Positions 1 to 64,000 of a DNA stretch of 64,000 bases are shown piece by piece. Positions within the stretch are counted from its first letter, which is position 1. Each line of letters opens with the position of its first letter. The stretch covers positions 8,329 through 72,328 of the forward strand of contig JAYEOV010000035.1 of the NCBI GenBank assembly GCA_034723315.1, written 5' to 3'. The position numbers and the translations under genes are program-made. The notes beneath the pieces are model-generated. The model was not told the DNA's origin. It made no database searches and saw only the letters and a program-made list of their open reading frames with translations. Origin of the DNA: Candidatus Omnitrophota bacterium (GTDB taxonomy: Bacteria > Omnitrophota > Gorgyraeia > Tantalellales > Tantalellaceae).

Positions 1-87
1 AAAATATTAATCTTGTTAATAGAGTATTTAAACCCAAAGACTGAATTTGACCCGGCCAATTTTGCAATTCAACCCCTATAGCGCCCC

Positions 88-1692
88 ATGAACAAGAGCT
101 TTATAATCTTTTCAGTCGGCAAGCTGCTGGAAATCCTTGCTTTCATTCTCCTTATCCCGGCGATAATCGCTTTTTTCGAAATCCCGTCAAAAGTGTTCCC
201 CGACATCATTTTCAACTGTAAGCTCCTGGGATTTGTAATCGCGATAGTTTCCTCTTTCGTATGCGGAAACTTTCTTAAACTTATTGGCAGCAAAGAATTA
301 ACCGGAACCGGTATCAGGGAGGGCTTTGCTATCGTTACTTTCGGATGGCTTATTTTAACCCTTTTCGGTTCTATGCCCCTCTTCGTCTATTTCATCTCCC
401 AGGCTGAAACTGTTACGATGAACGTGGGGATCCGCGCGGTGACCGACTCCTATTTCGAGATCATGAGCGGTTTCACTACCACCGGAGCAACCATCCTGAC
501 AAATGTCGAAGCGCTTCCCCGCGGGATACTGTACTGGCGCAGCATGACTCACTGGCTCGGCGGCATGGGAATCGTGACAATGGCCCTCGCAATACTGCCA
601 GCTTTCGGCATCGCCAGTTATCAGATGTTCCGGGGTGAAGTGCCGGGGCCGACTTCCGAACGGCTCAAACCGCGTCTTGCCCAAACCGCCAAGATCCTGT
701 GGGGGGTCTACGCATTGCTGACCCTGGTCGAAATAATCCTTCTGAAATTCGGCGGCATGTCGTTTTTTGACGCGCAGTGCCACGCCTTCGGCACCATGGC
801 TACCGGCGGATTTTCCACGAAAAACACGTCTATCGGGGCCTACAACAGCGCTTACATTGATTGGGTCGTCATCGTTTTCATGTTCTTCGCCGGCATGAAT
901 TTTATCATTCACTACCAGGTTTTATTCGCCAGAAAATGGAACTTTCTAAAGAACAACCGGGAGTTCCGCTTTTACGCCGCAGTTCTATTAATAGCGATCT
1001 TACTCAGCACCGTTGTCCTTCAAATACGCGGTATTGCTCCGGAGGAACAGATCACTAACAGCTTCCGGAGCCAGCCCCTTTCGGAAAACGCGCTCACGAA
1101 AAAAATCGCCACAGAAGAAGCGAAGATCCGGCCGCCCTTTGACACGCTGCGCTACGCGGCGTTTCAGGTGGTATCCATAACAACTACTACCGGATACTCA
1201 ACAGCTGATACGGACATATGGCCTAATTTCATCCGTTTCATGCTTGTGGTCCTCATGTTCTTTGGGGGATGCGCCGGCTCTACCGGCGGCGGGATAAAAA
1301 TGACAAGGATCATGGTGGGTATCAAGGCCGCATGGCGAGAGGTGAAGACGCTTATTCAGCCACGGCTTATTTCGCCCATAAAGATAGCACGTAAGGAACT
1401 AAAGGAAAAACAGGTGGCTAATATCGTAGGGTTTATAGCGCTTTTTTTGGGATGCTTCGTGATCTTTTCTGCGATCATGAGCTTTCTGATAGATGATTTT
1501 ACCACGGCTGTCACATCGGTTGTTGCGACAATGTGCAATATCGGTCCCGGCCTTTCCGGCATCGGCACAACAGAAAATTATGCATGGATCCCGATCTCTG
1601 GAAAATGGATCCTCGCCCTTTGCATGCTCCTCGGACGACTGGAAATCTACACCGTTCTTATCGCCCTTTCCCCGATATCATGGAAAAAATAA
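88..1692 (+). CDS. trkH: TrkH/KtrB family K+ uptake transporter
   Basis: 534 aa polytopic membrane protein with repeated TTTGYS / GGCAGSTGGGIKMTR selectivity-filter-like motifs typical of TrkH/KtrB. Confidence 0.8.
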   Translation: MNKSFIIFSVGKLLEILAFILLIPAIIAFFEIPSKVFPDIIFNCKLLGFVIAIVSSFVCGNFLKLIGSKELTGTGIREGFAIVTFGWLILTLFGSMPLFVYFISQAETVTMNVGIRAVTDSYFEIMSGFTTTGATILTNVEALPRGILYWRSMTHWLGGMGIVTMALAILPAFGIASYQMFRGEVPGPTSERLKPRLAQTAKILWGVYALLTLVEIILLKFGGMSFFDAQCHAFGTMATGGFSTKNTSIGAYNSAYIDWVVIVFMFFAGMNFIIHYQVLFARKWNFLKNNREFRFYAAVLLIAILLSTVVLQIRGIAPEEQITNSFRSQPLSENALTKKIATEEAKIRPPFDTLRYAAFQVVSITTTTGYSTADTDIWPNFIRFMLVVLMFFGGCAGSTGGGIKMTRIMVGIKAAWREVKTLIQPRLISPIKIARKELKEKQVANIVGFIALFLGCFVIFSAIMSFLIDDFTTAVTSVVATMCNIGPGLSGIGTTENYAWIPISGKWILALCMLLGRLEIYTVLIALSPISWKK

Positions 1693-2011
1693 TGTCGGGA
1701 AGGGAGGAATTCGGTTAAAGCGTTTTCCCTATCTCCTTTGGAAAACTTGTGTCGTTTGCGATTTTAAAGCTTAATCTGTCCCCTTTTTTGTTCTCAAAGA
1801 TATCCCCAGGAATATTTGCCCGATCAATTTTTCAAACGATACAAGAACTTGAGAACTTCCAGGCTACAGCGGGTATCAAACAAAGTCCAACGGAGCCCTA
1901 TTAACGCGAATATAAAGGCGAAGGTGGACGCGATCTCCATATTCTTAAAAATTCTTAAAATCTTTGGTTTTCAAGCTGTAGGGTGGTACCTAATGGGGCG
2001 TCCCCGAATAT

Positions 2012-3285
2012 TTACATGTCGGGGATCTGGCTGGAGTCGGCTTTGGAAGATCTTGAAACATAACATGTAAAATTATATTTCACATATCGCACGCCGGGTT
2101 TGATGTTAATGACCCCTGTTTCCTTTCCAATTTTAAAAAGGATAACTATCATGAAGATCAAGAATGTAATGAGGCCTAAAAACGACTTTTTACCTGATGA
2201 GCGTGCTCGAAGGACAGCAATTATACTGGGCAAGATCCCAAAGAGTACCGCTATTCCCAACGCGCCTACCATATCAAGAGCCGTAAGGAATATTTTCGGA
2301 AAGATAAGCGTCACTATGAGCGGCGGTCCGAAAGATAACAGGACTATAAGCAACCTGTTCGACTTTTTGAAATAGTTTGTCAAAAAATCGTCTATAAACT
2401 CCATAAGACCGTATCCGTTGGTGAGATATGAAGTTATTATCGCAAGGAGAGCAAACAGCAGCGAAAATGTAATAAATGCCGGTGATCCTATGATCTGCGA
2501 TAACGGCACGGTGGACGGTAAGTTATTCTGAAAAGCCTCTGTTATGCTTATATTGCCATCGATCGGAAGCGCGCCTAAGCTGACCTGAACCCAAAGGGCC
2601 GTTATAGCATATCCTGCGAGAACACCTATAAGCATTGATGTTAATATAGCGGGTCGCCTCCACCCGAGATCCTTACAAATGTTCGGAATAATGTTATGAA
2701 AGCTTAGCGCGGTTATCAGGACCGGAACGGTACAAGGCAGGAATTTCCAGTCCATGTAACGAAGGCGTTCGGGTCTATATGTTTTTCTGCCATAATTACA
2801 AGAACAGCGAAAGACAACCACAATAAGATCACGAACAAAGCAGTATAGTTCTTAAGTAAGCGCGGATTCATTATGGTGAGCCCCGTGATTATTACAAAAA
2901 ATGTTAAAGTAACTACGACTCCGGGGACGGGAATGGCGATCAGATCTTTTATGATAATTGTGGCACCTGAAAGATAAACCATAAGAAAACCGTAAAAGAT
3001 TATAAGATTTGATATGACAGCGATCCATTTACCCGTAGAACCCAGGTAGGCCTGGTAAAGGCTTGGATAATGGAATTTGGGGTTCCTGGTCATGATCGCC
3101 TCATTCCCTAACGTAACTGCTGTAAAGAACAGAGCCGCTCCTATCAAAAGAATACCTAAAATGGAAGGGATAAATCCGGCAAAACCTGCTTGTATAGGCA
3201 AGCCTAAAATTCCCGCGCCGACAAGATTCCCTGTAATAAAAAAGGCCATCAATATTACTGTTAAAAAAGCAGGCTTTTCATTCAT
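2012..3285 (-). pseudogene. HAAAP-family aromatic amino acid (Tyr/Trp) permease, frameshifted
   Basis: Two overlapping ORFs (2716..3285 and 2012..2821) in different frames. Together they give a ~420-aa TyrP/Mtr/TnaB-like permease (N-term GAGILGLP motif). The frame switch is near 2765-2790. Confidence 0.55.
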
Positions 3286-3443
3286 TTTTAAAACGCTCTT
3301 TAAAATAATATTCGGAAAACAGAACCTGTTCTATCCTGCCCCCTGAACTTTTTTCTGTCTATATTGTTCAAAAACCCTGGTATCAAGTTGTATTACTATT
3401 TCTTCGCACAGTTCACGTAGATCGTTTTTTCCAATAAGAAAGT

Positions 3444-6158
3444 TTATTTTTTCTCCTTGAGCTCTATCAAGGCCTCTCTTGCGCCAAGGCATAGCGCTTC
3501 ATAACCATCTTTAGCGCCCGATTTATAGCCCTCTTTTTCCATGTCTTCGGGATCCAGGGCCTTGCCAAATCTTACTTTTATTGGATGACGTTTGGGGAAT
3601 TTAGACGTTCTTGGCCAGGCCTGATATGTTCCTTCTAATACAACCGGCACGAGTTTTGCTTTTGACTCCTTTGCCAGAATACCGAATCCTTTCTTGAACT
3701 CGTTTATATTTCCGTTCAGCGTGCGTAGACCTTCCGGGAACAGGCACAAATTTCTGCCTTTCTTCAGCACATAATAACAACTTCTCAGGGCCTCCAAAAA
3801 GTGTGAATAAAAATCAAGAGGGATAATTCTTCCTATTTTTATAAGGTTACGGATGATGGGAACAGCAAAATACGGCCTGAAACCAACAAAAAACAGATCC
3901 AATTTAGGAAAATTGGGCAAAGAAGTCGCGACAAGAAACCCATCCAGATAGCTTGTATGGTTTACGTATAATATATACGGGCCGCTTTCGGGGACATTAT
4001 TTCTTCCTTCCACTTTCATGCTGAAAAATATCTTGAAGATCATATAAAACGGGCAAAGAAACAGGAAACAACCCAGCCATACTACGAATCCCGGCTTTAA
4101 ATCGATCTTGTCCAGATTTTCCTTTTTGGGCAGGAGCTGAAAAAGAGTTTTCCAATATTCAGGACCGGAAGTTATCACCCTTTCAGATACAGGCAAAGCT
4201 TCCGTTTCCTCTTTTAAAAGCGCTTCAATGCCCACGATCAGGTCTTTAACGGTAAATGCCCTCCCGACGATCTCAGCCTCTATTTTTATGCCAAATATTT
4301 TTTCAAGACCTGAAGCAAGCTCGATCCTGCCCAAAGAATCTATACCAAGGTCAAGTTCCAGTAAGTCTCCCGGTGTAACGGCCCTCTTGATGGCGGTCTG
4401 TTCTTCAAGATAACTCATTATTTTCCTGCCGGCCCCCGACTCCATTATTTCCAGATCTTCTTTTGACAATTCCCCTGGTCCCGGAACGTATTCTTTTTCT
4501 TCAAGTATTTTAGGCGTATAAAGCTCTTTAACAGCGAACCTCTGGATCTTACCCAGGACAGTGCGCGGAAGCTTTTCAAGCGTTATAAAAAACCCCATGA
4601 TCCTTTTATGAGGAGGCAAGCTTCTCGAAACATTATCGAGTCTTTCCTTGATCACGCTCCTTAAGTTTATTTCTCCGAATTTTCTGAAAAACTCGAGATC
4701 GGGCACAATGACAGCCCACAATACCAGGTTCTCTTCCAGGCCTTTTTTAGCGGGAAGTTCGAATACGCACATCTCCTTAACCGGCGTGTGACTGGAATAT
4801 GCTTCTTCTATTTCTTCAGGGTAAATATTCAAACCAGAACTTAAGACAACCACCTCTTTTAACCTCCCGGTTAAAAATAAATACCCGTCTTTATCAATAT
4901 ACCCGAGATCGCCCGTATGAAACCATCCGTCTTTTATGGCCTGCGCGGTCAGGTCTTTTCTCCGATAATACCCTTCCATGACATTCGGCCCGCGCACGAT
5001 AACTTCGCCTGTGCCTTTTTCGTCTTTATCTATGATCTTTAATTCTACATCGGGGATAGGCAGCCCGACTGAGCCGATCTTCGGCTTCTTTAAAGGATTT
5101 GCGGTCAGGATCGGCGATGTCTCAGTTAGACCGTAACCCTCTAATATCGTAAACCCGAGTTTAAACAACATTCTCTCGGCGCCTTCATCAAGTTTCGCGC
5201 CTCCACTCATAAACAGCCGCATTGACCTTCCGAACCTCCTGTGAATACCATAAAGAAAATAACGCGGCAAATTAATGCCTGTCTTCACCCTGATCTTATA
5301 TAAAACTTCAAGGGTTAGCCTGAACAGAAGATCAACCGGAAAAGGTATTCTTTTTAACGTCTCTGTGATCTTTTGATAAAACGAGTAAAAAATCTGCGGC
5401 ACGGCAACAAAAACGCTCGCGTTCAGTTGTCTCATGGCTTCCAGAACGGTTTCTCCCCGCATGGTCCCGGGATATATAATCCTGCCGCCGCACAAGAACG
5501 GAAATAACATTGTCACCGTTAACGAATAAGCGTGATGCAGGGGAAGGATCGAGATAACGCTATCATCCGGCGTAACCAGGTTCAGCCTGTGTAGAGAATC
5601 GCAGTTAGCGAACAAATTCCTGTGCGAGAGCACAACGCCTTTTGGTTCAGCGGTAGTGCCTGAAGTGTATAAAATACACGCCGGATCATCGCCTCCGATC
5701 TCCACATCCTTAATCTGTTCGGGCGACCTTTTTACCGCGTCCTTAAACGCGTCTGAATCCACAGAAATGACCCTTTTTATTGATGGACATCTCCGGCAGA
5801 TCTCTTCCATTAATCTGAAGGAGGACTCGCCCGTAAAAGCAAATTTGCATTCAGAATCCTTTAAAATATTCTCGACCTCTTCCCGGGTAGATTCGGGATT
5901 GAGGGGGATAGAAATCGCTCCCGCGGATACTGTGGAGAAAAATATCAATGGCCATTCGGGTCTGTTATCCAGCAAAATGGCGATCTTATCATGTTTCTTA
6001 ATGCCCTCTTCTAATAAAGACGCAGAGAGCCTTTCCACGTCTTGTCTGAATTCGCCAAAAAGAACATCGCCCCATTCATTACCTTTATTGTATTGAATTG
6101 CCACTCTGCCGGAATATTCTAACGAGATAGCTTTAAACTTGTCTCTTAAATTCCGCAC
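3444..6158 (-). CDS. Tri-domain fusion: long-chain acyl-CoA/ACP synthetase (AMP-binding) - acyl carrier (PP-binding) domain - PlsC-type lysophospholipid acyltransferase
   Basis: AMP-binding signature YTSGTTAEPKG, GYGLTETS, TGDLG; carrier domain LGIDSLGRIEL; hydrophobic segment, then NHTSYLDG (HX4D) and FPEGLRT acyltransferase blocks. Confidence 0.75.
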   Translation of the reverse strand: MRNLRDKFKAISLEYSGRVAIQYNKGNEWGDVLFGEFRQDVERLSASLLEEGIKKHDKIAILLDNRPEWPLIFFSTVSAGAISIPLNPESTREEVENILKDSECKFAFTGESSFRLMEEICRRCPSIKRVISVDSDAFKDAVKRSPEQIKDVEIGGDDPACILYTSGTTAEPKGVVLSHRNLFANCDSLHRLNLVTPDDSVISILPLHHAYSLTVTMLFPFLCGGRIIYPGTMRGETVLEAMRQLNASVFVAVPQIFYSFYQKITETLKRIPFPVDLLFRLTLEVLYKIRVKTGINLPRYFLYGIHRRFGRSMRLFMSGGAKLDEGAERMLFKLGFTILEGYGLTETSPILTANPLKKPKIGSVGLPIPDVELKIIDKDEKGTGEVIVRGPNVMEGYYRRKDLTAQAIKDGWFHTGDLGYIDKDGYLFLTGRLKEVVVLSSGLNIYPEEIEEAYSSHTPVKEMCVFELPAKKGLEENLVLWAVIVPDLEFFRKFGEINLRSVIKERLDNVSRSLPPHKRIMGFFITLEKLPRTVLGKIQRFAVKELYTPKILEEKEYVPGPGELSKEDLEIMESGAGRKIMSYLEEQTAIKRAVTPGDLLELDLGIDSLGRIELASGLEKIFGIKIEAEIVGRAFTVKDLIVGIEALLKEETEALPVSERVITSGPEYWKTLFQLLPKKENLDKIDLKPGFVVWLGCFLFLCPFYMIFKIFFSMKVEGRNNVPESGPYILYVNHTSYLDGFLVATSLPNFPKLDLFFVGFRPYFAVPIIRNLIKIGRIIPLDFYSHFLEALRSCYYVLKKGRNLCLFPEGLRTLNGNINEFKKGFGILAKESKAKLVPVVLEGTYQAWPRTSKFPKRHPIKVRFGKALDPEDMEKEGYKSGAKDGYEALCLGAREALIELKEKK

Positions 6159-6232
6159 TATAGTAAAGTCCTCTTTATATCAAAAATAAATTCAGTGGAT
6201 ATCTATTATAATAATACCTGAACTCTTTGGCC

Positions 6233-6913
6233 TTACACAGGCAATACATAAAATAATATTGCAAAATAATGACACATACTGCCACCCAGAACAAATAAAT
6301 GCCATATCGTATGGTGAAAAGGGAACTTAATAAAAAAATGAAAGATCCCCAAGCTATAGAACATTCCACCTGCGACCAGCCAGCTGATCGCCCCGTAAGG
6401 AATGTTTTTTACTATCGGGTATAAGATAACAAGCGCAAGCCACCCCATTATCAAATAACTGACAGTAGATAGAACTACAAACCTGTCTACAAAGAACATT
6501 TGAAATATTATCCCCGCTAATGTTAGCCCCCAGATCGCGCCCAAAAAAGTCCAACCCAGTTTACCTCTTAACAAAACAAGTATAAAAGGAGTGTATGAAC
6601 CGGCGATCAAAAGATAGATGGTAGAATGGTCTATTTTCTTAAATATGTATTTTAAACGCGCTAAGGAAAAACTATGATATAACGTAGAGGCAGCATATAA
6701 TGCGATCAAACAACCGCCGTAAATGCTGAAACTAACAACCCGCCATGTGTCCCCATGGAGGCTGGCCGATACAACCAGAACAAGAAAACCTGCAATGCTC
6801 AACAAAAAGCCAATGCCATGCGTGGCGCTGTTCGCTATCTCTTCCTTTAAAGACTGCTTGTATTTCTCCATAATTTTCCCTTTTATTCTACCCCAAACAA
6901 AAATCCCCTGCAA
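6233..6913 (-). CDS. Hemolysin III / PAQR family 7-TM protein
   Basis: 226 aa, 7 predicted TM helices, conserved His-containing motifs (HSFSLARL, HLFVLGGSMCHY). Confidence 0.7.
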   Translation of the reverse strand: MQGIFVWGRIKGKIMEKYKQSLKEEIANSATHGIGFLLSIAGFLVLVVSASLHGDTWRVVSFSIYGGCLIALYAASTLYHSFSLARLKYIFKKIDHSTIYLLIAGSYTPFILVLLRGKLGWTFLGAIWGLTLAGIIFQMFFVDRFVVLSTVSYLIMGWLALVILYPIVKNIPYGAISWLVAGGMFYSLGIFHFFIKFPFHHTIWHLFVLGGSMCHYFAILFYVLPV

Positions 6914-6955
6914 CGAAAAGAAATTGCTCCAGCGGCTTTAACAATTCGCCAGAGG

Positions 6956-7003
6956 CCATTTCATAACCCCGTTAGAAAATAATTATTCTAACGGGGCGAA
7001 CGG
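6956..7003. repeat. Mini/solo copy of MITE terminal sequence (CCATTTCATAACCCCGTT ... AACGGGGCGAACGG hairpin)
   Basis: Matches the left TIR plus an inverted copy of the CCGTTCG segment of the element family seen at 26489, 33403, 42657, 48573. Confidence 0.4.
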
Positions 7004-7025
7004 TAAAAAATCCACCAAAACGTTA

Positions 7026-7553
7026 TTGTATCCTGCTCAAATTAATGATAAATTTGTATACATGAAGAACATATCATGGGGCAAAATAACCCTTGTAAGT
7101 ATAATTGCACTTACCGCGCATATAACCTGCTGTCTTTTCAATACACAGTTCGCAAAAATCACAATAGATTACTTTGCTTTTATAACAGGAATATTCTTAG
7201 TGACCGAAGGACTTTACAAGATATCCAGATCAAAAGCCCCTTTTTTCCCGGACCAGTTCCTGAGAGGTTTCCGGGTCGTGATCGGCTTCTGGATCTTCAC
7301 GATACATCTCTTTCAATTTATGAAGTACCGGGTTTTCTCCGCGCAGATAGCTGAAATTACAATAGATTATAAAGATTACTTTCCTTTTTTGGCAGGAATA
7401 ATTTTAGTAGCGGATGGTCTTTACAGGATATCCAGATCAAAAGCCCTTTTTTTCCCGGACCAGTTCCTGAGGATCATCCGCATTGTCATCGGCACATGTC
7501 TTTTCACAATACACCTTTTGCAATTCATGCACAGCGGCGCAACTTACTTTTAA
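7026..7553 (+). CDS. Hypothetical membrane protein with internal tandem duplication (2 x ~85 aa, 4 TM)
   Basis: Two repeats: ITIDYFAFITGIFLVTEGLYKISRSKAPFFPDQFLR... and ITIDYKDYFPFLAGIILVADGLYRISRSKALFFPDQFLR...; also visible at DNA level (7230-7265 vs 7435-7470). Confidence 0.4.
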   Translation: MYPAQINDKFVYMKNISWGKITLVSIIALTAHITCCLFNTQFAKITIDYFAFITGIFLVTEGLYKISRSKAPFFPDQFLRGFRVVIGFWIFTIHLFQFMKYRVFSAQIAEITIDYKDYFPFLAGIILVADGLYRISRSKALFFPDQFLRIIRIVIGTCLFTIHLLQFMHSGATYF

Positions 7554-7576
7554 GCCTAACAGTTTAAATTCCTTCT

Positions 7577-7990
7577 TTAAACCGGTTTTCGCTTAAACAT
7601 TTTCTTTATTTTTGTCGGTGGTTTAATAATAAATACTACTGTAGTAAGTAAAGCAATAAACACTGTCGGAATCAATATTATTAGAGGATTGAAGTCCGGG
7701 TAAACTAATTTTTCAATATAGTGAACCACGAACGACCCGGGATACCTTAATTTAGAATCGTATCTTGTCCTTAAGCTGTTTTCCAATATTGTTAAAGGAC
7801 AATACTGTCCCAAGACCGCCAAAAGCCCGACATAAACTATACCGCACAGGTGAAGTATTCTAAACAGACACCAATCGAAAAATCTTTTCCAAAAGAAACC
7901 AAATAAAGTAAGAATAAACCCTGCTAACATAAATAATATCCAGATAAGATGTACAATTACGATCAGATCAGCGAGGACTTTATATAACAT
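7577..7990 (-). CDS. Hypothetical membrane protein (DUF2784-like)
   Basis: 137 aa, 3-4 TM helices, downstream of CPBP protease on same strand. Confidence 0.35.
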   Translation of the reverse strand: MLYKVLADLIVIVHLIWILFMLAGFILTLFGFFWKRFFDWCLFRILHLCGIVYVGLLAVLGQYCPLTILENSLRTRYDSKLRYPGSFVVHYIEKLVYPDFNPLIILIPTVFIALLTTVVFIIKPPTKIKKMFKRKPV

Positions 7991-8111
7991 TTTTTTGCTC
8001 AGCGATTTTTTTAGAAAGTAAGGGGCAGGTCTTAAAATTTAACTTAACGAATTTAGGGAGCACATAATAACTTAAATTTTAAGACTTGACCCCTTTTTCG
8101 GCATGGATCTC

Positions 8112-8831
8112 TTACGAAAACACGAAATATCTCCACACAAGAAACGCGGTGATCCCGTGAGAAAGGGCCGGACCCCATATATTGCCGAAATATTCATACA
8201 GATATCCCCAGATCGCTCCGGTTAAGGCTATGAGCCCCAGTAAAAAAAGCCCCTCTTTGAAAGGGATGATAAAGAATATGTAGAAATGCACCAGGCTGAA
8301 AAGGACCGCTGTTATCCATATTGAGGCGTTTTTTGGGAGAGCTTTTGAGATCTTCCTCTGGATGAATCCCCGCCAGAATATCTCCTCGCCCAATCCTACC
8401 AGAAAAATAGAAAAGATCAGGGACGAGAAGACCCATATTAGTTCATTCCCCGCTGTAAGAAGCCTGAACCCCAACTCCCCTTGAAAAGAGATCCTTAGGC
8501 CAAAAGATTGAAGAAAGTTGTTTATTTCACCCGCCCTGTCTATATGGTAGCACGTCATTCCCAGAGCCCTCAGGATAAATCCTCCGAAAAAAGCGATGAT
8601 GAGGCCGGTCAAGATGCCTGCGGTGATGGAAGGCCACAAAGATCTTCTTTTAAGGCCGAGAGAGCGCAGGCCTTCCCCTAGAATGCCGATTTGCCAGACC
8701 AGGGGGATGGAAAACGTAAAGGAAAAGGAGCCGTACACGCCGAAGGCCAGAAGCAAAAGGGGCGCGGCGATCGCCGCGATAGAGACAGCGAAACGGCCTG
8801 TTACAGGTATTTTATATCCGTGGTGTGTCAT
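8112..8831 (-). CDS. CPBP (CAAX/Abi) family intramembrane metalloprotease
   Basis: EEIFWRGF (EExxxR), FSLVHF (FxxxH) and ALSHG motifs in polytopic membrane protein. Confidence 0.7.
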   Translation of the reverse strand: MTHHGYKIPVTGRFAVSIAAIAAPLLLLAFGVYGSFSFTFSIPLVWQIGILGEGLRSLGLKRRSLWPSITAGILTGLIIAFFGGFILRALGMTCYHIDRAGEINNFLQSFGLRISFQGELGFRLLTAGNELIWVFSSLIFSIFLVGLGEEIFWRGFIQRKISKALPKNASIWITAVLFSLVHFYIFFIIPFKEGLFLLGLIALTGAIWGYLYEYFGNIWGPALSHGITAFLVWRYFVFS

Positions 8832-8973
8832 CTTACTTATTGTATATCAGGAAAGCGGGAATGACAATGTTACTTATTTCGGCGGCAGGCGACGGACATT
8901 GTCATCCGCATGATCTTGTGATGATGCGGCCACGGCTACTGATACTGCTGAGTGCATAAAAACGGCATTAAGA

Positions 8974-9204
8974 TCACCGCCGCCAGTATCCGGGGATCCA
9001 TACATATACCCTACATTTTCGTTTCCATTTCCAGTGCCCTGGCACCCAGACAGCCCTCCTGTAAGGGCATCGGGGACGGATCTCGATCTTAAGGGGAGGA
9101 GGATCGGGTCTGTCTTTTATGATAACCGTTTTTCTCGTAGTGCATCCGCTGGTAAGGACCGCGGCAAACAAGATCATTAAAACAGCAAAATGCCCCTTTT
9201 TCAT
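8974..9204 (-). CDS. Small lipoprotein with two W-x-PG-x-W repeats
   Basis: Lipobox LTSGC; VWVPGHWKWK / YVWIPGYWRR repeats; probable start at internal Met (MKKGHF). Track ORF 8974..9216. Confidence 0.4.
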   Translation of the reverse strand: MKKGHFAVLMILFAAVLTSGCTTRKTVIIKDRPDPPPLKIEIRPRCPYRRAVWVPGHWKWKRKCRVYVWIPGYWRR

Positions 9205-9641
9205 CAGAACCTCCATTTTTCAAGTTTTCTCGTAAGCTTCCTGTATTGCCGGGGGGTAAGGATCTCTTTTATCGCGAGCATCCCTTCTATCCGGACAAGC
9301 AGGATCTCCCCTTTTAACCTGGCAATCCTCCTCACAAGGGCGTCCACTTTCTCATGATCAACAGCATACCTTTTCATTTCTTCGCCCAGCGCTTCCATCC
9401 GGGCCTGAAGCTTGAGCGCCAGCTCTTTCAATATTCTTCTCTGCCTTCTTCGCTGCCTGTCGATCTGCCGTTCCTGTTTCGCGGCAAGGTCAAGTTCATC
9501 GAGGACGTCGTCTATCGTTTCCTCCTTTCTCTCCCATCCCTTGCTCTTTCCTTCGCAGGGATAAGCCCGGGCATCTACCGACGTAAGAAGCAGTGCGGCT
9601 ATCAGCATGGGGACTAATATTTTCGATCTTCTCATCTTCAT
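9204..9641 (-). CDS. Periplasmic LTXXQ-motif protein (Spy/CpxP family)
   Basis: Signal peptide MKMRRSKILVPMLIAALLL, coiled-coil, LTPRQ motif. Start is reassigned to ATG 9641 (good SD AGGAGG) because a sigmaE-type promoter lies inside the track ORF N-term (track ORF 9204..9698 uses a TTG). Confidence 0.6.
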   Translation of the reverse strand: MKMRRSKILVPMLIAALLLTSVDARAYPCEGKSKGWERKEETIDDVLDELDLAAKQERQIDRQRRRQRRILKELALKLQARMEALGEEMKRYAVDHEKVDALVRRIARLKGEILLVRIEGMLAIKEILTPRQYRKLTRKLEKWRF

Positions 9642-9663
9642 TTCAACCACCTCCTTTGTCTTT

Positions 9664-9693
9664 TTAGACAGAAGGAAAGGGAAAAAAAGTTCC
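9664..9693 (-). promoter_or_regulatory. ECF sigmaE-type promoter GGAACTT-N17-GTCTAA
   Basis: Minus-strand GGAACTTtttttcccttccttctGTCTAA about 20 nt upstream of SD/ATG of the LTXXQ gene. Same motif as at 32237 and 33335. Confidence 0.5.
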
Positions 9694-9768
9694 CGCAAAT
9701 TGAAGAATATCCAGGGATGGGTATGGGTTTGGTTTTGTAATTAGGTAATTAGGCCTGACACTTTATTA

Positions 9769-12700
9769 TTACGCGCAGATAGTTAGAATTGTATCCTGAA
9801 GATGATGTGTATCCTCGATATCATCCACGATCGGCGGGCAACTGTCAAAATCGGAGAAGAGCTTCTTGATGAGTTCTTCAAGGTTTTCATTTGTCGTGTT
9901 AATGATAATGTCGAATCGTTCGCCCGAAGTCAACCGTTCTTTAAGCTCGTCCGCGTCTCTGGCAGTGACGATATCACCTTTGAATCCTATAACCTTGAGT
10001 TTTCTTATCCCTTCTTCAAAATCGCTTCCATATACCAGGGCCACCTTATTGGCCGAGGCTATCTGCAGTTCCAGGGCTTTCTCATTTCTGGGAAGACTCA
10101 CTTTTAACGCTTCTTTTATATGACAAAATTTTTCATCCATGCGCATCGTTTTCGACATTATCCCTGAGATCAGGCCTTCATCTTCCAGCTGCACAAACCG
10201 TTCATCACCTACCGCATGGCCGGTGGAAATAAGGATCGGGAACTTATGGCCTCTTTCCCGGACTTTTTTCGTCAATATCAAGCCGTCAATAATATCACTT
10301 CCCCTGGCCGGCGGCATGCTCACGTCAAATATGGCAAGGTGGAACTTTAACCCCGCTTTTTCCGCCTCTTCTATCAGATCAAAGGCTTCCTGACCATTCA
10401 CGGCCAGCCAGACATTACAGCCTTCCTCCTCAAGCATGCTTTTAAACTGGTCTCTCTGGAGAAGCTCATCGTCAGCAACGATAATATTCGGCCTGTCTTT
10501 TACGATCTCCTCCGGCTTCCCGTGCAATTCTTCTTCTTCTTCTTCCATCTTAACCGGGACTCGTCTTTTACCCGGCTCAGCTTCCGCCTGCCGCAGATAA
10601 GGAATAAACATCCTGACCGCGGAACCGTCCTTCTCATTGTCAACCGTTATCCTTCCGGCAAGATACGTCAGTATCCTGTGAGCAAGCGCCAGTGAAATAT
10701 TTTTATTTTTCTCCCATTTAAGAACTTCTGCTCCCTTTTCCCCGGCTCCGAGCTCTACCCTTTCCAACTGGCTCTCAGTAAACCGGCAGTAATTATTTCT
10801 GAAAGAAACAATTACTTCTCCGCTTCTTCTGTTACGCTCGAGTTTTATGCTTAATCGTTTTTCCTGCGGATCCAGTCCCTCAACCGGGACCTCGTTAGTT
10901 TCCATCCCAAGGGTCAGGATGTTATATAATGCGAATTTAAAGGCCGCTTCGTCGGCCATGATGAAAATATCCTCTTCCGGCCGGTATAATGTCTCGACTT
11001 CATCAAAGGTGATCGTATATTGCGGGAAAAACCTTTTTGATTTCTTGAATGCAGACGCGATATCCTTAAGGACTTTTGCCACTTCTACCTGCCCCGGCTT
11101 TTTCTCAAAGCTGTCTCCTGCCGGCAGCAGAAGGCGCCCGTCGTCGATTCTTTCTTGTGTCGTGTGGAAACCTGTATATATCTTCTCAATATATTGCCTT
11201 AACTTTTCATTATCAGATCCGGCTGTTTCTTTTATAAGCTTTTCAATCGACGACAACATACCTACCATATTTATCTCTATGATCCTGAGCGTTTCAGCCG
11301 GGGCAACATTTTTTAACATAGCCTGCACCTGCCTTACCGACTCTGCCAAACGAGGCTCATGTAAAGCGGTATCCAGGTCAATATCTTTCATTATGTTCTC
11401 TACCTGTTCCATCAGGTTTTTCACTTTAATGGCCAGGACCGGATCAACGCTCTCCATTGCGGTCTGCATTTGTTTTACCAGGATCATCGCATCTTTAGCC
11501 TGGAGAAGATCAGTCGGGTCCTTGAGGATAATTGTCGGTATATTCTGCATCATCCTTATCATGTTTACTGCCTCATCCATCTGTCCGCTGATCAATTTGC
11601 ACTTTGCCAGGATATCCTCAGGCAGGTCCGGCATAAAAGTCATTATCAATTCAAGATAACCTCTACTTCCGGCTATCGCGTTGTTAAGGTCATGCCACAA
11701 GCTGCCGTATATGTTGTCCTGCGCTTCAGACGCACGGAGTTTTATCCTGTCCAGTCGACGTTCAACCAGAGGGAATTCCATTGTAAATGTCGTCCCGTGC
11801 CCTAACTGACTTTTCGCTTCCGCTGTGCCGTTATGCTCCTGGGCGACATCCCTGACGACAACAAGCCCAAGGCCGGTCCCCATACCGTCATCCCTTTTCG
11901 TATAAAAGGGTTCCCAGATATTTTGCAGGTCTTTTGCCGTGATCCCGCATCCTGTATCTCTAAAAGATACACGCATTACGTCCCTGCCTTTCTCATCCTT
12001 TGTTTTTTCCGTACCGAGAGTCAATTCCTTTGTCTTCGAGTCTCTCATAAACGATACAGCATTCATGATAATGTTAAGGAAAGCCTGTCTTAACCTGCTT
12101 CTATTGGCAATGACCACCTGCCGGTGTTCGCTTAATTCCAGTTTTACCGTTATACCCATACTCTCTATCATTGTCTTTCTCATCTCCAGGACATCCAGCA
12201 GGACTTCTTCGACGGAACAGGGGAGGTTCCCCAAATCCGGCGATCTCGCGAAGCCCAGAAACCTGTCCGTGATATCGGCAATACGCTCTGCTTCCTGTTC
12301 AATAATCGCCAGCGTCCGGATAATCTCTTCCTCTTCCACAAATCCCCCTTTGTACAGGCGGGTGAGGATCCCGTCAACAATATTAATTATGTTAGACGTG
12401 GGATTGTTTATCTCGTGAGTCAGCGCCGCTGTGTTTTCTCCGATCGCTGTAAGCCTTTCAGCCTGGACCAGGAGCGCTGTCTTTTCCTCCAATTTCGCAT
12501 AGGCGTTCTTCAGGGCGTTTTCAGCCTGTCTCCGCTTTGTAATATCCTGCATCTGCACTAAAAAACCAGACGGAACGCCGTTTTCCACGGCCAGGGGCGT
12601 TACCCTGTAATCTATGAAGACCCTCCCTGACTTTGCCTCTCCGGACAATCCGGCTTTTTTAGGCTTATCAAAATCAATTTCGTTTTCGAAGCTGATACAT

Positions 12701-15405
12701 TCTCCTTTACGAACCCTGTCTTTTTCCGTACCTATGATAATATCAAGAAAATCGAAGAGATTTAATACTTCTCTTTCTTTCCCAAAATCGGCAATGCCGT
12801 TTTCTTCTAAATACGCTCTGTCTACATATAGAAACGCCTTGTTCACATAGGTCAAGCGGCCGTCAGAATCAAAACGGGCGATCCCGATCGGCGATTCTTC
12901 GGAAATTTCCCTGAATTTCTGCTCGCTCTCCCTCAACGCTATCGCCGCGTCTCTGCGCTCTTCTTCCCGTGTAACCGCTTCCGCAAGGATCCCGAAAAGT
13001 TTCATATCACTATCATCAAGTTCAACACTTTCCTTGTATAGCACACAGAGGCTTCCAACGCGCTGCCCGGCGCTATATACCGGAAATCCGATATAGGTCC
13101 TGAACCCGTACTTCGCCACATTGGGATCGGTTTTGGAATAAGCGGTCTCTTTTACATTTCTAACAATATAAGGAAGCCCTCTAAGGCCTTTTTTGATAAC
13201 ATCATAACAGATATGGCCATCCGGTTTATCAACCGGATTATAGTCAGGTGGAGTCTCCCACTGACCTACCGAGCATAACATGCCGCCTTCCATCCTGTTA
13301 TACAAAGCACAGTCTCCGTTTAAAAATTCCCCGCAGGTCCTGGTAAGTATTTGAATATTCTCGTCATAATCGGTCCCGAGCCTGAGAAGTGCGTCATTCA
13401 GCATTAAAATACGTTCTTCTGCCAGCTTGAGCTCTGTGATGTCGCTACCCACACACAGGATCCCGGAGATGTTCCCCTTGGCATCAAAAATCGGCTTATT
13501 GGTCCATGCGATGTAGACCAGTTCGCCATCCTTACGCAAATTTGCGGTCACGTTATTGACATAATACTCGGGGTATTTTCTTATATTCAGGATCATTTCC
13601 TCGAGGTCCTGTCTGGATTTTTTTGTTTCAGGCATGATCGTGCCGATCATATTCCGGCCGAGCAATTCTTTCTCCGAATAGCCCAGAAACATCCGGGTGA
13701 ACTCATTCGCGAAAGTAATTTCTCCGTTCAAGTTCATCCTCAAAATAATGCTGTTGGCGTTCTGGACCAGATCGCGGTATTTAAGTTCACTTTCCCTGAG
13801 CCTTTCTTCCGCCTGCCTACGTGCCATCCCTCTTGAAATAATATCGCCTGCCACACGGAGGATCCTCGCGTCTTTATCACACCAATCGCGGTGCTTTTCT
13901 GTGTCTTCAATACCCATATATCCGACAAGTTCTCCATCTATCGAATACAGAGGCACAATAATAAGAGAAAAAACATTCTGATCCCGCATACTCTCCTTTT
14001 CCGCGGTCGCATCCTCCGGAAGATCATCGGTGCCCCGAATAATTATGTTTTCATTGTTCCTGAGTTTTTTCATCAACCACGGGTATATGGAAGAAACCTG
14101 ATCCTTACGGTTCTCTATCTGCGGTTCTGTATCCGGATCGCACCACTCATATGTGTTATCCATTATGCTGCCGTTTTCCCGGAAGCGAAAAATATACGCC
14201 CTATTCACGTCGACCGCTCTCCCTATAATTTTGAGGATCTGATCAAGGTCAGGGATGGGGCCTTCAACGAACATACTTGATACCTGCGCAAGAGCTTTCT
14301 CTATGTCAAGACGATATGTTAATTCTTCCTCAACCTGACGCTGATCGGCAGAATAGTCTCTGGTGGTTATTTTTTCGGTAAGATCGATAAATTCCGAGAC
14401 CCTGGCCTCATTGAGCAGATTCATCTCTCTTCCTGTCAGGTTCATCTCAGAAGGGAAAGTGCCGGGAAGGTCTATTTTTCTATCGCTAAAGCATTGAACA
14501 AAACGCTTGAATATATCCTGGAACAGGTTAGACTCCTCGTGTGTAAACCCGGCTTTTGCGAATATTTCATGAACAATTGTATCGGCATTTAAATATACCA
14601 GTTCATTTGGAAGATAAATGCCGCGGCCGCCCGCATGCGGCTCTTCTAACCTGTATTCCTTCCTCGTCTCAGTGATGAGCATAAGCTGGCTAATGCTGAC
14701 AAGTTCCCTGAAGTCTCTGGAAAGCCCGGTAGATACAATATCAAGGAACGCGTAAATACAGGAAAGGGGAAGGCCATAATTTTTCTCTGTTACAATCATA
14801 CACTTGCCGGCAAGTATGGCTTCCCGGATCTTCTCGTCATGTTTTTTTTCGCTCTCCGCAGCCATGGATATCGCGCGACCTTCCAGTCTTTCGGCATACT
14901 TTAACTGTTGGAGCTTTTCGAGAAGATCCTTTTGATTTTTTTCACGTTGCGTCAAAAACGTGATCTTATATTGAGGATCCGTACCGGGACTATCGGTTAT
15001 ACAACACCAGTAATCAGCCACCCTTTCTACTGTTCCAAATGTACACGGAACCAGGCGTAATCCAGCTTTTTTGCAATTGACCGCCCGGCTGAAATAAAAC
15101 CTTATCCTAATGTCTTCTATGTTGAAATTTATGCCCAATGATGAAGCGGAGTGGTCGCCCCATTCATTCATTACGTCTATTTTTTTATTACGCATACCTG
15201 AAACAAGGACATATTCGAGTAACGCGATATCTTTGATCTCCTTGTTAAGCAAGGGAAGAAATATGGATTGCGGCGCTATGTTTCTACCAGCAAATCTCAT
15301 GGCATAAGCCGGACTTACGCTTGTTGAAGTAATCAATAATAAAACCGTAATTATTATACTGGTTGCCTTTATTATTAAGCTATTTTTTCTTTTAAACAAT
15401 ATCAT
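9769..15405 (-). CDS. Giant hybrid sensor histidine kinase (1878 aa): N-terminal unknown domain, GAF-PAS-GAF-PAS, HisKA+HATPase, second HisKA-like+HATPase, receiver, C-terminal pseudo-receiver-like domain
   Basis: H-box THEINNPTSNI; G-boxes DTGCGI...GTGLGLVVV; second H-box SLWHDLNNAIAGSRGYLEL and second ATPase-like core; REC domain IIVADDELL...FDVSMPP... Confidence 0.85.
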   Translation of the reverse strand: MILFKRKNSLIIKATSIIITVLLLITSTSVSPAYAMRFAGRNIAPQSIFLPLLNKEIKDIALLEYVLVSGMRNKKIDVMNEWGDHSASSLGINFNIEDIRIRFYFSRAVNCKKAGLRLVPCTFGTVERVADYWCCITDSPGTDPQYKITFLTQREKNQKDLLEKLQQLKYAERLEGRAISMAAESEKKHDEKIREAILAGKCMIVTEKNYGLPLSCIYAFLDIVSTGLSRDFRELVSISQLMLITETRKEYRLEEPHAGGRGIYLPNELVYLNADTIVHEIFAKAGFTHEESNLFQDIFKRFVQCFSDRKIDLPGTFPSEMNLTGREMNLLNEARVSEFIDLTEKITTRDYSADQRQVEEELTYRLDIEKALAQVSSMFVEGPIPDLDQILKIIGRAVDVNRAYIFRFRENGSIMDNTYEWCDPDTEPQIENRKDQVSSIYPWLMKKLRNNENIIIRGTDDLPEDATAEKESMRDQNVFSLIIVPLYSIDGELVGYMGIEDTEKHRDWCDKDARILRVAGDIISRGMARRQAEERLRESELKYRDLVQNANSIILRMNLNGEITFANEFTRMFLGYSEKELLGRNMIGTIMPETKKSRQDLEEMILNIRKYPEYYVNNVTANLRKDGELVYIAWTNKPIFDAKGNISGILCVGSDITELKLAEERILMLNDALLRLGTDYDENIQILTRTCGEFLNGDCALYNRMEGGMLCSVGQWETPPDYNPVDKPDGHICYDVIKKGLRGLPYIVRNVKETAYSKTDPNVAKYGFRTYIGFPVYSAGQRVGSLCVLYKESVELDDSDMKLFGILAEAVTREEERRDAAIALRESEQKFREISEESPIGIARFDSDGRLTYVNKAFLYVDRAYLEENGIADFGKEREVLNLFDFLDIIIGTEKDRVRKGECISFENEIDFDKPKKAGLSGEAKSGRVFIDYRVTPLAVENGVPSGFLVQMQDITKRRQAENALKNAYAKLEEKTALLVQAERLTAIGENTAALTHEINNPTSNIINIVDGILTRLYKGGFVEEEEIIRTLAIIEQEAERIADITDRFLGFARSPDLGNLPCSVEEVLLDVLEMRKTMIESMGITVKLELSEHRQVVIANRSRLRQAFLNIIMNAVSFMRDSKTKELTLGTEKTKDEKGRDVMRVSFRDTGCGITAKDLQNIWEPFYTKRDDGMGTGLGLVVVRDVAQEHNGTAEAKSQLGHGTTFTMEFPLVERRLDRIKLRASEAQDNIYGSLWHDLNNAIAGSRGYLELIMTFMPDLPEDILAKCKLISGQMDEAVNMIRMMQNIPTIILKDPTDLLQAKDAMILVKQMQTAMESVDPVLAIKVKNLMEQVENIMKDIDLDTALHEPRLAESVRQVQAMLKNVAPAETLRIIEINMVGMLSSIEKLIKETAGSDNEKLRQYIEKIYTGFHTTQERIDDGRLLLPAGDSFEKKPGQVEVAKVLKDIASAFKKSKRFFPQYTITFDEVETLYRPEEDIFIMADEAAFKFALYNILTLGMETNEVPVEGLDPQEKRLSIKLERNRRSGEVIVSFRNNYCRFTESQLERVELGAGEKGAEVLKWEKNKNISLALAHRILTYLAGRITVDNEKDGSAVRMFIPYLRQAEAEPGKRRVPVKMEEEEEELHGKPEEIVKDRPNIIVADDELLQRDQFKSMLEEEGCNVWLAVNGQEAFDLIEEAEKAGLKFHLAIFDVSMPPARGSDIIDGLILTKKVRERGHKFPILISTGHAVGDERFVQLEDEGLISGIMSKTMRMDEKFCHIKEALKVSLPRNEKALELQIASANKVALVYGSDFEEGIRKLKVIGFKGDIVTARDADELKERLTSGERFDIIINTTNENLEELIKKLFSDFDSCPPIVDDIEDTHHLQDTILTICA

Positions 15406-15863
15406 GTTTTCCGAATTCTTCCCTTCTTTTTACCGTATTTCAATACTAGATTTTTTAGAATAATAAGTTATTTGCCTTTTTTTTGTGCTAACTCTAATAT
15501 ATTATCATAATTATTTTAAAAGTCAACAAAAATATTTACATATAGTGTATTTGTAAAAAATGAAATATTTAGCATGTTTAGGAGTAAAACTGCGGATATT
15601 TATCTAACTCAGTACTTCAGAAATATTAACAAGGAAAATATTGGAAGTTCAAAAAAACACATATTTATCTCATAACTTCTTTATTGCCCGATATTTAGGT
15701 TCGTAAGCCGCACTGAGGCATTCTTTGACAGACTGAAATCCTTGATCAAATGAAACAGCTATCTGAAGAAATGAAACTCGTCAATGCAAAGCTTTAAAAG
15801 TGGATTAGAATTACGGCCGCATTATAACTTTTTTATTAATAAAAATTGTTAACCTCGAATTGT

Positions 15864-15891
15864 TTGTTATGCTTGTACTAGGTGGGATTTG
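15864..15891. repeat. 28-bp direct repeat (left copy) TTGTTATGCTTGTAnnnnnnGGGATTTG
   Basis: 22/28 identity with 18478..18505; the right copy overlaps the 3' end of the amidase gene. Confidence 0.4.
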
Positions 15892-16181
15892 CATTATTGA
15901 ACACTCTCAAATTGGTCCAAAACTTTATGCAAAACGCGGAAGTCGGGTTAACAATCTCTTACCGTAATGAAGTAATGTTAAATTTACAATAGATAGAATA
16001 ATCCCCTTGTATATTAATAATGTTAAGGTATAGTTAATATGTTGATATTAAATGTATTTGGCTTTGTAATTTTTTACAAATTTATTAAAGGTTTGCTTAG
16101 AAGAAGAAAACAGCCTTGAAGATTTATTTTTTGGTTTTTAAAAAGTTTTTGAAAATGCCGAAACTAAAAAGGCGAATTACG

Positions 16182-17420
16182 ATGAACAAAACAAGAACAA
16201 AGAACAATGGGTTTGCCATGGCGGTCATGGCAGTAATGGTTGTCCTGGTCATGGCATGGGTGGTGATCATAACGCCTGTCCCGCGAGCGCATGCCGACGA
16301 ATGGGTAACGCGGCAAATATCGGATAATACGTATATTGACGCCGAGCCATCTCTTTATAACGGCACCATAGCCTGGGTGCACCATATACCCGCGGGAGAC
16401 TGGCAGCAACGTCATATCTACTACTGGGACGGGACCTCAACCACGCAGATAACGCCGTATGAGAAGTCGACCTACGAAGAGCCATCTCTTTATAACGGCA
16501 AGATAGCTTGGAGGGATGGTTATGTCTACTACTGGGACGGGACCTCAACCACGCAGATGCCGATTCCGGGGGGTGGTCAGCACTCCCCGTCACTTTATAA
16601 CGGCAAGATAGCCTACATTGTCGGAGGCGGTGTATTTGATGTCCACTACTGGGACGGGGGTACGGCTACAAATATATCTAATAATACGGCTGGTACTTGG
16701 TCCGGGTCCCCATCACTTTATAACGGCACCATAGCCTGGCAAACCTGGCAGGATGGTGGTTACGGTATCAACTACTGGGACGGGGGTACGACTACACAGA
16801 TATCCGTTAGTGGCGCCAACCCGTCACTTTATAACGGGACGATAGCCTGGGCGGACAATGGTATCAACTACTGGGACGGGGGTACGACTACACAGATATC
16901 CGTTAGTGGCGCCAACCCGTCACTTTATAACGGGACGATAGCCTGGGCGGGCAATGGTATCAACTACTGGGACGGGGGTACGACTACACAGATATCAGGC
17001 AGTGGCACCAACCCGTCACTTTATAACGGCGATATAACCTGGCAAGGCTCGGATGGTAATGATGATGAGATCTTTTACGCGCGGCTGGCGTCGGCGTGGA
17101 TAGGTGACGCGATAGACTCACTCGGCCTGGCAGGATACACAGAAGCGGAGATACTTGATCTTGCGGACCTGTTCAGTGGTCAGACTTCCGGTCTGGTAAA
17201 CAGCATGGACTGGACATACCTGGCAGGGAACCTTCCGGGAGATACAGGGGGCGAGGTCTATGACATAGGAAACAGCTGGGAATATGACGGTAAATACTAT
17301 ATCAAGCTGGGGAGCGGGCTTGAAGGAACCGGAGTACCTGAGCTGCCGGCAGGCGCGATACCGTTTATCGGTGCGATCTTGTGTTTTGGATTAAGACGGT
17401 TAAGACGTTTTCACAAATAA
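16182..17420 (+). CDS. Tandem-repeat secreted protein with variant PEP-CTERM-like sorting tail
   Basis: Signal peptide; ~9 repeats of PSLYNG[TK]IAW...YWDG[TG]TTTQI; C-terminus VPELPAGAIPFIGAILCFGLRRLRR (PEL-P + TM + basic cluster). Start at the internal Met (MNKTRTKNNGFAMAVMAV) instead of track 16116. Confidence 0.6.
   Translation: MNKTRTKNNGFAMAVMAVMVVLVMAWVVIITPVPRAHADEWVTRQISDNTYIDAEPSLYNGTIAWVHHIPAGDWQQRHIYYWDGTSTTQITPYEKSTYEEPSLYNGKIAWRDGYVYYWDGTSTTQMPIPGGGQHSPSLYNGKIAYIVGGGVFDVHYWDGGTATNISNNTAGTWSGSPSLYNGTIAWQTWQDGGYGINYWDGGTTTQISVSGANPSLYNGTIAWADNGINYWDGGTTTQISVSGANPSLYNGTIAWAGNGINYWDGGTTTQISGSGTNPSLYNGDITWQGSDGNDDEIFYARLASAWIGDAIDSLGLAGYTEAEILDLADLFSGQTSGLVNSMDWTYLAGNLPGDTGGEVYDIGNSWEYDGKYYIKLGSGLEGTGVPELPAGAIPFIGAILCFGLRRLRRFHK
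16764..17045 (+). repeat. 3 x 96-bp near-identical tandem DNA repeats inside the repeat-protein gene
   Basis: Units 16764..16859 and 16860..16955 differ at ~1 position; the third unit is diverged. Confidence 0.7.
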
Positions 17421-17462
17421 AACGGGAAAAACCAAAAGGATGAAAAATCCCCGTTCAAAAAG

Positions 17463-17492
17463 AAACCCGGGTAAGTGCCCGGGTTTCTTTTT
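17463..17492 (+). terminator. Rho-independent terminator
   Basis: AAACCCGGGTAAGTGCCCGGGTTTCTTTTT stem-loop plus T-run immediately after the repeat-protein gene. Confidence 0.6.
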
Positions 17493-17658
17493 GAAACGTT
17501 ATACCTCCCCTTCCCTTTTCTCCGGGACCCCTTCAGGTCCTTGCTCTACTCAGGGTAAACTCTGGCCCTTCCTACGGCTTCCGGAGCACCTTGAATACGT
17601 CTATTTCGCCTGAATCAAGCACAAAATACCCAAAATACGCACGGACTCCTGCCAGAAT

Positions 17659-17747
17659 GTTAGCGGAATGCGGCAGGTACTTTTAGCGAAATACGGCAGT
17701 TTTTATAGCGAACCGCGGCAGTTATCTGTGGCAGAATCCGTCAGTTG
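17659..17747. repeat. Four imperfect ~22-bp direct repeats (TTAGCGRAWNCGGCAGKT), iteron-like
   Basis: TTAGCGGAATGCGGCAGGTAC / TTAGCGAAATACGGCAGTTTT / TAGCGAACCGCGGCAGTTATC / TGTGGCAGAATCCGTCAGTTG, just upstream of the transposase remnant. Confidence 0.4.
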
Positions 17748-17775
17748 TCTCCCCCGGTAAGATCGCTCACCATAG

Positions 17776-18477
17776 TTGACGGAATATCGCTGAGGTAATA
17801 TTATCTTTTCCATAAAACTAAAAAAACCCGTCCTGCATTCGCCAAAACCAAAAGAAATATCCTGCCCCTACTGCGATTCGAAAGATATCATAAAAGCCGG
17901 GACAAGGAAGACCAGGTTCAGGAAAATACAAAGATACTTCTGCAAATATTGCCGCAGACAATTTACGGAAGAAAGATTAAAAGCTAAATCGTACCCGGCC
18001 CCGGCGAAAATAATTCTGAAGGCCAACTCACTTTATAATCTCGGGTACTCGCAGGAAATTGCCGCAAAGTTAATCGATCAACATTAGAAGAGGAAACCCC
18101 CGCAAAGAACGGTCAGCGACCGGGTGAACAAATATTCAAACCCCTGCGCGTATTAGACCTTAAGAAAAGAAGCCGTTAAGCTCCATAAGCCGCGGGAGAT
18201 AATACCGAGCGAAAAACTCCAGCACGGACAAGTCTATAATTTCAAGGTCCATCTGGCAAAGCTCGACCTCATCGAGAAAAGAAAAGTACTGCCGGAGAGA
18301 AAACTCAAAAGGCTAAGGGAATACCTGGAAAGGGTAACCGGCAAAGATCCAAAAGCCAGGCCTTTCCCCCACCATATATTTTCCATAGCGCCGGAAAACA
18401 CACATCAGGAAAAACGCGCCTCAAAACTGAGCGTAGAACTCCTGAAAATAACAAAACAGAGCAAGAAGAACTACGCT
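17776..18477 (+). mobile_element. Decayed IS-like transposase remnant (IS1/IS1595-type N-terminal zinc ribbon, then out-of-frame fragments)
   Basis: Frame 17776..18087 encodes ...CPYCDSKDIIKAGTRKTRFRKIQRYFCKYCRRQFT... with no ATG start. Downstream coding-like sequence (18180..18480) is in another frame, so no intact ORF. Confidence 0.45.
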
Positions 18478-18505
18478 TTGTTATGCTTGTAATTGTTGGG
18501 ATTTG
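18478..18505. repeat. 28-bp direct repeat (right copy)
   Basis: TTGTTATGCTTGTAATTGTTGGGATTTG; pairs with 15864..15891. Confidence 0.4.
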
Positions 18506-19092
18506 TGAGCTTTTTCTACTTGCTCTAGATTTGAGCTTTTTGCTATGTCGCCAGGAGATGTTATTGCCGCTTCGGGAACTTCCGGAACTATATCAAGATT
18601 ACCACCTCTGTAGAAAGCTTCGTAACAAAGCTCTGAACAGAAATAATCGCGTTTTATTTGCCAGTTGTTAGCCGCATTTCTAAGAGGCAGACCAATTTTG
18701 GCCAGGAGCTTTAAAACCCCGAGCCAGATCACGCCTTTGAGGTCATATTTCTTATTTAATTTGTCCACAAGATAGGATATTGTTCCATTCAAATTATATG
18801 TGTTCTCTTGCCTGACCCTGAAAACATCATACTCTTGCATTATTTTTCTTATGTTCCTCGCTCTTACTCCACTTCCATTTATTGCCTCTATTGCCAGATC
18901 CATATCCGGTGAAACACAAATAGCAACGTGTGAATACTTGCTGTTTGTGCCCCATGCGATCCACCAGGAAGCGGAAAACATTTTTTCGGCCTTAAATAAT
19001 AAAATGTCGCCGGCTTTCATGTTGATCTCCTGTTCTTTATAGACAGATCTCCCTACTTGCTTTGCTTGTTTCACTCGGGCTTGGATTGCCAA
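18481..19092 (-). CDS. Permuted papain-like amidase, YaeF/YiiX (C92) family
   Basis: Catalytic His in YSHVAICV precedes C-terminal Cys in YFCSELCYEAF, the permuted order typical of C92/LRAT-like NlpC/P60 enzymes. Confidence 0.5.
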   Translation of the reverse strand: MAIQARVKQAKQVGRSVYKEQEINMKAGDILLFKAEKMFSASWWIAWGTNSKYSHVAICVSPDMDLAIEAINGSGVRARNIRKIMQEYDVFRVRQENTYNLNGTISYLVDKLNKKYDLKGVIWLGVLKLLAKIGLPLRNAANNWQIKRDYFCSELCYEAFYRGGNLDIVPEVPEAAITSPGDIAKSSNLEQVEKAHKSQQLQA

Positions 19093-19243
19093 TTTCTTGT
19101 AGATGCCCGGTTTCCGGCTCCTGAGTATAACTCTAAGAGCCGCCCTTCTTCTGTGCTCGCGCAGTGTCGCGGGGATAACAGAGGGGTTGGACCCCGCAAT
19201 ATCGCAAGAAAAACTTTCCCAAGAATTTCATACCCTTTCGGTT

Positions 19244-19906
19244 TTATACTAAGAAGAAAAATCCTGCCAGCATCATTGCTACCTTTGCGGCGGTAGTGAG
19301 ACCTGTTACTACAACAGATCCGACTGTATCCCATGTTTGTTTTATGTTGTCCCTTCGCTTACGTTCACCTTCGACTGAGTAAAACGCGGTCAGTTGTATT
19401 ATTTCAAGTGTAGTCTTATTGTCGGCTGTTGAGGAAATTTCTTCATTTTTTTCCGTTTCCGGCGTGTTCGTAAAGGACCAGTAAACCTTTCCTGCGGCAT
19501 CCATTGTTTCTTCGGCATTTACATCGTCAGTGTCTTTTTTCATGCGTTCTTCGCTCAAGGAATTATAAAAACTCAGAAGTTCATCATCGGTCCATTTATC
19601 CAGCTCGACCTTTTTGTATGGCTTCTCCAGGACCAGTGATTCCTCTATAAGTTTAGATCGGCGGGACTTCAGGGCGATCATAAAGGCCGTTACCGTTATA
19701 TCTTTAGCGGTCTTGTCAATTTGTGTTTGCACAGGTTCATTATATATCCGGTGAAAGAGTATGAGCGCTTGTTCATCGTTAAGTCCCTTGAAATGCATCT
19801 TATTCACAGCGCTGCCCATATGACCATATTTCATGGAAGTGGCGGCACATCCGGACGCCCCGATACATATCAGGATCAACAGAAGTATTTTGATCTTCTT
19901 CAGCAT
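19244..19906 (-). CDS. Lipoprotein with C-terminal TM anchor (paralogue of 34972..35526)
   Basis: Lipobox GASGCAAT; shared motifs KVELDKWTDDELLSFYNSL and RRDNIKQTWDTV with the second copy. Confidence 0.5.
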   Translation of the reverse strand: MLKKIKILLLILICIGASGCAATSMKYGHMGSAVNKMHFKGLNDEQALILFHRIYNEPVQTQIDKTAKDITVTAFMIALKSRRSKLIEESLVLEKPYKKVELDKWTDDELLSFYNSLSEERMKKDTDDVNAEETMDAAGKVYWSFTNTPETEKNEEISSTADNKTTLEIIQLTAFYSVEGERKRRDNIKQTWDTVGSVVVTGLTTAAKVAMMLAGFFFLV

Positions 19907-20319
19907 TATTGATAACCTCAGGGAGTATACATTTACAAATTTACGCTCTTTCTTGCGATCTTTATGTGTTTATACCAGTTGCCTTATATCCCCTTGCTCC
20001 CATTTCTTCCCTTCGATCCATAACGATACTGCTTTTGGGGACAAGCTAAAGAGACAGGTTTACACTTGATCGCAGCTGTTTCGAGAGAAATAGAGCTATT
20101 AAGATCTCCTGAAATTTTGCCTTGACCTGTTTCCGCCTCCTGACCTGGCTTTGTACTTTATTATTATATCGTCAAGTCGGCTTTGTCGCAAGGATTCCAG
20201 AATGACACCAAGCAAAGTGCCCATAATTCTTGACACTCCTTGTATTGCTCAGGTATGGACATAAAAGCGGGTTGCATGATCTTAATATAGAGCTCCCTTG
20301 ACATATCTTACTAACCGGA

Positions 20320-21225
20320 TCATGTTTCTCCCAGGATAAGCTTGTATCCTTCAATGATACTATCACATACCATCTGGACTATGTTGTTGAGGTCTCCGTA
20401 GTCCGCCTTTCCAAGGGCCATGTAGTATTTGTAACGGTCGCCGATCTTAATTATGGCAGGGGCGAAGCCTTTACTGAGGAGCTGTGTGATCAACAGAAGC
20501 CGCCCCACCCGTCCGTTACCGTCGAAAAATGGATGGATAGCTTCAAATTCGTAGTGATCCCGGGCGATCTTGCCTATCGGGTCTTTGCCGTAAACCTTGA
20601 TGTCTTTTATCAGTTTTCCCATTTTAAGCGGCACTTCCTGCGCTGAAGGAAGTGCTTTTTCGGTGTTGGTCAGGTTTACGTAACCTGTTCTGAATTTTCC
20701 GGGGAGCATGTTCGGGAAATTATACATGACTATCGAATGCAGACGCAGGACATATTCCTTGTCGATCCTGAATCCCGGCCTTATATTATCCAACAGGAAT
20801 TCCATCGCGTTTTTGTGGTTTATGGCCTCGAAGACCTCGAAAAGCTCTCTGCCTCTTACCTGTTTTCCCTCAAAGGCCCGCCGGGTTTCTTTGATGGTCA
20901 TACGGCTGCCTTCTATGGCGTTCGAATGATATGTCATCTCCAGGAGGAATTTTTCTCGTATCGTTTTGTTGTTTATGATAAGGCGTAGAGGGTCTTTTAC
21001 CTTCTTGAAAAGACACTTTATCTCTTTTCTAAGGTCAACGTAATCTTTAAAGAGCTGGTCTATATCCCTTGACTGACCAGGGTGCGGTTTTATGTCTTTA
21101 TCCAGCCATCTGTAAACCGTCTTGTAACTTATCCCAAGACGGCGCGCCATTTCGGAGCGTGTTATACCGGTTTCCTTCATAACCATTTCAAGCTTCTCTT
21201 TATCGGAAAAAAAGTACTTATTCAT
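20320..21225 (-). CDS. Fic/Doc family protein with N-terminal HTH
   Basis: Fic motif HPFFDGNGRVGR; N-terminal HTH ITRSEMARRLGISYKTVYRWL. Confidence 0.8.
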   Translation of the reverse strand: MNKYFFSDKEKLEMVMKETGITRSEMARRLGISYKTVYRWLDKDIKPHPGQSRDIDQLFKDYVDLRKEIKCLFKKVKDPLRLIINNKTIREKFLLEMTYHSNAIEGSRMTIKETRRAFEGKQVRGRELFEVFEAINHKNAMEFLLDNIRPGFRIDKEYVLRLHSIVMYNFPNMLPGKFRTGYVNLTNTEKALPSAQEVPLKMGKLIKDIKVYGKDPIGKIARDHYEFEAIHPFFDGNGRVGRLLLITQLLSKGFAPAIIKIGDRYKYYMALGKADYGDLNNIVQMVCDSIIEGYKLILGET

Positions 21226-21247
21226 TGTAGAAGCCTCCCTTAATAAT

Positions 21248-21298
21248 AGGACATATGTCCTGAATAATACTACATATAGAATATACCATATGTCCTAT
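21248..21298. promoter_or_regulatory. Palindromic operator pair upstream of fic gene
   Basis: Perfect 14-bp palindrome AGGACATATGTCCT (21248..21261) and half-site repeat CCATATGTCCTAT (21286..21298) about 25-75 bp upstream of the Fic start. Confidence 0.45.
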
Positions 21299-21555
21299 CC
21301 AATTGTCAAGTTTTTGGTGTGTATTCGCCCGGACCGGTAGAGGTTCGCTTCCGGATCTGTGAACGGTTTTGATATAATGGGGTCTTGACATTTGACATTT
21401 TATTAAGAATACAATATTGTCAAATGTCAAGGTGACCCCTAAACCAATAAACCAACATTGTACCAGTTGCCCGAAATTTATAGTTAATTTGCGGCTGAAA
21501 GAGTATAATTATATTATATGCCTGTAATTTTTTTTAATCCAAAAGGAGGCGCAAA

Positions 21556-21918
21556 ATGATAGAAATCCTTGCTGAAAGCCATGATAACGTTTTAGGCATT
21601 AAGGGCAGCGGAAAGATCACGGACCAGGATTATAAGGAAGTAATAATCCCTAAAATTGACAGCATTTTATCCAAATACGGCAGAGGCAAGTTCCTGTACT
21701 ACCTTTCCGAAGAATTCGAGGGGTTCGAGCTGGGCGCGATGTGGGATGACCTCAAATACGCAGGCAGTTACAGCGATAAGTTTGATAAGATCGCCCTCGT
21801 AGGCGGCCCTAGATGGGTTGAATGGACCACAAAGGTCTTCGGCCATTTCGTTAAAGCCGAGATGAAGACATTTGCAGAGGATCAGCTTGATGACGCCTGG
21901 CAGTGGATCGAATCGTGA
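21556..21918 (+). CDS. STAS/SpoIIAA-like domain protein (DUF3478-like)
   Basis: 120 aa; MIEIL...GIKGSGKIT...IALVGGPRW pattern typical of SpoIIAA-like DUF3478. Confidence 0.45.
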   Translation: MIEILAESHDNVLGIKGSGKITDQDYKEVIIPKIDSILSKYGRGKFLYYLSEEFEGFELGAMWDDLKYAGSYSDKFDKIALVGGPRWVEWTTKVFGHFVKAEMKTFAEDQLDDAWQWIES

Positions 21919-21935
21919 TCCACAGGGTTCAGTCC

Positions 21936-22688
21936 TTACTTCTTTAATGTTTCAAGAAGATCTTTAGCGGATTTTGGCATTTTCGCTTTGTTTTTTACAA
22001 GTATTTCTTCCGCTGACAGATCTTTGCCATAAAGCGCCTTGTTGCCTTCCCAGTGCTGGTTGATAACATCGCCTTCCAGCTTAATGCCGGCAAATAATCC
22101 CCGGCTCCTCGAGTAGGACAATATCCCTCCAAGATGAGCGTCCGTTGACGCCGCAGCATTTCTTCCGACAGGGCCTGCAGCGACAGAAGCGTCAACGCCA
22201 AGCTTGAATTTTCCTTCCAGGATGGCTTCAACGCTTCTCCTGGTCATAATAAGCAGGACGATGTCTGTCGCCTCTCCGCCGATCTGGAAACCGATGCTTG
22301 CTCCCACTAGAGTGAAAATAGCCGGAGACGACCATTTTCCGCTCTTTTCGTTACGCACCATGATTATGCCCTGGCCGTATTTTCCGCCTATACCCAGACC
22401 GGCTGATATTGTGCTGGGGAAAATGGCAATAGCGGAGCATTTTTTCATGAGTCCTGACGGGATGTTCTCATCGGGCATTTGTTGTATCTCGGATAAAACC
22501 GTGCCGCATTCTTCGACAAGCGCTGTCCATTTATTATCTGCACTTGCGTTCGGGCAGCAGAAAATAATTGATATCAGATAAATGACACTGAAAAGAATTT
22601 CGAACCTTTTCATATTTGACCTCCTTTTGAGCGCCGATCGTTTTTTAAATAAATAGGGGCGCTGTCCCCTTATTTCCCTTATTTTCAA
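21936..22688 (-). CDS. SYLF (Ysc84/DUF500) domain lipoprotein
   Basis: Signal peptide; GASIGFQIGGEATDIVLLIM and YSRSRGLFAGIKLEG motifs of the SYLF lipid-binding domain. Confidence 0.6.
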   Translation of the reverse strand: MKIREIRGQRPYLFKKRSALKRRSNMKRFEILFSVIYLISIIFCCPNASADNKWTALVEECGTVLSEIQQMPDENIPSGLMKKCSAIAIFPSTISAGLGIGGKYGQGIIMVRNEKSGKWSSPAIFTLVGASIGFQIGGEATDIVLLIMTRRSVEAILEGKFKLGVDASVAAGPVGRNAAASTDAHLGGILSYSRSRGLFAGIKLEGDVINQHWEGNKALYGKDLSAEEILVKNKAKMPKSAKDLLETLKK

Positions 22689-22882
22689 TTGTAGCTCCGG
22701 ATGCGTGACATTTCAAGGATAATAAAGCAAAACCGGGAAATAGGGCTCTGTCCAGCTAGTGTCCTGTTAAATAAAGCATATTTTCTGATGAATTGCAGAA
22801 AAATTTGCTAATTATATTATTGTTGAATATACTTACTTTAATATTAAATATTTAAGGCCCTCAAAAATATCCGAAGGAAAAA

Positions 22883-23929
22883 ATGGCAATGAAATTGAGT
22901 GACAGTCCGCACAGGAGATACAATGCCCTCACCGGGGAATGGGTGCTGATTTCGCCGTATCGGGCGGAACGTCCCTGGCTTGGCGAGCGTGAGAACCCGC
23001 CGCGGGAAGAACGTTCCTCGTATGATGAAAAATGCTATCTGTGTCCCGGGAACGTCAGGGCCAAAGGGCAGCGAAATCCGGATTACGAAAGTACTTATGT
23101 TTTCACGAACGATTATGCCGCCCTTCTCCCCGAAACGGATCCCTTTCGTGACAGAGAGGATCCGTTATTAGTTGTTGAACGCGTGAACGGCACCTGCCGG
23201 GTAATATGCTTCTCTCCCCGTCATGATCTGACACTGGCGGAGATGCCGCCGGAAGATATAAGAAAGGTCGTTGATGTGTGGGCGGAACAGGTCCTGGATC
23301 TGGGAAAAACTTACCGCTGGGTGCAGATCTTCGAGAACAGGGGTGAGATCATGGGTTGTTCAAACCAGCATCCTCATTGCCAGGTCCGGGCGGAAAGCGT
23401 TTTGCCCAATGAGCCCTCCAGGGAGGACAGGCGGCAGTCGGAATACTATGAAGAGAACAGGACGGTTCTCCTGATGGACTATTTGAAGATAGAACTGGAG
23501 CTCGGGAAGCGGATAATAATAGAGAACGAACACTGGGCGGTGCTGGTCCCCTTCTGGGCCGTCTGGCCGTTCGAGACCTTTATTTTGCCGAAAAGAAACG
23601 TCAAAAGCCTCCCCGATCTTTCGGGCGAAGAACGAGACGCACTGGCAGACATTCTCAAGAAACATCTGACCAGGTATGATAATCTTTTCAATTGCCCGTT
23701 CCCCTATACTATGGGATGGCACGGCGCACCGGCGGACAATGGTGATCATCCTTACTGGCAGCTACACGCTCACTACTACCCTCCCCTACTGAGATCCGCC
23801 ACGGTAAAAAAGTTCATGGTAGGTTATGAAATGTTATCGGAACCGCAAAGGGACATAACCGCTGAACAGGCAGCGGAGCGTTTGAGACGATTGCCGGACG
23901 AACACTACAGGGTGAGAAAAGATCAATAA
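22883..23929 (+). CDS. galT: Galactose-1-phosphate uridylyltransferase
   Basis: Zn site CYLCPGN, active site HPHCQV (HxHxQ), FSPRH, very close to E. coli GalT throughout. Confidence 0.85.
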
Positions 23930-23953
23930 CTTCACGGGCGTGAAGACAAATAT

Positions 23954-24907
23954 ATGTTTAAGATCAGGGAAGACAGCTCCGGCGGCCTCAAAAGATTAAA
24001 GATACAGAACACCGCCACGGGCGAATTTGTCTCGATCGTTCCGGGTTTCGGGGCGAACATAAACGAACTTGTCCTGCATAAGAACGGCACACTGCACCCG
24101 GTCATAGCGGGTAATCGGGATATAAGCGGTTTCAGAGGAAAAGGCGTCTTTAAAGGCGCGAAACTCATCCCCTTCCCTAACAGGCTGGAGGATGGGACCT
24201 ATACTTTTGAAGGCGAACGGTATCAGCTTGAGTTGAATTATCCTGAAGAACTCAATGCCTGTCACGGTTTTATCTACGATAAAGAGTTCATCATCGAAGG
24301 ATCCGCCGAGAAAACTGATCATGCGTCCGTGAAACTTGTTTACCATTACAACGGATTCTTGCCGGGATACCCTTTTAACTGCAAAATAGAACTGGATTAT
24401 ACGTTAGGCGGGTCCCGAGGGTTCAGGTGCCGGACATGTATCGAAAATCTGGGTGAAAGATCGATGCCGGTCGGAGACGGGTGGCACCCTTTTTTCGGTT
24501 TTCAAAGAAAGGTTGATGAACTTCTGCTCCGGTTCCCCGCGGAACAAAAGATCATTGTAGATGAACGATCAATACCTTCCGGGGAATCGTTGCCGTATGA
24601 TCTGTTTGACAGCTTGAACAGGATCGGGGATATTGAACTTGATACGTGTTTCAGGCTAAAACCCGGTAAAGACGGGATACGGATCTCCGAACTTTATGAC
24701 CGGCAGAAAGACGTGAAGTTACAGCTGTGGCAGGAAACGGGCGAAAATAAATATAATTATCTTCAGATATATATTCCGCCGGACAGAGGTTCGATCGCGA
24801 TGGAGCCAATGACATGCAATATAAACGCGTTCAATAACCGTGAGGGGCTGATAATTTTGCGGCCGGAACAAAAATTTGAAGCCGGATACGGAGTGAAACT
24901 TGCCTGA
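23954..24907 (+). CDS. Aldose 1-epimerase (galactose mutarotase) family protein
   Basis: 317 aa; position between galT and the gal transporter; conserved HGF / aldose-epimerase-like pattern. Confidence 0.55.
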   Translation: MFKIREDSSGGLKRLKIQNTATGEFVSIVPGFGANINELVLHKNGTLHPVIAGNRDISGFRGKGVFKGAKLIPFPNRLEDGTYTFEGERYQLELNYPEELNACHGFIYDKEFIIEGSAEKTDHASVKLVYHYNGFLPGYPFNCKIELDYTLGGSRGFRCRTCIENLGERSMPVGDGWHPFFGFQRKVDELLLRFPAEQKIIVDERSIPSGESLPYDLFDSLNRIGDIELDTCFRLKPGKDGIRISELYDRQKDVKLQLWQETGENKYNYLQIYIPPDRGSIAMEPMTCNINAFNNREGLIILRPEQKFEAGYGVKLA

Positions 24908-24966
24908 GTCGAAATATCGGATGAGGAAAACTTTTGTGACATATAACCCGAAAGGAGAAACGGATC

Positions 24967-26388
24967 ATGGAAAATAATTTTGCCGGGACTGAAGAGCGGC
25001 TTGCCGGAGAGATCAAGGATGTCAGGAAGTTCAAAGTCCTTGTTTACGTAGTCGCCCTGACAGCCGCCTTGGCGGGATTGCTTTTCGGGCTTGACATAGG
25101 GGTCATTTCCGGGGCACTTCCTTTTATCGCCAAACAGTTTAACGCGAGCACAGAAGCGCAGGAATTCGTGGTAAGTTCTCTCCTGGCAGGGGCCGTGCTG
25201 GGGACACTGATAAGCGGACTGATATCCCGCAAATACGGCAGGAAGAACGCGCTTTTGGTAAGCGCGGTTGTCTTCGCGATCGGGGCGCTCCTGTCCGCGT
25301 TATCCGTCAGCACCAAGATGCTTATAATGGTCAGAATTTTCCTGGGTGTGGCCGTCGGGATGGCGTCGTTTACCGCCCCGCTCTATCTGTCGGAGATGGC
25401 CCCTCGACGGATCAGGGGAGCCCTGATATCAATGTACCAGCTGATGATCACCATCGGGATACTGATGGCGTATATGAGCGACACCTTTCTAAGTTACGGG
25501 AAACACTGGCGCGTCATGCTCGGAGTGCTGGTCATCCCCTCAACGTTCATGTTTATCGGAGTTCTGCTCTTGCCGAAGAGTCCCCGCTGGCTGGTCCTTG
25601 CCGGCAAGAAGGAACGTGCCAGGAAGGTGTTGAACAAGCTGAGGCATATCGATGAAGTTGAAGGAGAACTTGTCGAGATAGAAAATACGCTTGAAAACAA
25701 ACAGAGCGGATTCCAACTGCTGGTCGAAAATAAACAGTTCCGTAAAGTGCTCCTCCTGGGGATCGGGCTGCAGGCCGTGCAGCAATTCACCGGCATGAAC
25801 GTGATAATGTACTACGCTCCAAAGATCTTCAAGCTCGCCGGGTTCACCACCACATCACAGGCTATGTGGGGAACGGTGCTCGTCGGCCTGATAAATGTTC
25901 TGGCGACTTTTATCGCGATCGCTTTTGTCGACAGGCTGGGACGAAAGCCGATCCTGTTCACAGGCTTCGTTGTAATGGGCCTGAGCATGGGGACACTTGG
26001 TCTGATGTTCAATATCGGAATAAAGGTCTCTCAGACGGTGCAGTTTGCCGCTATAGGAGCCCTGCTTGTATTTATCGTCGGTTTCGCGATGAGCGCCGGG
26101 CCGATCATCTGGGTCATCTGCTCGGAGATCTATCCTCTGGCCGGCCGCGATCTTGGTATCACCACCAGCACGGCGACTAACTGGGTGTGTAATACGATCG
26201 TCGGCGCGACTTTCCTGACACTGCTTAACGTTATGGGTCCCGCCCACACATTCTGGCTGTACGGAGGGTTGAATCTGCTGTTCATTTTGTTCCTATTCCT
26301 CTTCGTCCCGGAGACCAAAGGAGTATCGCTGGAAAAGATCGAAAGAAACTTGTTGTCGGGTAAACGACTGGTCAGGATCGGCCGCTGA
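24967..26388 (+). CDS. MFS sugar porter (galactose/H+ symporter-like)
   Basis: 12 TM; GRK/GRR motif; PKSPRWL and PETKG sugar-porter signatures. Confidence 0.8.
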   Translation: MENNFAGTEERLAGEIKDVRKFKVLVYVVALTAALAGLLFGLDIGVISGALPFIAKQFNASTEAQEFVVSSLLAGAVLGTLISGLISRKYGRKNALLVSAVVFAIGALLSALSVSTKMLIMVRIFLGVAVGMASFTAPLYLSEMAPRRIRGALISMYQLMITIGILMAYMSDTFLSYGKHWRVMLGVLVIPSTFMFIGVLLLPKSPRWLVLAGKKERARKVLNKLRHIDEVEGELVEIENTLENKQSGFQLLVENKQFRKVLLLGIGLQAVQQFTGMNVIMYYAPKIFKLAGFTTTSQAMWGTVLVGLINVLATFIAIAFVDRLGRKPILFTGFVVMGLSMGTLGLMFNIGIKVSQTVQFAAIGALLVFIVGFAMSAGPIIWVICSEIYPLAGRDLGITTSTATNWVCNTIVGATFLTLLNVMGPAHTFWLYGGLNLLFILFLFLFVPETKGVSLEKIERNLLSGKRLVRIGR

Positions 26389-26488
26389 TATGAAAGAAGT
26401 GATGAAGAAGAAGACGACATTTATACTTATCGCCGCCATGATCTGTTTTCAGATTAACGGCATGGTCGGGTTTTGCCCAGTACATTAC

Positions 26489-26606
26489 TAGAACCCATTT
26501 CATAACCCCGTTCGTTACGAGGCTGAGCGAAAAGGCCATTGACAAGGCCTGAGGGGCAAAATGCCCGGAAACGTAGCCGTTGCGCTACGTTGATGATATT
26601 TTGTCC
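26489..26606 (+). mobile_element. MITE-like element copy (left TIR + core, right end truncated)
   Basis: AGAACCCATTTCATAACCCCGTTCGTTACGAGGCTGAGCGAAAAGGCCATTGACAAGGCCTGAGGGGCAAAATGCCCGGAAACGTAGCC...GCTACGTTGA core shared with the 48573 copy. Confidence 0.55.
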
Positions 26607-26650
26607 GGATAGCAGGGAACCTTTTCACGGTCCCGGAGTAGGGAGCAAAA

Positions 26651-27805
26651 ATGAAAACGGCTGAAATTGCCGAAAAATTCGGACGATATTTTTCCGACTC
26701 GCCGCGGCTTTTCTCCGCCCCCGGACGCGTCAACCTGATCGGGGAGCATACCGATTATAATGACGGTTTCGTTTTTCCCATGGCGCTCGAGTACTGCGTT
26801 GTGGTCGCTGTTTCCCGCCGTTCCGACAGGCAGGTAAATATCCGATCCGAAAACATGGGCGATTCGATCTCTTTCTCCCTGGATGATAATCTCAAGAAAA
26901 GAAACCACTGGAGCGATTACACCGCGGGAGTGGCCCGCATGCTCGAGCTGGAGGGTATACGGCTGCCCGGCGCGGATATGCTGGTTGACAGTTCCGTGCC
27001 TCTCGGCGCGGGACTGAGCTCTTCGGCCGCTATCGAGATCTCATCAGCGCTGGCTTTCCTGAGCACCGCGGACCAGGAGATGAAGCCGGCCGATCTGGCC
27101 TTGCTGGGGCAGCGCGCGGAGAATCAGTTCGTCGGCATGAACTGCGGTATAATGGACCAGTTTATTTCCGTGCACGGAAAAAAGGACCATGCTCTATTTC
27201 TGGACTGCAGGTCACTTAGCTACAGGCAGGTCCCGCTGCCCTCCGGCAAGGTAAAGATCGTTATCTGCAATACAATGGTTAAACATGAGCTGGGCGCTTC
27301 GGAATACAACAAAAGGCGGACTGAATGCGAGGAAGGTGTCCGCATCCTCAAGGAGTATTACCCGGAGGTGCGGGCCCTGCGAGATGTTACTATAGAGCAG
27401 TTCAGGGAAGCGGAGAACGCCCTGCCGGATGTAGTGAGAAAACGCTGCCGGCATGTCATCTCTGAGAACCAGCGGGTCCTTGATTCCCTGGATGCTCTCC
27501 AGGGGGACGATCTTGATCGTTTCGGCCATTTGATGGACGGCTCTCATGACAGCCTTAAGGCTGATTATGAAGTAAGCTGCCCGGAACTTGATCGCATGGT
27601 TGAAATAGCCCGGCGACTGCCTGGCTGCCTGGGAGGACGGATGACAGGCGGCGGTTTTGGCGGCTGTACGGTCAACCTTGTCGTAAAAGACGTGGTAGAT
27701 GATTTTTGTTCACAGATCAGCGGCTCCTATGAAGAAGCGGCCGGTATCAGACCGCAGATATATATCTCCACTCCTTTTCCGGGAGCGCATGAGATCGTCA
27801 GATAA
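26651..27805 (+). CDS. galK: Galactokinase
   Basis: PGRVNLIGEHTDYN signature, GAGLSSSAA ATP-binding motif, GHMP kinase. Confidence 0.85.
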   Translation: MKTAEIAEKFGRYFSDSPRLFSAPGRVNLIGEHTDYNDGFVFPMALEYCVVVAVSRRSDRQVNIRSENMGDSISFSLDDNLKKRNHWSDYTAGVARMLELEGIRLPGADMLVDSSVPLGAGLSSSAAIEISSALAFLSTADQEMKPADLALLGQRAENQFVGMNCGIMDQFISVHGKKDHALFLDCRSLSYRQVPLPSGKVKIVICNTMVKHELGASEYNKRRTECEEGVRILKEYYPEVRALRDVTIEQFREAENALPDVVRKRCRHVISENQRVLDSLDALQGDDLDRFGHLMDGSHDSLKADYEVSCPELDRMVEIARRLPGCLGGRMTGGGFGGCTVNLVVKDVVDDFCSQISGSYEEAAGIRPQIYISTPFPGAHEIVR

Positions 27806-27929
27806 TAAGTGAATATACTTCTACTGGTTTATACCCGTTGTATTACACGGGTCAGGTTTTTACCCGGGAACCCTACACAACACAACCCCGGACTCACAGC
27901 CGGGGAACTTCTGAAGCGTATCACAAAAG

Positions 27930-29105
27930 ATGAATAAAGGATTTCGCAAGAAGGAAAACTCCAAGGACACGGTACTGGTTACCGGCGGTGCCGGGTATAT
28001 CGGCAGTGTAACCGCCCGTGAGCTTCTGGATAACGGCTACGATGTGGTCGTGCTGGATAATTTTGTGAAGGGAAGAAGATTCGCGGTCCAACGCAACCTG
28101 TCTTTCGCACGTGAAAAGGATAAAAAGTTTATCCTCGAGGAGGGGGATATGGGAGATACGGATTTCCTGGGGGAAGTTTTCGTCCGCCGCAGGATCGGCG
28201 CCGTTATCCATTTCGCGGCTTTTATCGAGATGAGCGAATCCGTCCAGCGCCCAGCTCTATATTTCTACAACAACATCGTCAATACCATCCACCTTCTTGA
28301 CTCAATGGTTGAAGCCGGGGTTAAGAGGATCATTTTCTCGTCCTCAGCGGCGGTTTACGGCAATCCCGCAACGGTCCCGATACGGGAAGATGCCCCTGCC
28401 CGCCCTATCAACCCGTACGGATACACCAAGCTGACAATGGAGCGGATGATCAGGAACTATCATGACCGATTCGGCCTTGAATGGATCGCGTTCAGGTATT
28501 TTAACGCCGCCGGCGCTTCACTTGACGGGAAGCTCGGAGAGGCACATTTCCCCGAATCGCATCTCATCCCTAATGCCATTGATATGGCATCCCGTGGCAA
28601 GAAAGTGAAAATCTTTGGCAAAGACTATGATACCGCTGACGGGACCTGCCTGCGGGATTTCATCAGTATTTCGGATCTGGCCCGGGCACATCGGTTTGCT
28701 CTGGAGCTGACCGGCAAGGAAGCGATCAACAGGCCGTATAATCTGGGAAGCGGTAAAGGGTTTACCGTGGGGACAATTGTCCGGGAGGTCGGAAAAGCCA
28801 TGGGGATTAAAACAGGTGCCCAATACGTTGATAGAAGGCCAGGCGATCCGGATAAGCTTGTAGCTTCATCAGAAGCGTTCCGGAGAGCGACCGGCTGGGA
28901 GCCCCGTGACAGCGATATCGGGATGATACTCCGGACGGCGGCAGAATGGTACCGCCACAGGCCGAAAGAAACGCTGGAGAATAAACCTTTGCCTTTGGTG
29001 GATGAAGAAGAAATTGCCGGGAAGATAAGGGATGAGCTGACACGGAATCGCGTTATACCTCAAACTCTGAAAAACGAGATACTGGAGAAGCTGAACCATT
29101 CGTAA
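27930..29105 (+). CDS. galE: UDP-glucose 4-epimerase with ~60-aa C-terminal extension
   Basis: VLVTGGAGYIGS Rossmann motif, YGYTK (YxxxK) catalytic motif. Confidence 0.85.
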   Translation: MNKGFRKKENSKDTVLVTGGAGYIGSVTARELLDNGYDVVVLDNFVKGRRFAVQRNLSFAREKDKKFILEEGDMGDTDFLGEVFVRRRIGAVIHFAAFIEMSESVQRPALYFYNNIVNTIHLLDSMVEAGVKRIIFSSSAAVYGNPATVPIREDAPARPINPYGYTKLTMERMIRNYHDRFGLEWIAFRYFNAAGASLDGKLGEAHFPESHLIPNAIDMASRGKKVKIFGKDYDTADGTCLRDFISISDLARAHRFALELTGKEAINRPYNLGSGKGFTVGTIVREVGKAMGIKTGAQYVDRRPGDPDKLVASSEAFRRATGWEPRDSDIGMILRTAAEWYRHRPKETLENKPLPLVDEEEIAGKIRDELTRNRVIPQTLKNEILEKLNHS

Positions 29106-29115
29106 CGGCGCATCC

Positions 29116-29262
29116 TTATTTTTCTAGCTCCTGTTCTCTCTCTTTCAGGTAGCGGTTCAGGAGAAAAAGGGCTGCTTTTTCACATTCATGTTCAGTGCGG
29201 TCCTGTTCATCCTGGGAGATGAATTCTTTCTCAATTTCAAGAATTTTTTCTGCTTGCTTCAT
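29116..29262 (-). CDS. Small 48-aa helical protein (unannotated small ORF)
   Basis: ATG with GGAG upstream; MKQAEKILEIEKEFISQDEQDRTEHECEKAALFLLNRYLKEREQELEK; below the ORF-track length cutoff. Confidence 0.25.
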   Translation of the reverse strand: MKQAEKILEIEKEFISQDEQDRTEHECEKAALFLLNRYLKEREQELEK

Positions 29263-29281
29263 ATTTACTCCTTTAGAAAGA

Positions 29282-29374
29282 CTAAACTTTCAATAACAAT
29301 AATCTAACATATCCTGCGTACGCAGTAAAGCATATTAACATAAATATCCAAGCGATGATTATTATTTTCTTCAT
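29282..29374 (-). CDS. 30-aa hydrophobic peptide with strong SD (unannotated small ORF)
   Basis: GGAGGACAC-ATG; MKKIIIIAWIFMLICFTAYAGYVRLLLLKV. Confidence 0.25.
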   Translation of the reverse strand: MKKIIIIAWIFMLICFTAYAGYVRLLLLKV

Positions 29375-29585
29375 GTGTCCTCCAACCAGTAAAAAAAGGC
29401 AATTCCCCCCTTTCAGAAGAATTGCCAAGTTCCATAAATTTACTTACTTTTCGTTATTATAATCTTTTTTATGTTTTTGTCAAGAAAAAAATGACGTTTT
29501 CCATGCAAAAAGTGAAAAAGTATGATATATTTGAGAAAAGGTTTTATTCAATGAAAATCATGAAATTAATACCACAGGCTAAAAT

Positions 29586-30023
29586 ATGAAAAAAATCATC
29601 TCTATTCTCCTGATCAGCCTTATCCCTGTCAGCGCTTTCGCTCAATACAAGGTTATCACTTCAGACGAGGGGCAGCAGGTTGTCCTGGACGATAACAGAA
29701 GGTTGACCGTGTTTATGGACGAACCCATAGATATAGGAGATCCCATCTGTGTTTATCTGGATACTTCGGAACTGGATACACGGGGATACGACAAGGTTGA
29801 ATGGTATTATTTGAGAGAATACGGCCTGAATGAAGTGCTCATCCAGATGAAAAGCTCCGAACTGAGACTCCCGACCTTTGTGAACGTGAACGAAAAGGTA
29901 TCAATCTTATCCGTTCCTCTGACCGCGGATCCGAAAAGATCAGGGACATTTATTGTTCACGGAGTAGAGATCAAGGTCACTATAGAGCAATCCGGCCATA
30001 TTTCAGCGGAGATAGTTAATTAG
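29586..30023 (+). CDS. Secreted hypothetical protein
   Basis: Signal peptide MKKIISILLISLIPVSAFA; no recognised domain. Confidence 0.4.
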   Translation: MKKIISILLISLIPVSAFAQYKVITSDEGQQVVLDDNRRLTVFMDEPIDIGDPICVYLDTSELDTRGYDKVEWYYLREYGLNEVLIQMKSSELRLPTFVNVNEKVSILSVPLTADPKRSGTFIVHGVEIKVTIEQSGHISAEIVN

Positions 30024-30101
30024 CCCCCGCCCATTTTTTAAAGAAGCCCTCTCAAATAAATTTGAGAGGGCTTCTTCATGAGATATAAAGACGACCGATC
30101 G

Positions 30102-30335
30102 TTATTTAATTTGTTCCTTGCCTCTTCCTTCGGTCTGTTCCCAGATCGTATGGGTCTGGCTCTTCTGTTCCATTGTTTCCGGGATCTGTATCCTGAAAAG
30201 GTCCGCGAATTCATTCCAGAATCCGCCCCTGCCCGTGGTCCCTTTAGATGTAGTGGTGCTTGCCTCTTCAGCGAACCCAGCCGAAGCGCTGATGAGAAAC
30301 ACAATTACTGCAATAAGCGCGATTAGCTTCTTCAT
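30102..30335 (-). CDS. Small secreted hypothetical protein
   Basis: Signal peptide MKKLIALIAVIVFLISASAGFA; 77 aa. Confidence 0.35.
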   Translation of the reverse strand: MKKLIALIAVIVFLISASAGFAEEASTTTSKGTTGRGGFWNEFADLFRIQIPETMEQKSQTHTIWEQTEGRGKEQIK

Positions 30336-30465
30336 TGATACCCCCTTTTTGAAGTATTATAAAATTATCATATAAAATATTATATATTATACACTCTCAA
30401 TAAGCATAATTGCAATAAGAAATGTTAAATGTTAAATTTATTATGGGCATGATCTTATTTAAGAG

Positions 30466-30521
30466 GGGCTAAGCCCTATGGGGGCCCCTTTTTTTTTAAC
30501 CTGGTTAAATCTAACCAGGTT
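30466..30521. terminator. Terminator cluster
   Basis: GGGCTAAGCCC; GGGGGCCCC followed by T9; then AACCTGGTTAAATCTAACCAGGTT + A-run. Confidence 0.4.
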
Positions 30522-30546
30522 AAAAAAAGAAAACTAGTGTCTGTCC

Positions 30547-31293
30547 CTAGTTTTTCAAGAACATTTTTACAGAGAAGAAAATTACAAAAAAGCCGAAAAT
30601 GTAGCGAAGTGTAACAGGCGTTAACATGTTCGACAGTATGGCTCCCAGGATCGCTCCCAGAAGTGATGCGGGGATCAGAAATCTTACCGCCCTGCGGTCG
30701 ATATTATTGAGTTTCGCGTGAAATATGGCACCGGCCGCTGAAGTCGGGACTATAACGGTAAGGGATGTTGCGATGGCCTGGTGCATTTGAAATCCGAAGA
30801 AAAGATCAAGCGACGGGACCATTATGGCGCCTCCGCCGATACCGAAAAGAGCCGATGATATACCCGCGATAAGGCCCAATATTACGAAAAAGGGATACGA
30901 GTTTATGCTCAGGACGCTCTCTGTGGGGATCCTTATAAGTCCGACCTGTTTCAGGCCAACGAAGAGAAGAAGCGCGGCGAACAGGACCCTGATCAGATCT
31001 CCTCTGATCCTGTCCGCGATGGCCGCCCCGATTTTCGCACCGGCGACCGATCCGAGAATGATGAACAAAGCGGAAATGAACAGTATATTGTCGCTGTTCA
31101 GAATATAGTGAGTGCTCACCCCGACAAGAGCCGCGGGGACTATTGTCGTGAGGGATGTGCCTACGGCTTTCTTTATGTCATAGTCCAGCAAAAGGACCAG
31201 GGACGGGACCATTACAACGCCCCCGCCGATACCTAAAAAGGCGCTGCCGAAACCCGCGAAGAAACCCAGGATAAGGAGATAGGAGTTTTTCAT
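30547..31293 (-). CDS. TauE/SafE (DUF81) family sulfite/anion exporter
   Basis: 248 aa, two internal repeats each with GIGGG(VI)(VM)(VM)P motif. Confidence 0.75.
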   Translation of the reverse strand: MKNSYLLILGFFAGFGSAFLGIGGGVVMVPSLVLLLDYDIKKAVGTSLTTIVPAALVGVSTHYILNSDNILFISALFIILGSVAGAKIGAAIADRIRGDLIRVLFAALLLFVGLKQVGLIRIPTESVLSINSYPFFVILGLIAGISSALFGIGGGAIMVPSLDLFFGFQMHQAIATSLTVIVPTSAAGAIFHAKLNNIDRRAVRFLIPASLLGAILGAILSNMLTPVTLRYIFGFFVIFFSVKMFLKN

Positions 31294-31609
31294 TTGGCTC
31301 TTTAATAACCTGTAAGGATCAAAACCCGTGCGGTTCTTTTTTTATTCAGTTTGCGGACACTTTGTTCGCGAGGCGCCTCATCCACATCGTTGTCACCATG
31401 GCGAGTAACCTGGAAGATGCGTTTTTCAAGACCGGCTGCTTTCGGGTTTTATTATACAGTATACCAGGAGCTGTAAAAAGAAATAATTTCTGGCGGCGTG
31501 ATGAATTGCGGGCTGCGGCAAGCCCCTCTCACCGCGCTGAAAGAGGGGCCTTCCTTTATAATCGGAGTAAAGTTCCACGGACTTACGTCCGCGGAACTTT
31601 AAAGGTGCA

Positions 31610-32110
31610 TTAGAACCTTTCCCTGAACCTTCCCCAGTGAGATTTCCGGCCGTGATCGCGCCGGTGGTGTTTTCTTTCCTCTTTGAGTTCCATGAACTCC
31701 TCGAACTGATCGGGGGTCAAGATCTTTTTCATGTCCAGGAAGTTATCCACCCTTTGATCTATCTGTTTCGCCTGCAGCTTTTTCATGTCGGATACGACCC
31801 TTTTTATTTTTTTTCTGCTGGAGTAGGTTTCCTGCAGCTCTTCGCTGAGATCATGGCGTGTATCTCTCAGTTCTTCCATCAGAGCTTTCATCATTTCCCT
31901 GTTCTCCCGGCGGAGTTCTTTGAGCTGTTCTCTTTGTTTTGGGGACAGGTCAAGCCTTTCCGATATCTTGTCGAATATCTCCGATCTTCGAGCGTTCATT
32001 CCTTCCGGACCGTCCCCGCCATAGGATGGTTGCGAATATGCCGCCGGAGCCGCGCACAGAACCGTGATCACAGCCAGGATGACCGACAATTTCAATACCG
32101 TGTTCTTCAT
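31610..32110 (-). CDS. Periplasmic LTXXQ-motif protein (Spy/CpxP family)
   Basis: Signal peptide, coiled-coil, LTPDQ motif; paralogue of 9204..9641. Confidence 0.6.
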   Translation of the reverse strand: MKNTVLKLSVILAVITVLCAAPAAYSQPSYGGDGPEGMNARRSEIFDKISERLDLSPKQREQLKELRRENREMMKALMEELRDTRHDLSEELQETYSSRKKIKRVVSDMKKLQAKQIDQRVDNFLDMKKILTPDQFEEFMELKEERKHHRRDHGRKSHWGRFRERF

Positions 32111-32236
32111 TTTTTCCTCCTTCTTTTTGTCTTTCTCAATTCTGTCCCTTCACTGCTGGATCCCCGCTTCCGCGGGGATTAAATTCGCATTATGATTTAC
32201 TCTCATTTCAATCGCGTAAATCATGTGCTCATTTAA

Positions 32237-32265
32237 CTTAGACAGAAGGAGATCCAAAATAGTTC
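32237..32265 (-). promoter_or_regulatory. ECF sigmaE-type promoter GGAACTA-N16-GTCTAA
   Basis: Minus strand GGAACTAttttggatctccttctGTCTAA upstream of the LTXXQ gene 31610..32110. Confidence 0.5.
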
Positions 32266-32271
32266 CCTCTA

Positions 32272-32287
32272 TGAACCCATTTCATAA
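32272..32287. repeat. Solo MITE terminal inverted repeat (GAACCCATTTCATAAC)
   Basis: Identical to the left TIR of the element family; overlaps the stop codon of the anti-sigma gene. Confidence 0.45.
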
Positions 32288-32767
32288 CAAAAAATCCTCC
32301 ATCGGGATGCCTATATCCGTATAAGAGCCGTTCTCCCGGTCCCCGTTGTTTAGCGCGTCAATGAATGAGAGCTGTTCCTCAAGATACATGTTAAGCGAGG
32401 CCCTGTCGAAGAGGTACGTCCTGGCGACTAATGCCGCTATAACGATAAGTATGGATGCCGTCAGCACGGCGAACGCGGGTTTTCTCTCAGCAAGGATCTC
32501 CCGGAGGCGCTCTCTTAAACCGGAGAGCGGGCTCTCGGGCCGGTTCGCCTCAATGACGCCTTTTATGCCGTGCCAGGTCTCTTCAGGGGGCTGCAGGCGC
32601 TCCGCTCTCTTCAGTGGATCCACGGCTGCGTCACGGACGATCTGCAGCAACTCCCCGCAACGGGGACACGACCTTATGTGGTCTTCGACGACCTTCCTCT
32701 GACCGGGATCAAGTTCTCCGTCTATGTAGTCTGTCAGGATCATTTTCCGTATTTTTCCGCATTTCAT
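32282..32767 (-). CDS. Zinc-finger (zf-HC2) anti-sigma factor, membrane-spanning
   Basis: HIRSCPRCGELL motif near N-term, single TM helix, 4-nt overlap with the upstream ECF sigma gene. Confidence 0.6.
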   Translation of the reverse strand: MKCGKIRKMILTDYIDGELDPGQRKVVEDHIRSCPRCGELLQIVRDAAVDPLKRAERLQPPEETWHGIKGVIEANRPESPLSGLRERLREILAERKPAFAVLTASILIVIAALVARTYLFDRASLNMYLEEQLSFIDALNNGDRENGSYTDIGIPMEDFLL

Positions 32768-32769
32768 GG

Positions 32770-33318
32770 CTACCCCCTTTTCCGGTATCGGGAGATAAGT
32801 TTTTCACGGGCTCTCTTGAGCCTGGTCCTTACCGTATTTATCTTTATGTTAAGGGTCTCGGCGATCTCTTCATACTTCAACCCCTCGATCTCTTTCAGTA
32901 CCAGACATGCTCTCTGCTCGTCGGGCAGGCTGTTCAGCATGGACCTTACAAGATCCTGGCTGTGTTCTTTTTCAAGCAGGTCCGTTCCGGTTTCTTGAAC
33001 GGGTCCGGCGTCTATCGCGTCATCGAAAGCGACCGTTCTCGCGCGCTCTTTTGACCTTTTCCTGTATACGTTGATCGCCTTGTTCGTGGTTATCCTGTAT
33101 ATCCAGGTCTTGAAAGAGGACTTGAACCGGAATTTCGAGAGGTTCCTGTAAACGCTCACGAAAACGTCCTGGGTAACTTCCTGAGCGTCCTCCCTTCTGC
33201 CTGTAACCCTGAAAGCTATTGTATATACGTAGCCGGAGGCCCTTCTGTATATCTCTTCAAAAGCGTGCATATCGCCTTCAGACGCTTTTATTATTATTTC
33301 CTCTGGTATCGGCTGCAT
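32770..33318 (-). CDS. ECF (sigma-24/sigmaE-like) RNA polymerase sigma factor
   Basis: Region 2 (DMHAFEEIYRR...YVYTIAFRVTG) and region 4 HTH (YEEIAETLNIKINTVRTRL). Start is reassigned to the internal ATG because the promoter -10 lies inside the track ORF N-term (track 32770..33351). Confidence 0.8.
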   Translation of the reverse strand: MQPIPEEIIIKASEGDMHAFEEIYRRASGYVYTIAFRVTGRREDAQEVTQDVFVSVYRNLSKFRFKSSFKTWIYRITTNKAINVYRKRSKERARTVAFDDAIDAGPVQETGTDLLEKEHSQDLVRSMLNSLPDEQRACLVLKEIEGLKYEEIAETLNIKINTVRTRLKRAREKLISRYRKRG

Positions 33319-33334
33319 TTTCCCCTCTATTATA

Positions 33335-33363
33335 TTAGACAAAGGGAGCATCGAAAAAGTTCC
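33335..33363 (-). promoter_or_regulatory. Autoregulatory ECF sigmaE-type promoter GGAACTT-N16-GTCTAA
   Basis: Minus strand GGGAACTTtttcgatgctccctttGTCTAAtataatagaggggaaaATG; classic sigmaE spacing. Confidence 0.55.
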
Positions 33364-33402
33364 CCGGTAGTGCGTATTATATCATACGCACCCCGCTTTT
33401 CT

Positions 33403-33700
33403 AGAAGCCATTTCATAACCCGGTTCGTAACGAGGCTGAGCGAAAAAGCCTTTAGCCCTTCGACTCAGGCCCCGGCTTTAGCCGGGGCCTTCGCTCCCTT
33501 CGGCTTCGCTCAGGGCAAGCAGGATTCCGCCCCACCCGGGCGGTAAGGGTGGTGCCCCGGGTTTGCCGGGGGCTCCACAAAGCCTGAGCGGCAAAAAGCC
33601 CGGAAACGTAGCCCCAATCTGCTACGTTGAGGACTTTTTGCTGCGAAAACGCAGCTAACGGCTTTTGCAGCCAGCCGCAGTAGAACAGGGTTTTGTAGTT
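33403..33700 (+). mobile_element. MITE-like element, long variant (~300 bp) with GC-rich insert module
   Basis: Left TIR AGAAGCCATTTCATAACCCGGTTCGTAACGAGGCTGAGCGAAAAAGCC..., internal CCGGAAACGTAGCC...CTACGTTGA hairpin, right end TTTTGCAGCCAGCCGCAGTAGAACAGGGTT. Confidence 0.55.
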
Positions 33701-33715
33701 CGCAGTTACAGGGAG

Positions 33716-33976
33716 ATGACACACGAGATCTGGGAGGATAAGGATCGCACGAAATTGAGAGATAACCGGAAGGTTTTTAAACTGTTTCGCGAAGGGCTCG
33801 AGCCGCTCATACAGGAAGGAAGACTCGGGTGCGTGCTCCTGCAGTTCCCCTATTTTTTTCTGTCCAACCGGGATAATTTTGATTACCTTCAGAGATGCAG
33901 GGACAGTCTTGCCGGAGTAGATGCCGTAGTTGAATTCAGGAACAGGTCGTGGGTAAAGGAACGGACCTTCGAGTGA
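33716..33976 (+). pseudogene. DUF72 (YecE-like) family protein fragment
   Basis: Only the central/C-terminal LGCVLLQFPYFF ... AVVEFRNRSW region is present, ~85 aa of a ~250-aa family. It begins at the MITE edge and ends prematurely. Confidence 0.4.
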
Positions 33977-33980
33977 TAAG

Positions 33981-34088
33981 TAGAAGTTCTGGGGACACGC
34001 CTGTTATAGGCGATAAGCAGACACTACTGAAGTTCCGGGGACACGCTTGTTGTATATGCCTATTTTGCTCGCCCAAGCATGTCCCCGG
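33981..34088 (+). repeat. Structured ~110-bp repeat element (family 2), copy 1
   Basis: Contains 2 x GAAGTTC[TC]GGGGACACGCYTGTT plus inverted CATGTCCCCGG. About 80% identical to the reverse complement of 44792..44905. Confidence 0.5.
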
Positions 34089-34240
34089 AATATATTTTTA
34101 TACATAACCGATAACAGATAACCCATAACCGAGATACCCATAGCGAGCATACGTGCACAATACGAGATACCCAAAGCGAGCAAACACGCACCATACCCGG
34201 CACCCAAAACCAGACTTTGCGCCTGCTTCAACATCCACCC

Positions 34241-34744
34241 CTATATAATTTCAAGGATATCCTCAAGGATACTGTTGCGGTTGTCAGGATCGATGGTGTA
34301 TATGTTGACGTCGGCGCGCGATTTAACGGCATCAATGAACCCGGAGCCCTTCAGTTTTATTGTCGCGATCACGTTGCCGGGAGAATCGAGCGCTTTAATT
34401 ACCGTTTTTTTGAACTTCGCTGAGAACAGTTCCATGGGGCCTATCTCGTCAATAATGACCGTCCTGGAATCGTTTATAGCCGATTCGATCGCCGGCAGGG
34501 CGACATCTTCAAAATTCGCCAGATCCACTTTATACTTGCCCACCCTGCAGGGACTTGTGATGTCGATCCCCGACAATATCCCGGTTTTCCCGTCAAGGGT
34601 TTTTATGCGGAATCCGGTCCTTATACCGTTTTTTCGTATTTCCTCAGTATAAAATCCGCCGGCCCTGCCCGCGAAACTCATGGCGATCTTTCTGACCAAC
34701 GTTGTCTTTCCTATTCCCGGTCTTCCCGTTATCAGCACGTTCAT
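34241..34744 (-). CDS. Nucleoside-triphosphatase THEP1 family
   Basis: 167 aa; Walker A GRPGIGKTT at N-terminus; size and pattern of the THEP1/MJ1559 NTPase family. Confidence 0.7.
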   Translation of the reverse strand: MNVLITGRPGIGKTTLVRKIAMSFAGRAGGFYTEEIRKNGIRTGFRIKTLDGKTGILSGIDITSPCRVGKYKVDLANFEDVALPAIESAINDSRTVIIDEIGPMELFSAKFKKTVIKALDSPGNVIATIKLKGSGFIDAVKSRADVNIYTIDPDNRNSILEDILEII

Positions 34745-34971
34745 TTGAATACCCCGAAATTCATAATATCGGCTTTTTTTGCCGTGAGGACAGGTGTTGC
34801 TTCCCGCTCAGAACCGTCCCTGTCAGGTTTTGGCGTGGTGGAGGACCGCTCGTAACCATAGAATTTCAGGGAAAGCCCCCTGCTTGTCCGTAGATCCTTT
34901 TTTCTGTTCCTTGCCATTATTGCCGCCTTGTTTTCTTTTCCCCGGGTGTCCCCGTTCCGGAAAAGGTGTCT

Positions 34972-35526
34972 TTATATCGCTGCTAAAGCTACGTTCAAAG
35001 CCACGACCAGAACCTGCGCCAACACGTTCCAGGCCTGCCGCGTGTTACTCCTTTTTCGCAATTCTGATACGACCGCGCTCATGCCTGTCAGGCGGACTAT
35101 CCTTGCGGCGTTTTCCCTGTCGGAAAGTTCGGACACGGGTTTGAGGTAGTGCGCCGATACCTTGGGTTCCAAAGCGTTGTAAACCGCCAGAAGGTCATCG
35201 TCGTTCCAGTTTTTAAGCTCCACTTTTTCATGGGCAAGTCCGAATACCCCGGAATTTTTCAGATAGGCGGACTTTCTTTTCCCGAGGGTCTCCATGAACC
35301 TGGAAATGGTTATGTTCTTCGCCACGCCGTCCTCGAAGGTTTCCGCGGGAACGTTGAAGATCATCACGATCATCATAAGGGCATGTTCGTCGTCGAGTTC
35401 CGCAAATGTCTTGTATTCCTTCCCTTCCAGCTTGTAACCGTAGTGGTGTTTTGTCGTGGCGCATCCCGATAAAAGGGCGCAGAGACAAAAAAATAAGATG
35501 ATAAAACTGTTCTTCTTCAGTTCCAC
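34972..35526 (-). CDS. Lipoprotein with C-terminal TM anchor (paralogue of 19244..19906)
   Basis: Lipobox LLSGCATT; KVELKNWNDDDLLAVYNAL and RKRSNTRQAWNVL motifs shared with the other copy; immediately downstream of the secretin-like gene. Confidence 0.5.
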   Translation of the reverse strand: MELKKNSFIILFFCLCALLSGCATTKHHYGYKLEGKEYKTFAELDDEHALMMIVMIFNVPAETFEDGVAKNITISRFMETLGKRKSAYLKNSGVFGLAHEKVELKNWNDDDLLAVYNALEPKVSAHYLKPVSELSDRENAARIVRLTGMSAVVSELRKRSNTRQAWNVLAQVLVVALNVALAAI

Positions 35527-35550
35527 TGGAAAAGTCCATGCAAAAAACGT

Positions 35551-36381
35551 TTACTCTGAAACGGTCGCCGTAACGAACATAATGACCGTTCTATATTTTT
35601 CGGCCCCCCTTAGAGGCACGGATACTCCCAAAGGCGTTACGCCCGCCTGTTCAAGGCGCCGTTCCACCCTGTCCATTCCGCCTATAGCGATGGTATCGCC
35701 GCTGTTGATCACCACCTGTGTGATGACGGACCTTTCGTATATGCTGTGGTCTTTGCGGATCTCCCCGATGGCCGGCCTCAGGATCATGGTGATCGAACCG
35801 TCGTTATTCACCCTGGGCAGGACTTCAAGGATGTTCCCGACGGGTTTTCTGTCGACCCAGTTGACGCCTATATTGCCTTTATCCGTTATGATCGTTCTGG
35901 GGAAGACCTCTTTGAGGGCGACCTGTGTCCTTGCGGGCTCGCCGCTGAGCGTCTTTACCGTCATCTGTGTGCGGATATCCGCGGATTCGCTTTTACTCAG
36001 CAGCCAGAAGATCTCATCGAACCTCTCCGGGGGAATGACGCTCTGACCGGCGTCTAATCCCGCCTCACCCATAAGGGTATCGGTCATTTCCACGACAAGA
36101 AGTTTTATCTCGACCTGTTTTCGCGGATTGTCAAGCCGGTCCAGCACTTTCCGGATATGTCTCAAGTTGGCCGGGTAATCGCGGACGATCAGGCTGTTGG
36201 TGGCAGAGTGAAGTGTGGTCTTCCCCTCTTTGCTGTTGAGATGGACTACTGCCGGGTAAATAGATACGGCGTCACCATGCTGTATCTTGAAGACCTCGAC
36301 CTGAAGGTCTTCGGAACCGGCGGATGCCGGAGGAGCCGTGATAAAAAAGGATATTATTATGATAAAAAGTGTTTTTCGCAT
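35551..36381 (-). CDS. Minimal secretin-family protein (NolW-like N domain + secretin C domain, 276 aa)
   Basis: Signal peptide; N domain ...NSLIVRDYPANLRHIRKVLDRLDNPRKQVEIKLLVVEM; C domain SVITQVVINSGDTIAIGGM...VTPLGVSVPLRG resembling the secretin core. Confidence 0.5.
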   Translation of the reverse strand: MRKTLFIIIISFFITAPPASAGSEDLQVEVFKIQHGDAVSIYPAVVHLNSKEGKTTLHSATNSLIVRDYPANLRHIRKVLDRLDNPRKQVEIKLLVVEMTDTLMGEAGLDAGQSVIPPERFDEIFWLLSKSESADIRTQMTVKTLSGEPARTQVALKEVFPRTIITDKGNIGVNWVDRKPVGNILEVLPRVNNDGSITMILRPAIGEIRKDHSIYERSVITQVVINSGDTIAIGGMDRVERRLEQAGVTPLGVSVPLRGAEKYRTVIMFVTATVSE

Positions 36382-36394
36382 GATTAGCGGCTAT

Positions 36395-36565
36395 CAACAA
36401 ACTTCCCTGCAGCTTGCTGCGGGGAAGTTTACCCCGCACCGAACCGCATTGGGTTCGGGGTTCTCGTCCCGTACCCAAAGTGGTACGGGAGATTCCGCCC
36501 TACAAGTGGAATCCCGCAGAAAAAGGAGCCGCGGACTCAAGTCCGCGGGACTCCATCCGATCAAC
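36395..36565 (-). repeat. MITE-related internal module, inverted orientation, no recognisable TIRs
   Basis: GATTCCGCCCTACAAGTGGAATCCCGCAGAAAAAGGAGCCGCGGACTCAAGTCCGCGGGACTCC matches the reverse complement of the insert in copy 42657..42838. Strong hairpin GGAGCCGCGGACTCAAGTCCGCGGGACTCC. Confidence 0.45.
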
Positions 36566-37160
36566 CGGTTTGTTCTTTTTTTCTGAACAGAAACCCGAAA
36601 ACCTTTTTAAGAGAACGGAACATGACTTTCAGGAACCATATCGAGAAAACAATAAAGGACAATACCAGCAGGCCGGCTATTACGGGGTGCTTGGCCACCA
36701 GCCATAATGCTACCAGGACAAAACTGTCCTCAGCGACGCTGGCAATAATGTTCGTTACAGGTTCAGGTGAGGTGTTTATGGCAACTCGCGCGGTGGCCTT
36801 TGTAAGATGCGAGTCTAACGCCACCACCCCGCAGATCAGGGCTACGGAAAGCTGAACGGATTCGTTCGATCCGGACATGGCCATGAAAGCCAGAAGCGCG
36901 GCGCCTGCCGGCCTTACCATTGTATGAAAGGAATCCCAGGCCGAGTCAACATACGGGATCTTATCCGCGAAGAACTCAATGATAAAAAGAAGCAATGCTA
37001 CCGTTATTATAATGGGATTTGATAAGACATCAAGTTTCCCGGGCAGGTCGATAAATCCAAGCCTGTCAGCTATGCCCAGTACCGCAATAGTAAGATAAAG
37101 GTTAATGCCGGAAGCCCAGGACCCGCCTAATATCATCCCGATATTGCTTAAAGTATTCAT
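36561..37160 (-). CDS. DUF4126 family membrane protein
   Basis: 199 aa, MILGGSWASGINLYLTIAVLG N-terminus and 4-5 TM pattern typical of DUF4126. Confidence 0.5.
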   Translation of the reverse strand: MNTLSNIGMILGGSWASGINLYLTIAVLGIADRLGFIDLPGKLDVLSNPIIITVALLLFIIEFFADKIPYVDSAWDSFHTMVRPAGAALLAFMAMSGSNESVQLSVALICGVVALDSHLTKATARVAINTSPEPVTNIIASVAEDSFVLVALWLVAKHPVIAGLLVLSFIVFSIWFLKVMFRSLKKVFGFLFRKKEQTG

Positions 37161-37168
37161 CTTTCCTG

Positions 37169-38539
37169 TTATTCCCGGGGTTCATCCTGTGCGCCGCCAA
37201 ACAGGGATTTGATGGAATCAAGCGCGTTCGTTCCTTCTTCGGTGGATGAAGGGCTGTCTTTTGAAGTTCCTCCGGTCTGGCCCTTAAAGAGATCACCGAT
37301 GGCTTTTACGCCCTGTTTCTTTATATTTTCGGCAATATTGGTGAGATATGGTTTTATAATGGCCATAAGAGTATCCTGGAATCCTTTGAACTGGGGCTTG
37401 TCTACTGTCCCGGTTATCTGGAACCTGAGGGTTACAGGGTCTATCTGGTTCAACGCTTCACATACGGCCGGTAAAGGGATGATCCCTACGGTGAGCCGCC
37501 GGTCTTTCGGAACGAGATTCTGTTCACGGAGAGTGAGCACGTTCTTTGAGTCTATCGCATCATTTAAGAAAGCCGTTCTGGACTTTATGGAGATCCGGCC
37601 CGCCGTGAAATCCACCGGAAGTGAATCCTCGTAAATAAACCCGACGGCTGTAAGGTCAACATTGTCGGCCGTCAGGTCGCAGGCCGCTTTTTGTGTGTTT
37701 CGTTTGTAACTTTTCGAGTACTGAAAATTGAAAGTGCCCGCGTGAGCGCCGTCTTTGTTTACCCTGCCTTTTATATCCAGTCTGTTGAATCTGGCGCCTT
37801 TTACGGGATCCAGGCCGAGCCCTTTTATTATGATCTTCACGCCCTCTACGCTGACGCCTTTGGCCGTTTTTGTTTCAATATCCAGGCGGGAGTCTTTTAT
37901 CACAAAGTCCCTGATCTGGAAAAGATGTTCCTCTCCAACCTTTTTAAAGAATACTCTTCTGCCTTTTGGAAGTTCCTGGACGTCCCTTTCGATCCTTTCG
38001 GATTCCTTTTGTTCGACTCTTTCCTTTTCTATGGCTTCTTTGGAGGAGGTGCTTTTTATCATGTTCCAGATCCTGCCGAACCAGTCCTTTTTCGGCCTGA
38101 AGCCGGTTACGGTCCAGCGTCTGGGTGCTGCTTTTTGTTCGGCTTTTTGGCTCCGGGCAAGCTTTTGCACGTTGAAAGTTCCGTCAGGCTCCCCTTTCAG
38201 GTCGATCTCAGCCCCGGATATGCTGACGCGCGCAAGGACAAGACGCTTTGAAAGAAGGCCAAGAGGGCTGACGCGGATCGACGCCTTTCGTATCAGGACC
38301 ATCCTCTGTTTTTCGTTATCCGGATCGAACACCTTCAGGCCTTTTAAGGAACACGACAGGGTCAGCGGCCATATAGTGACCTTTTCCACCGTGACCTTCG
38401 CGTCAGCGTGTTCATTAATACTGTCGATGATAGCAGACCCCAGGATGGGAGATATGATCAAGGCGAAGGCTATCTGAAAGACGATCAGCAGCGCCGCAAG
38501 TATGGCTATTCCTTTTATATTGAGGAGCTTCATTGTCAT
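37169..38539 (-). CDS. AsmA-like / DUF748-like outer-membrane-assembly protein
   Basis: N-terminal TM anchor, long beta-rich periplasmic region, C-terminal ...QITGTVDKPQFKG motif resembling the AsmA C-terminal signature. Confidence 0.45.
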   Translation of the reverse strand: MTMKLLNIKGIAILAALLIVFQIAFALIISPILGSAIIDSINEHADAKVTVEKVTIWPLTLSCSLKGLKVFDPDNEKQRMVLIRKASIRVSPLGLLSKRLVLARVSISGAEIDLKGEPDGTFNVQKLARSQKAEQKAAPRRWTVTGFRPKKDWFGRIWNMIKSTSSKEAIEKERVEQKESERIERDVQELPKGRRVFFKKVGEEHLFQIRDFVIKDSRLDIETKTAKGVSVEGVKIIIKGLGLDPVKGARFNRLDIKGRVNKDGAHAGTFNFQYSKSYKRNTQKAACDLTADNVDLTAVGFIYEDSLPVDFTAGRISIKSRTAFLNDAIDSKNVLTLREQNLVPKDRRLTVGIIPLPAVCEALNQIDPVTLRFQITGTVDKPQFKGFQDTLMAIIKPYLTNIAENIKKQGVKAIGDLFKGQTGGTSKDSPSSTEEGTNALDSIKSLFGGAQDEPRE

Positions 38540-39084
38540 TCCTCCCCCTTTAAACGGCCAATGATAGACAGTATCTTGCTGATAAGAGGTATGTTTTTAA
38601 ACCATTTTACAAAAGCCGAGTTCTTTATCCTGTCAAAGTATTTTTCCCTGATAATGACTATACCTTTTTTCGAGAAAATATAGACAGGAATACATAATAC
38701 CCAGGAAAGGAAAAGCCCCCCGGCGACGAGCGTGTTATTGAGGTCCAGATAAGCGACTACCGGCAAATGCGTCAGCTGTCTCCAGAAAAAGATAAGGTAA
38801 TCGGCCTGTATAAGAAGGTATCCCCCGATGATATCGGCCAGGCCGCTTACCCCAAGCACATACAGAAGTTTAAAAAGCGGCAGCACCAGCATAGCCGCCA
38901 GCCTGTTGATCCTGAAGATGAAAAAACAAAGCAATAACAGGATCGCCATCGGGCCGTTAAGAGGGATGAATCCCATGAACATTCCAAGGCATACGCCGGC
39001 GGCGACTTCACTCGCGGAAGTATTCGAGCTGAACAGTTTGACGATCTTGACCGGAAGATTGATCAAAGGTAACATATTTTTCAA
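38536..39084 (-). CDS. DUF2062 family membrane protein
   Basis: 182 aa; AAGVCLGMFMGFIPLNGPMAILLLLCFFIFRINRLAAML; 4-nt overlap with the downstream AsmA-like gene. Confidence 0.5.
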   Translation of the reverse strand: MKNMLPLINLPVKIVKLFSSNTSASEVAAGVCLGMFMGFIPLNGPMAILLLLCFFIFRINRLAAMLVLPLFKLLYVLGVSGLADIIGGYLLIQADYLIFFWRQLTHLPVVAYLDLNNTLVAGGLFLSWVLCIPVYIFSKKGIVIIREKYFDRIKNSAFVKWFKNIPLISKILSIIGRLKGEE

Positions 39085-39486
39085 ACCTTTCAGAAATAGA
39101 ACACGTTTATTAAACCAGGTCCGATCTTATCAGGATTTCGCCGCGCTTACGTCAATTACCGAACCGGCCCAGGATTCCACCCATCTTGATATTTTTACGC
39201 CGAGAACTCCGGCCATTAAAAGCAGCACCTCTTTTTGGCTTCCGCGGGAGTGAGTCCTTCGGGGCTGCTTTCGAGTTGCTTGAGGACTTCTTCTTTTTCC
39301 AGAGAATGCCAGTTTACGGTTTTTTTGTCTTCCGCCATTTTCTCTTCCATTTTACGAAAATTATTTTTTAAATATTGTTTATATTATAATTAGTATAATT
39401 ATACAATATTTACTGCCTTTTCCAATTTTTATTTGTAAACTTATCCTGTGAACAAAATCCGGAGAACCCGGCACATGACCCGAGAC

Positions 39487-40386
39487 CTAAAACCCTCTAT
39501 GCAATCCCGCCTTTACCGCGTGATCAAGCACTTCCTTGAACTCACCCATCGTGATCCTGCGTGAGAGATCTTCATGTCTGTCGGCCTTGAAACACGGATG
39601 GTACTGTTCCATGATGTTCACGTAAGAATCCCTTGAGAGTTTTTCAGCGATGAAATCCAGGATCTCGAACGATCCGGCGATACCGTTCGGCAGGACAAGG
39701 TGGCGGATGAGCAGGCCTCTCTCGGCTATGTCTTTTTCGTTTATCACGAGACCCCCAACCTGTTTATGCATCTCAACGAGCGCTTTGCGGCATATTTGCC
39801 AGTAATCACCGGCGCCGGAATATTTCCCGGAATGATGTTCATCGGAATATTTCGCGTCAGGCATGTATATATCAAATATTCCGGCTATCTTCATCAGCGT
39901 CTCCGGCTTGTCGTAACCGCCGGAATTATACACCAGAGGCAATTTTAAGCCCTTTTCGATCGCGGGGATAAGGGCTTCCACTATCTGGGCTATAACGTGA
40001 GTGGGTGTGACAAAATTTATATTGTGCGCGCCTCTTTGCTGAAGGGATAACATGATATCCGCCAGATCCTGCGGTTTGACCTCATGTCCTTCCCCGAGAT
40101 GTGAAATGGAGAAGTTCTGGCAGAAAATGCAGCCGAGATTGCACCATGTGAAGAATATGGTCCCCGAACCGCCCGTTCCTACGAGCGGGGGTTCTTCCCC
40201 GAAATGCAGGTTATAGCTTGAGACAAGAACGTTCCTGCCGGTTTTGCAGAAACCGGTTTCTCCCTTCAGCCTGTCCACTTTACAATTTCTCGGGCACAGC
40301 TCGCAGTTTTCCAGTTCCGAGATCAGACGGTCCTTAATCTTCGCAAGTTTACCGTTCTTGTGCAGTTTCAAATACGAAGGTATCAT
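39487..40386 (-). CDS. Radical SAM enzyme, AmmeMemoRadiSam-system (AmrS)-like / PFL-activase-like
   Basis: N-terminal CELCPRNCKV...GFCKTGRN and radical SAM cluster motif CNLGCIFCQN. Confidence 0.55.
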   Translation of the reverse strand: MIPSYLKLHKNGKLAKIKDRLISELENCELCPRNCKVDRLKGETGFCKTGRNVLVSSYNLHFGEEPPLVGTGGSGTIFFTWCNLGCIFCQNFSISHLGEGHEVKPQDLADIMLSLQQRGAHNINFVTPTHVIAQIVEALIPAIEKGLKLPLVYNSGGYDKPETLMKIAGIFDIYMPDAKYSDEHHSGKYSGAGDYWQICRKALVEMHKQVGGLVINEKDIAERGLLIRHLVLPNGIAGSFEILDFIAEKLSRDSYVNIMEQYHPCFKADRHEDLSRRITMGEFKEVLDHAVKAGLHRGF

Positions 40387-40407
40387 ACAAAATGGTATCT
40401 TTAGGGG

Positions 40408-40836
40408 TCAGACCCCTTTAAATTTCATAATGCTTATTCTTGAAGGGTCTTTGCACTTGTGGCGTTTTTTATGTTCGAGAGCTTCGGGCCCGGAGGCTAT
40501 TTCTTCGAATCCCGCTTTTCTGACGAATTCCGGCCTGTGTGTGACACCGTATATCTCTTTTCGCCCGTCCAGTCTTTTTGCCTCTTCGACAAGGAACTTA
40601 AGCAGTTTAATGCCTAAACCCTTCCGCCTGTGGTAATAATCAACGCCAAGGGAACCGATCTCAAAATAACCGCCGTGGTCGATTATCCTGCCGAAGGCGA
40701 CTGTCCTGCCGCAATTCTTCGCTACGAAGAACTTCTGCCAGGTCGCCCCGTCGGCGTCCAGGATATATTTCTGGAGCTTTTCCCGGATGTACGGCCAGTC
40801 TTTTTTTTCCGCGGGCTGTATCGTTATGTTATCCAT
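40408..40836 (-). CDS. GNAT family N-acetyltransferase
   Basis: HRRKGLGIKLLKFLVEEA acetyl-CoA binding motif. Confidence 0.7.
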   Translation of the reverse strand: MDNITIQPAEKKDWPYIREKLQKYILDADGATWQKFFVAKNCGRTVAFGRIIDHGGYFEIGSLGVDYYHRRKGLGIKLLKFLVEEAKRLDGRKEIYGVTHRPEFVRKAGFEEIASGPEALEHKKRHKCKDPSRISIMKFKGV

Positions 40837-40988
40837 ATTTCATCTTTCATAAAAGCCTCTTTCAAAACCCGGTATTAGAAATCAGGCGGGGAGTTTTTCG
40901 GAGATATCATAAAGAACGGCGATCATGAATTTTTTCATGTATTTTTCTCTTTTCTTATCAAACAATATTGCTCCCTTTCAGGGATGTC

Positions 40989-41243
40989 TTATGACCTCTC
41001 GCGTGATAGCAAGCTTCTCAGGTGATCGACAAAGGCTGCCAGACGCGATTTTGAATGCCTTACGGGCTTGTAAGACGCGCGGAATGCCTTTATCGCGGCA
41101 TAAATACCTGTCACGATACCAGCTGCTATAAAAATAAAACCGAAAATAAAGCGATCCCCCACAAGAAAGAACAGCCCCAGCATGTACAGCATGGCCGCGA
41201 TAAACGGAAAGTAACTTGCATATTTGTTCTTTTTATGAGACAT
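40989..41243 (-). CDS. Small membrane protein, hypothetical
   Basis: 84 aa, 2 TM helices. Confidence 0.3.
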   Translation of the reverse strand: MSHKKNKYASYFPFIAAMLYMLGLFFLVGDRFIFGFIFIAAGIVTGIYAAIKAFRASYKPVRHSKSRLAAFVDHLRSLLSRERS

Positions 41244-41420
41244 CTTTTTTAATATTAATAATAGTTATATACACCTTAAATAATATTATTATAGCGGCAT
41301 TTTCAAGTTTGACCACTGTGGGCCGTAGACAATTGACAATAGGCCGATCAGCGGGTCTTTTCTATTTCAAGTATTTCTACCGGTACGCCCCAGGAATGAA
41401 AAAGGAACTTTCTTTCTAGG

Positions 41421-41467
41421 CCCCGTTCGTTACGAGGCTGAGCGAAAAGGCCATTGACAAGGCCTGA
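41421..41467 (+). repeat. MITE core fragment (CCCCGTTCGTTACGAGGCTGAGCGAAAAGGCCATTGACAAGGCCTGA)
   Basis: Identical to the core of copies at 26489 and 48573; no TIRs. Confidence 0.5.
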
Positions 41468-41483
41468 CACCAATAAAATATTA

Positions 41484-42059
41484 TCAGAGACGGGGCCTGT
41501 GGCGCATTCTGCGCGTGGTCCCGGTACCGACTTGTTGTTGGGTTCCGTAATGGCCTCCGCCGTGGTAAGGGCCGCCTGCATATTCGCCGGCGGAATATAT
41601 GCCGGCGCTTTTATATAGATCTTTTAACTTTTCCAGCTGGTTTTTTGTGTATATTTTTATGAGCTTGTCGTGGACCGAGACGAGATACTGGCTTTTCTTT
41701 TTTTCCAGTTCGTGTTTTTGGGCTACAAGCGGGGTTATCATCTCGGTGTTCACGGGGACCTCCCACATCAGGGTGTTTATCTCAACCGTGAGCGTCTGAA
41801 TGTCGGCGTCCTGACGGATGAGGCTTTTACTTACCTCTTTTGACAGGTCTTTTATCTGCTTGACTTGTTCGTCCGAGAGCTCAAGCGCCATGCTGCTGTT
41901 CATGGCAAGGTTCACCTCGCTAAAGAACCTGTGTTCAAGGTCCTGCCCGGTTGATACGCCCGGACCATATCTGCCGGATTTTTGCGCGAGTGTTACACAC
42001 GTTCCGATAAAAAACATCATTGCGGTTAATACTAAGACTATTAGAACTCTCTTATTCAT
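41484..42059 (-). CDS. Periplasmic Spy/CpxP-like protein (weaker LTXXQ-like)
   Basis: Signal peptide, coiled coil, LSDEQ motif, Gly/His-rich C-terminus. Confidence 0.35.
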   Translation of the reverse strand: MNKRVLIVLVLTAMMFFIGTCVTLAQKSGRYGPGVSTGQDLEHRFFSEVNLAMNSSMALELSDEQVKQIKDLSKEVSKSLIRQDADIQTLTVEINTLMWEVPVNTEMITPLVAQKHELEKKKSQYLVSVHDKLIKIYTKNQLEKLKDLYKSAGIYSAGEYAGGPYHGGGHYGTQQQVGTGTTRRMRHRPRL

Positions 42060-42267
42060 AATCTCCCCTTTCGTCCCAAAATCTTAACGCGGACCGACCC
42101 GGTCGGACATGCCCGGGCCGCGCGATATTATTATATGTCATACTCTGGCAGGAGAAAACTTCTAAAATAGAAACAGCGCCAATTTTTTTTCTGGATTTAA
42201 ACCGTTCGTCGCTTTTACCCCGTTAGAGAAGCCTGCTCTGGGCTTCTCTAACGGGGTTCACCTGATT

Positions 42268-42606
42268 TCAATAAATTACAATAAAGGATTCAAATTCTCC
42301 GTTATAAGTCTCCCAGTTGATTTCCACGTTGTCAACACGCGCCATGGGCGGACCATGATAACACCAGTTTGTCATTTTATCTATATCTTCCTTTTTTCCT
42401 TCAAAAACCGCCTCTACCCTGCCGTCCCAGGAGTTCCTTACCCACCCTGTAATGAATAACGTCATGGCTTTTTCTTTTGTATAGCTCCTGAAAAAGACAC
42501 CTTGAACCAGCCCTGATAAAAATACATGCGCTCTTGCTTTAGCCATTTCTTTTGTTTTCGATAAATTAAATCCAAAAAAACTATCAATTACAATTTTATT
42601 ATACAA
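42268..42606 (-). CDS. acyP: Acylphosphatase
   Basis: VFLSGLVQGVFFRSY and GWVRNSWDGRVEAVFEG signature motifs. Confidence 0.7.
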   Translation of the reverse strand: MYNKIVIDSFFGFNLSKTKEMAKARAHVFLSGLVQGVFFRSYTKEKAMTLFITGWVRNSWDGRVEAVFEGKKEDIDKMTNWCYHGPPMARVDNVEINWETYNGEFESFIVIY

Positions 42607-42656
42607 TAATCTTTTTTATAAAAAAGCCAATTTTAACCTTTATTATTATTGACTAT

Positions 42657-42838
42657 AACCCCGTTCGTTACGAGGCTGAGCGAAAAAAGCATTGACAAGG
42701 CCTGAGGGGTGGAGCCCCGCGGACTGAAGTCCACGGCTCCTTTTTCTGCGGGATCTCACCTGTAGGGCGAAATCCCGAAAACGCAGCCAATGGGTTTTGC
42801 AGCCAGCCGCAGTAAAACAGGGTTATGAAATGGGTTCT
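42657..42838 (+). mobile_element. MITE-like element copy (left TIR missing, right TIR intact)
   Basis: Core CCCCGTTCGTTACGAGGCTGAGCGAAAAAAGCATTGACAAGGCCTGAGG, GC-rich hairpin insert, right end TTTTGCAGCCAGCCGCAGTAAAACAGGGTTATGAAATGGGTTCT. Confidence 0.55.
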
Positions 42839-43069
42839 AAAGAAGAACTGGAGAATATCTTTGACAAGCACAAAAAACTTTACACGGCTAAAGAAAAACT
42901 GGGGCCTGGACTTGCGATCATACAGGATATTGTGAACATGCACAAAGGAAAAATCTGGGCCGAAAGCAACCCCAAGAAAGGTAACAGGTTTATTGTAGAA
43001 CTCCCCAAAAACATAGCATCAAAAAGCTGCGCCCTTAAGTGGATTCACTCCTCGTCGTCCACTTTATAA
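42830..43069 (+). pseudogene. Sensor histidine kinase C-terminal fragment (HATPase_c G2 box only)
   Basis: ...ELENIFDKHKKLYTAKEKLGPGLAIIQDIVNMHKGKIWAESNPKKGNRFIVELPKN; begins exactly at the ATG within the MITE right TIR; the rest of the kinase is absent. Confidence 0.5.
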
Positions 43070-43734
43070 CCGATGCCTCTCACGTTCTTGATAAGCTTGC
43101 TCGTCTTACCGAGTTTCTCCCGCAGATGTCGTATATGGACGTCAATGGTGCGTGTTATCACCACTTTCTCTTCACCCCACAGGTAATCCAGGATCCTGTC
43201 CCGCGTGAAAACCTGTCCTTTCCTTGAACAGAGCAATTCCAATATCTTAAATTCCGTAGGGGTAAGAGCTACTTTCTTTCCTTCGGCTGTTACCTGATAT
43301 TTCTGTTGATCTATTACCAGCAAATCACTTATATTGATCACTTTAGGCTTTTCTTCCGGTTCCAGCCTTCTCAGGACCGCCTTTATCCTTGCCCCCATCT
43401 CTTTCAATGAAAAAGGTTTAACTATATAGTCGTCGGCTCCGATCTCAAGGCCCAGGACCTTGTTGGTCTCCTCGTCCCTGCCTGAAAGGATTATGATGGG
43501 TATAGTGGAAAGTTCCTCCTTAACCTTCAATAACCTGCATATCTCAAAACCGTCCATTTCGGGCAGCATCAGGTCAAGGATAATAAGATCGGGTTTTTTT
43601 GTTTCCAGGAAATTGAACAGGCTATGTCCTTCCAGAAATCCTTTGACCTTGAACCCCTCGTCGGTAAGATATTCCGTCACCATATTTACTATAGCGTGTT
43701 CGTCATCCACTATAACTATCAGTTTTTTGTCCAT
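43045..43734 (-). CDS. OmpR-family DNA-binding response regulator
   Basis: REC domain (DDEH...DLIILDLMLP), winged-helix C-terminus (VFTRDRILDYLWG...). Confidence 0.85.
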   Translation of the reverse strand: MDKKLIVIVDDEHAIVNMVTEYLTDEGFKVKGFLEGHSLFNFLETKKPDLIILDLMLPEMDGFEICRLLKVKEELSTIPIIILSGRDEETNKVLGLEIGADDYIVKPFSLKEMGARIKAVLRRLEPEEKPKVINISDLLVIDQQKYQVTAEGKKVALTPTEFKILELLCSRKGQVFTRDRILDYLWGEEKVVITRTIDVHIRHLREKLGKTSKLIKNVRGIGYKVDDEE

Positions 43735-43770
43735 ATCACTTCTTTCGGTATGGCTATTATTTTATCTGTT

Positions 43771-43980
43771 TTAGGTCTTCTTTCTGATCAAAGATTCAAT
43801 TACCCTTACAAGCAAATACAAAGAAAGAGAACAAAAGATCCCTTTTGCAAGGAAATACCAGGCAACCGCATCGTTTGAAAACTCACCCTTAAAAACACCG
43901 TTGCCGAGCAGGAAGGAATAAACGCATATAAGAAAAACGGCCACCGCCGCAGCATCCACTAATGCCTTTTTCTTTTTCAT
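43771..43980 (-). CDS. Small membrane protein, hypothetical
   Basis: 69 aa, 2 TM. Confidence 0.3.
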   Translation of the reverse strand: MKKKKALVDAAAVAVFLICVYSFLLGNGVFKGEFSNDAVAWYFLAKGIFCSLSLYLLVRVIESLIRKKT

Positions 43981-44227
43981 CTTCTCACCCCGGACTCAAA
44001 AAAATCAAGAAAATAAAGCCCTGAAAAGAGGGGCTTATGGACCACTTTTACGATGATATTAAGGGTAGAGATCTCCTTATTACATTTTCTATTGAGTATA
44101 AGGAAATCTTGTGCCAAGTCAAGGTAAAGCAGGGATTACTGGTGTCAAAGATTATGTGTACTTTCATATTAACAGATCCCAGCCGGAGTTTATCCCCGTA
44201 AAAGCAGGGGAGGGAATAACAGAGTAT

Positions 44228-44767
44228 TCATTCCTGCCTCGCCTGATCCTCTTTGTCGATCTTGTCCAGCTCTTTCTTTATCGCCTGCATCGCCTGAATG
44301 GTCTTGCCAAGCTTATCGCTTATATCCCTGGTCAATTCAGCCTTTTCCTGCTCTGTTGCCGGCACACCGCCTGCCGCGCCCCCGGTTATTTTCCGCACTT
44401 TCCGCCATATCCTGACCATTTTCGCCGTTATCTTTGCATAATTCTCGCTCCAGCCCTTCTCGCCGGCAGCCGGTGCCTTTACACCGCCTTTCGGCGCAGC
44501 CTTCTCAGCTGGCTGAATGTCCTTGACCTCCTCTTTTATCACCTGGAGTATCTTTATGGTCGTATCTATCTTCTTGTCAAGGTCTTTTGACCATACTGTT
44601 TCTTCACCCGCGGTATTCTCCTGTTTCTCGTCCCCACCGACTGCGGCGTAAAGCGGCCCAACGCTTATAAACAACACGAAGATGCTCAGCATCGTCATTA
44701 TCGTCGTGCGCCTGCCTCGAGCGAAGTCAAGGGGTATTGCGTATATTGTATTGCGTTTTTTATTCAT
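44228..44767 (-). CDS. Hypothetical secreted/anchored coiled-coil protein
   Basis: N-terminal hydrophobic segment, Lys/Glu-rich coiled coil. The track ORF start (44809) lies inside the family-2 repeat, so an internal Met is preferred. Confidence 0.35.
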   Translation of the reverse strand: MNKKRNTIYAIPLDFARGRRTTIMTMLSIFVLFISVGPLYAAVGGDEKQENTAGEETVWSKDLDKKIDTTIKILQVIKEEVKDIQPAEKAAPKGGVKAPAAGEKGWSENYAKITAKMVRIWRKVRKITGGAAGGVPATEQEKAELTRDISDKLGKTIQAMQAIKKELDKIDKEDQARQE

Positions 44768-44791
44768 CGTAAACCTCATTGTTTTGTTAAA

Positions 44792-44905
44792 AATATATTC
44801 TGGGGACATGCCTGGGCGAGCAAAATTAGCGTCTACAACAGGCGTGTCCCCGGAACTTCATCAATGCCATAGTGTCGTCTGCAACAAGCGTGTCCCCAGA
44901 ACTTC
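44792..44905 (-). repeat. Structured ~110-bp repeat element (family 2), copy 2 (inverted relative to copy 1)
   Basis: ATATATTCTGGGGACATGCCTGGGCGAGCAAAAT...CAACAGGCGTGTCCCCGGAACTTC...CAACAAGCGTGTCCCCAGAACTTC. Confidence 0.5.
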
Positions 44906-44948
44906 CTGAGCATAGCCGAAGGGTCAGTCGCGTAAGCCATGCGCTCAT

Positions 44949-45455
44949 TTAACTTGTTATTCTGTAAATCACTATCGAAAGCATGGCAAAGGCTATCACC
45001 AGTTTAGCCGCTATTGACCCTAACCTTCCCAGGACCCCTCCCGTACCTGCCTTCATTGACTTGATCAGATCCCTCTGAAGAATCAATTCTACCAGAAAAG
45101 CGCCTAGAAAAATACCCAAAAATGTTCCTGCGATCAGCCCAACTCCAAAAAATGCCGTTCCCGCAACCGCTCCGAGAACACCGCCAATAATGGCCCCAAA
45201 AACAGCCGCGTTGGATGCCCCCAGATTCTTGGCGCCCAGAACAATAAAAACGTATTCCAGGACCTCGCCAAAAAGGTATAAAGCGCACAGGATCACAAGT
45301 ACTTTCAGTGTGATAACTGAAAATCCTGTCATCAGCGCGTAAAGAATTGTGCCGACCAAGATCAACAGGGTCCCGAACGTAGTGAAGAAGATGGCGATAA
45401 TACCGGCCAATGTGAATATCAACAATACTGATAAGGCCAGAATATTCATGATCAT
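44949..45455 (-). CDS. DUF456 family membrane protein
   Basis: 168 aa Gly-rich polytopic membrane protein with the DUF456-like pattern. Confidence 0.55.
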   Translation of the reverse strand: MIMNILALSVLLIFTLAGIIAIFFTTFGTLLILVGTILYALMTGFSVITLKVLVILCALYLFGEVLEYVFIVLGAKNLGASNAAVFGAIIGGVLGAVAGTAFFGVGLIAGTFLGIFLGAFLVELILQRDLIKSMKAGTGGVLGRLGSIAAKLVIAFAMLSIVIYRITS

Positions 45456-45482
45456 GATCCGGTACCCTTATATCCCCATTAT

Positions 45483-45839
45483 TTAAACGAATATCAGCAT
45501 CAGGCCGATCGCAAGAAAAAGTATGGCCCAGATCCTGAAAAAAATCAGAGGCCTGTCCGCCAACCATGTGGCTATCTTTAACGATGCCTTCGAAGTCAGC
45601 AGCATTATCGCTTTTATCGTTATTATCATCCCGATTATCCCAACCACCTTCGCAGACAATCCCGGGGCTTTGATCACGCTGCCGATCATGAGAAAACCGA
45701 ATACAATCACAAAGACGTAAACGACTCGCTTTGTCCTTCGGCCCATTTTTCTCTTAAGCCGGTCTTTCAAGGTCTGCGGCCTTACCAGCCAGAATGCACC
45801 AAGAACGATCCATATCGCGCCAAGTATCTTAGAAAGCAC
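45483..45839 (-). CDS. Small membrane protein, hypothetical
   Basis: 118 aa, 3-4 TM. Confidence 0.35.
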   Translation of the reverse strand: MLSKILGAIWIVLGAFWLVRPQTLKDRLKRKMGRRTKRVVYVFVIVFGFLMIGSVIKAPGLSAKVVGIIGMIITIKAIMLLTSKASLKIATWLADRPLIFFRIWAILFLAIGLMLIFV

Positions 45840-45849
45840 TTATTACTCC

Positions 45850-47061
45850 TTAACGGTTATTTCCCTCGGGGACTTTTCTTGTAATTAATATTCCCGCAAT
45901 GATGAAAACGGTCTGTATGAGCATAGCGACCCTGTATTTAGATGCTCCCATAAAACCGAAGACAAGGATCGATAGCCCCCAGATAAGCGGCCCCAAAATA
46001 GCGGAAGACTTTCCGACCAGCCCGAGAAGGCCGAATATCTCGCCCAGCTTTTCCTCCGGACAGAGCTTTACCGCCAAAGCGCGGCTGGTTGTCCAGACCG
46101 AACCAAGGGCCACTCCGATCAACGGTCCGACGATCCAGAACATTATTCTGGAAAAAGCGCAAGCTGCCAGGACAAGACACACGAACCATAAAAACAAGGA
46201 GATCATAAGGGACCTTTTCGCTCCTAGCCTGTCCGCCATGAAGCCGAAAAAGAGCGATCCGAATATGGCCATTACAGTTGAAAAAAGAAACAGGGCTATC
46301 AGCTCACTGTCGCTGAACAGCGCAACTTTCTTCATATATACCGACATGAACACGATAAGAGTATTCACGGCGTTGAGGAATAAAAAGGCCCCCAGAAGGA
46401 ACAGTAACAGCCCCGGGTATCGGTCCCGGTTTGAAAACGTCTCTTTTATGCGGGATACTACATTCCCCATACGGAATTTATCCGCAGGCCTCTTAACAGC
46501 ACTTTCTTCTCTAACCAGGAAAAAGCATGGCAGCGAAAATATGAAAAAAAGCACCGCCGTCGGGACAAAAGCTGCCTGGTGGCCGTACCTTATGACAAAA
46601 GGCCTGGTAATGAGCATACCGACAATAGCGCCTACATAACCGAACCCTGTTCCCAGGCCGGATACCCTGCCGATCTCATTATGGCCACATATCCTCGGGA
46701 GCATCGCATTATAGAAGATGGTCGCTACCTGGTAGAAAAGATTGGCCATGAAAAATATGAGAAGACCCGAGAAAACATCTTTTGCCAACCCGAGAAAAGC
46801 CGTAAAGGCGCATGCAAGAACCGTGAAAAACACAAGAAAAGGTATCTTTCTTTTGAAAATATCGGAAACCGCGCCCAAAAACGGTTCCAGGAGAGCCGCC
46901 ATCAAGAGCGAACCGGACAGCGTTATACTGTAGAATATGTCCTCCCTGCCCTTGTCCACTGTTACCCAAAGGACAAAATACAGGGATATCACGTTCATTG
47001 AAAAGATCGTGTTGGCAAAATCGTATAAAGCCCAGCCGAAAACAGGCAATCTTTTACGCAC
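45850..47061 (-). CDS. MFS transporter
   Basis: 403 aa, 12 TM, MFS motif A-like GRVSGLG. Confidence 0.7.
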   Translation of the reverse strand: MRKRLPVFGWALYDFANTIFSMNVISLYFVLWVTVDKGREDIFYSITLSGSLLMAALLEPFLGAVSDIFKRKIPFLVFFTVLACAFTAFLGLAKDVFSGLLIFFMANLFYQVATIFYNAMLPRICGHNEIGRVSGLGTGFGYVGAIVGMLITRPFVIRYGHQAAFVPTAVLFFIFSLPCFFLVREESAVKRPADKFRMGNVVSRIKETFSNRDRYPGLLLFLLGAFLFLNAVNTLIVFMSVYMKKVALFSDSELIALFLFSTVMAIFGSLFFGFMADRLGAKRSLMISLFLWFVCLVLAACAFSRIMFWIVGPLIGVALGSVWTTSRALAVKLCPEEKLGEIFGLLGLVGKSSAILGPLIWGLSILVFGFMGASKYRVAMLIQTVFIIAGILITRKVPEGNNR

Positions 47062-47418
47062 TTTAAACCTCCTGCATAATCAATTATCCTATCTCTTGTT
47101 TATCTTGTCAAAGAACTTCTTACAGATCCCCGCTTTCCCTGAGGGCCTCTGGCCTCAGGATTTCTTGGCCAACACTATAACTCCAATGCCAAGGCCCCTT
47201 TTGTGCGCGCCTCGGGTGCTCGCACGGTGTCCTCGGGCCTTCGCCCTCGGTCACGCGGGAATGACACTGAGGAAAGTGCCGACAATATGTTACACTATCC
47301 TTTTACAGATTTCTCGACTCGCCCCTATTGGTATCAGGTGTCAGGGCTCTATAAAAAAAAGGGGACGAAACCCTATTTTTTAAATAGGATTCCGTCCTTT
47401 TTTTTCAAACCATCGATC

Positions 47419-47796
47419 TTATGCTTCGACCTTTTTGTCGATAAGGAATAACTCCTCGACGTTCTCCTCCGCCCAGCCGAGGCTATAACCGGGTCTTCCG
47501 GGCTCGCTTGACATATCCGGTCTTTCCGGGGCATCCTCTATGGCGGGTATTTCCGGGTTGCCCTCTGTCCAGGGGACCGAAGGAAGACATGCTATAGCTT
47601 CTTTCTGGAAGGCAAACGTCCTGTTATATTCGTCATACAAAACATCATTCTCGAACCAACCTATATGCTTTCCCCCAAGCGAATAGACATTATTATTCAC
47701 CAACCAGCCAAGGTTTTTTCCTTCCCTGCTGATAAAGCGGTCTTCATAAAGAAAAAGGCAAGGGTTTCCCTTTCTGTTGAAAAGCCACTCAGCCAT
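47419..47796 (-). CDS. Hypothetical protein with repeated G-x-H/N-[IL]-GW beta motifs
   Basis: GKNLGWLVNNNVYSLGGKHIGWFENDVLYDE repeats; no confident family. Confidence 0.35.
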   Translation of the reverse strand: MAEWLFNRKGNPCLFLYEDRFISREGKNLGWLVNNNVYSLGGKHIGWFENDVLYDEYNRTFAFQKEAIACLPSVPWTEGNPEIPAIEDAPERPDMSSEPGRPGYSLGWAEENVEELFLIDKKVEA

Positions 47797-48029
47797 TTCA
47801 CCCTCCTCACTGGTTAGAACTCAATCCGTGACTTTATAAAAGTCGAAAAAATGATAATATATAAATCTTTTAACCATATTAATAATAGCATATATTAATT
47901 AATTTTTATATATAATTTAGCTAATTTTTGGTTAACTTTTGGTGTGAAGATCACAGGCGGGAAACAAGTGCCGAAAGCATTTTCGATTATATCGTATGTC
48001 GTATTGCGTTTTTTTCTTTTTATTTTTTT

Positions 48030-48581
48030 TTATATATTACGCCCCTCTTTTTTGGCCTTTATATATTCCGGAGGCACATTTTTTGCAAGGAATAGTTTTC
48101 CTTCCCTGTAGAACTTTATATCTTTAAGGGCCGCCTCTTTTGCCATTACCTCCAGAATAACCGGAGTCTGAGCATGCCGCATGCCGACCATGTATGCATC
48201 TTTCTCGTTCGAGCTGAGATGGACGAACTGCCTGCTCATGGGCTTCAGGCCTTCTGCAAGAATCTTTTCAAGATCTTCCGGAGATGTTCCGTGATAGAGA
48301 ACTTCCGGAGGTATTATACTTTCCGAGCCGGGCCGGACTTCGAGGGAATGGCCGTAAGTGGCCCTTATCTTTTTTGCCGAGACCTCAAAACGCCCTTTCG
48401 GTTCATTTTTTACGAGTTCAAAAAGGTCCTCTTCCTTAAACTTCCTGAATCTTTTCCTGAGGACCCGCAGGACATCGGCTAACGGGGCGTACCCACACCC
48501 GTCCAGCTCAAGATCCCAGCTGCCGGGATCATGACGAAGTATATATGACAGGAACTTGCTCAGTTTTATCTTAGAAACCAT
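48030..48581 (-). CDS. kptA: RNA 2'-phosphotransferase KptA/Tpt1
   Basis: SKFLSYILRHDPG...LDG.GYA N-terminus, YHGTS, VHLS motifs. The start codon lies inside the MITE left TIR. Confidence 0.75.
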   Translation of the reverse strand: MVSKIKLSKFLSYILRHDPGSWDLELDGCGYAPLADVLRVLRKRFRKFKEEDLFELVKNEPKGRFEVSAKKIRATYGHSLEVRPGSESIIPPEVLYHGTSPEDLEKILAEGLKPMSRQFVHLSSNEKDAYMVGMRHAQTPVILEVMAKEAALKDIKFYREGKLFLAKNVPPEYIKAKKEGRNI

Positions 48582-48752
48582 TTCATAACCCGGTTCGTAA
48601 CGAGGCTGAACGAAAAAGTCATTGACAAGGCCTGAGGGGCAAAATGCCCGGAAACGTAGCCGGTGCGCTACGTTGAGGACATTTTACCCCGAAAACGCAG
48701 TCAATGACTTTTGCAGCCAGCCGCAGTAGAACGGTGTTATGAAATGGTTTCT
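48573..48752 (+). mobile_element. Complete MITE-like element (180 bp) with 17-19-bp terminal inverted repeats
   Basis: Left AGAAACCATTTCATAACCC; right GGTGTTATGAAATGGTTTCT; core GGTTCGTAACGAGGCTGAACGAAAAAGTCATTGACAAGGCCTGAGGGGCAAAATGCCCGGAAACGTAGCCGGTGCGCTACGTTGA. Confidence 0.65.
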
Positions 48753-48921
48753 ATAGCTTGACACCTTGCCGTCTACCATCTGCTGGCCGCACGTCCTGCT
48801 ACATTGCTCGGCCAATTTTGTCAAATGTTGACAGGCTGACCAGGAATATAAATTTTCAAAAATTAGATATTAAAAATAAAGGACTTACAACAATAATCTA
48901 TTCGAAAAAGGCTATTCTCGG

Positions 48922-50445
48922 TCAGCCTGTTGAGCCCTGACCCCCTAATGGGGAGACGGTGATCGCCCTCGCCGGACGGACGGGACATTTCGTCTGGCAT
49001 ATCCCGCAACCGATACAAAGATCCGGATCTACAACCGGTCTTCTTACTGACCGGCCGCCTATATTGAATTCTTTTATCCGTATAGCTTTTTCAGGGACCG
49101 GACAATGTTCTTCACAGATCAGACATTCGGCGTTCCAGACCCATGCTATGCAGCTCGACCGGTCCACGTTCGCGACACCGAGTTTTGTTTTTTTCTTCTC
49201 TTCAAGCTTAAGCCTCGGAATCGCTCCGGTTGGGCACGCACTGCCGCAAAGAATGCAGTTGTATTCACAATACCCTATTTCGGGAACGAGATGCGGCGTC
49301 CAGATCCCCTCCAGCCCGGCCTGGAACATCGCAGGCTGAAGCCCGTTGGTCGGACAGACCTTCATACAGTTCCCGCAACGCACGCAACGGCTTAAGAACT
49401 CATCCTCCCTCAAGGCCCCGGGCGGTCTTATAACCGGAGACGCGTTTTCCTTCTTTTTACCCCACTTGAATCCCGACACGAACACAGAGGAAAAGACCAT
49501 AAAGAGAAACTCCCGTCGGGATATCCCCCTCTTGCCGTTTTCATCCTTTTTCAACACCGATGATCGTCCCGCGGGAAAAAACGTGAATCTTGTACCTCCA
49601 TGGAGGCAATCGTACACGCAGTCCATGCAGAGAATACATTCGCCCTTAACATAGCTGTTGTCGTCATTTATGGCCCCCATCCGGCAGTTCCTAACGCATT
49701 CTCCGCAAGAGACGCACTTATCTGCAACCCGCCGTAAAACAGCGAATCTCGAAACAACCGAATAAAAAGCTCCCAGAGGGCAAATGAAGCGGCACCATAA
49801 CCTTGAGACAAGAAGAGCCGTGATACATATTAAAACGAAAAACACGAATATTATTCCCGAATTCGCGAAATAATGCGCTTTTACGCCCAAGAAAGACATC
49901 TTAAGAGAACTATAAAGATCTTGTACCGGCCCGTACAGGTTGAGATCCCGTATCAAAAACACGAAAAATCTGTCTGTCACGGACGTAAAGGCCGGTATAA
50001 GGTTCAACGAAACGAAACGCGCCATTATCACCATCGGATCAAGCACCCACGCGGCCTGCACACCGAAAAGGGCGCTAACGAGAACCGCCCCCAGTAAAAA
50101 GAACTTGATCTTACGCAACTTCGCGCCGGCGCGCCCTTTTACCGGTATTTTCTTTTTTCTTGCAGCGCCCGTAAGGTCTATGACCGTTCCCAGGGGGCAC
50201 ACCCACCCGCAGTAGAATCTGCCAAGGAACAACGTAAGAACCAGCATTCCCAGACAAACGGCCAGTCCCGGCAGAAACAGCCGTTCGCTTACGGAAGTGA
50301 ATATCACTATGTTGGGGTTTGTCCTGAAAAACGTTTCCGGCGGCAGGATGCCCTTCAATGGATACGTCGTCGACCAGAGTATATATACGAAAAGCAGCAG
50401 GAAAAAAGCCTGTGAAGATCTCCTCAGAATTATCAGCTTTTTCAT
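48922..50445 (-). CDS. Membrane-bound polyferredoxin (NapH/MauN-like TM domain + multiple 4Fe-4S ferredoxin domains)
   Basis: Two CPLG(T/A) motifs in the TM region (GWVCPLGT, RFICPLGA), then 6-7 CxxCxxCxxxCP clusters. Confidence 0.65.
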   Translation of the reverse strand: MKKLIILRRSSQAFFLLLFVYILWSTTYPLKGILPPETFFRTNPNIVIFTSVSERLFLPGLAVCLGMLVLTLFLGRFYCGWVCPLGTVIDLTGAARKKKIPVKGRAGAKLRKIKFFLLGAVLVSALFGVQAAWVLDPMVIMARFVSLNLIPAFTSVTDRFFVFLIRDLNLYGPVQDLYSSLKMSFLGVKAHYFANSGIIFVFFVLICITALLVSRLWCRFICPLGAFYSVVSRFAVLRRVADKCVSCGECVRNCRMGAINDDNSYVKGECILCMDCVYDCLHGGTRFTFFPAGRSSVLKKDENGKRGISRREFLFMVFSSVFVSGFKWGKKKENASPVIRPPGALREDEFLSRCVRCGNCMKVCPTNGLQPAMFQAGLEGIWTPHLVPEIGYCEYNCILCGSACPTGAIPRLKLEEKKKTKLGVANVDRSSCIAWVWNAECLICEEHCPVPEKAIRIKEFNIGGRSVRRPVVDPDLCIGCGICQTKCPVRPARAITVSPLGGQGSTG

Positions 50446-50505
50446 CCTATATCTCCACCCCGCGATGAATCAGGGGGGTCATGAATCAGGAACAATAATA
50501 TACCA

Positions 50506-50524
50506 GGGTTATAAAATTGGTTCT
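50506..50524. repeat. Degenerate solo MITE right TIR (GGGTTATAAAATTGGTTCT)
   Basis: 15/19 match to GGGTTATGAAATGGGTTCT; overlaps the stop of the malic enzyme gene. Confidence 0.3.
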
Positions 50525-51800
50525 AATAGGTCGGGATCTCCTTAAGCCCGGCCACACCTTCTTTTATGGCGGCTTCAGCTACCGCCTTTGACTCCCATTC
50601 TTTTATCCTGGGATCAAAAGGTGTCGGGATCAGATAATCCGGGGCGAACTCAAAGTTCCTGCCGTAAGCGGTCTTTACTTCTTCGGGAATATAACTCTCA
50701 CGCGCAAGAGCCGCAAGAGCCTCCGCTGCAGCTATTTTCATGCCCATAGTTATTTTTTTCGCCCGGACGTCAAGGGCCCCACGGAATATGAAGGGAAAGC
50801 CCAGAACGTTATTTATCTGGTTCGGAAAATCAGACCGCCCTGTCGCCAACACGTACTTTCGGCCTTTCATGCATTCTGCGACATCCTGCGGCATTATCTC
50901 AGGGACCGGGTTGGCCATCGCGAAAATGGCCGGATAATCGGACATCGAAAGGACCATCTCGGGCCTCACGCATCCAGCGACCGATACGCCGATGAAGACG
51001 TCCGCGCCGGCCATCGCGTCCGCAAGCGTCCTCTTTGCGGTATCAATCGCATGCGGTCTCTTATACTTATTGAGGTCCTCTCTGTTTTTACTCAGCACGC
51101 CTTTTGAATCACATAGAATACAATCCCTGACCCCGTCGGTTTTTATCATCTCGGCTATCCTCAGGCCCGCCGCCCCCGCGCCGTTTATCACTACTGAAAG
51201 GTCCCCCGCCTTCTTGCCGGAGAGCTTGCTATAGTTCTTGAGAGCCGCCAGGGTGATTATGGCTGTGCCCCACTGGTCATCGTGGAACACGGGTATGTCC
51301 AGCATCTCGTCAAGCCGGTCTTCTATCTCAAAACAGGCCGGTGCGGCGATATCTTCCAGATTGATCCCCCCGTACATGCCCGCTATTTTAACAGTAGTAT
51401 CTATGAACTTTTCTATATCCGTGCGCCCGTCCGGGCCCAGTACGCCTTCAAGAGGAACTGGCCAGCCGTCAACCCCGGCAAAGGCTTTGAAAAGAACGGC
51501 TTTACCTTCCATTACCGGTATGGACGGTCCGGGGCCGATATTTCCAAGACCCAGCACTGCCGTGCCGTCGGTAATTACAGCCACGAGATTCCCCTTCGCG
51601 GTCAGAGAATAAGCAAGGTTCTCGTCCCCTGCGATAGCTTCGCATATTTTTGAAACACCGGGAGTATAGGCCATGCTGAGATCTTTCTGATCGGTAAGTT
51701 TCTTCAGGAGTTCCAGACCGATCTTCCCCCCCATATGATATTCAAATACCTCTTCTTCTGTTATGATTAATTTATTCTGTTCCAAGTTGATACCTTTCAA
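50523..51800 (-). CDS. NAD(P)-dependent malic enzyme (short form)
   Basis: LSMAYTPGVSKICEAI, dinucleotide fold GAGAAGLRIA, 425 aa. Confidence 0.8.
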   Translation of the reverse strand: MKGINLEQNKLIITEEEVFEYHMGGKIGLELLKKLTDQKDLSMAYTPGVSKICEAIAGDENLAYSLTAKGNLVAVITDGTAVLGLGNIGPGPSIPVMEGKAVLFKAFAGVDGWPVPLEGVLGPDGRTDIEKFIDTTVKIAGMYGGINLEDIAAPACFEIEDRLDEMLDIPVFHDDQWGTAIITLAALKNYSKLSGKKAGDLSVVINGAGAAGLRIAEMIKTDGVRDCILCDSKGVLSKNREDLNKYKRPHAIDTAKRTLADAMAGADVFIGVSVAGCVRPEMVLSMSDYPAIFAMANPVPEIMPQDVAECMKGRKYVLATGRSDFPNQINNVLGFPFIFRGALDVRAKKITMGMKIAAAEALAALARESYIPEEVKTAYGRNFEFAPDYLIPTPFDPRIKEWESKAVAEAAIKEGVAGLKEIPTY

Positions 51801-51839
51801 ATAAATACAGGGCCCGGGTTAACCCCGACGGCTGCCGCC

Positions 51840-52118
51840 TTATGATCCGGTGACGCTCCTGTACGAGCAGCCGGGCCTCAAAGCGCCTTTTGCTATATGT
51901 TCCCGGATAGGAACGCAATTAAAAGCCTTTCCGGAAACCGTTTCCCTCCGGCCAAAGCGTTTATCATATATCATGCAGAAATATGTCCCGTTATCCAGCT
52001 TAACCAGATCCCGACAGGGATCATCAAGCGCCCCGCAGCATTGACCGCACCTCCCGCAAAGTTCATCGAACTTTTTTTCTTTTTCGAGCGAATATTTTTC
52101 GTAATTTAACGAATCCAT
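51840..52118 (-). CDS. YkgJ-family (UPF0153) Fe-S/zinc cysteine-cluster protein
   Basis: CGRCGQCCGAL cysteine cluster, 92 aa. Confidence 0.45.
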   Translation of the reverse strand: MDSLNYEKYSLEKEKKFDELCGRCGQCCGALDDPCRDLVKLDNGTYFCMIYDKRFGRRETVSGKAFNCVPIREHIAKGALRPGCSYRSVTGS

Positions 52119-52216
52119 TCCTCTTCGCCGTAATAATGCATTAAAAGGACCTGAAACATGTCACCTGATGCCTGGAACAGGACTCTGCGGGTCTTTATTC
52201 CTGGAATGTTCCGGAG

Positions 52217-52447
52217 CTACGGAAGATGCTGCCGCGCCTTGTTTCCCCTTACCAGCTGACGGGCGATGTAGCCGATAAGCACTATAATGTAGAATATGAG
52301 TATAATGAAAAGGACGGCAGCTGCTATTGAAAGAAGTATTGAGCTTATTCCGATAAGTATCGGCCAGGTCAGAAGAACGATCCCTATAATTACCAGCGAC
52401 ATTATAACTATCGCGAGTCCTATAAAAAAATCTTTCAGCGTTTGCAT
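52217..52447 (-). CDS. Small membrane protein, hypothetical
   Basis: 76 aa, 2 TM. Confidence 0.3.
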   Translation of the reverse strand: MQTLKDFFIGLAIVIMSLVIIGIVLLTWPILIGISSILLSIAAAVLFIILIFYIIVLIGYIARQLVRGNKARQHLP

Positions 52448-52700
52448 AGCCCTCCTCCCAACCTGGATGAGCCAGAACCAAAAAGGGATAAGGGATGTTC
52501 TGGCTCATCCATGTTGGTATATTGAAACCGTGCGAGCCCTATGGGCTATAAGAAGGTTCCCCGGCCCAAAGCTATGACTCAGCGGCCGGGAAAACCTACG
52601 GTTTTCAAACTTTCCTTTACAGAATTTTCGCAAAGTTGAGTTCTAAAAATATTGTTGCAACCAATTCATCATAACGGAATTTCAATAAAAAGGGGGATTT

Positions 52701-52722
52701 TAAGGGGGCAAAGCCCCCTTGC
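52701..52722 (-). terminator. Candidate rho-independent terminator
   Basis: GGGGGCAAAGCCCCC hairpin followed on the minus strand by a T-rich tract. Confidence 0.4.
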
Positions 52723-52771
52723 CATAAATTAAGCGCACCATGCAGCTCCAAAGTTGCGCGAAGCGCTTAAT

Positions 52772-53158
52772 TTATCCCGATATAAGAGCCTTTATCTCTT
52801 CTTCCGTCATGTCCTTTTTTCTGAGGAAACATATCCCGACATCATATGATTTGCCGGGCTCCCCCTCTGCAATACGGACCACGCGGCCGAAGATCCCGCT
52901 GTTGTGAATGATCAGATCGTCTTCTATCTCAGCGCATATGTTCATCATGCGATCGTCCAGCTCCAGCCAGACGATACTTGACAGCGCCGGTATGGAAAAC
53001 TCCGTGGATGTCCTGAAAAGCAGACCGCACGCGCTGATGTTTCGTGACGATATATCGGACTTCTGCGCGAGTTTATCTCCTGTAAGAACTTTACAATTCA
53101 AAGGTTTCTCATAATCGACCCTGAGAAATTCCCGTTTTTCTTCAAAGTCAGCATTCAT
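52772..53158 (-). CDS. PilZ domain c-di-GMP-binding protein
   Basis: REFLR (RxxxR) and NISACG (D/NxSxGG) motifs. Start is reassigned to MNADF (SD AGGAGGA 7 nt upstream), 1 nt after the LOG stop; track ORF 52772..53197. Confidence 0.6.
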   Translation of the reverse strand: MNADFEEKREFLRVDYEKPLNCKVLTGDKLAQKSDISSRNISACGLLFRTSTEFSIPALSSIVWLELDDRMMNICAEIEDDLIIHNSGIFGRVVRIAEGEPGKSYDVGICFLRKKDMTEEEIKALISG

Positions 53159-53159
53159 C

Positions 53160-53822
53160 TTATAATCCTCCTGTCTTGTCATAGAATTTATCCACATAAT
53201 CGACTATCTTCTTTGGATCGTCTATTACCGTGAATAGTTTCATGTCGTTTTCGTCTATGGCTCCGAGCTTCATACAGGAGCTTTTCAGCCAGTCCAGCAT
53301 TCCTTTCCAGTAGGCCTTGCCTACAAGGACCACGGGAAAAGGTTCCATCCTCTCGGTCTGTATCAGGGCAACCATTTCAAAAAATTCATCCAGGGTCCCG
53401 AACCCGCCTGGAAAGGCTATAAACGCTTTGCTGTACTTCGCGAACATCAATTTACGCACGAAGAAATACCTGAACTCCAGGGGGATCGTAACGTACCTGT
53501 TGAACTTCTGTTCAAGAGGTATGGTTATATTGAGCCCTATCGATTCCCCGCCGGCCTTCTTCGCGCCCATATTGGCCGCTTCCATGATCCCCTCCCCGGC
53601 CCCGGTGAGAACCGCGTATCCGTCTTTAGCGAAAAGCTCGGCGGTCTTTCTCGCCATTGGATAATACTTATGGGACTTTTTCAGACGGGACGAGCCGAAT
53701 ATGCTAACAGCCTTCCCTATGCTTCTCAGGGACTCGAAACCGTCGACGAACTCGCTCATTATCCGGAACACCCGCCAGGGTTCTTCAATGGGATGATCGT
53801 GCATTATACTTTTTTCTTTCAC
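53160..53822 (-). CDS. LOG family protein (TIGR00730; cytokinin riboside 5'-monophosphate phosphoribohydrolase-like)
   Basis: AVSIFGSSR and PGGFGTLDEFFE motifs. Confidence 0.75.
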   Translation of the reverse strand: MKEKSIMHDHPIEEPWRVFRIMSEFVDGFESLRSIGKAVSIFGSSRLKKSHKYYPMARKTAELFAKDGYAVLTGAGEGIMEAANMGAKKAGGESIGLNITIPLEQKFNRYVTIPLEFRYFFVRKLMFAKYSKAFIAFPGGFGTLDEFFEMVALIQTERMEPFPVVLVGKAYWKGMLDWLKSSCMKLGAIDENDMKLFTVIDDPKKIVDYVDKFYDKTGGL

Positions 53823-54042
53823 GCCTACCTCTCCTTCTGACTTTATGAAGTGATTATATTATATATAATTCTGCGCGAAATTCATACTTATTTTGAAAAA
53901 ATCAGGATCCGAGGGATATCTTTCTCTTGTATAAGACAGGTCATATGTTTGCAAAATAAAGGGCTAATACCCGTGTCCTTCCCGCAGGATCACGGATACA
54001 GGCCGGATTATCCTCAGGGCCATTAGAACTCCGGATTATCCC

Positions 54043-56271
54043 TTATTTTTGCAATCTCGATGGAATAGCATTCCTCCAGGTATCACTTAAAGCAGCTAAA
54101 GTCAGGTCTATTACTGTTGTCTGCCCGAATCGAACAGTAAGCTTTTCCCCTCCGACCTTACCCAGAACACTGTATTGAACAGAATGCTTTTTTGCTATGT
54201 TTTCCAGGTCTGCAAGTCCATCCTTGCCAACGGATACCACTATCCTCGACGGCGCTTCACCGAAAAGAACAGCATCTTTTCTAATACCTTCGTCTATTTT
54301 TATTTCCGCGCCCAGCATTCGACCCCTGTCAGCTATGCACGATTTGGACAGAGCCACGGACAAGCCGCCCTTTGAGCAGTTATGAGCAGAATTGATGATG
54401 CCTGACTCGATTGCCTCAAGGCATGTCTTCTGGACCGCTATTTCCCTGGTCATATCTATCCGGGGATCTCCTTTTTTCAGTTCATGGACCAGATATAGAT
54501 ATTCGCTGCCCGAAAGATCGTCGGTGTTTTCACCCAGAAGAACTATTATGTCGCCTTCATTCTTAAAATCCCGGGTCACATACCTGTCCGCGTCTTCTAT
54601 GAGCCCGACCATCCCGACCATCGGCGTTGGGTCCACTGCCCCCTTCGGGTTTTCATTATAGAAGCTGACGTTGCCGCTAATAACGGGAGTTCCCAAAGCT
54701 TCACATGCTGCCGAAAGCCCCTCTATGCATTTTTTAAACTGCCAGTAATTTTCGGGTTTCATTGGGTTGCCGAAATTCAGGCCGTCCGTAATGGCGAGAG
54801 GCCTCCCGCCTGCACAGGTTATATTCCTCGCCGCCTCAGCTACAGATATCATGGCGCCATTGTAAGGATTTAAATAACAATACCTGCCATTGCAGGTCAC
54901 GCTAATTGCCAGGGCCTTCTTCGTTCCTTTGACCCTGACAACGGCAGCGTCCGAACCCGCGCCTGCCAGCACTCTGTCCTTATCCATGAAGGTGAACTTT
55001 TCATGCATCGATTCTTTGCTTGCAACAGTCGGAGAATCCAGCAGCTTCAATATCACCGCGTTAAAATCATCCGGCTCTTTGATAGAACCTTGATCCAGAT
55101 TTTTGGTCTCTTTCAGGTATGCCGGCTCTTTTGTTTCTCTTTCATAAAGCGGAGCTTTTTTTGTAAGCGCCTCGGCCGGGACCTCGCAGACCACAACGCC
55201 GTTCTCTTTTACCCTCATTATGCCGTCATCGGTGACTTTACCTATCTGAACCGCATTAATATCCCACTTTTTCATTATGCCAAGGGCCTCTTCCTGCCTG
55301 TCGCCCTTTAAAATAACAAGCATCCTCTCCTGTGATTCCGACAGCAGAATCTCATAAGGCGTCATGCCTCTTTCCCTCTGGGGCACAAGAGATACATCTA
55401 TCTCAATGCCGGTCCCGCTTCTTGTAGCTGTTTCACATGAAGAACAGGTAAGTCCAGCTGCTCCCATATCCTGCATCCCGACAACAAGACCTTTTTCGAT
55501 CAACTCAAGGCAAGCTTCCCTTAAACGTTTCCCGAGTTCCGCATCCCCTATTGCGACCGCATTTTCTATCGCGGCAGACTCCTCGGTTATCTCCTTCGAA
55601 GCAAAACTTGCTCCTCCTACGCCGTCTCTGCCCGTATCTCCACCGATGTAATACACGGGGTTCCCGACCCCGGAGGCGACGCCTCTTATGATATTTTCTT
55701 TCTTCACAACCCCTACGACGAAGGCATTAACAAGAGGATTGCCCTCATAGCTTTCATCAAAACAGGTATCCTCGCCGACCACGTTGACTTCCGCGACATT
55801 GGAGTAATGGGCCAATCCCCTGATGACCTCACTGAACAAGAATTTAACCCTGTCATTATCAAGATTTCCAAATCTTAACGCGCCAAGCCCCGCGATCGGC
55901 CTTGCCCCTATCGTAAATATGTCTCTGAGACAACCGCCTATGCCCGTAGCCGAGGCCTCGAAAGGCTCAACTGCAGATGGATGATTGTGAGACTCCATTT
56001 TGAATGCAACGCCTAAACCGTCCCCTATATCAACGATCCCACTGTTTTCCTCTCCTGCGCCGACCAACACCTGCCTGCCCTTCGTCGGAAACAGGCTGAA
56101 AAGCCTTCTTGAGTTTTTGTAACTGCAATGTTCTGACCACATTGCCGAAAATACGCCAAGTTCAGCAAAATTGGGGTCTCTGCCAAGTAATTTCTTTATC
56201 TCGTTAAACTCGGCCTCGGTAAGCCCCATCTCTTTAGCCAGTTCCACATTGACCTTAATAGCTGTCGTCAT
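54043..56271 (-). CDS. purL: Phosphoribosylformylglycinamidine synthase subunit PurL (FGAM synthase II)
   Basis: 742 aa; N-terminus MTTAIKVNVELAKEMGLTEAEFNEIKKLLGRDPNFAELGVFSAMWSEHCSYK typical of PurL. Confidence 0.9.
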   Translation of the reverse strand: MTTAIKVNVELAKEMGLTEAEFNEIKKLLGRDPNFAELGVFSAMWSEHCSYKNSRRLFSLFPTKGRQVLVGAGEENSGIVDIGDGLGVAFKMESHNHPSAVEPFEASATGIGGCLRDIFTIGARPIAGLGALRFGNLDNDRVKFLFSEVIRGLAHYSNVAEVNVVGEDTCFDESYEGNPLVNAFVVGVVKKENIIRGVASGVGNPVYYIGGDTGRDGVGGASFASKEITEESAAIENAVAIGDAELGKRLREACLELIEKGLVVGMQDMGAAGLTCSSCETATRSGTGIEIDVSLVPQRERGMTPYEILLSESQERMLVILKGDRQEEALGIMKKWDINAVQIGKVTDDGIMRVKENGVVVCEVPAEALTKKAPLYERETKEPAYLKETKNLDQGSIKEPDDFNAVILKLLDSPTVASKESMHEKFTFMDKDRVLAGAGSDAAVVRVKGTKKALAISVTCNGRYCYLNPYNGAMISVAEAARNITCAGGRPLAITDGLNFGNPMKPENYWQFKKCIEGLSAACEALGTPVISGNVSFYNENPKGAVDPTPMVGMVGLIEDADRYVTRDFKNEGDIIVLLGENTDDLSGSEYLYLVHELKKGDPRIDMTREIAVQKTCLEAIESGIINSAHNCSKGGLSVALSKSCIADRGRMLGAEIKIDEGIRKDAVLFGEAPSRIVVSVGKDGLADLENIAKKHSVQYSVLGKVGGEKLTVRFGQTTVIDLTLAALSDTWRNAIPSRLQK

Positions 56272-56384
56272 TGCTTACCCCCTAATGTTTCTTTTTCCCA
56301 TTCAACAGTAGTCATTAATTTTCAAAAGACATATTCAGTACACGAGACCCGATATTCATTTCCGGAAAAATCCGCGACTCGCAC

Positions 56385-57350
56385 CTACACCGCCTCTATC
56401 GTTGAAGGGGGTTTTTTGGTTATATTATAGGTCACGCTTACCACAGCCGGCACTTCTGTTGTCAACCTGCCGGCTAATTTTTCCAGAACTTCGTAAGGCA
56501 ATCTTGTCGGCGAACCGACTATCGCGTCCCTGCTCTCCCAGCATCTCACTTCTATCTGCAGCCCATAATCCCTTTTGCCTTCTCTTAAACCTGTTACACG
56601 GTCCTGATGCAAGATCGCCAGGTACTGAAAAGCGCCTGTTCCGGACAATTCTTCTTCGACGATCTTCGTTGCTTTTCTTACAGTTTCTACTCTTTCCGGA
56701 GTTACTTCGCCTATCACTCGCGCCGCCAGGGCAGGCCCCGGAAAAGGCGGTCTTTTGTAAATAGCTTCCGGTAACCCAAGGGCTTTTCCGACCTCTCTCA
56801 CGCCGCTTTTCCGAAGCTGTATTACAGGCTCTATCACTTGATAACCGTAGGCTTCCTGAGTATCAATACCAAGTTGTTCCAGTATGTTATGCTGTCTCTT
56901 TACCCCGGCAACCGTCTCCTCTACGTCCGTGTAGTTAGTCCCCTGCAACAAATACTTCGCGCCGCTATCCTTTACCAGCTTGCCGAAAACCTCCTTATAA
57001 AAAGCCTGTGTAATGGCTTCCCTTTTTTCTTCAGGATCCGTGAGTCCTTTTAAAGCGCTGAAAAATTGTTCCCTGGCATCGATAATTTCAACAAGGACAC
57101 CGAGTTCCTTAAACCATTCCACGATCATCTGCGGCTCATCCTGCCTCATCAGTCCGTTCTCAATAAAATATGTTTTAAGCCTTTCGCCCAGGGCTTTATG
57201 CCCCAGCATTGTAACCACGGAAGAATCCACTCCGCCTGACAACGCATTGATGGTCAGACCATCTCCTGTCGCATTGGATATCTCGTTCACCTGTTGTTCG
57301 ATAAATTTCTTAGGTTCAAGATCGGTCAATTTCAGTTCCGTAACATTCAT
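56385..57350 (-). CDS. guaA: GMP synthase ATP-pyrophosphatase subunit (subunit B), stand-alone
   Basis: PP-loop SGGVDSSV; aligns over its full length to E. coli GuaA residues ~210-525, ending ...KPPSTIE; no GATase domain. Confidence 0.75.
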   Translation of the reverse strand: MNVTELKLTDLEPKKFIEQQVNEISNATGDGLTINALSGGVDSSVVTMLGHKALGERLKTYFIENGLMRQDEPQMIVEWFKELGVLVEIIDAREQFFSALKGLTDPEEKREAITQAFYKEVFGKLVKDSGAKYLLQGTNYTDVEETVAGVKRQHNILEQLGIDTQEAYGYQVIEPVIQLRKSGVREVGKALGLPEAIYKRPPFPGPALAARVIGEVTPERVETVRKATKIVEEELSGTGAFQYLAILHQDRVTGLREGKRDYGLQIEVRCWESRDAIVGSPTRLPYEVLEKLAGRLTTEVPAVVSVTYNITKKPPSTIEAV

Positions 57351-57517
57351 TTTATTTCCTCCTTCTCGATTTTTTAAAAAAAAAGGCGCTCTTAACCATA
57401 AGGTTCAGAACGCCTTTGTCCTTCTCCGAATACTAACATTGTATCAGTAATTGTATTATGTACATTGTTACAGGATGTGTCAAGAAAAATCCTATTTCTA
57501 TCACATGTCAGTGGAAA

Positions 57518-58726
57518 TTATACACCGGCGTATTCTTTCCATTTCTTCTCAAGTTCCGGATCTTCCACCCATTCGAGAAGATACGAGGTTACCGCCTCGC
57601 CCGTCGCTCCCGTATCCCGTCCGGTTATGACAAGTTTTTTTTCGAACTGCCCGCAGATCTCAAGGGCCATATCCAGATGCCTGGCCCTTTCCGGGAAACC
57701 TATGTGTCTCAACAGCATCGCGCTTGCCCGTATCATAGAGGACGGGTCCGCGTAGACATCACGTCCTTCTCTGACCATCCTGGGCGCGCTGCCGTGTATC
57801 GCCTCGAACATAGCCCAGCGCTTGCCGACATTGGCGCTGCCTGCCGTCCCGACGCCTCCCTGAAGCTGGGCGGCTTCATCAGTGAGAATATCCCCGTAAA
57901 GATTGGGCAACACTATAACCTGGAAACCCCTGCGCCTTGCGGGGTCTATGATCTTGGCGGTCATGATGTCTATGTACCACTCGTCCTGCTCTATCCCGAA
58001 TTCCCTGTATTCTTCCGCTATCCTTTTGGCAATACGCGAAAATCTTCCGTCCGTTGTCTTAATGACGTTCGCTTTTGTGACCGCGGTAACCCTTTTCAGG
58101 CCGTTGTTCTTCGCATATTCAAACGCCATACGGATTATCCGTTCGGCCCCCTGTTCGGTTATTACCTTAAAATCGATACTCAGGTCTTCGTCCACGTCGA
58201 TCCCCCTGGACCCGAGGACGTAAGCGCCTTCAGTGTTTTCCCTGAAAAAGCACCAGTCGATGCCTTCTTTCGGGATCTTTACCGGCCGCACGTTAGCGAA
58301 AAGATCAAGCTCGCGGCGCATGGCAACATTGGCGCTTTCAATGTTTGGCCATTCATCACCTTCCTGGGGTGTCGTGGTGGGACCTTTCAGGATCACGTGA
58401 CAATTTTTTATTTCCTCAAGGACGTCGTCCGGAATCGCCTTTCCGCACTTTGCCCGGTTCTCAATCGTCAGTCCTGAAATTGTCCTGAACTCCACAAGGC
58501 CTGACACGACCTCCTTGCGAAGCATATGTTCCAGAACCCGCTGAGCGTGGTTTGAGATCGTCTTACCGATCCCATCCCCCCGGCAAACACCGATTATTAT
58601 GGGTTTTACTTCCTTGTAATCGACCCAGTCAGTATCTTTCTTCATCATTTCAATACGGCTGAGCTGTTCGCGTATCAGCCGGGCAAAATGATCTTCGGCT
58701 TTTCTTATTAAATCGTCTTTTCCCAT
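57518..58726 (-). CDS. icd: Isocitrate dehydrogenase (NADP)-type beta-decarboxylating dehydrogenase
   Basis: KGPTTTP...ANVAMRRELDLFANVRP and NLYGDILTDEAAQLQGGVGTAGSANVG motifs. Confidence 0.6.
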   Translation of the reverse strand: MGKDDLIRKAEDHFARLIREQLSRIEMMKKDTDWVDYKEVKPIIIGVCRGDGIGKTISNHAQRVLEHMLRKEVVSGLVEFRTISGLTIENRAKCGKAIPDDVLEEIKNCHVILKGPTTTPQEGDEWPNIESANVAMRRELDLFANVRPVKIPKEGIDWCFFRENTEGAYVLGSRGIDVDEDLSIDFKVITEQGAERIIRMAFEYAKNNGLKRVTAVTKANVIKTTDGRFSRIAKRIAEEYREFGIEQDEWYIDIMTAKIIDPARRRGFQVIVLPNLYGDILTDEAAQLQGGVGTAGSANVGKRWAMFEAIHGSAPRMVREGRDVYADPSSMIRASAMLLRHIGFPERARHLDMALEICGQFEKKLVITGRDTGATGEAVTSYLLEWVEDPELEKKWKEYAGV

Positions 58727-58819
58727 AATATTTTCTCCGTTTCAAAGGTTTCCACGGGTTCTAGAAAATTATTATATTATTTTAGGAGCTGATTTGCAAT
58801 GTGAAATAGCCTCTATCGT

Positions 58820-58876
58820 AAAAAAGGGGACGAAGCCCTGTTATTCATTAAAAAACAGGGCTTCCGCCCCCTTTAT
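58820..58876 (-). terminator. Rho-independent terminator (long stem)
   Basis: Minus strand AAAGGGGGCGGAAGCCCTGTT-loop-AACAGGGCTTCGTCCCC + T6. Confidence 0.55.
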
Positions 58877-58920
58877 CATTAGAGCTCCGGACGCAGTAGA
58901 ATGGAATTATGAAATGGCCT

Positions 58921-59106
58921 CTAGTTTATGACAGCCCTGTAAAGATCGGCGACTTGATTCCTGTAATACTTGTTATATATATCCCTGAGGATCTTTTTAC
59001 TCACTCGTTTGTTTAAATGGCTTACCTTCTTGCATGGTTGGTTCCTTTTCCCTTTAACCGACCCACTAAGATCGCAGGACTGTACATAGTTCTTCTTTTT
59101 TCTCAT
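58921..59106 (-). CDS. Small basic hypothetical protein
   Basis: 61 aa, Lys/Arg-rich; 4-nt overlap with the upstream AbrB-like gene. Confidence 0.3.
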   Translation of the reverse strand: MRKKKNYVQSCDLSGSVKGKRNQPCKKVSHLNKRVSKKILRDIYNKYYRNQVADLYRAVIN

Positions 59107-59309
59107 GTTTCACCTCCACTCTTTTTTGCGAATAAGACCCTGCCGTCATACTCGACAATGAATTTTACCTTGTCCCTGCTTTTAATGCTGAAATAGTTCT
59201 GCAGGGCCTTTGGTATGAATATCTGCCCCCTGTCAGAAACTGTCGCAAAAAATCTGAATTTTCGTTTTCGCTCCATCCCCCCTCCTTGCTTATAGCAAGT
59301 ATATAGCAA
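59103..59309 (-). CDS. AbrB/MazE/SpoVT-family DNA-binding protein (antitoxin-like)
   Basis: FFATVSDRGQIFIPKALQNYFSIKSRDKVKFIVEYDGRVLFAKK swapped-hairpin motif. Confidence 0.55.
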   Translation of the reverse strand: MLYTCYKQGGGMERKRKFRFFATVSDRGQIFIPKALQNYFSIKSRDKVKFIVEYDGRVLFAKKSGGET

Positions 59310-59364
59310 GTATTTATACTTGTCAAATTAAAACAAAAAAAATATAACCGTTCAGCCATTCACA

Positions 59365-59520
59365 GAAATGTTTGACCAATTCCTCGCGGGGACGCGAGAT
59401 TTTCCCGGCGAGAAAATCTCGCTTGAAGGTTGTCCTCGCTCTCCCTCAGGCCTCCGGCCTTCGGGAACCATGCCCGCTCGGACAACCAACACCCCACTCA
59501 AAATCGGTCAAACATTTCTC
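59365..59520. repeat. 156-bp palindromic structured element bounded by 14-bp inverted repeats AGAAATGTTTGACC
   Basis: IRs at 59365..59378 and 59507..59520; internal perfect 11-bp hairpin GCGAGATTTTC-CCGGC-GAGAAAATCTCGC. Confidence 0.5.
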
Positions 59521-59610
59521 GCAAAAGATAAATTTTGTGATGAACTCATTCACCGGGGCATCAGCCCCGCCCCGGCAACGTGTCTGTCTGGATAAACGAC
59601 TGCAAAGGAA

Positions 59611-59786
59611 AAGTGCTGTTTGGGCTACTCCGTGCAGGGATTTTGATCGACGAGCAAGCTTGGTCCCGCCGAAGCCCGATAGCATAAAATTATTTGGCGG
59701 AGGCGGGTTGCGAGGAGATCATAGAGTAAAATTTGCCGCTGGAGCAAATTTTACGTCCCCTGGTAGGAGTGGTCCAAACAGCACTT
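59611..59786 (+). ncRNA. Candidate structured ncRNA (~176 nt; 6S-like long irregular hairpin), strand uncertain
   Basis: 21-bp closing helix (AAGTGCTGTTTGGGCTACTCC / GGAGTGGTCCAAACAGCACTT, 2 G-U) encloses internal stems GTAAAATTTGC/GCAAATTTTAC and CCCGCC/GGCGGG. Confidence 0.25.
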
Positions 59787-59940
59787 ATTTGTGCTTGGTA
59801 TGCCGCCGGAACAACTGAAATGTTACGTGATTTTTTTAAAGCTGAACTATTACGAAAAAATTGATAAATTAAGAAAAAGTGGACAGCATTTTTTTATTAA
59901 ATTTTAAATGTTTATGAAGATATGTCTTCGGAAGGGGTGC

Positions 59941-60081
59941 TCAAGGGTTTTTTTTCTCACTCTTGAGTTTTTTAACTTCATCCTTTAGCTTCTTTATCTC
60001 TTCCCGGAGAGATTCTAACTCTTTCCTCAGATTTCTTGTTTTATGCTCTATCTCGTAATATTCCCACCAGTCCAGCCCCAT
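59941..60081 (-). CDS. Small 46-aa coiled-coil protein (unannotated small ORF)
   Basis: GGAGctgttcATG; MGLDWWEYYEIEHKTRNLRKELESLREEIKKLKDEVKKLKSEKKNP. Confidence 0.25.
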   Translation of the reverse strand: MGLDWWEYYEIEHKTRNLRKELESLREEIKKLKDEVKKLKSEKKNP

Positions 60082-60148
60082 GAACAGCTCCTTATCTCTT
60101 TACGTTCGCATTGGGCATAATATCTCATTACCGGTCTTTTACCTTTAA

Positions 60149-61717
60149 TTACCCCACAAACAGGCTTTTACTCGAAAAATTAGGTTCACTTGTAAGCTTT
60201 ACTCCCAGCTTTCTCAGGCCGGCCTCATCTCCAGGGGTAGGCATATGGGTCATATGCGCTTCGCATCCCTGCAATTCAACAAGTTTTTCCATAACTGCTT
60301 TCCCTGTCGGATTCGTCGCCGCGCTTATGCTCAATGCTATCAGCGCTTCCTCAAGGTCCAGGCTAACGTTCTTTGAATTTATAATACTCTCTTTAAATTT
60401 TCCTATAGAGCTTATGATCTCAGGGGATAAAAGGTGAATATTGTCCGGTATCCCCGCGAGCTTCTTTATCGCGTTCAGAACAAGGCTCGAGGCGGAGTGC
60501 AAAAGGGAGGAATTCTTTCCCGTGATTATAGCTCCGTCCTTGAGCTCCATTGCCGCTCCGCAAAAGATCTCTTCGTTCCCTTTTCCTTTCTCCCGCGCCT
60601 CCCTGGCGGCTTCCCTCGCAGGCTCGACAACATTCCTGTCCTCGGGCATGACCTTGAGCTCTTCCATTAACAGTTCCACCCTTTGCACGGTGTCCTTTTC
60701 AACAAACCCCATGACATACTCGCATGAAGCCCTGAAATATCTTCTTATCACTTCCTGTCTCGCCGCTTCTTTTACCGCTTCGTCATCCACGATACCAAAA
60801 CCTGCCCTGTTGACTCCCATATCGGTGGGAGATCTATATATAGACTCGGCGCCGGTTATCTTCTCAAGTATTCTTTTAAGCACCGGGAACACTTCCACGT
60901 CACGGTTATAGTTGATGGCAGTTTCATCGTATGCCTCAAGATGAAAAGAGTCTATCAAGTTGAAGTCCTTAAGATCCGCAGTTGCGGCCTCATAAGCGAC
61001 GTTCACCGGATGTTTCAAAGGTATGTTCCATATGGGAAAAGTCTCAAACTTCGCGTAACCTGAATTTCTGCCTTTCCTGTAGTCGTGATAAAGTTGCGAA
61101 AGACATGTCGCCAGCTTCCCGCTTCCCGGACCCGGACCCGTCACGATGACAAGAGGGTTCTTCGTTTCAATATAATCATTGGCGCCGTACCCCTCGTCGC
61201 TGACTATTGTGTCCACATCCGTAGGATACCCTTTTGTATAGCGATGCGTATAAACTTTTATACCCCGGCGTTCAAGCTTGTTCCTGAATATCCTGACCGA
61301 TGACTGATCATCGAAACGCGTTATCACGACGGCCGAGATATCTATGTCCCATTCCCGCAGATCATCTATCAGTTTCAAGGCGTCCGCGTCATAGGTAATT
61401 CCGAAATCCGCCCTTACCTTTCTTCTTTCAATGTCTCCCGCGTATATGCATAAAATTATATCAGCTTTATCCTTGAGTTTCTGCAGCAGCCTCATCTTGA
61501 CATTGGGTTCAAATCCAGGCAGGACTCTCGACGCATGATAATCGAATATGATCTTTCCGCCGAACTCAAGATACAACTTATCCTCAAACTGTCCCACCCT
61601 TTCCAGTATGGATGAAGTCTGTTCTCTCAGGTATTTTTCATTGTCAAAACCTGCCCTTGCCACCATGATCTTACTCCTCCTTTTTCCCGTGAGGACCACA
61701 GCCCCGCGTCCCCGCAA
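60149..61717 (-). CDS. DUF1846 / UPF0371 family protein
   Basis: 522 aa; N-terminal [19 protein letters not shown]...[25 protein letters not shown] typical of UPF0371. Confidence 0.75.
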
Positions 61718-61720
61718 TTT

Positions 61721-63124
61721 TCAACGGCAGAATGGGTCCTTGACCGAATTACTTTTCACCTTGGTGGGATAAACACCGCTGAAGCACGCCGAGCAAAAAC
61801 CGTTCTTCAAATCTTTCACCGCCTCCAGCATTCTCTCAAGACTGAGATATTTCAGGCTGTCCACCCCTATAAACCGCCCTACCTCCTCAACTGACGACAA
61901 CTCGTTCGCTATAAGTTCTTTCCTGCTCGGAAAATCTATGCCGTAAAAGCAGGGGAACCTGATCGGGGGGCAGCTTATCCGCATGTGGATCTCTTTGACC
62001 CCGGCCTCCCTTATCGCCGTTATTCTCCCGCTTGTTGTGGTGCCCCTTACGATGGAGTCCTCCACAATGACCACCCGTTTACCTTTTAAAACATCCTTGA
62101 TCGGATTAAGCTTTATCTTCACGCCGTGTTCCCGCATTTCCTGCGACGGTTGTATGAAAGTCCGGCCTGTATAGTGATTCCTGACCATGCCAAATTCAAA
62201 AGGGATACCGCTCAATTCGGAATAACCAAGCGCGGCATAGTTGCCGGAATCGGGAATCGACATGACCAGATCCGCTTTGACCGGGTGTTCCCGGGCAAGC
62301 TTCATCCCAAGCCGTTTCCTTACCAGGTACACACTGGCCCCGAAAATATGGCTGTCGGGACGTGAAAAGTAAATGAATTCAAAGATACACTGCGAAACCG
62401 CCCTGTCCTGAAAAGGTCTTCTTGACTCTATGCCCTCCCCTGAAATGATGACAAGCTCTCCGGGTTCAATATCGCGAACGTATTCCGCGCCCATAAGATC
62501 CAGCGAACATGTCTCGCTTGCCAGAACATACGAACCGTCTTTCATCCCAAGGCAAAGGGGCCGGAACCCCCGGGGATCCCTTACGCCAATAAGCTTATCC
62601 TCGGTCAAAAAAAGCATCGTAAAGGCGCCCTCGCAGCGGTTTAGGGCCTCTATCAGCCTTTCCTCGAACGTATCCTTATCCGACCGGACGAGAAAATGAA
62701 GCACAATTTCGGAATCCATTGTTGTCTGGAATATGGCGCCGTTCTTTTCCAGCTCCCTCCTGAGTTTGACGGAATTCGTCAGGTTGCCGTTATGCGCTAT
62801 GGAAACAGAAAATTTATGGTGGCTGATCACAAAAGGCTGGGCGTTCTTGATAATACTCGAACCCGTGGTGGAATACCTTACATGGCCGATAGCGCTGCGC
62901 CCCTTCAGCTCTTTGAGCTTCTTCTTGTCAAGAACCTCGGAAACGAGTCCCATCCCCGTAAGCTGGTGTATCCTCCTTCCATCGGAGACCGCCATGCCGC
63001 AGGATTCCTCGCCTCTATGCTGCAAAGAATAAAGGCCAAGATAGGTCAGGTTGACGGCAAGTTCGTGGTCGAAGATGCCGAAAACACCGCAATATTCTTT
63101 TTTATCGACCGTTTCAGAAAACAT
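61721..63124 (-). CDS. purF: Amidophosphoribosyltransferase
   Basis: N-terminal CGVFGI Ntn-GATase II start, PRTase domain, C-terminal Fe-S Cys ligands. Confidence 0.9.
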   Translation of the reverse strand: MFSETVDKKEYCGVFGIFDHELAVNLTYLGLYSLQHRGEESCGMAVSDGRRIHQLTGMGLVSEVLDKKKLKELKGRSAIGHVRYSTTGSSIIKNAQPFVISHHKFSVSIAHNGNLTNSVKLRRELEKNGAIFQTTMDSEIVLHFLVRSDKDTFEERLIEALNRCEGAFTMLFLTEDKLIGVRDPRGFRPLCLGMKDGSYVLASETCSLDLMGAEYVRDIEPGELVIISGEGIESRRPFQDRAVSQCIFEFIYFSRPDSHIFGASVYLVRKRLGMKLAREHPVKADLVMSIPDSGNYAALGYSELSGIPFEFGMVRNHYTGRTFIQPSQEMREHGVKIKLNPIKDVLKGKRVVIVEDSIVRGTTTSGRITAIREAGVKEIHMRISCPPIRFPCFYGIDFPSRKELIANELSSVEEVGRFIGVDSLKYLSLERMLEAVKDLKNGFCSACFSGVYPTKVKSNSVKDPFCR

Positions 63125-63154
63125 AACCGCATCGCGAAAAACGCTTCACCCCTG

Positions 63155-64000
63155 TCATTTTTGAGTAGTTGTTTCTGTCGTCTTGATCTCCTTATAATAA
63201 TCCTGAAGGGACTTCGGCAGAACTTCTTCAGCCTTCATGGCGCTTATGCCTTCCACGCTTGCCTCAGCGGCGGCAAGCGACGTTATGTAAGGCAGCTTGT
63301 GCTGTATTGCCATCATCCGGATATAACTGTCGTCATGCTTGCTGTAACGCCCTACCGGGGTGTTTATTATCAGGTTGATCTCCCCGTTCTTGATGGCATC
63401 AGCAAGATTCGGGCGTCCCTCGTGCAATTTTTTCACCATTTCATTTTCAACACCGTTCTCCCGAAGAAAACGGCTCGTTCCATCCGTCGCGCAGAGCTTA
63501 AACCCGAGACCATGAAGCTTTTGCGCTATGGGAAGAAGACCTTTCTTGTCCTTGTCGGCCACGGTAAGTAGAACGTTCCCTTCCATGGGCAACCTCGTGC
63601 CGGCCGCTTCCTGAGCCTTATAAAAGGAGCTGCCGAAAGAATCAGCGATCCCCATAACTTCCCCCGTAGCCTTCATCTCCGGGCCGAGCAACGGATCCAC
63701 CACGGGAAACATGTTGAACGGGAACACGGCCTCTTTGACCCCCACATAAGGCACCTTGCGCTCCTGGGCAAGTTCCGGAAAGTCTTTTATCTTTTTTCCG
63801 AGCATTACCTGTGTCGCTATGGCCGCCATCGGGATGCATTTTATCTTGGAAACGATCGGGATCGTCCGCGAAGCCCTTGGGTTAGCTTCCAGAATATACA
63901 CCTTGTCATCACAGATCGCGTACTGGATATTGGTCAGCCCGACAACGCTGAGCTCCTTTGCTATGGCGGCGGTATACTTCTCTATCGTCTTAATATGTTC
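63155..64000 (-). CDS. carB: Carbamoyl-phosphate synthase large subunit, C-terminal part (gene continues beyond window end)
   Basis: ATP-grasp C-terminal region + MGS-like domain (LLTVADKDKKGLLPIAQKLHGLGFKLCAT). Reading frame is open through 64000. Confidence 0.8.
   Translation of the reverse strand, partial: EHIKTIEKYTAAIAKELSVVGLTNIQYAICDDKVYILEANPRASRTIPIVSKIKCIPMAAIATQVMLGKKIKDFPELAQERKVPYVGVKEAVFPFNMFPVVDPLLGPEMKATGEVMGIADSFGSSFYKAQEAAGTRLPMEGNVLLTVADKDKKGLLPIAQKLHGLGFKLCATDGTSRFLRENGVENEMVKKLHEGRPNLADAIKNGEINLIINTPVGRYSKHDDSYIRMMAIQHKLPYITSLAAAEASVEGISAMKAEEVLPKSLQDYYKEIKTTETTTQK

Follow-up and report, generated by a model that had tools for sequence, protein, structure and literature searches.

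The gene at 16182..17420 on the + strand of the 64-kb stretch of Omnitrophota DNA analysed here (the window) probably encodes a surface propeller protein that carries a lineage-specific derivative of the PEP-CTERM sorting signal with a one-residue insertion, and that would undergo exosortase-type sorting by an enzyme encoded elsewhere in the genome. The probability of this reading was put at about 0.72. The reading frame was genuine and encoded 412 amino acids plus a stop codon, laid out as a signal peptide, a seven-bladed beta-propeller, a pre-anchor domain and a tripartite tail with the motif VPELP. The protein was 100% identical to P0001, which is annotated as 'MAG: hypothetical protein U9R44_03355 [Candidatus Omnitrophota bacterium]'. 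The original prediction, that the repeat protein is secreted and has a tail resembling PEP-CTERM, has gained comparative evidence, but the tail matched no PEP-CTERM model and the protein cannot be filed as a member of that class.

The predicted Sec signal peptide (aa 1-38, 16182..16295, +), read from the sequence, consisted of a basic n-region, the hydrophobic segment AMAVMAVMVVLVMAWVVII and the c-region PRAHA, with cleavage expected between this region and the following DE. In the AF2 model, residues 9-30 were helical and were followed by a linker of low confidence. The h-region is long (~20 residues), and the N-terminus could be a signal anchor instead of a cleaved signal peptide. A basic n-region followed by a hydrophobic stretch was also visible in the sequence at the N-termini of P0001-P0009, P0055 and P0057. 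The ectodomain had no cysteine, only 2.6% Lys plus Arg, and a high content of Gly, Thr, Ser and Asn; PEP-CTERM cargo proteins likewise have few Cys or basic residues and much Thr, Ser and Asn (PMC1569441). By analysis of its sequence, the gene product appears to be a secreted surface protein of the Omnitrophota bacterium.

The body of the protein was a seven-bladed beta-propeller (aa 41-302, 16302..17087, +) in the AF2 model, and the propeller fold was also supported by the Foldseek comparison. The blades began with PSLYNG at residues 56, 101, 136, 177, 214, 246 and 278. About nine repeats had been counted originally; the count of seven PSLYNG and six YWDG motifs revised this number to seven. 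The propeller was closed, and the AF2 model had a mean pLDDT of 86.8, with values above 90 across most of the propeller. A Foldseek search with the whole model returned generic propellers alone, such as TolB, BamB and 2gop, and no functional lead. The protein resembles both recently amplified beta-propellers and TIGR04275 proteins in its array of ~32-45 aa blades, its repetition at the DNA level and its closed seven-blade fold. However, only two or three of its blades were near-identical while the others had diverged, and the TIGR04275 model (beta_prop_Msarc repeat) gave 35.2 bits in five stretches, which is under its whole-protein cut-off of 85. Because of the fold and the domains found in companion cargo proteins, the propeller body is probably a binding or adhesion module.

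The gene was a single-gene unit, preceded by a 776-bp AT-rich (28% GC) intergenic region (15406..16181, +) and followed, ~35 nt past the stop codon, by a strong terminator-like hairpin located between an A-run and a U-run (17452..17498, +). The folding energy of the hairpin was -39.7 kcal/mol (z = -7.2) and none of 200 shuffled sequences was equally stable. A simple terminator scan did not pick up this hairpin, which was detected by folding, and an Rfam search across 15300-18500 gave only sub-threshold terminator-like matches. PEP-CTERM genes are typically single-gene units with a large upstream intergenic region (PMC1569441). The window gene differed from them in having no upstream sigma-54 site, since no sequence within three substitutions of the consensus TGGCAC-N5-TTGCW was found upstream; a sigma-70 scan gave consensus matches on the minus strand only.

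The propeller was followed by a conserved pre-anchor domain of ~80 residues (aa 303-382, 17088..17327, +), composed of two helices and beta-hairpins, with the consensus LPGDT...IGxSW.Y.G.YYIKLGSGLEG and no match in Pfam, NCBIfam or the PDB. The signature motif V385-P386-E387-L388-P389 (PE-x-P; 17334..17348, +), defined by an alignment of 20 tails, immediately preceded the 15-residue hydrophobic segment AGAIPFIGAILCFGL (aa 390-404, 17349..17393, +; mean Kyte-Doolittle value 2.1), and the protein ended in the basic cluster RRLRRFHK (aa 405-412, 17394..17417, +), three residues beyond the RRLRR at which the end had first been read. A low-confidence helix was modelled at residues 399-410. The motif, the hydrophobic segment and the basic cluster thus formed a complete tripartite layout at the extreme C-terminus, with the transmembrane segment and basic end that are features of PEP-CTERM proteins.

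The tail had been described as one in which Leu replaces the second Pro of the PEP motif. The second Pro was, however, present one position further on (P389), so the change is an insertion and not a replacement. A contiguous Pro-Glu-Pro was lacking, the family consensus being P-E-[LVMIF]-P. Failure of the C-terminus to score with PEP-CTERM models was an outcome that the original prediction had itself named as counting against it, and neither TIGR02595 nor PF07589 matched the whole protein or the tail alone at E<=10, nor did any other sorting-signal model in NCBIfam and Pfam match the tail. Classical control tails scored 16.6-31.3 bits on TIGR02595 (cut-off 16). When Leu388 was deleted in silico, the window tail scored 17.6 bits over model positions 1-24, where the native tail gave no match. 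The restoration of a passing score argues that the tail is a PEP-CTERM signal with a one-residue insertion.

Approximately 30 relatives had [V/I/A]-P-E-[L/V/M/I/F]-P tails, and those with named sources were from Omnitrophota with the exception of one partial protein labelled Dehalococcoidia. The nearest relative in the genome collection was 79% identical over the C-terminal module. In the alignment, Pro, Glu and the second Pro were invariant in 20/20 tails and Val was present in most, whereas the linker and the hydrophobic segment were variable; a one-residue gap at the x position was needed to align classical tails with the 20. The distinct tails comprised VPELP (13), VPEVP (7), VPEIP (3), APELP (3), VPEMP (2) and IPEFP (1). 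The tail was borne by proteins with propeller, Laminin_G_3, discoidin (F5_F8_type_C) and Lcl_C domains and is therefore portable across unrelated N-terminal domains.

Eight attributes of tripartite C-terminal sorting signals have been set out (10.1101/2023.06.07.544157, section 5). The attribute of motif and architecture was seen here in the invariant P/E/P residues followed by the transmembrane segment and basic end. More than one tail per genome (attribute 2) was found in the MAG of the window itself, in P0001 and P0002 with the locus-tag prefix U9R44. Seven loci with insertion tails were present in DAOVKF01 and at least 11 distinct insertion tails in ERZ21831086, an assembly that may hold more than one genome. 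Protein pairs that share the signal alone (attribute 7) were few, as most members also share the ~80-aa domain; the Lcl_C proteins at locus L005 had an SVPELP-TM-basic tail and no YYIKLGSG pre-anchor domain. Homologues with another signal or none (attribute 8) were found for the propeller: P0014, P0028, P0031, P0046, P0084 and P0100 had a classical PEP-CTERM (PF07589), P0114 had a CFI-box that scored 17.4 bits on NF041763 (cut-off 15.9), and others were tailless.

Among the stretches sampled, six assemblies had insertion tails only (26 tails), three (JAMWCX01, JAGVGJ01 and CALKWO01) had classical tails only, and none was mixed. The YYIKLGSGLEG domain was followed by classical VPEP or TPEP tails in P0137, P0139 and at loci L016, L017, L020 and L022, where the tails scored 16.6-24 bits on TIGR02595, above the cut-off of 16. 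Consequently, the same pre-anchor domain precedes either a classical or a VPE-x-P tail depending on the genome, which indicates positional homology of the latter to PEP-CTERM.

The absence of an exosortase from the window, as originally reported, was confirmed by phmmer with the exosortase of a relative, by an HMM built from 15 sequences of the clade described below and run on every ORF of at least 60 aa, and by Pfam, which placed each ORF with three or more predicted transmembrane segments in another family. Candidate enzymes were encoded in the genomes of relatives. At locus L001, three cargo genes lay 2.5-6.6 kb from the exosortase P0121, in a cluster of glycosyltransferase, flippase and deacetylase genes, and the exosortase P0140 occurred together with cargo in GCA_023135115.1 and GCA_030631915.1 (= DAOVKF01). 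The insertion-type assemblies that encode an exosortase of this clade were ERZ21831086, GCA_023135115.1 and GCA_030631915.1 (n=3). The flanks of loci L009-L022 contained no exosortase when scanned with the clade HMM, so that adjacency of cargo and enzyme is not general: it was seen at one locus (L001), and elsewhere the two co-occurred in the same MAG assembly, and such assemblies may be chimeric.

The residues C232, G234, N276, R279 and H300, corresponding to C-x-G, N-x-x-R and His, were invariant in 15/15 members of the clade; the conserved motifs of exosortases are Cys-x-Gly, Asn-x-x-Arg and His-x-x-x-Gly (PMC1569441). PF09721 was recorded on P0121, P0140, P0141, P0142 and P0143, and the generic TIGR04178 signature gave 38.6-46.4 bits (cut-off 23) for P0121, P0140, P0141, P0143, P0144 and P0145. 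The latter six proteins were all far under the cut-offs of the models for XrtA, B, D, E, H, O, T, V, X and CrtB, the scores on XrtE being 34-42 bits against a cut-off of 150. The clade was rare, as an exhaustive search of 1.84 billion representatives gave 31 at E<=1e-10; a word-indexed homologue search with P0121 gave two proteins only. As judged from its sequences, this is an exosortase clade with intact catalytic motifs and no named Xrt subtype.

These data bear on a simpler explanation, that the tail only anchors a type I membrane protein through a transmembrane segment at its C-terminus and is never processed by a sortase-like enzyme, with the propeller located in the periplasm or at the inner membrane. 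Such an anchor would agree with the lack of a sorting-signal model that matches the tail and with a window that has no exosortase. However, several observations make it unlikely: 1) P-E-x-P is invariant directly before the hydrophobic segment in ~30 otherwise divergent tails, whereas an anchor alone would not require such a motif, 2) the tail takes the same position as the classical PEP-CTERM after the same pre-anchor domain and 3) it co-occurs with an exosortase clade that retains the catalytic motifs.

According to the favoured reading, that of a PEP-CTERM derivative sorted by an exosortase, the Sec signal peptide would direct export of the protein. The sequence V-P-E-L-P, the 15-residue hydrophobic segment and RRLRRFHK would act as a PEP-CTERM signal that has gained one hydrophobic residue after the Glu and before the second Pro. 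If the protein is handled as in the PEP-CTERM/exosortase system, the tail would keep it in the inner membrane, an exosortase embedded in that membrane would cut at the motif, and the cleaved protein would then be passed on for surface display, with attachment chemistry presumed to be similar. The gene for the processing enzyme would lie in another part of the genome, and the enzyme is most likely a member of the unnamed clade of P0121 and P0140 from Omnitrophota. A more far-reaching version, to which we assign somewhat less than an even chance, is that the VPE-Phi-P-CTERM and the P0121/P0140-like clade (~330-360 aa) are a co-evolved pair of signal and sortase in which the register of recognition has shifted by one residue, and that the propeller, LamG, discoidin and Lcl_C cargo, most of it with the previously undescribed ~80-aa pre-anchor domain, forms an adhesive coat on ultra-small, probably host- or partner-dependent Omnitrophota.

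The system shares with PEP-CTERM/exosortase (EpsH, XrtA; TIGR02595, PF07589; PMC1569441) the combination of a tripartite C-terminal signal with a predicted N-terminal signal peptide, the many diverse cargo proteins per genome and, in the relatives, a partner membrane protein with C-x-G, N-x-x-R and His and an association with polysaccharide-synthesis genes. It differs in that the near-invariant PEP is interrupted as P-E-[L/V/M/I/F]-P, and in that the hydrophobic segment contains Pro and Gly (AGAIPFIG), whereas that of PEP-CTERM is rich in Leu and Gly. Named variants of PEP-CTERM, some with dedicated exosortases, include VPLPA-CTERM/XrtD (TIGR03370/TIGR04152), VPEID-CTERM/XrtE (TIGR04162), VPDSG-CTERM (TIGR03778), PEPxxWA-CTERM (NF035944), cyano-PEP (TIGR04155) and VPXXXP-CTERM (TIGR04143). 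VPE-x-P has in common with these a lineage-restricted change of motif that is uniform per genome and a divergent exosortase clade. However, no VPE-x-P tail was matched by the models of these variants at E<=10, although most such models do match classical control tails, and the pairing with an enzyme is based here on co-occurrence in three assemblies, which sets it apart from the named pairs. It is well established that individual lineages have PEP-CTERM variants served by exosortases of their own, and for this reason the finding is incremental and not surprising. In the literature searched, Omnitrophota were tied to PEP-CTERM or exosortase by incidental mention only.

The near-identity claimed for two 96-bp DNA units (16764..16859 and 16860..16955) was borne out, as 95 of 96 positions were identical and an exact repeat of 91 nt was contained within the units; the sole mismatch was an A->G change at 16855 (Asp->Gly). 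TRF reported a tandem array at 16764..17029 (+) with a period of 96, 2.8 copies and 97% matches, which codes for blades 5 and 6 in full, together with the second half of blade 4 before them and the beginning of blade 7 after them. Recent amplification of propeller blades is a general phenomenon in which tandem duplication gives near-identical blades, and duplication or conversion between neighbouring blades is a common route of propeller evolution. The two units probably reflect a recent duplication or gene conversion of adjacent blades in which the family-typical number of seven was kept.

It was also suggested that variation in repeat number provides phase or antigenic variation, the array being a contingency locus at which slippage or recombination frequently alters the number of blades and yields antigenic or functional variants of a surface protein. 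The protein is expected to lie at the cell surface, the relative P0003 has eight blades, and the degree of identity together with the exact repeat makes a good substrate for unequal recombination, with changes that remain in frame. We nevertheless consider this very unlikely and found the suggestion unsupported. The unit is 96 nt, or 32 codons, within the coding sequence; as a multiple of 3 it leaves the reading frame intact and is incapable of ON/OFF switching, and neither the change of frame nor the change of promoter spacing that marks a contingency locus was present. The current copy number gives a closed propeller with the family-typical seven blades, blades 5 and 6 having a pLDDT of 96-98, and the copy number of the 266-bp array may itself be misjudged by short-read MAG assembly. 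Moreover, tandem repeats in blade-coding DNA (74-84% identity in relatives) are a family-wide trait, so that ordinary amplification or homogenisation of blades fits the data. The 96-bp repeats are thus duplicated blades and not a demonstrated switching device.

Another class of enzyme could in principle recognise the tail, either a rhombosortase or the CPBP/Rce1-like intramembrane protease encoded in the window (8112..8831), 7.3 kb upstream of the cargo gene. In favour of the CPBP protein are its presence there and a weak similarity to the myxosortase core (Mrt_core, 34.2 bits) and to the PEP-CTERM-associated CAAX protease family TIGR03008 (24.5 bits). The reading is nevertheless hardly credible, since both scores are far under their cut-offs (100 and 81), the two genes are separated by a histidine kinase gene of 5.6 kb on the opposite strand, the motif of myxosortase-type signals (MYXO-, JDVT-, Synerg- and CGP-CTERM) includes a Cys that is invariant (10.1101/2023.06.07.544157) where the PE-x-P columns have none, and the Leu-deletion score indicates derivation from PEP-CTERM, the partner of which is an exosortase (PMC1569441). 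The CPBP protease was dropped as a candidate sorting enzyme on account of its low scores.

Automatic annotation misses surface proteins of this type altogether, as it labels the protein of the window and the related proteins 'hypothetical' and has no model that matches the tail, with the consequence that too few surface proteins are predicted for these Omnitrophota. To our knowledge, the cleavage site of exosortases and the attachment chemistry are still poorly defined. A natural one-residue insertion in the near-invariant PEP, uniform over the sampled cargo of each genome, offers a ready specificity experiment on exosortase recognition. Omnitrophota are an uncultured phylum whose members are thought to live on other cells or to depend on them, and the propeller, LamG, discoidin and Lcl_C domains of the cargo resemble binding modules, which makes these proteins candidates for the attachment proteins.

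The propeller gene (16182..17420, + strand) encoded a 412-residue protein that was 100% identical to its database counterpart P0001, annotated as 'MAG: hypothetical protein U9R44_03355 [Candidatus Omnitrophota bacterium]', and the same MAG encoded a paralogue, P0002 (U9R44_01985), that was 51% identical. A Pfam search of the window protein gave no significant match. The AlphaFold2 model, built from a 40-sequence alignment, had a mean pLDDT of 86.8 and a pTM of 0.82. An N-terminal helix (aa 9-30) formed the hydrophobic core of what is probably a signal peptide, whose AHA|DE sequence resembles a cleavage site, and preceded a closed 7-bladed beta-propeller (aa 41-302, pLDDT mostly >90) and a compact domain of two helices and a beta-hairpin (aa 303-375). 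The C-terminal stretch (aa 380 to the end) was of low confidence (pLDDT <50); within it, a helix drawn at aa 399-410 took in the last part of the hydrophobic segment together with the basic cluster. The original prediction had put the number of repeats at about nine, while the actual count was seven, with seven PSLYNG motifs (aa 56, 101, 136, 177, 214, 246 and 278) and six YWDG motifs. Foldseek against the PDB returned generic propellers only (TolB, BamB, S9 peptidase propellers, the trilobed-protease propeller 2gop and RSL lectin), and the blades matched the NCBIfam repeat TIGR04275 at 35.2 bits, under its cut-off of 85. The mature ectodomain had no Cys, 2.6% Lys+Arg and a high content of Gly, Thr, Ser and Asn, in agreement with the composition described for PEP-CTERM cargo (PMC1569441).

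Two of the blades, modeled with a pLDDT of 96-98, were nearly identical. Tandem Repeats Finder reported a 96-bp period at 16764..17029 with 97% matches and 2.8 copies, although the copy number of this 266-bp array may be misreported by short-read assembly. The near identity of the 96-bp units noted from the sequence was confirmed: units 16764-16859 and 16860-16955 shared a 91-nt exact repeat and differed by one base, A/G at 16855, that changes Asp to Gly. Blades 1 and 2 had a 34-nt exact stretch in common. The close relatives mostly had seven blades, as in P0002, P0004, P0005, P0007, P0014 and P0028, with eight, judged by spacing, in P0003. Their blade-coding tandem repeats had a 120-bp period and 74-84% identity; the window gene, with 97% repeat matches and shorter 32-aa blades, was extreme among its relatives. 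The 96-bp units fit a recent blade duplication or gene conversion with retention of the 7-bladed fold. The suggestion of phase or antigenic variation could not be upheld as an ON/OFF switch, which is impossible because the unit is in frame; a blade number varying among 6, 7 and 8 is conceivable but unsupported.

The propeller gene was a single-gene unit, with a 776-bp 5' region of 28% GC and a strong hairpin 3' of the stop codon (-39.7 kcal/mol, z = -7.2); such a lone arrangement is usual for PEP-CTERM genes (PMC1569441). The intergenic DNA downstream contained a 22-bp tandem repeat (17661..17723, consensus TAGCGAAATGCGGCAGTTCTTA, 2.8 copies, 78% matches), followed by a decayed reading frame (~17850..18480, +) that opened with a zinc-ribbon-like CPYC...CKYC motif, was interrupted by two in-frame stops and may be the remnant of an insertion sequence or regulator. 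Divergent from the propeller gene was a hybrid sensor kinase of 1878 aa (9769..15405, -) with GAF, PAS, HisKA, HATPase and C-terminal receiver domains. A CPBP/Rce1-like intramembrane protease (8112..8831, -) gave weak, sub-threshold scores of 34.2 bits for the myxosortase core (cut-off 100) and 24.5 bits for TIGR03008, the PEP-CTERM-associated CAAX protease family (cut-off 81). Elsewhere in the window, a Trp/Tyr permease (2012..3285, -) was split into two overlapping ORFs, 2716-3285 (profile 8-175) and 2012-2755 (182-385), likely a frameshift, pseudogene or sequencing error, and an unusually short secretin-like protein (35551..36381, -, 276 aa, Secretin_N + Secretin) was encoded next to DUF4126, AsmA/DUF748-like and DUF2062 genes.

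The C-terminus of the window protein read ...GTGVPELPAGAIPFIGAILCFGLRRLRRFHK. No NCBIfam or Pfam sorting-signal model matched at E<=10, whether the full-length protein or its tail alone was searched; the native tail had no match to TIGR02595 (cut-off 16 bits), the PEP-CTERM model named in the original prediction. In the same search, the classical tails of two distant propeller homologues, P0014 and P0028, scored 29.3 and 31.3 bits on TIGR02595, while eight VPE-x-P tails searched together with these positive controls gave no match. The conserved pre-anchor domain (...LPGDT..IGDSW.Y.G.YYIKLGSGLEG) was followed by a classical TPEPAT/VPEPAT tail in P0137, P0139 and loci L016, L017, L020 and L022, and the Omnitrophota classical tails after this domain passed TIGR02595 at 16.6-24 bits. 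When both tail types were aligned with MAFFT, a single-residue gap fell in the classical tails, and P, E and the second P were invariant in 20/20. In silico deletion of Leu388 from the window tail restored a match of 17.6 bits over TIGR02595 positions 1-24 of 24, indicating that the motif has gained one hydrophobic residue after Glu, ahead of the second Pro, rather than Leu replacing the second Pro as first proposed. Judged by its sequence, the window tail is outside PEP-CTERM model membership, yet PEP-CTERM-derived.

By the list of eight sorting-signal attributes of Haft and colleagues (10.1101/2023.06.07.544157, section 5), the tail behaves like a sorting signal. It was near the C-terminus, with a hydrophobic middle and a basic end, and the PE-x-P tails had the listed minimum of three nearly invariant motif residues (VPELP 13, VPEVP 7, VPEIP 3, APELP 3, VPEMP 2, IPEFP 1). 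The tail occurred twice in the window MAG and at seven loci in DAOVKF01, and the assembly ERZ21831086 had no fewer than 11 distinct versions. N-terminal signal peptides were apparent by inspection, and the N-terminal domains were unrelated (propeller, Laminin_G_3, F5_F8_type_C and Lcl_C), the Lcl_C proteins having the tail without the pre-anchor domain. Homologues carried other signals, either classical PEP-CTERM or CFI-box, or none. The CFI-box of P0114 passed NF041763, the NCBIfam putative sorting motif (17.4 bits, cut-off 15.9), and Gly-rich ...GGGCF[IL]..[ST]L C-termini were seen in the distant propeller homologues P0027, P0045, P0049, P0050, P0051, P0101 and P0114; three or more kinds of C-terminal signal are therefore in use within this one family of propellers.

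As originally stated, no exosortase was found within the 64-kb window. In a related locus, L001 (ERZ21831086 contig_3), an Exosortase_EpsH gene encoding P0121 (339 aa), a candidate for the processing enzyme, was located 2.5-6.6 kb from three cargo genes, with an ISNCY transposase in between and glycosyltransferase, flippase and polysaccharide-deacetylase genes downstream. Transposases flanked cargo genes in L001 (ISNCY, DDE_Tnp_1), L002 (IS21-type), L004 (Y1_Tnp, IS110, DDE) and L005 (IS3, IS66); L005, an Omnitrophota-like contig with VPE-x-P cargo genes, also included the last part (1..4127, +) of a gene called as encoding 5544 aa, for which Pfam gave no match. P0121 scored 42.7 bits on TIGR04178, the generic exosortase/archaeosortase signature (cut-off 23), and passed none of the named Xrt subtype models, as was the case for P0140, P0141, P0143, P0144 and P0145. 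Relatives were few: when 1.84 billion representatives were searched exhaustively with HMMER, only 185 had E<=1e-3, and 31 of these had E<=1e-10. C-x-G, N-x-x-R and His, the motifs proposed as catalytic in EpsH (PMC1569441), were invariant in 15/15 sequences of the clade. P0140, 41% identical to P0121, was encoded in GCA_023135115.1, together with cargo P0126 (KAS86_01060), which shared 75% identity with the C-terminal module of the window protein, and in GCA_030631915.1 (DAOVKF01), alongside the seven cargo loci. P0141, another member of the clade, was found in GCA_000954095.1 (JYNY01), which we take to be Candidatus Omnitrophus magneticus. Adjacency of cargo and exosortase was seen in one locus, L001, and elsewhere the two co-occurred within MAGs. 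Two neighbors of the clade exosortases were conserved, a divergent PMT_2 (ArnT-like) glycosyltransferase (L006/L007 2560-3786; L023 6466-7767) and a tyrosyl-tRNA synthetase (L006/L007 5176-6375; L025 2760-4037). Near the exosortase of L023 there was also a large dCache/PAS/GAF kinase resembling that of the window.

When 185,579 species-representative genomes were put through a pattern scan for the C-terminal module, 14 loci emerged in five genomes, of which four carried the label Candidatus Omnitrophota and the fifth 'uncultured bacterium'; the named protein matches were from Omnitrophota/Omnitrophica MAGs, except one partial protein labelled Dehalococcoidia. In the flanks of the matches, a partial sample of each genome, six assemblies (the window MAG, JAGLTU01, DAOVKF01, JBDRFA01, ERZ21831086 and ERZ21831104; 26 tails) had insertion-type tails only, and three, JAMWCX01 (7), JAGVGJ01 (2) and CALKWO01, had classical tails only. 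The curated models of NCBIfam 20.0 and Pfam recognised neither the tail nor the ~80-aa domain before it, and did not cover the exosortase subtype; the searchable literature mentioned Omnitrophota together with PEP-CTERM once and with exosortase once, both times incidentally. PEP-CTERM variants specific to a lineage are well established, covered by separate models and in some cases paired with a dedicated exosortase, and VPLPA-CTERM/XrtD and VPEID-CTERM/XrtE were both among the model matches. By analogy with the PEP-CTERM/exosortase paradigm, the window protein would be cleaved and attached to the surface. Such all-or-none tail usage would be expected if the signal and its processing enzyme changed in concert, and the insertion-type tail may go with a specific exosortase subclade.

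What the first reader, a model, noticed from the sequence alone, without database searches (positions are those of the whole stretch)
31610..33363. Envelope-stress regulon: ECF sigma / zf-HC2 anti-sigma / LTXXQ chaperone with three matching sigmaE-type promoters, one at a distant paralogue
The same -35/-10 architecture occurs three times on the minus strand: upstream of the sigma gene (GGAACTT-N16-GTCTAA, 33335..33363), upstream of LTXXQ gene 31610..32110 (GGAACTA-N16-GTCTAA, 32237..32265), and 23 kb away upstream of the second LTXXQ gene 9204..9641 (GGAACTT-N17-GTCTAA, 9664..9693). That last gene sits just downstream of the giant sensor kinase. The spacer immediately upstream of the -10 element is also similar (CCTTCT-GTCTAA) at the two LTXXQ promoters. 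Two of the promoters lie inside the ORF-track N-termini, which argues for re-annotated, shorter start sites with good SD sequences. This defines a small autoregulated sigmaE-like regulon whose outputs are Spy/CpxP-like periplasmic proteins.
Basis: partly seen in the sequence, partly recalled or inferred. Interest (0 to 1): 0.6.

Follow-up and report, generated by a model that had tools for sequence, protein, structure and literature searches.

The report
ECF sigma envelope-stress module with three promoters
An uncultured Omnitrophota bacterium carries a small stress-response switch (a sigma factor, its membrane inhibitor and a Spy-like periplasmic protein). The switch appears to turn on itself and two Spy-like genes through one shared promoter sequence; the feature is real and conserved, but it is of an already catalogued kind.

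Summary
GGAACTW-N16/17-GTCTAA occurs exactly three times in 64 kb, against 0.01 expected.

The protein calls are correct: an ECF sigma, a zf-HC2 single-pass anti-sigma, and two Metal_resist/LTXXQ proteins closest to Spy.

Comparative data support function:
- The sigma / anti-sigma / LTXXQ cassette is present in all 20 related loci examined, while the flanking genes differ.
- The motif or a one-base variant precedes the sigma gene in 17 of those 20.
- A second copy precedes the LTXXQ gene in most of them.
- All 32 strict copies in about 300 kb lie upstream of a same-strand gene.
- Positions I did not search for are also conserved (GGAACTTTT; TGTCTAA).

The motif equals the E. coli sigmaE consensus, but the sigma is not an RpoE orthologue. 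The gene context matches group ECF281 of the 2021 ECF classification, and GenBank already uses the short start codons.

This is a new member of a known kind, of modest interest. One question stays open: the always-linked LTXXQ protein may also be the periplasmic partner of the anti-sigma's conserved tail.

The parts
33335..33363 (-). Predicted ECF-type promoter of the sigma/anti-sigma operon (GGAACTT-N16-GTCTAA); autoregulation site
   Evidence: Exact motif match. The same motif or a one-base variant lies 14-80 nt upstream of the sigma orthologue in 17 of 20 related loci.
33376..33403 (-). Candidate housekeeping (sigma-70 type) promoter with an extended -10 (TGATATAAT), just upstream of the ECF promoter
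   Evidence: Consensus scan gives 10 of 12 matches with a TG before the -10. A TGnTATAAT element sits at the same place in L081 and L086. This is inference only.
32770..33318 (-). ECF (group IV) sigma factor gene, 182 aa
   Evidence: Sigma70_r2 and Sigma70_r4_2 domains. TIGR02937 scores 114 bits against a cut-off of 42.9. 100% identical to a GenBank Omnitrophota protein of 182 aa.
32282..32767 (-). Single-pass zinc-finger (ZAS) anti-sigma factor gene, 161 aa, with a ~42-residue periplasmic tail ending in FLL
   Evidence: zf-HC2 scores 37.9 bits against a cut-off of 22.2. C3 and H30-x3-C34-x2-C37 are present. The tail motif EEQ..F..L...GT.IE[ED]YFL-COOH is conserved in 21 orthologues.
32238..32266 (-). 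Predicted ECF-type promoter of LTXXQ1 (GGAACTA-N16-GTCTAA), in the gap after the anti-sigma stop codon
   Evidence: A second motif copy lies at the equivalent place before the LTXXQ gene in L002, L004, L008, L011, L013, L014, L081, L084, L086, L088, L090 and L092.
32111..32237 (-). Unusually long 5' leader of LTXXQ1 with two stable hairpins; the ribosome-binding site is left unpaired
   Evidence: RNA fold gives -27.4 kcal/mol, z = -4.2. The leader is only 4-50 nt in most relatives. Bases 32208-32239 resemble 44924-44955 (88%).
31610..32110 (-). LTXXQ1: secreted Spy/CpxP/ZraP-superfamily protein, 166 aa
   Evidence: Metal_resist 48.9 bits and LTXXQ 34.7 bits, both above their cut-offs. The orthologue profile hits Spy at E = 2e-8. 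The top 22 fold matches are all ZraP, CpxP, CnrX/NccX or STV. GenBank names it 'Spy/CpxP family protein refolding chaperone'.
31568..31601 (-). 34-nt palindrome directly after the LTXXQ1 stop codon; probable transcript end, without a T-tract
   Evidence: Self-complementary at 88%; sequence read. Function is inferred.
9664..9693 (-). Predicted ECF-type promoter of the LTXXQ2 operon (GGAACTT-N17-GTCTAA)
   Evidence: It sits in the 127-nt gap between the kinase stop (9769) and the LTXXQ2 ATG (9641).
9204..9641 (-). LTXXQ2: divergent secreted paralogue of LTXXQ1, 145 aa, 28% identity
   Evidence: Metal_resist scores 30.2 bits against a cut-off of 29.2. BLASTP against LTXXQ1 gives E = 1e-9. Identical to a GenBank hypothetical protein of 145 aa.
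8974..9204 (-). Small lipoprotein with a WXXGXW repeat; its start overlaps the LTXXQ2 stop (TGATG), so it is probably co-transcribed
   Evidence: WXXGXW scores 24.8 bits against a cut-off of 18. Weak BcpO-like match. The overlap is read from the sequence.

Best explanation
This is a three-gene envelope-stress signalling module of an Omnitrophota bacterium, and the three motifs are its target promoters. The proposed mechanism runs as follows.

1. The ECF sigma factor is held at the membrane by its zinc-finger, single-pass anti-sigma factor (inferred from the families).
2. An envelope signal inactivates the anti-sigma, most likely through its short conserved periplasmic tail and regulated proteolysis (inferred).
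3. The freed sigma directs RNA polymerase to promoters of the form GGAACTTTT-N13/14-TGTCTAA.
4. In this window those promoters drive three units. The first is its own operon (positive autoregulation, on top of a probable basal sigma-70 promoter). The second is the adjacent Spy-like gene LTXXQ1. The third is the distant LTXXQ2-lipoprotein operon.
5. The LTXXQ proteins are secreted helical-hairpin proteins closest to the ATP-independent chaperone Spy. They would protect or refold periplasmic proteins.
6. Because LTXXQ1 is linked to the sigma/anti-sigma pair in every relative, it probably also feeds back on the anti-sigma, as CpxP does on CpxA (speculative).

What is shown: the motif, its placement and its conservation, and the protein families. 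What is inferred: the sigma-promoter pairing, the signal and the chaperone activity.
For: - Chance is excluded: 3 matches against 0.01 expected, and no extra sites appear with relaxed patterns.
- Only one ECF sigma and two LTXXQ genes lie in the window, and both LTXXQ genes carry the motif.
- Protein families are confirmed.
- The sigma / ZAS anti-sigma / LTXXQ cassette is present in all 14 related genome loci and 6 metagenome contexts, with unrelated flanking genes.
- The motif or a one-base variant lies upstream of sigma in 17 of 20 relatives, and a second copy lies before LTXXQ in 12.
- 32 strict instances were found in ~300 kb on both strands, and every one lies upstream of a same-strand gene. 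28 of 32 have identical overall length.
- Positions left free in the search are conserved: TTTT after GGAAC, and an invariant T before GTCTAA.
- An unanchored metagenome scan for an 18-base version found the downstream gene to be an ECF sigma in 18 of 97 cases and a Metal_resist/LTXXQ protein in 5. Most of the rest were secreted or envelope proteins.
- The motif equals the E. coli sigmaE consensus GGAACTTTT / GGTCAAAA (PMC1312014; PMC1540707). The region 4.2 recognition helix is conserved: TVRTRLKRARE here against TVRSRIFRARE in RpoE.
- The LTXXQ profile is closest to Spy, and the fold matches are confined to the CpxP/Spy/ZraP/CnrX superfamily.
Against: - There are no transcription data: no start site, no demonstration that this sigma rather than another ECF sigma of the genome reads these promoters, and no known inducing signal.
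- The same motif is used by a more distant ECF lineage (~32% identity) linked to VIT-vWA proteins. Specificity is therefore not proven by the motif alone.
- Only 64 kb of the genome was available, so the regulon is incompletely known.
- The structure model comes from a two-sequence alignment (pLDDT 76), and the Foldseek E-values are weak (0.016-0.3).
- Chaperone activity is inferred from family membership only. LTXXQ1 scores far below the Spy and CpxP equivalog cut-offs.
Confidence: 0.8

Rival explanations
1. LTXXQ1 is mainly the periplasmic sensor or co-regulator of the switch, not a stress-relief output. In this reading it binds the anti-sigma's conserved periplasmic tail and controls the tail's stability. 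Unfolded proteins or another ligand titrate it away. The arrangement would parallel CnrX-CnrY-CnrH or CpxP-CpxA. This rival overlaps with the best explanation rather than excluding it.
For: - Synteny of LTXXQ with sigma/anti-sigma is 100% in 20 loci, and in L003, L006, L009 and L012 it lies in the same operon with no promoter of its own.
- The anti-sigma's periplasmic part is only ~42 residues, yet it has a conserved motif ending in YFL-COOH.
- The predicted fold superposes on CnrX/NccX at least as well as on Spy (TM 0.56-0.63 against 0.38).
- Casas-Pastor et al. note that in such contexts regulators and targets cannot be told apart (PMC7826278).
Against: - There is no interaction evidence.
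- LTXXQ1 has its own strong promoter in most genomes, as expected for an abundant output.
- A second, unlinked paralogue (LTXXQ2) carries the same promoter, which fits an output better.
- By sequence the family is closest to Spy (E = 2e-8) and far from CnrX (E = 0.44).
Confidence: 0.35
2. The module is a heavy-metal sensor, as the Pfam name 'Heavy-metal resistance' and the ECF281 description suggest. LTXXQ1 would bind Zn, Ni or Co as ZraP or CnrX do, and would switch on metal defence.
For: - The best Pfam match is Metal_resist PF13801.
- The ECF281/290/291 groups are described as probably related to heavy-metal stress (PMC7826278).
- LTXXQ1 has a His-rich C-terminal tail (KHHRRDHGRKSH).
- TolC-like outer-membrane efflux proteins carry the motif in two relatives (L005, L006).
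- The top fold match is ZraP.
Against: - No His, Cys or Met is conserved in the mature core of 14 orthologues. Only the two LTXXQ motif positions are invariant, and the His-rich tail is not conserved.
- No metal efflux pump or metal-binding gene lies next to the cassette in the window or in the six metagenome contexts.
- The sigma is much closer to SigE, SigW and RpoE than to CnrH (2e-28 to 5e-22 against 3e-11).
Confidence: 0.12
3. The three sites are read by a different ECF sigma encoded elsewhere in the genome, for example a true RpoE-type factor. The adjacency to this sigma gene would then be cross-regulation rather than autoregulation.
For: The motif is the generic sigmaE-type consensus. 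It is also used by a ~32%-identical ECF lineage in metagenomes. Only 64 kb of the genome is visible.
Against: The motif travels with this sigma's orthologues across many genomes and is placed at a fixed short distance from their start codons. That is the signature of autoregulation typical of ECF sigmas. No second ECF sigma lies in the window.
Confidence: 0.06
4. The three matches are a chance recurrence of a short AT-rich pattern with no function.
For: The pattern was defined after seeing the sites, so the window statistic alone is optimistic.
Against: The expectation is 0.01 against 3 observed. All three sites have the right strand and position. Independent conservation is seen in 20 other loci and in the metagenome scan.
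Confidence: 0.01

Closest known systems
ECF group ECF281 of the ECF classification 2.0 (Casas-Pastor et al. 2021, PMC7826278)
   Same: The gene context matches the published description: an ECF sigma, a zinc-finger anti-sigma at +1 and a PF13801 'heavy-metal resistance' protein at +2.
   Different: Assignment by the ECF Hub models could not be run. The group is described as related to metal stress, whereas no metal ligands are conserved here. No member of the group appears to have been studied experimentally.
E. coli sigmaE (RpoE)-RseA-RseB envelope stress response
   Same: The promoter consensus is nearly identical (GGAACTTTT / GTCAAA, 16-nt spacing). Both have an autoregulated operon of sigma plus a membrane anti-sigma plus a periplasmic partner. 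Both have outputs that are envelope proteins, including, in relatives and in the metagenome scan, HtrA-type proteases and outer-membrane proteins.
   Different: The sigma scores 104 bits against an RpoE equivalog cut-off of 236. The anti-sigma is the zinc-finger type with a 42-residue tail, not RseA. There is no RseB. In E. coli, spy, cpxP and zraP are controlled by two-component systems, not by sigmaE (my knowledge of the E. coli systems).
CnrH-CnrY-CnrX of Cupriavidus metallidurans (ECF291)
   Same: An ECF sigma, a small single-pass anti-sigma with a short periplasmic tail, and a periplasmic helical protein of the same fold superfamily. CnrX and NccX are among the best fold matches (TM 0.56-0.63).
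   Different: Gene order differs, CnrY is not a zinc-finger anti-sigma, and no adjacent efflux operon is present. The CnrX metal ligands are not conserved. Both the sigma and the LTXXQ sequences are distant from CnrH and CnrX.
Spy / CpxP / ZraP periplasmic stress proteins of enterobacteria
   Same: Two LTXXQ motifs, a signal peptide, a helical hairpin fold and induction by an envelope-stress regulator. Spy is the closest solved relative.
   Different: The protein is under an ECF sigma instead of the Cpx, Bae or Zra two-component systems. It scores far below the Spy and CpxP equivalog cut-offs, so it is a superfamily member and not an orthologue.
Bacillus subtilis sigmaW-RsiW
   Same: An ECF sigma with a zinc-finger, single-pass anti-sigma in an autoregulated operon. 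SigW is the second closest solved sigma.
   Different: RsiW has a larger extracytoplasmic domain, there is no linked LTXXQ gene, and the -10 element is different (my knowledge).

Membership tests
ECF (group IV) sigma factors | Only sigma regions 2 and 4, about 180-200 aa | tested here: met
   Sigma70_r2 and Sigma70_r4_2 are the only sigma domains in 182 aa. TIGR02937 scores 114 bits against a cut-off of 42.9.
RpoE (ECF02) orthologues | Passes the RpoE equivalog model | tested here: not met
   TIGR02939 scores 104 bits against a cut-off of 236.
RpoE (ECF02) orthologues | RseA-type anti-sigma encoded downstream | tested here: not met
   The downstream gene is zf-HC2 and gives no RseA match.
sigmaE-type promoter | -35 GGAACTT and -10 TC(A/T)AA separated by about 16 nt | tested here: met
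   compared with PMC1312014 and PMC1540707.
sigmaE-type promoter | Transcription starts 5-8 nt after the -10 and depends on the sigma | not testable with these tools
   No transcript data exist for this uncultured organism.
ECF281 (ECF classification 2.0) | Zinc-finger anti-sigma at position +1 | tested here: met
   zf-HC2 with H-x3-C-x2-C, in the window and in 20 relatives.
ECF281 (ECF classification 2.0) | PF13801 protein at position +2 | tested here: met
ECF281 (ECF classification 2.0) | Sigma sequence assigned to the group by the ECF Hub models | not testable with these tools
   The models and supplementary tables are not available. The sigma is only distantly similar to CnrH of the sister group.
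ZAS (zinc-binding) anti-sigma factors | N-terminal H-x3-C-x2-C motif plus an upstream Cys or His | tested here: met
   C3, H30, C34 and C37 are present, and the motif is conserved in all 21 aligned orthologues. Zinc binding itself was not tested.
Spy/CpxP/ZraP (LTXXQ) superfamily | Passes the Pfam LTXXQ and Metal_resist models and has two LTXXQ motifs | tested here: met
   LTXXQ1 scores 34.7 and 48.9 bits, both above the cut-offs. Its motifs are LSPKQ and LTPDQ. LTXXQ2 passes Metal_resist only, at 30.2 bits against 29.2. Motif positions are invariant in 14 orthologues.
Spy/CpxP/ZraP (LTXXQ) superfamily | Helical hooked-hairpin fold | tested here: inconclusive
   The model is all-helical (pLDDT 76, two-sequence alignment). 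The 22 best PDB matches are all superfamily members, but with weak E-values of 0.016-0.3.
Spy (orthologue, ATP-independent chaperone) | Passes the Spy equivalog model; chaperone activity | tested here: not met
   NF007769 scores 33.7 bits against a cut-off of 174. Chaperone activity cannot be tested here.
CnrX-type metal sensor | Conserved His/Glu/Met metal ligands in the helical core | tested here: not met
   No invariant or near-invariant His, Met or Cys in 14 orthologues. The profile E-value against CnrX is 0.44.

The most novel reading that the evidence does not exclude
The module may be a chaperone-gated ECF switch. In this reading the Spy-like protein is the periplasmic input device. It binds the anti-sigma's 42-residue tail, which ends in a conserved acidic-YFL carboxy terminus, and shields that tail from a PDZ-type protease. 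Unfolded envelope proteins titrate the chaperone away, which triggers release of the sigma. The sigma-driven burst of new chaperone then resets the switch. This would merge the logic of the Cpx pathway (CpxP titration) with that of the sigmaE pathway (regulated proteolysis) in one three-gene cassette conserved across Omnitrophota and neighbouring candidate phyla.
Probability: 0.25. Interest if true: 0.55.

Novelty: new member of a known kind. Interest (0 to 1): 0.3.

Why it matters
The finding gives a concrete, testable regulatory circuit for Omnitrophota, a phylum with no cultured model and almost no studied gene regulation. The circuit consists of one sigma factor, its promoter consensus, and a first list of targets: Spy-like proteins and a WXXGXW lipoprotein in this window, plus glycine-zipper proteins, DUF6515 proteins and TolC-like proteins in relatives.

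The promoter matches E. coli sigmaE closely. The parts could therefore probably be tested in E. coli and might serve as another sigma/anti-sigma/promoter set for synthetic circuits. The finding also supplies the first promoter-level support I found for an ECF group (ECF281-like context) that has no characterised member in the searched literature. It suggests that the 'heavy-metal' label of that group may be misleading.

It does not change any general concept. Autoregulated ECF modules with linked periplasmic partners are well known.

Tried and rejected
- Searches for close homologues of LTXXQ1 and LTXXQ2 in the 5.8-billion-protein index returned only the proteins themselves. I therefore took orthologues from the loci found with the sigma instead.
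I used the two window paralogues instead, which limits model quality.
- Rfam found no known RNA family anywhere in the window. The structured LTXXQ1 leader is therefore not a known riboswitch or small RNA.
- Literature searches for a characterised ECF-LTXXQ system or for ECF281 gave nothing beyond the classification paper. Its supplementary tables, which hold the predicted group motifs, are not held.
- I tested whether the cassette extends to more distant ECFs. Among 66 loci at 32-41% sigma identity, only one (WOR-3, L022) has an LTXXQ gene nearby, and its architecture differs. The cassette is therefore specific to the clade at or above ~44% identity.
- I considered a functional link between the giant hybrid kinase and LTXXQ2. 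The kinase has only cytoplasmic-type sensory domains (GAF, PAS) and nothing ties it to the LTXXQ gene beyond adjacency, so I did not pursue this.
- The partial similarity between the end of the anti-sigma gene (32269-32288) and the terminus of the dispersed repeat is of borderline significance (E = 0.007-0.19), and I did not interpret it.
Full report
**The observation**

The pattern GGAACTW-N16/17-GTCTAA occurs exactly three times in the 64-kb window, all on the minus strand: at 33335-33363, 32238-32266 and 9664-9693. Dinucleotide-preserving shuffles give 0.01 matches on average, and none of 100 shuffles reached three. Looser versions of the pattern find nothing more.

The three sites share more than the searched bases. 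Each has an extra G before GGAAC and a T-run after it. The two LTXXQ promoters share CCTTCTGTCTAA (13 of 13 identical bases).

Each site lies upstream of a same-strand gene:
- 16 nt before the ATG of the sigma gene (33318);
- 127 nt before LTXXQ1 (32110), in the gap just after the anti-sigma stop codon (32282);
- 22 nt before LTXXQ2 (9641), in the gap after the stop codon of the giant kinase (9769).

Two sites fall inside the longest mechanical ORFs. The shorter starts are exactly the ones used in the public record: the 182-, 166- and 145-residue proteins are each 100% identical over full length to GenBank entries from a 'Candidatus Omnitrophota bacterium' contig of 76,077 bases. No re-annotation is therefore needed.

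**The genes**

The sigma has only regions 2 and 4 and passes the general ECF model. It fails every equivalog model, including RpoE (104 bits against a cut-off of 236).

The next gene starts two bases after the sigma stop. It encodes a 161-residue zf-HC2 anti-sigma with C3 and H30-x3-C34-x2-C37, one membrane helix and a periplasmic tail of about 42 residues.

LTXXQ1 and LTXXQ2 both have signal peptides, judged from the sequence. LTXXQ1 passes both Pfam models, Metal_resist and LTXXQ; LTXXQ2 passes Metal_resist only. The two are 28% identical.

The LTXXQ2 stop codon overlaps the start codon (TGATG) of a 76-residue lipoprotein with a WXXGXW repeat, so that gene is very probably on the same transcript. 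The window contains no other ECF sigma and no other LTXXQ gene.

**Comparative evidence**

The sigma has hundreds of relatives of about 185 residues, mostly from Omnitrophota.

A scan of one genome per species returned 14 loci at 44-55% identity. These come from Omnitrophota and from MAGs labelled Nitrospiraceae, Endomicrobiales, Desantisbacteria, Planctomycetia and Pseudomonadota. The scan also returned 66 loci at 32-41% identity. Six further contexts at 55-71% identity came from metagenome contigs.

All 20 close loci carry the same three genes in the same order, while the flanking genes differ. Among the 66 distant loci only one has an LTXXQ gene nearby, and its layout is different.

In 17 of the 20 close loci the motif or a one-base variant (GTAAC, GAAAC, GTCTTA, GTCAAA) lies 14-80 nt upstream of the sigma start. 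In 12 of them a second copy lies between the anti-sigma and LTXXQ genes. In L003, L006, L009 and L012 the LTXXQ gene abuts the anti-sigma gene with no promoter of its own, so it is served by the operon promoter.

About 300 kb, counted on both strands, holds 32 strict matches, and every one precedes a same-strand gene. 28 of the 32 have the same overall length of 29 nt. Positions that the search left free are conserved: TTTT after GGAAC, and an invariant T before GTCTAA.

Other genes preceded by the motif in relatives encode envelope proteins: TolC-like outer-membrane proteins, glycine-zipper proteins, a DUF6515 protein and a weak LTXXQ-like coiled coil.

**Unanchored check**

I scanned the metagenome collection for an 18-base version of the motif, GGAACTTTTT-N10-12-TTGTCTAA. 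Of 97 downstream proteins of at least 60 residues:

| Downstream protein | Count |
|---|---|
| ECF sigma | 18 |
| VIT-vWA protein | 16 |
| Metal_resist/LTXXQ | 5 |
| DUF6515 | 3 |
| DUF4139 | 3 |
| HtrA-type protease | 2 |
| ExbD | 2 |
| OEP (outer-membrane efflux protein) | 1 |

Seventeen of the loci carry a sigma at 41-58% identity to the one in the window. Others carry a sigma at about 32% identity, often next to the VIT-vWA genes. The motif is thus a real ECF promoter type, but it is shared by at least two ECF lineages. The pairing of these three sites with the adjacent sigma is therefore the most economical reading, not a proven one.

**Relation to known systems**

The motif matches the E. 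coli sigmaE consensus: -35 GGAACTTTT and -10 (T/C)GGTCAAAA (PMC1312014; PMC1540707). The recognition helix of region 4.2 is conserved, with TVRTRLKRARE here against TVRSRIFRARE in RpoE. By sequence the sigma is closest to M. tuberculosis SigE, then B. subtilis SigW and E. coli RpoE, and far from CnrH.

The gene context is the one described for group ECF281 in the 2021 ECF classification: a zinc-finger anti-sigma at +1 and a PF13801 protein at +2. That paper suggests a link to heavy-metal stress (PMC7826278). I could not run the group's own models, and I found no characterised member.

**What the LTXXQ proteins are**

A profile of 14 orthologues ranks the solved structures in this order:

| Solved structure | E-value |
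|---|---|
| Spy | 2e-8 |
| Salmonella STV protein | 3e-6 |
| ZraP | 2e-3 |
| CpxP | 0.3 |
| CnrX | 0.44 |

A structure model of moderate confidence (pLDDT 76, two-sequence alignment) is all-helical. Its 22 best PDB matches are all ZraP, CpxP, CnrX/NccX or STV, with weak E-values.

In the orthologue alignment only the two LTXXQ motif positions are invariant. No His, Cys or Met is conserved, and the His-rich tail of LTXXQ1 is not shared. This argues against a CnrX- or ZraP-like metal site and for a Spy-like protein. LTXXQ1 is nonetheless far below the Spy equivalog cut-off, so it is a superfamily member and not an orthologue.

**Mechanism**

The best-supported reading is an autoregulated ECF envelope-stress module. 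The zinc-finger anti-sigma holds the sigma, and a periplasmic signal releases it. The sigma then transcribes its own operon, LTXXQ1 and the LTXXQ2-lipoprotein operon.

A conserved extended -10 element (TGnTATAAT) lies 8-10 nt upstream of the -35 in the window, in L081 and in L086. This suggests a basal housekeeping promoter in tandem with the ECF promoter.

Two features suggest that the LTXXQ protein may also act on the anti-sigma, as CpxP acts on CpxA or CnrX on CnrY. One is the strict linkage of LTXXQ1 to the pair. The other is the conserved tail motif of the anti-sigma, EEQ..F..L...GT.IE[ED]YFL-COOH. This remains speculative.

**Verdict**

The system is a new member of a known kind: an ECF sigma / ZAS anti-sigma / LTXXQ module with ECF281-like context and a sigmaE-type promoter. 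Interest is modest. Its value is as a ready-to-test circuit for an uncultured phylum, and in the open question of whether the chaperone-like protein is also the sensor.

Noticed in passing
window 33397-33692; also 26473-26609, 41417-41471, 42655-42851, 48556-48753; fragment 6951-6978: A dispersed intergenic repeat family of about 140-300 nt with inverted termini (TAGAAnCCATTTCATAACCCnGTTC ... GAACnGnGTTATGAAATGGnTTCTA), which looks like a MITE. One copy ends ~35 nt upstream of the sigma gene's ECF promoter, and its terminus supplies the TAGAAA '-35' of the candidate sigma-70 promoter.
   Followed up: partly
window 32269-32288: The last codons of the anti-sigma gene and the bases just before the LTXXQ1 -35 element resemble the terminus of that repeat family (16-21 nt, 90-100% identity, E = 0.007-0.19). 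This may be chance or a remnant.
   Followed up: no
window 32111-32237; 44924-44955: The LTXXQ1 leader is ~127 nt with two stable hairpins (z = -4.2) and an unpaired ribosome-binding site. Relatives mostly have leaders of 4-50 nt. Bases 32208-32239 are 88% identical to 44924-44955, at the end of another gene. There is no Rfam match.
   Followed up: partly
window 33983-34100 and 44788-44905: A 118-nt inverted repeat pair (83% complementary) lies 10.7 kb apart. It contains repeated GAAGTTCYGGGGACACGC units and appears to be a second dispersed element.
   Followed up: no
window 33376-33403; L081 and L086 just upstream of their sigma promoters: A conserved extended -10 (TGnTATAAT) lies 8-10 nt upstream of the ECF -35, suggesting tandem housekeeping and ECF promoters. 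In the window it sits within a palindrome, GCGTATGATATAATACGC.
   Followed up: partly
C-termini of the LTXXQ orthologues (A2) and anti-sigma orthologues: Seven of the eight LTXXQ proteins in the closest group end in Phe or Trp, including both window paralogues (...RERF...KWRF). None of the six LTXXQ proteins from the 44-55% loci does. Nearly all the anti-sigma factors end in an acidic residue followed by YFL, FFL or FLL. Such carboxy termini are typical ligands of PDZ-domain proteases.
   Followed up: partly
metagenome loci such as L095, L110, L111, L136, L171: The same 18-base promoter pattern precedes ~790-residue secreted VIT-vWA proteins in 16 of 97 cases, next to ECF sigmas only ~32% identical to the window's sigma. 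A second ECF lineage therefore shares this promoter type.
   Followed up: partly
window 9769-15405 (minus strand): An 1878-residue hybrid histidine kinase: a signal-like N-terminus, ~380 residues with no family match, then GAF-PAS-GAF-PAS-HisKA-HATPase, a long unassigned stretch and a receiver domain. It lies directly upstream of LTXXQ2, but no functional link was found.
   Followed up: partly
window 16300-17072, within ORF 16116-17420 (plus strand): Tandem 96-nt repeats (three copies at 83-99% identity, plus more degenerate units) lie inside a 434-residue ORF with no Pfam match. This is a repeat protein of unknown type.
   Followed up: no
window 7166-7322 and 7373-7529, within ORF 7026-7553 (plus strand): An internal 157-nt duplication (79% identity) gives a two-repeat small membrane protein.
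   Followed up: no
window 31568-31601: A 34-nt palindrome follows the LTXXQ1 stop codon directly. Its stem contains GGAACTTT and it has no T-tract, so it is a probable transcript end or processing site.
   Followed up: no

Follow-up and report, generated by a model that had tools for sequence, protein, structure and literature searches.

A 276-residue secretin-family protein with a single N domain and no beta-lip in Omnitrophota

The secretin gene and its surroundings

The window analysed here is a stretch of 64,000 nucleotides from a Candidatus Omnitrophota bacterium (assembly GCA_034723315.1, contig JAYEOV010000035.1, positions 8,329 to 72,328). It carries the gene of a true secretin-family protein of 276 aa, called here the mini-secretin, which is intact, conserved and far smaller than the known secretins. 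A protein identical to it (P0001) is present in an Omnitrophota MAG at NCBI. A lipoprotein gene lies 24 nt downstream on the same strand, a structured spacer precedes the secretin gene, and a module of ECF sigma factor, anti-sigma factor and LTXXQ protein as well as a paralogous lipoprotein gene are found elsewhere in the window (Table 1). An Rfam scan of the window returned no RNA family, and a PADLOC scan for defence systems gave no match for the secretin or the lipoproteins.

Table 1. Features of the window discussed in the text, with positions counted from its first nucleotide
Feature	Position	Strand	Size or residues	Basis or details
Mini-secretin gene	35551..36381	(-)	276 aa	ATG start; stop codon 35551-35553
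Sec signal peptide (MRKTLFIIIISFFITAPPASA/G)	36319..36381	(-)	residues 1-21	read by eye from translation
Single ring-building N domain, N3-like, beta-alpha-beta-beta-alpha	36115..36300	(-)	residues 28-89	Pfam, AF2, XcpQ alignment
Compact secretin core	35554..36114	(-)	residues 90-276	Pfam PF00263, family invariants, alignments, fold matches
Lipoprotein gene, short subfamily	34972..35526	(-)	184 aa	GTG start; lipobox LLSG/C
Paralogous lipoprotein, long subfamily (P0182)	19244..19906	(-)	220 aa	BLASTP
ECF sigma / anti-sigma / LTXXQ module	31610..33351	(-)		Pfam
ECF sigma factor	32770-33351	(-)		Pfam
zf-HC2 anti-sigma factor	32282-32767	(-)		Pfam
LTXXQ/CpxP-like protein	31610-32110	(-)		Pfam
Structured spacer 5' of the secretin gene	36382..36560	(-)	179 nt	hairpin, repeat, folding score

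The spacer is unusually structured over its whole length (z = -5.4). A terminator-like hairpin (36548-36529, minus strand) followed by a T-run sits after the DUF4126 gene and inside a 65-bp repeat (36491-36555), which recurs once, inverted and 88% identical, at 42710-42774. A preliminary description of this DNA had placed a MITE-related module at 36395..36565; of this, the 65-bp stretch with its inverted copy stands, and the rest of the module was not confirmed.

Architecture of the mini-secretin

The N-terminus (MRKTLFIIIISFFITAPPASA/GSED) reads by eye as a Sec signal peptide and has no lipobox. Both secretin domains scored above the Pfam gathering cut-offs: Secretin_N (PF03958) at residues 28-89, with 38.6 bits against a cut-off of 28.2 (E = 1.3e-9), and Secretin (PF00263) at residues 128-252, with 52.4 bits against 27.5. 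Coordinates and domains agree with the preliminary description of a 276-aa secretin with a signal peptide and one N domain, for which the same two models had been proposed as a check. The N domain has a pLDDT of 91-96 in the AF2 model and aligns with both N1 and N3 of XcpQ. In the core, a first outer strand and a helix are followed by the Gate 1 loop (about residues 155-182), the LxVxPxVxxD strand, Gate 2, the glycine pair GG234-235 and the final strand VIMFVTATV, which is the secretin fold with its inner-barrel gate hairpins. The AF2 model of the monomer is of moderate confidence, with pLDDT below 50 in the Gate 1 loop and at residues 237-261. A profile search of the PDB retrieved XcpQ at E = 7e-31, and PilQ of several species was also matched. 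The core had been called short at the outset. Its compactness comes from the missing beta-lip; the core is complete to the last strand and not curtailed.

Alignments with ordinary secretins show that the mini-secretin is missing the N0 domain, the extra N domains (N1 and N2), the beta-lip, the S domain and half of the VPxLGDIPxLGxLF motif, which we take to be the amphipathic helical loop (AHL). Motifs of the inner barrel and of the gate are retained. No match to N0 (PF21305) or STN (PF07660) was obtained for the mini-secretin with Pfam at E values up to 1; the two controls, P0139 and P0031, are both N0-positive. Only about five residues separate the signal-peptide cleavage site from the N3 domain. 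Pfam gave no match to an AMIN domain either. N0 is described as common to all secretins (PMC8563730) and is the docking site for GspC/PilP (PMC10499894). For the beta-lip, the criterion was a segment of 36-80 residues at the extracellular rim; its length is 36 aa in pIV and 51-60 aa in T2SS secretins (PMC8563730). In the mini-secretin this segment is absent: XcpQ residues 348-392 face residues 110-114, the alignments with five canonical secretins have gaps of 35-62 aa at the same place, and the position of the gap is the beta-lip site of pIV, residues 199-234 (compared with PMC8563730). An additional gap of about 7 aa falls in the VPxLGDIPxLGxLF motif.

The closest known secretin by sequence, and the top NCBIfam match, is GspD/XcpQ (PDB 5wln; TIGR02517), with which the N3 domain, the gate motifs, the GGL and the final strand align. 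The protein is nevertheless not a GspD: it scores 78.1 bits against a cut-off of 351.35, and whereas GspD has the domains N0-N1-N2-N3, a lip of 51-60 residues, a pilotin-binding S domain and a gsp operon, the mini-secretin has none of the four. PilQ (TIGR02515) is the second-best NCBIfam match and, like the mini-secretin, has no S domain. Membership in this family is also excluded: the 72 bits fall short of the cut-off of 284.35, N0 is missing and no gene of pilMNOP lies nearby. Among the best structural matches is pIV (f1; PDB 7ofh), which has a secretin domain of 231 residues, a beta-lip of 36 residues, and an N0 plus linker (residues 1-107) through which it is connected to pI/pXI (PMC8563730); the mini-secretin has a core of about 187 residues, essentially no lip and no N0. 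Unlike pIV, it is encoded on a chromosome, away from phage genes, and viral relatives were not found. RcpA of the Tad system (PDB 8odn) is encoded within a tad operon, depends on TadD, a TPR lipoprotein, and has an N domain of the VirB9-like type, none of which applies to the mini-secretin. Assignment to RcpA/CpaC was made to depend on a VirB9-like or BON-type N domain and on a tad operon with a TadD-type TPR pilotin, and a protein composed of Secretin_N and Secretin only falls outside it.

A conserved family and its gene neighbourhoods

The mini-secretins are a discrete, conserved, full-length family of at least 64 clusters at 50% identity, with Omnitrophota and some Verrucomicrobiota as the named sources. 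Its full-length members have 249-310 aa (median 274.5). Secretin-domain scores are 105-292 bits for the 64 mini clusters and at most 67 bits for every other secretin. Every member has one N domain, and a C-terminal tail is absent except in a Verrucomicrobiota subgroup (39-44 aa). A lipobox-like motif was found in none of the 84 family sequences within the first 40 residues. The window protein has 25 full-length homologues (267-291 aa, 33-49% identity), among which the invariant residues include G182, L185, V187, P189, V191, D194 and G234-G235. A pseudogene or truncation is ruled out by 58 full-length clusters with the same architecture, signal peptides and invariant motifs. The preliminary description would have given way to a lack of significant hits to the secretin models, or to a truncated pseudogene of a full-length secretin; neither is the case, because the Pfam matches are significant and the gene belongs to this conserved full-length family.

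The same search also returned giant secretins, which belong to the same superfamily and lie at the opposite extreme of size. One of them (P0031) has 3491 aa, with N0, 25 Secretin_N domains and one secretin domain. With the mini-family profile, the secretin domains of the giants reach only 30-67 bits, and at least one giant cluster is named Omnitrophica/Omnitrophota by NCBI. Taken together, the mini-secretins and the giants with 25 N domains show that these phyla stretch the secretin architecture much further than model organisms do. A split secretin, with N domains supplied by a separate protein, was considered and rejected, as the N-domain-only candidates were partial ORFs of giant secretins. 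Literature searches on minimal, small or orphan secretins, and on Omnitrophota with secretins, gave nothing relevant.

The genes pilQ and gspD normally lie within their operons. The mini-secretin gene is solitary in 17 other well-flanked loci and in 10 mostly short metagenome contigs. All-versus-all BLASTP of the flanking ORFs identified no family common to four or more of the 18 loci, and among 89 flanking proteins Pfam detected no type IV filament families, only scattered housekeeping families. The large proteins encoded by neighbouring genes, namely C39-peptidase giants, a GGDEF-STAND protein and a GH77 protein, did not recur either. No ORF in the window or in 37 loci contains a T2SSE-type Walker A or a prepilin motif; a TadA-type Walker A or Flp motif was not found near the mini-secretin, and gsp and pil genes (including pilMNOP) are absent beside it in all loci examined. 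Within the window, Pfam found no ATPase, pilin or platform protein of T2SS, T4P or Tad systems among the ORFs of at least 120 aa (a few unscanned), and a motif scan of every stop-to-stop ORF found no T2SS, T4P or Tad genes. The earlier statement that no ATPase, pilin or inner-membrane platform genes are nearby is borne out by the Pfam and motif scans of the window and also by the related loci examined.

The downstream gene encodes a lipoprotein by the criterion of sequence, with G21 and C22 of its lipobox invariant across the family. Its coordinates and lipobox, and the BLASTP match to the paralogue (30% identity, E = 5e-29), are as first described. The paralogue had been called its only recognisable relative, which is correct for the window; the databases contain more relatives, and the family comprises 24 proteins including both window genes. 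The lipoprotein has no TPR, no other Pfam domain and no NCBIfam match, and its fold, from a weak AF2 model (pLDDT 64), had no PDB match at E <= 0.001.

Possible roles of the mini-secretin

As the best explanation, we regard the 276-aa product as a functional minimal secretin from a lineage-specific family. We give an even chance to the role that this explanation proposes for it, as the portal through the outer membrane of a type IV filament machine whose genes lie elsewhere, be it a type IVa pilus, Tad or T2SS-like. By homology, and from the moderate-confidence monomer model, the mini-secretin would assemble like the studied secretins into a double-walled beta-barrel of 12-15 subunits in the outer membrane, with a central gate and a single periplasmic ring beneath, and the gate would be opened by a filament pressing on it from the periplasmic side. 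As there is no lip, it should sit shallowly in the membrane, and as there is no N0, the usual docking of the GspC/PilP type to an inner-membrane platform would be impossible. Type IVa and Tad pili are commonly encoded in Omnitrophota (PMC10066038). Against a portal, the giant N0-bearing secretins could serve those machines instead in at least some Omnitrophota, it is unusual for a machine component that none of 18 or more loci is linked to pilus or secretion genes, and the missing N0 rules out canonical coupling.

To our knowledge, all studied secretins have at least about 400 residues and are coupled to an inner-membrane machine via their N-terminal domains. A conserved protein of about 255 mature residues, reduced to N3, double barrel and gates, would set the lower limit of what is still a secretin. 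It would lend itself to asking how a secretin oligomerises and enters the membrane without lip, pilotin site or lipid anchor, whether it can work uncoupled from an inner-membrane machine, and what organisation the cell envelope has in Omnitrophota, which are uncultured and ultra-small.

Alternatively, the protein could be an autonomous pore, a large-bore outer-membrane channel, gated or partly open, that works without an inner-membrane filament machine of the type IV kind. We consider this possible but doubtful, and we are equally tentative on its use for uptake or release of macromolecules in ultra-small, host-dependent bacteria. Mini-secretins might then perhaps form a new functional class of self-sufficient pores, with no N0, no beta-lip, no pilotin and no type II/III/IV pilus machine. 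The solitary gene in all 17 other well-flanked loci and in the 10 mostly short metagenome contigs is consistent with such a pore, as are the lack of N0, the GspC/PilP docking site (PMC10499894), and a Gate 1 loop that is variable in the family and whose first hinge glycine is not conserved. However, the gate and inner-barrel motifs are strongly conserved, suggesting a gate that needs an opener, type IV pili and Tad systems abound in Omnitrophota, and loose gene order could itself account for the solitary gene. We also know of no secretin that works alone. If the mini-secretin were nonetheless autonomous, ultra-small, host-dependent Omnitrophota would own a large-bore gated channel. It is improbable that the oligomer is a ring without channel function, which would not breach the outer membrane and would act as a periplasmic or membrane-associated scaffold. 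This would fit the 35-62-aa deletion at the lip position and the shortened VPxLGDIPxLGxLF motif, and lip and AHL determine the depth of membrane insertion in known secretins (PMC10499894). Yet RcpA, whose minimal lip is flush with the barrel, is still a channel (PMC10499894), and the mini-secretin keeps aromatics (the F in 'TDxFL' and the near-invariant F269) that are probably comparable to the aromatic girdles of pIV. It is very improbable that the gene is what decay has left of a full-length secretin, or that it stems from a filamentous phage (pIV-like). The small size of the protein, the presence of pIV among its best structural matches and weak tblastn matches to Vibrio filamentous-phage proteins (26-27% identity) would fit such origins, but the 58 uniform full-length clusters speak against decay. 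No viral relative was found in 2.9 million viral contigs, and phage genes are absent from all mini-secretin loci examined. A phage origin was rejected on the viral contigs and on the phage collection, which held only the weak Vibrio inovirus matches.

The preliminary description had also suggested a pilotin-like partner, and a stand-alone channel that depends on the co-transcribed lipoprotein for assembly or targeting is the corresponding explanation, which we regard as quite unlikely. The downstream product is indeed a lipoprotein, and from the sequence its co-transcription with the secretin is plausible, since the two genes share a strand, are 24 nt apart and have no terminator-like site in the gap. 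After LemA, moreover, the secretin in locus L005 and a family lipoprotein in locus L025 occupy the same syntenic slot, so that a former link between the families keeps a small probability. Against this, the adjacency is unique to the window among the loci examined: lipoprotein homologues are missing from the 17 other well-flanked secretin loci and from the 10 metagenome loci (mostly short contigs), and the secretin is missing from the four other lipoprotein loci (L008, L023, L024 and L025). Known pilotins have a fold of the PulS/AspS type or of the TPR type seen in PilF/TadD, and their binding site on the secretin is the S domain. The secretin has no S domain, and the lipoprotein has neither a TPR or other Pfam domain nor, from its weak model, a PDB fold match. 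Since no other secretin or lipoprotein locus pairs the two, and the lipoprotein is associated more closely with the ECF module, the idea of a pilotin is not supported, and the lipoprotein looks like a chance neighbour of the secretin and not a helper. It would belong with an envelope-stress sigma-factor neighbourhood and may have come to lie beside the secretin through rearrangement. Indeed, the short lipoprotein subfamily tends to be found near the ECF sigma, anti-sigma and LTXXQ module; in the window, L008 and L023 the distance between this module and the lipoprotein gene ranges from 60 bp to about 5 kb.

Domain content and family of the mini-secretin

The 276-aa secretin-like product of the window, here called mini-secretin together with its family, is a minimal secretin whose gene is intact, conserved and solitary. 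Its ORF and those of both lipoproteins lie exactly where the preliminary description had placed them (table), and the secretin-family identity proposed there is upheld by Pfam, as both the Secretin_N model (residues 28-89, 38.6 bits, cut-off 28.2) and the Secretin model (residues 128-252, 52.4 bits, cut-off 27.5) match above cut-off. Read from the sequence, the N-terminus is a typical Sec signal peptide, MRKTLFIIIISFFITAPPASA|G. The NCBIfam models of GspD, PilQ, HofQ, SctC and MshL all match far under their cut-offs (GspD, 78 bits against 351). In the AF2 model (pLDDT 75.9 overall), residues 27-83 fold as a beta-alpha-beta-beta-alpha N domain (pLDDT >90), after which come strand hairpins of a secretin core. 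By domain and fold, the protein is a member of the secretin superfamily. It consists of a signal peptide, N3, a lip-less barrel and both gates, and has no N0, N1, N2, lip or S domain and only part of the VPxLGDIPxLGxLF motif.

Features of the window discussed in the text
Feature	Position	Strand	Details
Mini-secretin ORF	35551..36381	-	ATG start, 276 aa
Lipoprotein ORF	34972..35526	-	GTG start, 184 aa; 24 nt downstream of mini-secretin, same strand
Paralogous lipoprotein ORF	19244..19906	-	220 aa
Short interspersed intergenic repeats	33352-34240; copies 26488-26578, 41425-41448, 42655-42824, 44788-44905, 48572-48732
Repeat upstream of mini-secretin gene	36491-36555; copy 42710-42774
DUF72 gene fragment	33665-33976	+	103-aa ORF, model positions 49-127 of 217
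Trp/Tyr permease	2012-3285	-	split in two overlapping ORFs
Repeat protein	16116-17420	+	434 aa, no Pfam match; repeats 'PSLYNGxIAW...YWDGxxTTQIS'

A word-indexed search covering 5.8 billion proteins, with the mini-secretin as query, found the same sequence in an NCBI MAG that bears the name Candidatus Omnitrophota, together with 24 full-length homologues (267-291 aa, 33-49% identity), the next matches being ordinary secretins at E 1e-8. In the family alignment, G182, L185, V187, P189, V191, D194 and G234-G235, at canonical inner-barrel/gate motifs, are invariant. When 1.84 billion representatives were searched exhaustively by profile and the matches re-scored on the secretin domain only, 64 clusters at 50% identity reached 105-292 bits and all other secretins 67 bits or less; mini-secretins are thus split cleanly from other secretins by score. 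Full length was found in 58 of the 64 clusters (249-310 aa, median 274.5). All family members have exactly one N domain and none has a lipobox, and a C-terminal tail is confined to a Verrucomicrobiota subgroup (39-44 extra residues). The preliminary description had allowed for a truncated pseudogene, but decay of a larger secretin was rejected because the 58 full-length clusters form a family of the same architecture. A phage origin was also rejected, using searches of viral-contig and phage collections. Source annotations are generic ('secretin N-terminal domain-containing protein' or 'GspD'), and full-text searches of a limited library returned no paper on a secretin of such kind.

Segments missing relative to canonical secretins

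The main deletion was placed by two independent alignments. Against XcpQ, mini-secretin residues 54-109 pair with 292-347 and 115-273 with 393-569, so that 45 XcpQ residues stand opposite five of the mini-secretin. When mini-secretins were aligned by MAFFT with five canonical secretins (C-terminal parts), they showed a gap of 35-62 residues immediately C-terminal to the 'QVxIE...LGIxW' strand, and another of about 7 residues that takes away the latter half of the VPxLGDIPxLGxLF motif. We take this motif to be the amphipathic helical loop (AHL). The secretin domain of f1 pIV begins at residue 175, and the beta-lip spans 199-234; lip length is 36 residues for phage secretins, 51-60 for T2SS secretins and about 80 for cap-gate secretins (PMC8563730). 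Since the longer gap matches the pIV lip in position, the deletion is assigned to the lip. Mini-secretin segment 158-179, which is variable, of low confidence and bordered by the invariant G182, probably represents the Gate 1 loop; the first hinge glycine of Gate 1 is not conserved across the family in the alignments.

N0 and N3 have been stated to be common to all secretins, and pilotins to be bound by the S domain (PMC8563730). N0 and the lip, called general to secretins in published comparisons, are both absent from the mini-secretin, which belongs with none of GspD, PilQ, RcpA and pIV, differing from them in scores, N-terminal domains and context. The aromatic residues kept in mini-secretins, the F of 'TDxFL' and the near-invariant F269, may be comparable in position to the aromatic girdles of pIV.

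Genomic surroundings and the adjacent lipoprotein

Among the window ORFs of at least 120 aa, nearly all of which were scanned with Pfam, there are transporters, genes of sugar and nucleotide metabolism, a large sensor kinase, an AsmA/DUF748 protein, DUF4126, DUF2062 and an ECF sigma / anti-sigma / LTXXQ module; none of the scanned ORFs is a component of a T2SS, type IV pilus or Tad system. Together with motif scans, this agrees with the earlier remark that no ATPase, pilin or platform genes lie near the secretin in the window. For comparison, we used 17 further non-redundant, well-flanked mini-secretin loci and 10 more on metagenome contigs, mostly short. All-versus-all BLASTP of flanking ORFs gave no neighbour family common to at least four of 18 loci, and Pfam matches for the 89 proteins within three genes of mini-secretins were just scattered housekeeping families. 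Neither Walker A motifs of the T2SSE/PilB/TadA type nor prepilin or Flp signatures occur in any ORF of the window or of 37 loci. With neither common neighbours nor filament-machine signatures in these loci, the gene is consistently solitary. In the window, a terminator-like hairpin 3' of the DUF4126 gene suggests that the mini-secretin gene begins a new transcription unit.

Regarding other neighbours, c-di-GMP-related genes (PilZ, STAS-PilZ, a 1295-aa GGDEF-STAND protein) occur within a few kb of several mini-secretins (loci L001, L005, L007, L017, L020), a recurrence that may be mere commonness in the phylum; window ORF 52772-53197 scores 21 bits with PilZ, under the cut-off of 22.5. In two genomes (L004 2944-7848, L012 5294-9769) the mini-secretin gene is divergent from an adjoining gene for a protein of about 1500-1630 aa that has apolipoprotein-like helical repeats and, internally, a Peptidase_C39 domain.

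The two window lipoproteins had been described as relatives and are true paralogues (30% identity, E 5e-29), both with a lipobox whose G and C are invariant. A profile search gave a family of 24 proteins in two subfamilies (about 185-193 and 215-227 aa), whose named members are all Omnitrophota. Neither Pfam nor NCBIfam recognises a domain in the adjacent lipoprotein, and its AF2 model is weak (pLDDT 64), with no PDB fold match. No homologue was found in the other mini-secretin loci (best chance match E ~0.2-1), nor a secretin in any of four other lipoprotein loci. Its closest named relative (54% identity) comes from Ca. Tantalella remota, where an ECF sigma factor gene stands 60 bp downstream of it and is succeeded by zf-HC2 anti-sigma, LTXXQ, DUF4126 and TauE genes; the window counterpart of this set is 30547-33351 plus 36561-37160. 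In locus L023, anti-sigma and LTXXQ genes are 3-5 kb from the lipoprotein homologue. The pilotin-like partnership proposed earlier is therefore not supported, because there is no conserved pairing and no domain, and the context elsewhere tends to be a sigma module. Loci L005 (7444-8831) and L025 (4447-6672) share syntenic DAO, Pyr_redox, DUF1667, Zn-ribbon and LemA genes and then diverge: directly after LemA, L005 has a mini-secretin and L025 has DUF3137 and a long-subfamily lipoprotein. The two families thus use one slot but do not co-occur.

In the window, between the lipoprotein and the sigma gene there are an NTPase_1 gene and 890 bp that contain short interspersed repeats along with a DUF72 gene fragment, a layout consistent with local rearrangement. 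The fragment, among repeats between the NTPase and ECF sigma genes, likewise suggests this. The interspersed repeats are 24-110 bp long with 85-96% identity, and the copy upstream of the mini-secretin gene contains a terminator-like hairpin. The 179-nt spacer upstream of that gene is much more strongly structured than its shuffled controls (z = -5.4); no Rfam family was matched by the repeats or the spacer. Elsewhere, the Trp/Tyr permease halves cover profile positions 8-175 (2716-3285) and 175-385 (2012-2821), which points to a frameshifted pseudogene or else to an error of assembly. The 434-aa repeat protein ends in a hydrophobic segment and RRLRR, by eye like a PEP-CTERM-type sorting tail.

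Possible working of the mini-secretin

By analogy with known secretins, copies of the mini-secretin, once exported, would assemble in the outer membrane as a double-walled, gated barrel above a single N3 ring. RcpA, a channel with its lip flush with the barrel and reaching mainly the inner leaflet, is a precedent (PMC10499894). The usual GspC/PilP-type contact is impossible, because N0 is absent. Type IVa and Tad pili are commonly encoded in Omnitrophota (PMC10066038), and for this reason we give a roughly even chance to the mini-secretin being the portal of a filament machine encoded elsewhere. That it forms an autonomous pore is a more doubtful proposal, kept alive because N0-bearing giant secretins in at least some Omnitrophota could serve the canonical machines.

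These giant secretins form about 70 clusters of 2500-5532 aa outside the window in the profile search (P0031, P0048, P0052, P0079, P0112 and others), and one cluster of partial copies has the NCBI name Candidatus Omnitrophica. In P0031 (3491 aa, NCBI MCG3198724.1), a GspD N0 domain is accompanied by 25 Secretin_N domains and a single C-terminal Secretin domain; such domains, if stacked as rings, would make an extremely long periplasmic conduit.

Follow-up and report, generated by a model that had tools for sequence, protein, structure and literature searches.

A sensor kinase gene cut short at the end of a MITE-like repeat, beside an intact OmpR/PhoB-family regulator gene in an Omnitrophota contig

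Results

Layout of the locus

The DNA that we analysed, a 64-kb stretch (the window) of a 76-kb contig from a metagenome-assembled Candidatus Omnitrophota genome, carries a response regulator gene of the OmpR/PhoB family and, converging on it from the opposite strand, a short open reading frame that NCBI annotates as a gene (Table 1). As an earlier note on this locus had described, the two overlap by 25 nt (43045..43069), and the regulator is recognised by matches to both Response_reg and Trans_reg_C. On its other side the short frame runs out of a MITE-like element, a short non-coding mobile repeat that is truncated at its left end; an AT-rich spacer extends from that end to the start of an acylphosphatase gene. 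The note had also placed a MITE and an acylphosphatase gene where the body of a kinase would be expected, and this is what lies there: the element belongs to a repeat family found by blastn, and the acylphosphatase matches Pfam at E=5e-26 and NCBIfam PRK14444 at 111.9 bits (cutoff 103). We considered whether the acylphosphatase might be functionally tied to the orphan regulator and rejected the idea because this neighbourhood is seen in no relative. Eleven nucleotides after the acylphosphatase stop codon there is an inverted repeat (42217..42257) whose two perfectly matching 17-bp arms, ACCCCGTTAGAGAAGCC / GGCTTCTCTAACGGGGT, enclose a 7-nt loop. It is unique in the window, has no T-run, and has ACCCCGTTAGA in common with the MITE-end fragment at 6953..6973.

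Table 1. Positions of the features discussed in the text; coordinates are those of the window except in the last three rows, which refer to the loci of relatives.
Feature	Position	Strand	Remarks
MITE family, fragment	6953..6973		recognised on side-by-side reading of the copies
MITE family, partial copy	26489..~26600		blastn span 26502..26556
MITE family, partial copy	33402..~33700		blastn spans 33415..33447 and 33644..33695
MITE family, left-arm-only fragment	41417..41470		blastn span 41421..41467
Acylphosphatase gene, 92 aa from ATG at 42546	42268..42546	-	first gene of the non-syntenic left flank
AT-rich spacer, 17% G+C, 108 nt	42547..42654		left side of the breakpoint
MITE-like element, copy C (at the stub), 185 nt	42655..42839		blastn, sequence comparison, alignment, fold
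Annotated ORF, 79 aa, 'ATP-binding protein', MEA3489396.1	42830..43069	+	NCBI annotation
Kinase-derived remnant, 59 codons	42839..43015	+	residues 264-322 of the intact 326-aa orthologue
Decayed kinase-regulator spacer	43016..43044		three-way DNA alignment with L081 and L086
OmpR/PhoB-family response regulator, MEA3489397.1	43045..43734	-	Response_reg E=8e-29; Trans_reg_C E=7e-27
MITE family, sole complete copy, 182 nt	48572..48753		blastn span 48585..48756; reference for the terminal repeats
MITE family, solo right repeat	50504..50525		blastn span 50504..50526
c-di-GMP-I riboswitch in L081	9946..10030		Rfam RF01051, 77-86 bits across the three loci
c-di-GMP-I riboswitch in L086	4474..4558		as above
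c-di-GMP-I riboswitch in L084	10581..10665		as above

A kinase remnant within the annotated frame

Searched against Pfam, the annotated frame matches HATPase_c at 34.4 bits (curated gathering cutoff 26.4; E=3.2e-8), and the match is limited to profile positions 51-110 of 111. The similarity is significant, and it bears out the reading of the frame as the C-terminal end of a sensor kinase, from the G2 box to the C terminus. Some particulars of the earlier note need correction. The kinase-derived part comprises 59 codons rather than the 70 proposed, and the frame 42830..43069 is not a kinase end throughout: the first 3 codons belong to the MITE repeat and supply its start, the 59 kinase codons follow, and the last 18 form a read-through tail that has no counterpart in 11 orthologues. 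With the first TTG taken as an alternative start, the frame would run from 42797 to 43069 (+).

The remnant spans the end of the ATP-binding domain, from the G2 box to the C-terminal strands. What is missing is residues 1-263, and with them both membrane helices, the HisKA domain, and the N and G1 boxes. Accordingly small is the part of the ATP-binding site that is left, the G2 region only, and the Pfam search found no match in the stub to a HisKA/DHp domain with its H box. The intact kinase at L081, one of the loci from related genomes that we compared, aligns by tblastn over residues 264-322 with exactly this segment (63% identity, E=2e-21). Over the same 59 residues the stub is 66% identical to the L086 kinase, and its identity to the L170 kinase is 64%. 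No other fragment of an L081-type kinase was found by tblastn in the 64 kb.

Searches with the stub itself brought little else. A word-index protein search returned the stub as its sole hit, with no homologue of similar length. Scanning metagenome contigs gave generic kinases only, with no closer relative and no independent assembly of the strain; these kinases are mostly 36-50% identical to the stub over comparable stretches, and the two higher identities, 53% and 64%, span just 33-38 residues.

The ATG at 42830 is preceded by AGGG seven bases upstream. We found no promoter-like site facing the stub, and a TTGACA inside the MITE was rejected as its promoter because a matching -10 element was not found. 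Also rejected was the proposal that a terminator-like hairpin on the minus strand of the stub (42972..42957) is the reason for its retention. The hairpin is weak (6 pairs including 2 G-T) and results from the codons of the conserved KIWAES stretch, and the overall number of such terminator-like sites is within about two standard deviations of shuffled controls.

Intact orthologous kinases in relatives

In L081, L083 and L086 a kinase of 325-326 aa with HisKA and HATPase_c domains converges on the orthologous regulator gene, about 60 nt past the stop codon; HisKA occupies residues 101-168 of the intact orthologue. The intact kinase that the earlier note had expected beside this regulator in related genomes is therefore present, and the stub has the position and orientation of these kinases. 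Convergence of the two genes, which the note had pointed out, turns out to be the conserved state in the closest relatives. It is thus not part of the damage, and we rejected it as a product of rearrangement.

More distant loci are arranged in other ways. The kinase gene of L088 is convergent and lies two genes off the regulator, and that of L170 is linked to the same gene cluster, yet is divergent and on the other side of the cluster. L084, L085 and L089, the regulators of which are 65-67% identical to that of the window, have no kinase or remnant nearby and no stub. Since they have no stub, they are not cases of the same arrangement lacking a kinase; they do indicate that a regulator without an adjacent kinase occurs in other lineages too.

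A search with the intact kinase returned 11 clusters of 324-344 aa (P0122-P0132), after which identity falls to 33%, and the clusters are almost all from Omnitrophota where named. Judged by its sequence, the stub is closer to this family of regulator-paired Omnitrophota kinases than to other kinases. The only other kinase domain detected in the window, an unrelated one, belongs to a 1878-aa ORF at 9769..15405 (-), where 233 residues (11755..12429) align with the L081 kinase at 22% identity (E=2e-12). This domain could conceivably act as an alternative phosphodonor.

The boundary between repeat and kinase

Kinase homology begins at about 42839/42840, both at the protein level (tblastn) and in a three-way DNA alignment. 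This is the end of the right terminal repeat, where the earlier note had put the beginning of the stub. The junction reads ...GGGTTC TA AAGAAGAACTG, and the annotated ATG (42830) and the codons that follow it (ATG GGT TCT A) belong to the terminal repeat. The kinase is inactivated, and the break coincides to the base with the end of the MITE. An ancestral CCT AAA GAA (Pro-Lys-Glu; compare the conserved Ile-Pro-x of the family) would place the element at a TA of the gene.

A family of MITE-like repeats

A blastn search of the 64-kb window with 42600..42860, together with the side-by-side reading noted in Table 1, gives 7 copies or fragments of the family, all of them partial except the one at 48572..48753; the E values of the main copies range from 9e-24 to 4e-15. 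The complete copy begins with TAGAAACCATTTCATAAC... and ends with ...GTTATGAAATGGTTTCTA, the family having ends of the TAGAAACCATTTCATAACCC type. It forms a single long hairpin (-50.3 kcal/mol, z=-9.5 versus shuffles), with 18 nt of perfect terminal repeat and pairing that runs on over almost the whole element. Every intact end of the family is flanked by, or finishes in, TA, which fits a TA duplication of the IS630/Tc1-mariner type or a TA that is part of the repeat. There is no ORF inside the 182-nt and 185-nt copies except for the chance run-in of the stub ORF, and a check of window ORFs brought up no transposase with these ends.

The copy at the stub, copy C, departs from this pattern. Its right terminal inverted repeat is complete (42816..42839), and its right end GGGTTATGAAATGGGTTCTA (42820..42839) is the exact reverse complement of 26489..26508, the left end of the copy at 26489. 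Its left terminal repeat is without its outermost 13 nt. In place of the core found in the other copies there is another module (about 42710..42775), and the element folds poorly (z=-2.1). It has a mosaic look, with arms like one set of copies and a core like another, and its longest exact match to any other window copy is 32 nt.

Beyond the window, blastn of the MITE against 1.6 Mb of loci fetched from other organisms gave zero matches, and two patterns drawn from its arms had no match in viral contigs. Rfam, run over the whole 64-kb window, gave no match either, which means that the repeat belongs to none of the known RNA families and that the window contains no riboswitch. A literature search yielded no account of MITEs in Omnitrophota and none of a stub, MITE and regulator arranged in this way. 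The family is apparently undescribed.

Some copies carry or adjoin other sequences. The core of copy C is a G+C-rich hairpin module that recurs alone at 36491..36558 (-) with 87% identity, and within the copy at 33402..33700 about 190 nt (33450..33640) are taken up by other palindromic repeats, nested and likewise rich in G+C; the separate core module and the nested palindromes suggest a second small repeat family. The solo right repeat at 50504..50525 is situated between the genes for malic enzyme and Fer4, and at this point L081 has one gene more, of the DUF362 kind. Beside the complete copy is a non-syntenic Tpt1 gene, at a place where L081 has a gene for an APH-family kinase.

Decay of the remnant

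In 22 of the 59 aligned columns the 11 orthologues all have the same residue. The stub departs from them in 4 of these 22: in its G2 box G has become K and L has become P, and the other two changes are K to Q and L to I. Its G2 box reads KLGPGL, compared with GxGLGL in 11 of 11 orthologues. When the orthologues are left out one at a time, each breaks 0-2 invariant columns, most often none. In Tajima-type counts the stub has 8-12 changes of its own and the intact closest orthologues 2-5; the excess of substitutions in the stub comes to about 15% of its residues. For the relative rate, three of the five outgroups give p=0.02-0.07, whereas the remaining two give no significant difference (overall p=0.02-0.39). 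Normally conservation is higher in the kinase tail (its last 59 residues) than in the regulator (L081 versus L088: 70% in the kinase tail, 64% in the regulator). The window has the reverse of this usual order, the stub being 54% identical to L088 while the regulators are 66% identical.

Aligned with L081, the DNA of the window has three deletions, of about 9 nt, about 19 nt and about 19 nt. The shortest takes out the kinase stop codon, one of the longer two removes the loop and second arm of the terminator hairpin that the two genes have in common in relatives, and the other lies in the spacer. L081 has AAAAGCCGCGGAAACGCGGCTTTT between the two stop codons; in the window the surviving arm of this two-way terminator hairpin is AAAAAGCTGCG (43021..43031). 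These deletions of stop codon, terminator and spacer account for the 18-codon tail and the 25-nt overlap with the regulator gene. The decay is modest, since the 59 codons are still an open frame and are called as a gene by NCBI.

The response regulator

All of D10, D11, D54, S84 and K106 are present in the translation of the regulator. Its closest counterparts in the protein collection (P0003 and P0004), those of L081, L083 and L086, are 75% identical. Against the outgroups it is 65-67% identical, compared with 64-69% for the L081 regulator. To judge by these comparisons the regulator is intact and evolves at a normal rate. It falls below all NCBIfam equivalog cutoffs, and so is best described as a generic member of the OmpR/PhoB family. 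The best of these matches is to PhoB (TIGR02154), and at 234.7 bits, under the cutoff of 296.2, we rejected its identification as PhoB proper. A scan of reference genomes gave a best match of 54% identity and no close relative.

A predicted membrane protein of 69 aa (43771..43980, -) travels with the regulator gene and swaps sides: it is encoded upstream of the regulator in the window and in L089, and downstream in L084 and L085, at 68-77% identity.

The break in gene order

Over the stretch that begins with the malic enzyme gene and ends with the regulator gene (51764..43051), the genes of the window are in the same order as in L081, L084 and L085. The next features past this conserved side in the relatives are a c-di-GMP-I riboswitch and a giant exoprotein gene with a TPS (two-partner secretion) domain, the riboswitch lying directly upstream of that gene in L081 and L084. 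Neither the riboswitch, searched with Rfam, nor a TPS homologue was found in the 64-kb window, and the genes of the left flank have no counterpart at the corresponding position in any relative. The locus has lost its neighbours on the kinase side. Compared with an L081-like ancestor the loss amounts to at least 4 kb, of which the kinase accounts for 0.8 kb, the spacer for 0.4 kb and the TPS gene for >2.8 kb; this is a minimum figure, as the contigs of the relatives end 1-3 kb past the kinase.

The sole match from the left flank to any of these loci is a 191-aa ORF at 41484..42059 (-), which is 35% identical to L085 6621..7082. The L085 gene belongs to the conserved cluster and is found upstream of the regulator. 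The product of the 191-aa ORF looks secreted, and the MITE fragment at 41417..41470 is just beyond the 3' end of the ORF.

Discussion

The comparison with relatives supports the suggestion of the earlier note that a two-component system has here undergone a MITE-associated deletion or rearrangement. The stub is very probably a non-functional remnant of a sensor kinase that was the normal partner of the adjacent regulator. Its annotation as an 'ATP-binding protein' would instead make the 79-aa ORF a functional small protein, in keeping with the open frame, the AGGG before the ATG and the NCBI CDS call. We consider this extremely improbable. A protein without HisKA and without the N and G1 boxes is predicted neither to bind ATP nor to be competent for phosphorylation, two residues that are invariant in 11 of 11 orthologues have been replaced in the G2 box, and the word-index search gave no homologue of similar length. 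Moreover, the start codon is an accident of the repeat, and no promoter-like site faces it.

With the stub read as a kinase remnant, the following history can be proposed. The ancestor would have had a kinase of ~326 aa, with two membrane helices, HisKA and HATPase_c, encoded tail to tail with the regulator gene, and the two genes would have had a two-way terminator hairpin in common. The MITE then came, we propose, to abut codon 264 of the kinase, and everything upstream of that codon would have been lost from this locus: 263 codons, the promoter, the c-di-GMP riboswitch and the giant gene for the TPS exoprotein. On its truncated left side the element now faces an unrelated acylphosphatase gene. 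The remnant has since drifted, acquiring the substitutions in its G2 box and losing its stop codon and half of the terminator. The regulator probably stays under selection, phosphorylated by another donor or acting without phosphorylation. It is possible that it is now activated through a cross-talk kinase or by small-molecule phosphodonors, or that it is drifting towards loss. The comparisons show what the remnant is, where exactly its boundary lies, how the locus is arranged in the closest relatives, that synteny breaks here and that the remnant has decayed. We infer both the order and type of these events and the present working mode of the regulator from the arrangement that is left.

Several routes could have led to this arrangement, and under every one that we considered the kinase is broken at codon 264. 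The most likely, which we would nevertheless put at somewhat less than an even chance, is insertion of the MITE at a TA in the kinase gene with a later deletion outward from inside its left repeat. This route would trace the loss of the 13 nt and that of the kinase body to a single second event. The element may instead have made the deletion itself: resident upstream of the acylphosphatase gene, it would have removed the DNA from its right end to a TA in the kinase in one transposase-mediated step. Such a step would agree with a perfect right terminal repeat that abuts the kinase at a TA and with a left end in ordinary AT-rich intergenic spacer. We regard it as rather unlikely, however, as it needs the acylphosphatase region to have been the former distant neighbour of the kinase, which no relative shows, and the truncated left repeat still requires a separate event; nor is there a transposase with these ends among the ORFs checked. 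The chances given for these routes presuppose the main reading and should not be added to those given for its rivals.

Two further explanations would keep the missing DNA in the genome. A segment may have been moved or inverted without loss, by recombination between MITE copies or by a transposase, so that the 5' part of the kinase, the riboswitch and the TPS gene persist elsewhere, next to another MITE end. Recombination between two copies could also have produced a deletion. The break lies exactly at a MITE end, and the MITE remnants at 48572 (Tpt1) and 50504 (DUF362 in L081) are also at differences in gene content, but the kinase 5' fragment, the riboswitch and the TPS homologue are all missing from the 64 kb; we think such a rearrangement has only a small chance of being correct. 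Less probable again is a chimeric assembly, in which the contig would jump inside the repeat to a MITE copy that fronts the acylphosphatase gene, with the 5' part of the kinase still in the genome. The source is a metagenome-assembled contig and the breakpoint is in a repeat, one that belongs to a multi-copy family (7 in 64 kb) and is here mosaic-like with an incomplete left repeat. Against a chimera, the longest exact match of copy C to any other copy in the window, 32 nt, does not reach the length of the final k-mers that metagenome assemblers commonly use. The homologues from NCBI Omnitrophota genomes include no annotated N-terminal kinase fragment, a result to be read with the reservation that pseudogenes would go unlisted. 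The kinase would be disrupted at codon 264 even so.

Preferring, then, the reading in which a MITE cut the kinase short and the rest was lost, we can place the locus among known cases. Bacterial MITEs that disrupt or truncate genes include the Correia elements of Neisseria, RUP of Streptococcus pneumoniae, and Nezha of cyanobacteria. Like these, the family described here is about 180 nt long, non-coding and multi-copy, with long terminal inverted repeats that form a hairpin. It also resembles known bacterial MITEs in having TA at both ends, in lying between genes or at gene ends, and in its association with gene inactivation and breaks in synteny. Unlike them, it has no parent insertion sequence that can be seen in the window, and most of its window copies are partial; the likeness is one of description, not of sequence. 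The copy at the stub in turn differs from the rest of its own family in its core and its truncated left end.

Orphan regulators of the OmpR/PhoB family that remain after loss of the cognate kinase are a well-known outcome of the decay of two-component systems. The regulator studied here is like them in its intact receiver and winged-helix domains, in having all acceptor residues, and in the absence of a neighbouring kinase. It is unlike the usual orphan in that the loss of the kinase is directly visible, because a remnant is still in place. The event as such is of an ordinary, well-understood kind, with a gene truncated by a mobile element and a regulator left orphaned, and it has no bearing on open questions in signalling or transposition. 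Its interest is as a clean, datable case of a mobile repeat dismantling a two-component system in a poorly known, uncultured phylum. What is new is the probably undescribed Omnitrophota MITE family, the remnants of which coincide with breaks in gene order, and the annotation error of the 79-aa ORF. For annotation, MEA3489396.1 is better treated as a pseudogene fragment with a repeat-derived start codon and the neighbouring regulator as orphaned.

The start codon leads to one further observation. The apparently functional gene for a Tpt1/KptA RNA 2'-phosphotransferase at 48030..48581 (-) matches Pfam at E=1.2e-38 from residue 3 onwards. Read outward, the left repeat of the complete MITE copy (48572..48591) supplies ATG GTT TCT A, which is the start and first three codons of this gene, and the Tpt1/KptA ORF has no other start codon ahead of its conserved LSKFLSYILRH motif. 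It is tempting to speculate that the terminal repeat carries an outward-facing start codon (…GGGTTATGAAATGGNTTCTA) that serves whichever gene it has landed beside, improbable as we judge this to be. If it were true and general, the MITE family would be a portable translation-start cassette that keeps 5'-truncated genes expressed, and the 79-aa stub could be a peptide that is made, though probably a useless one.
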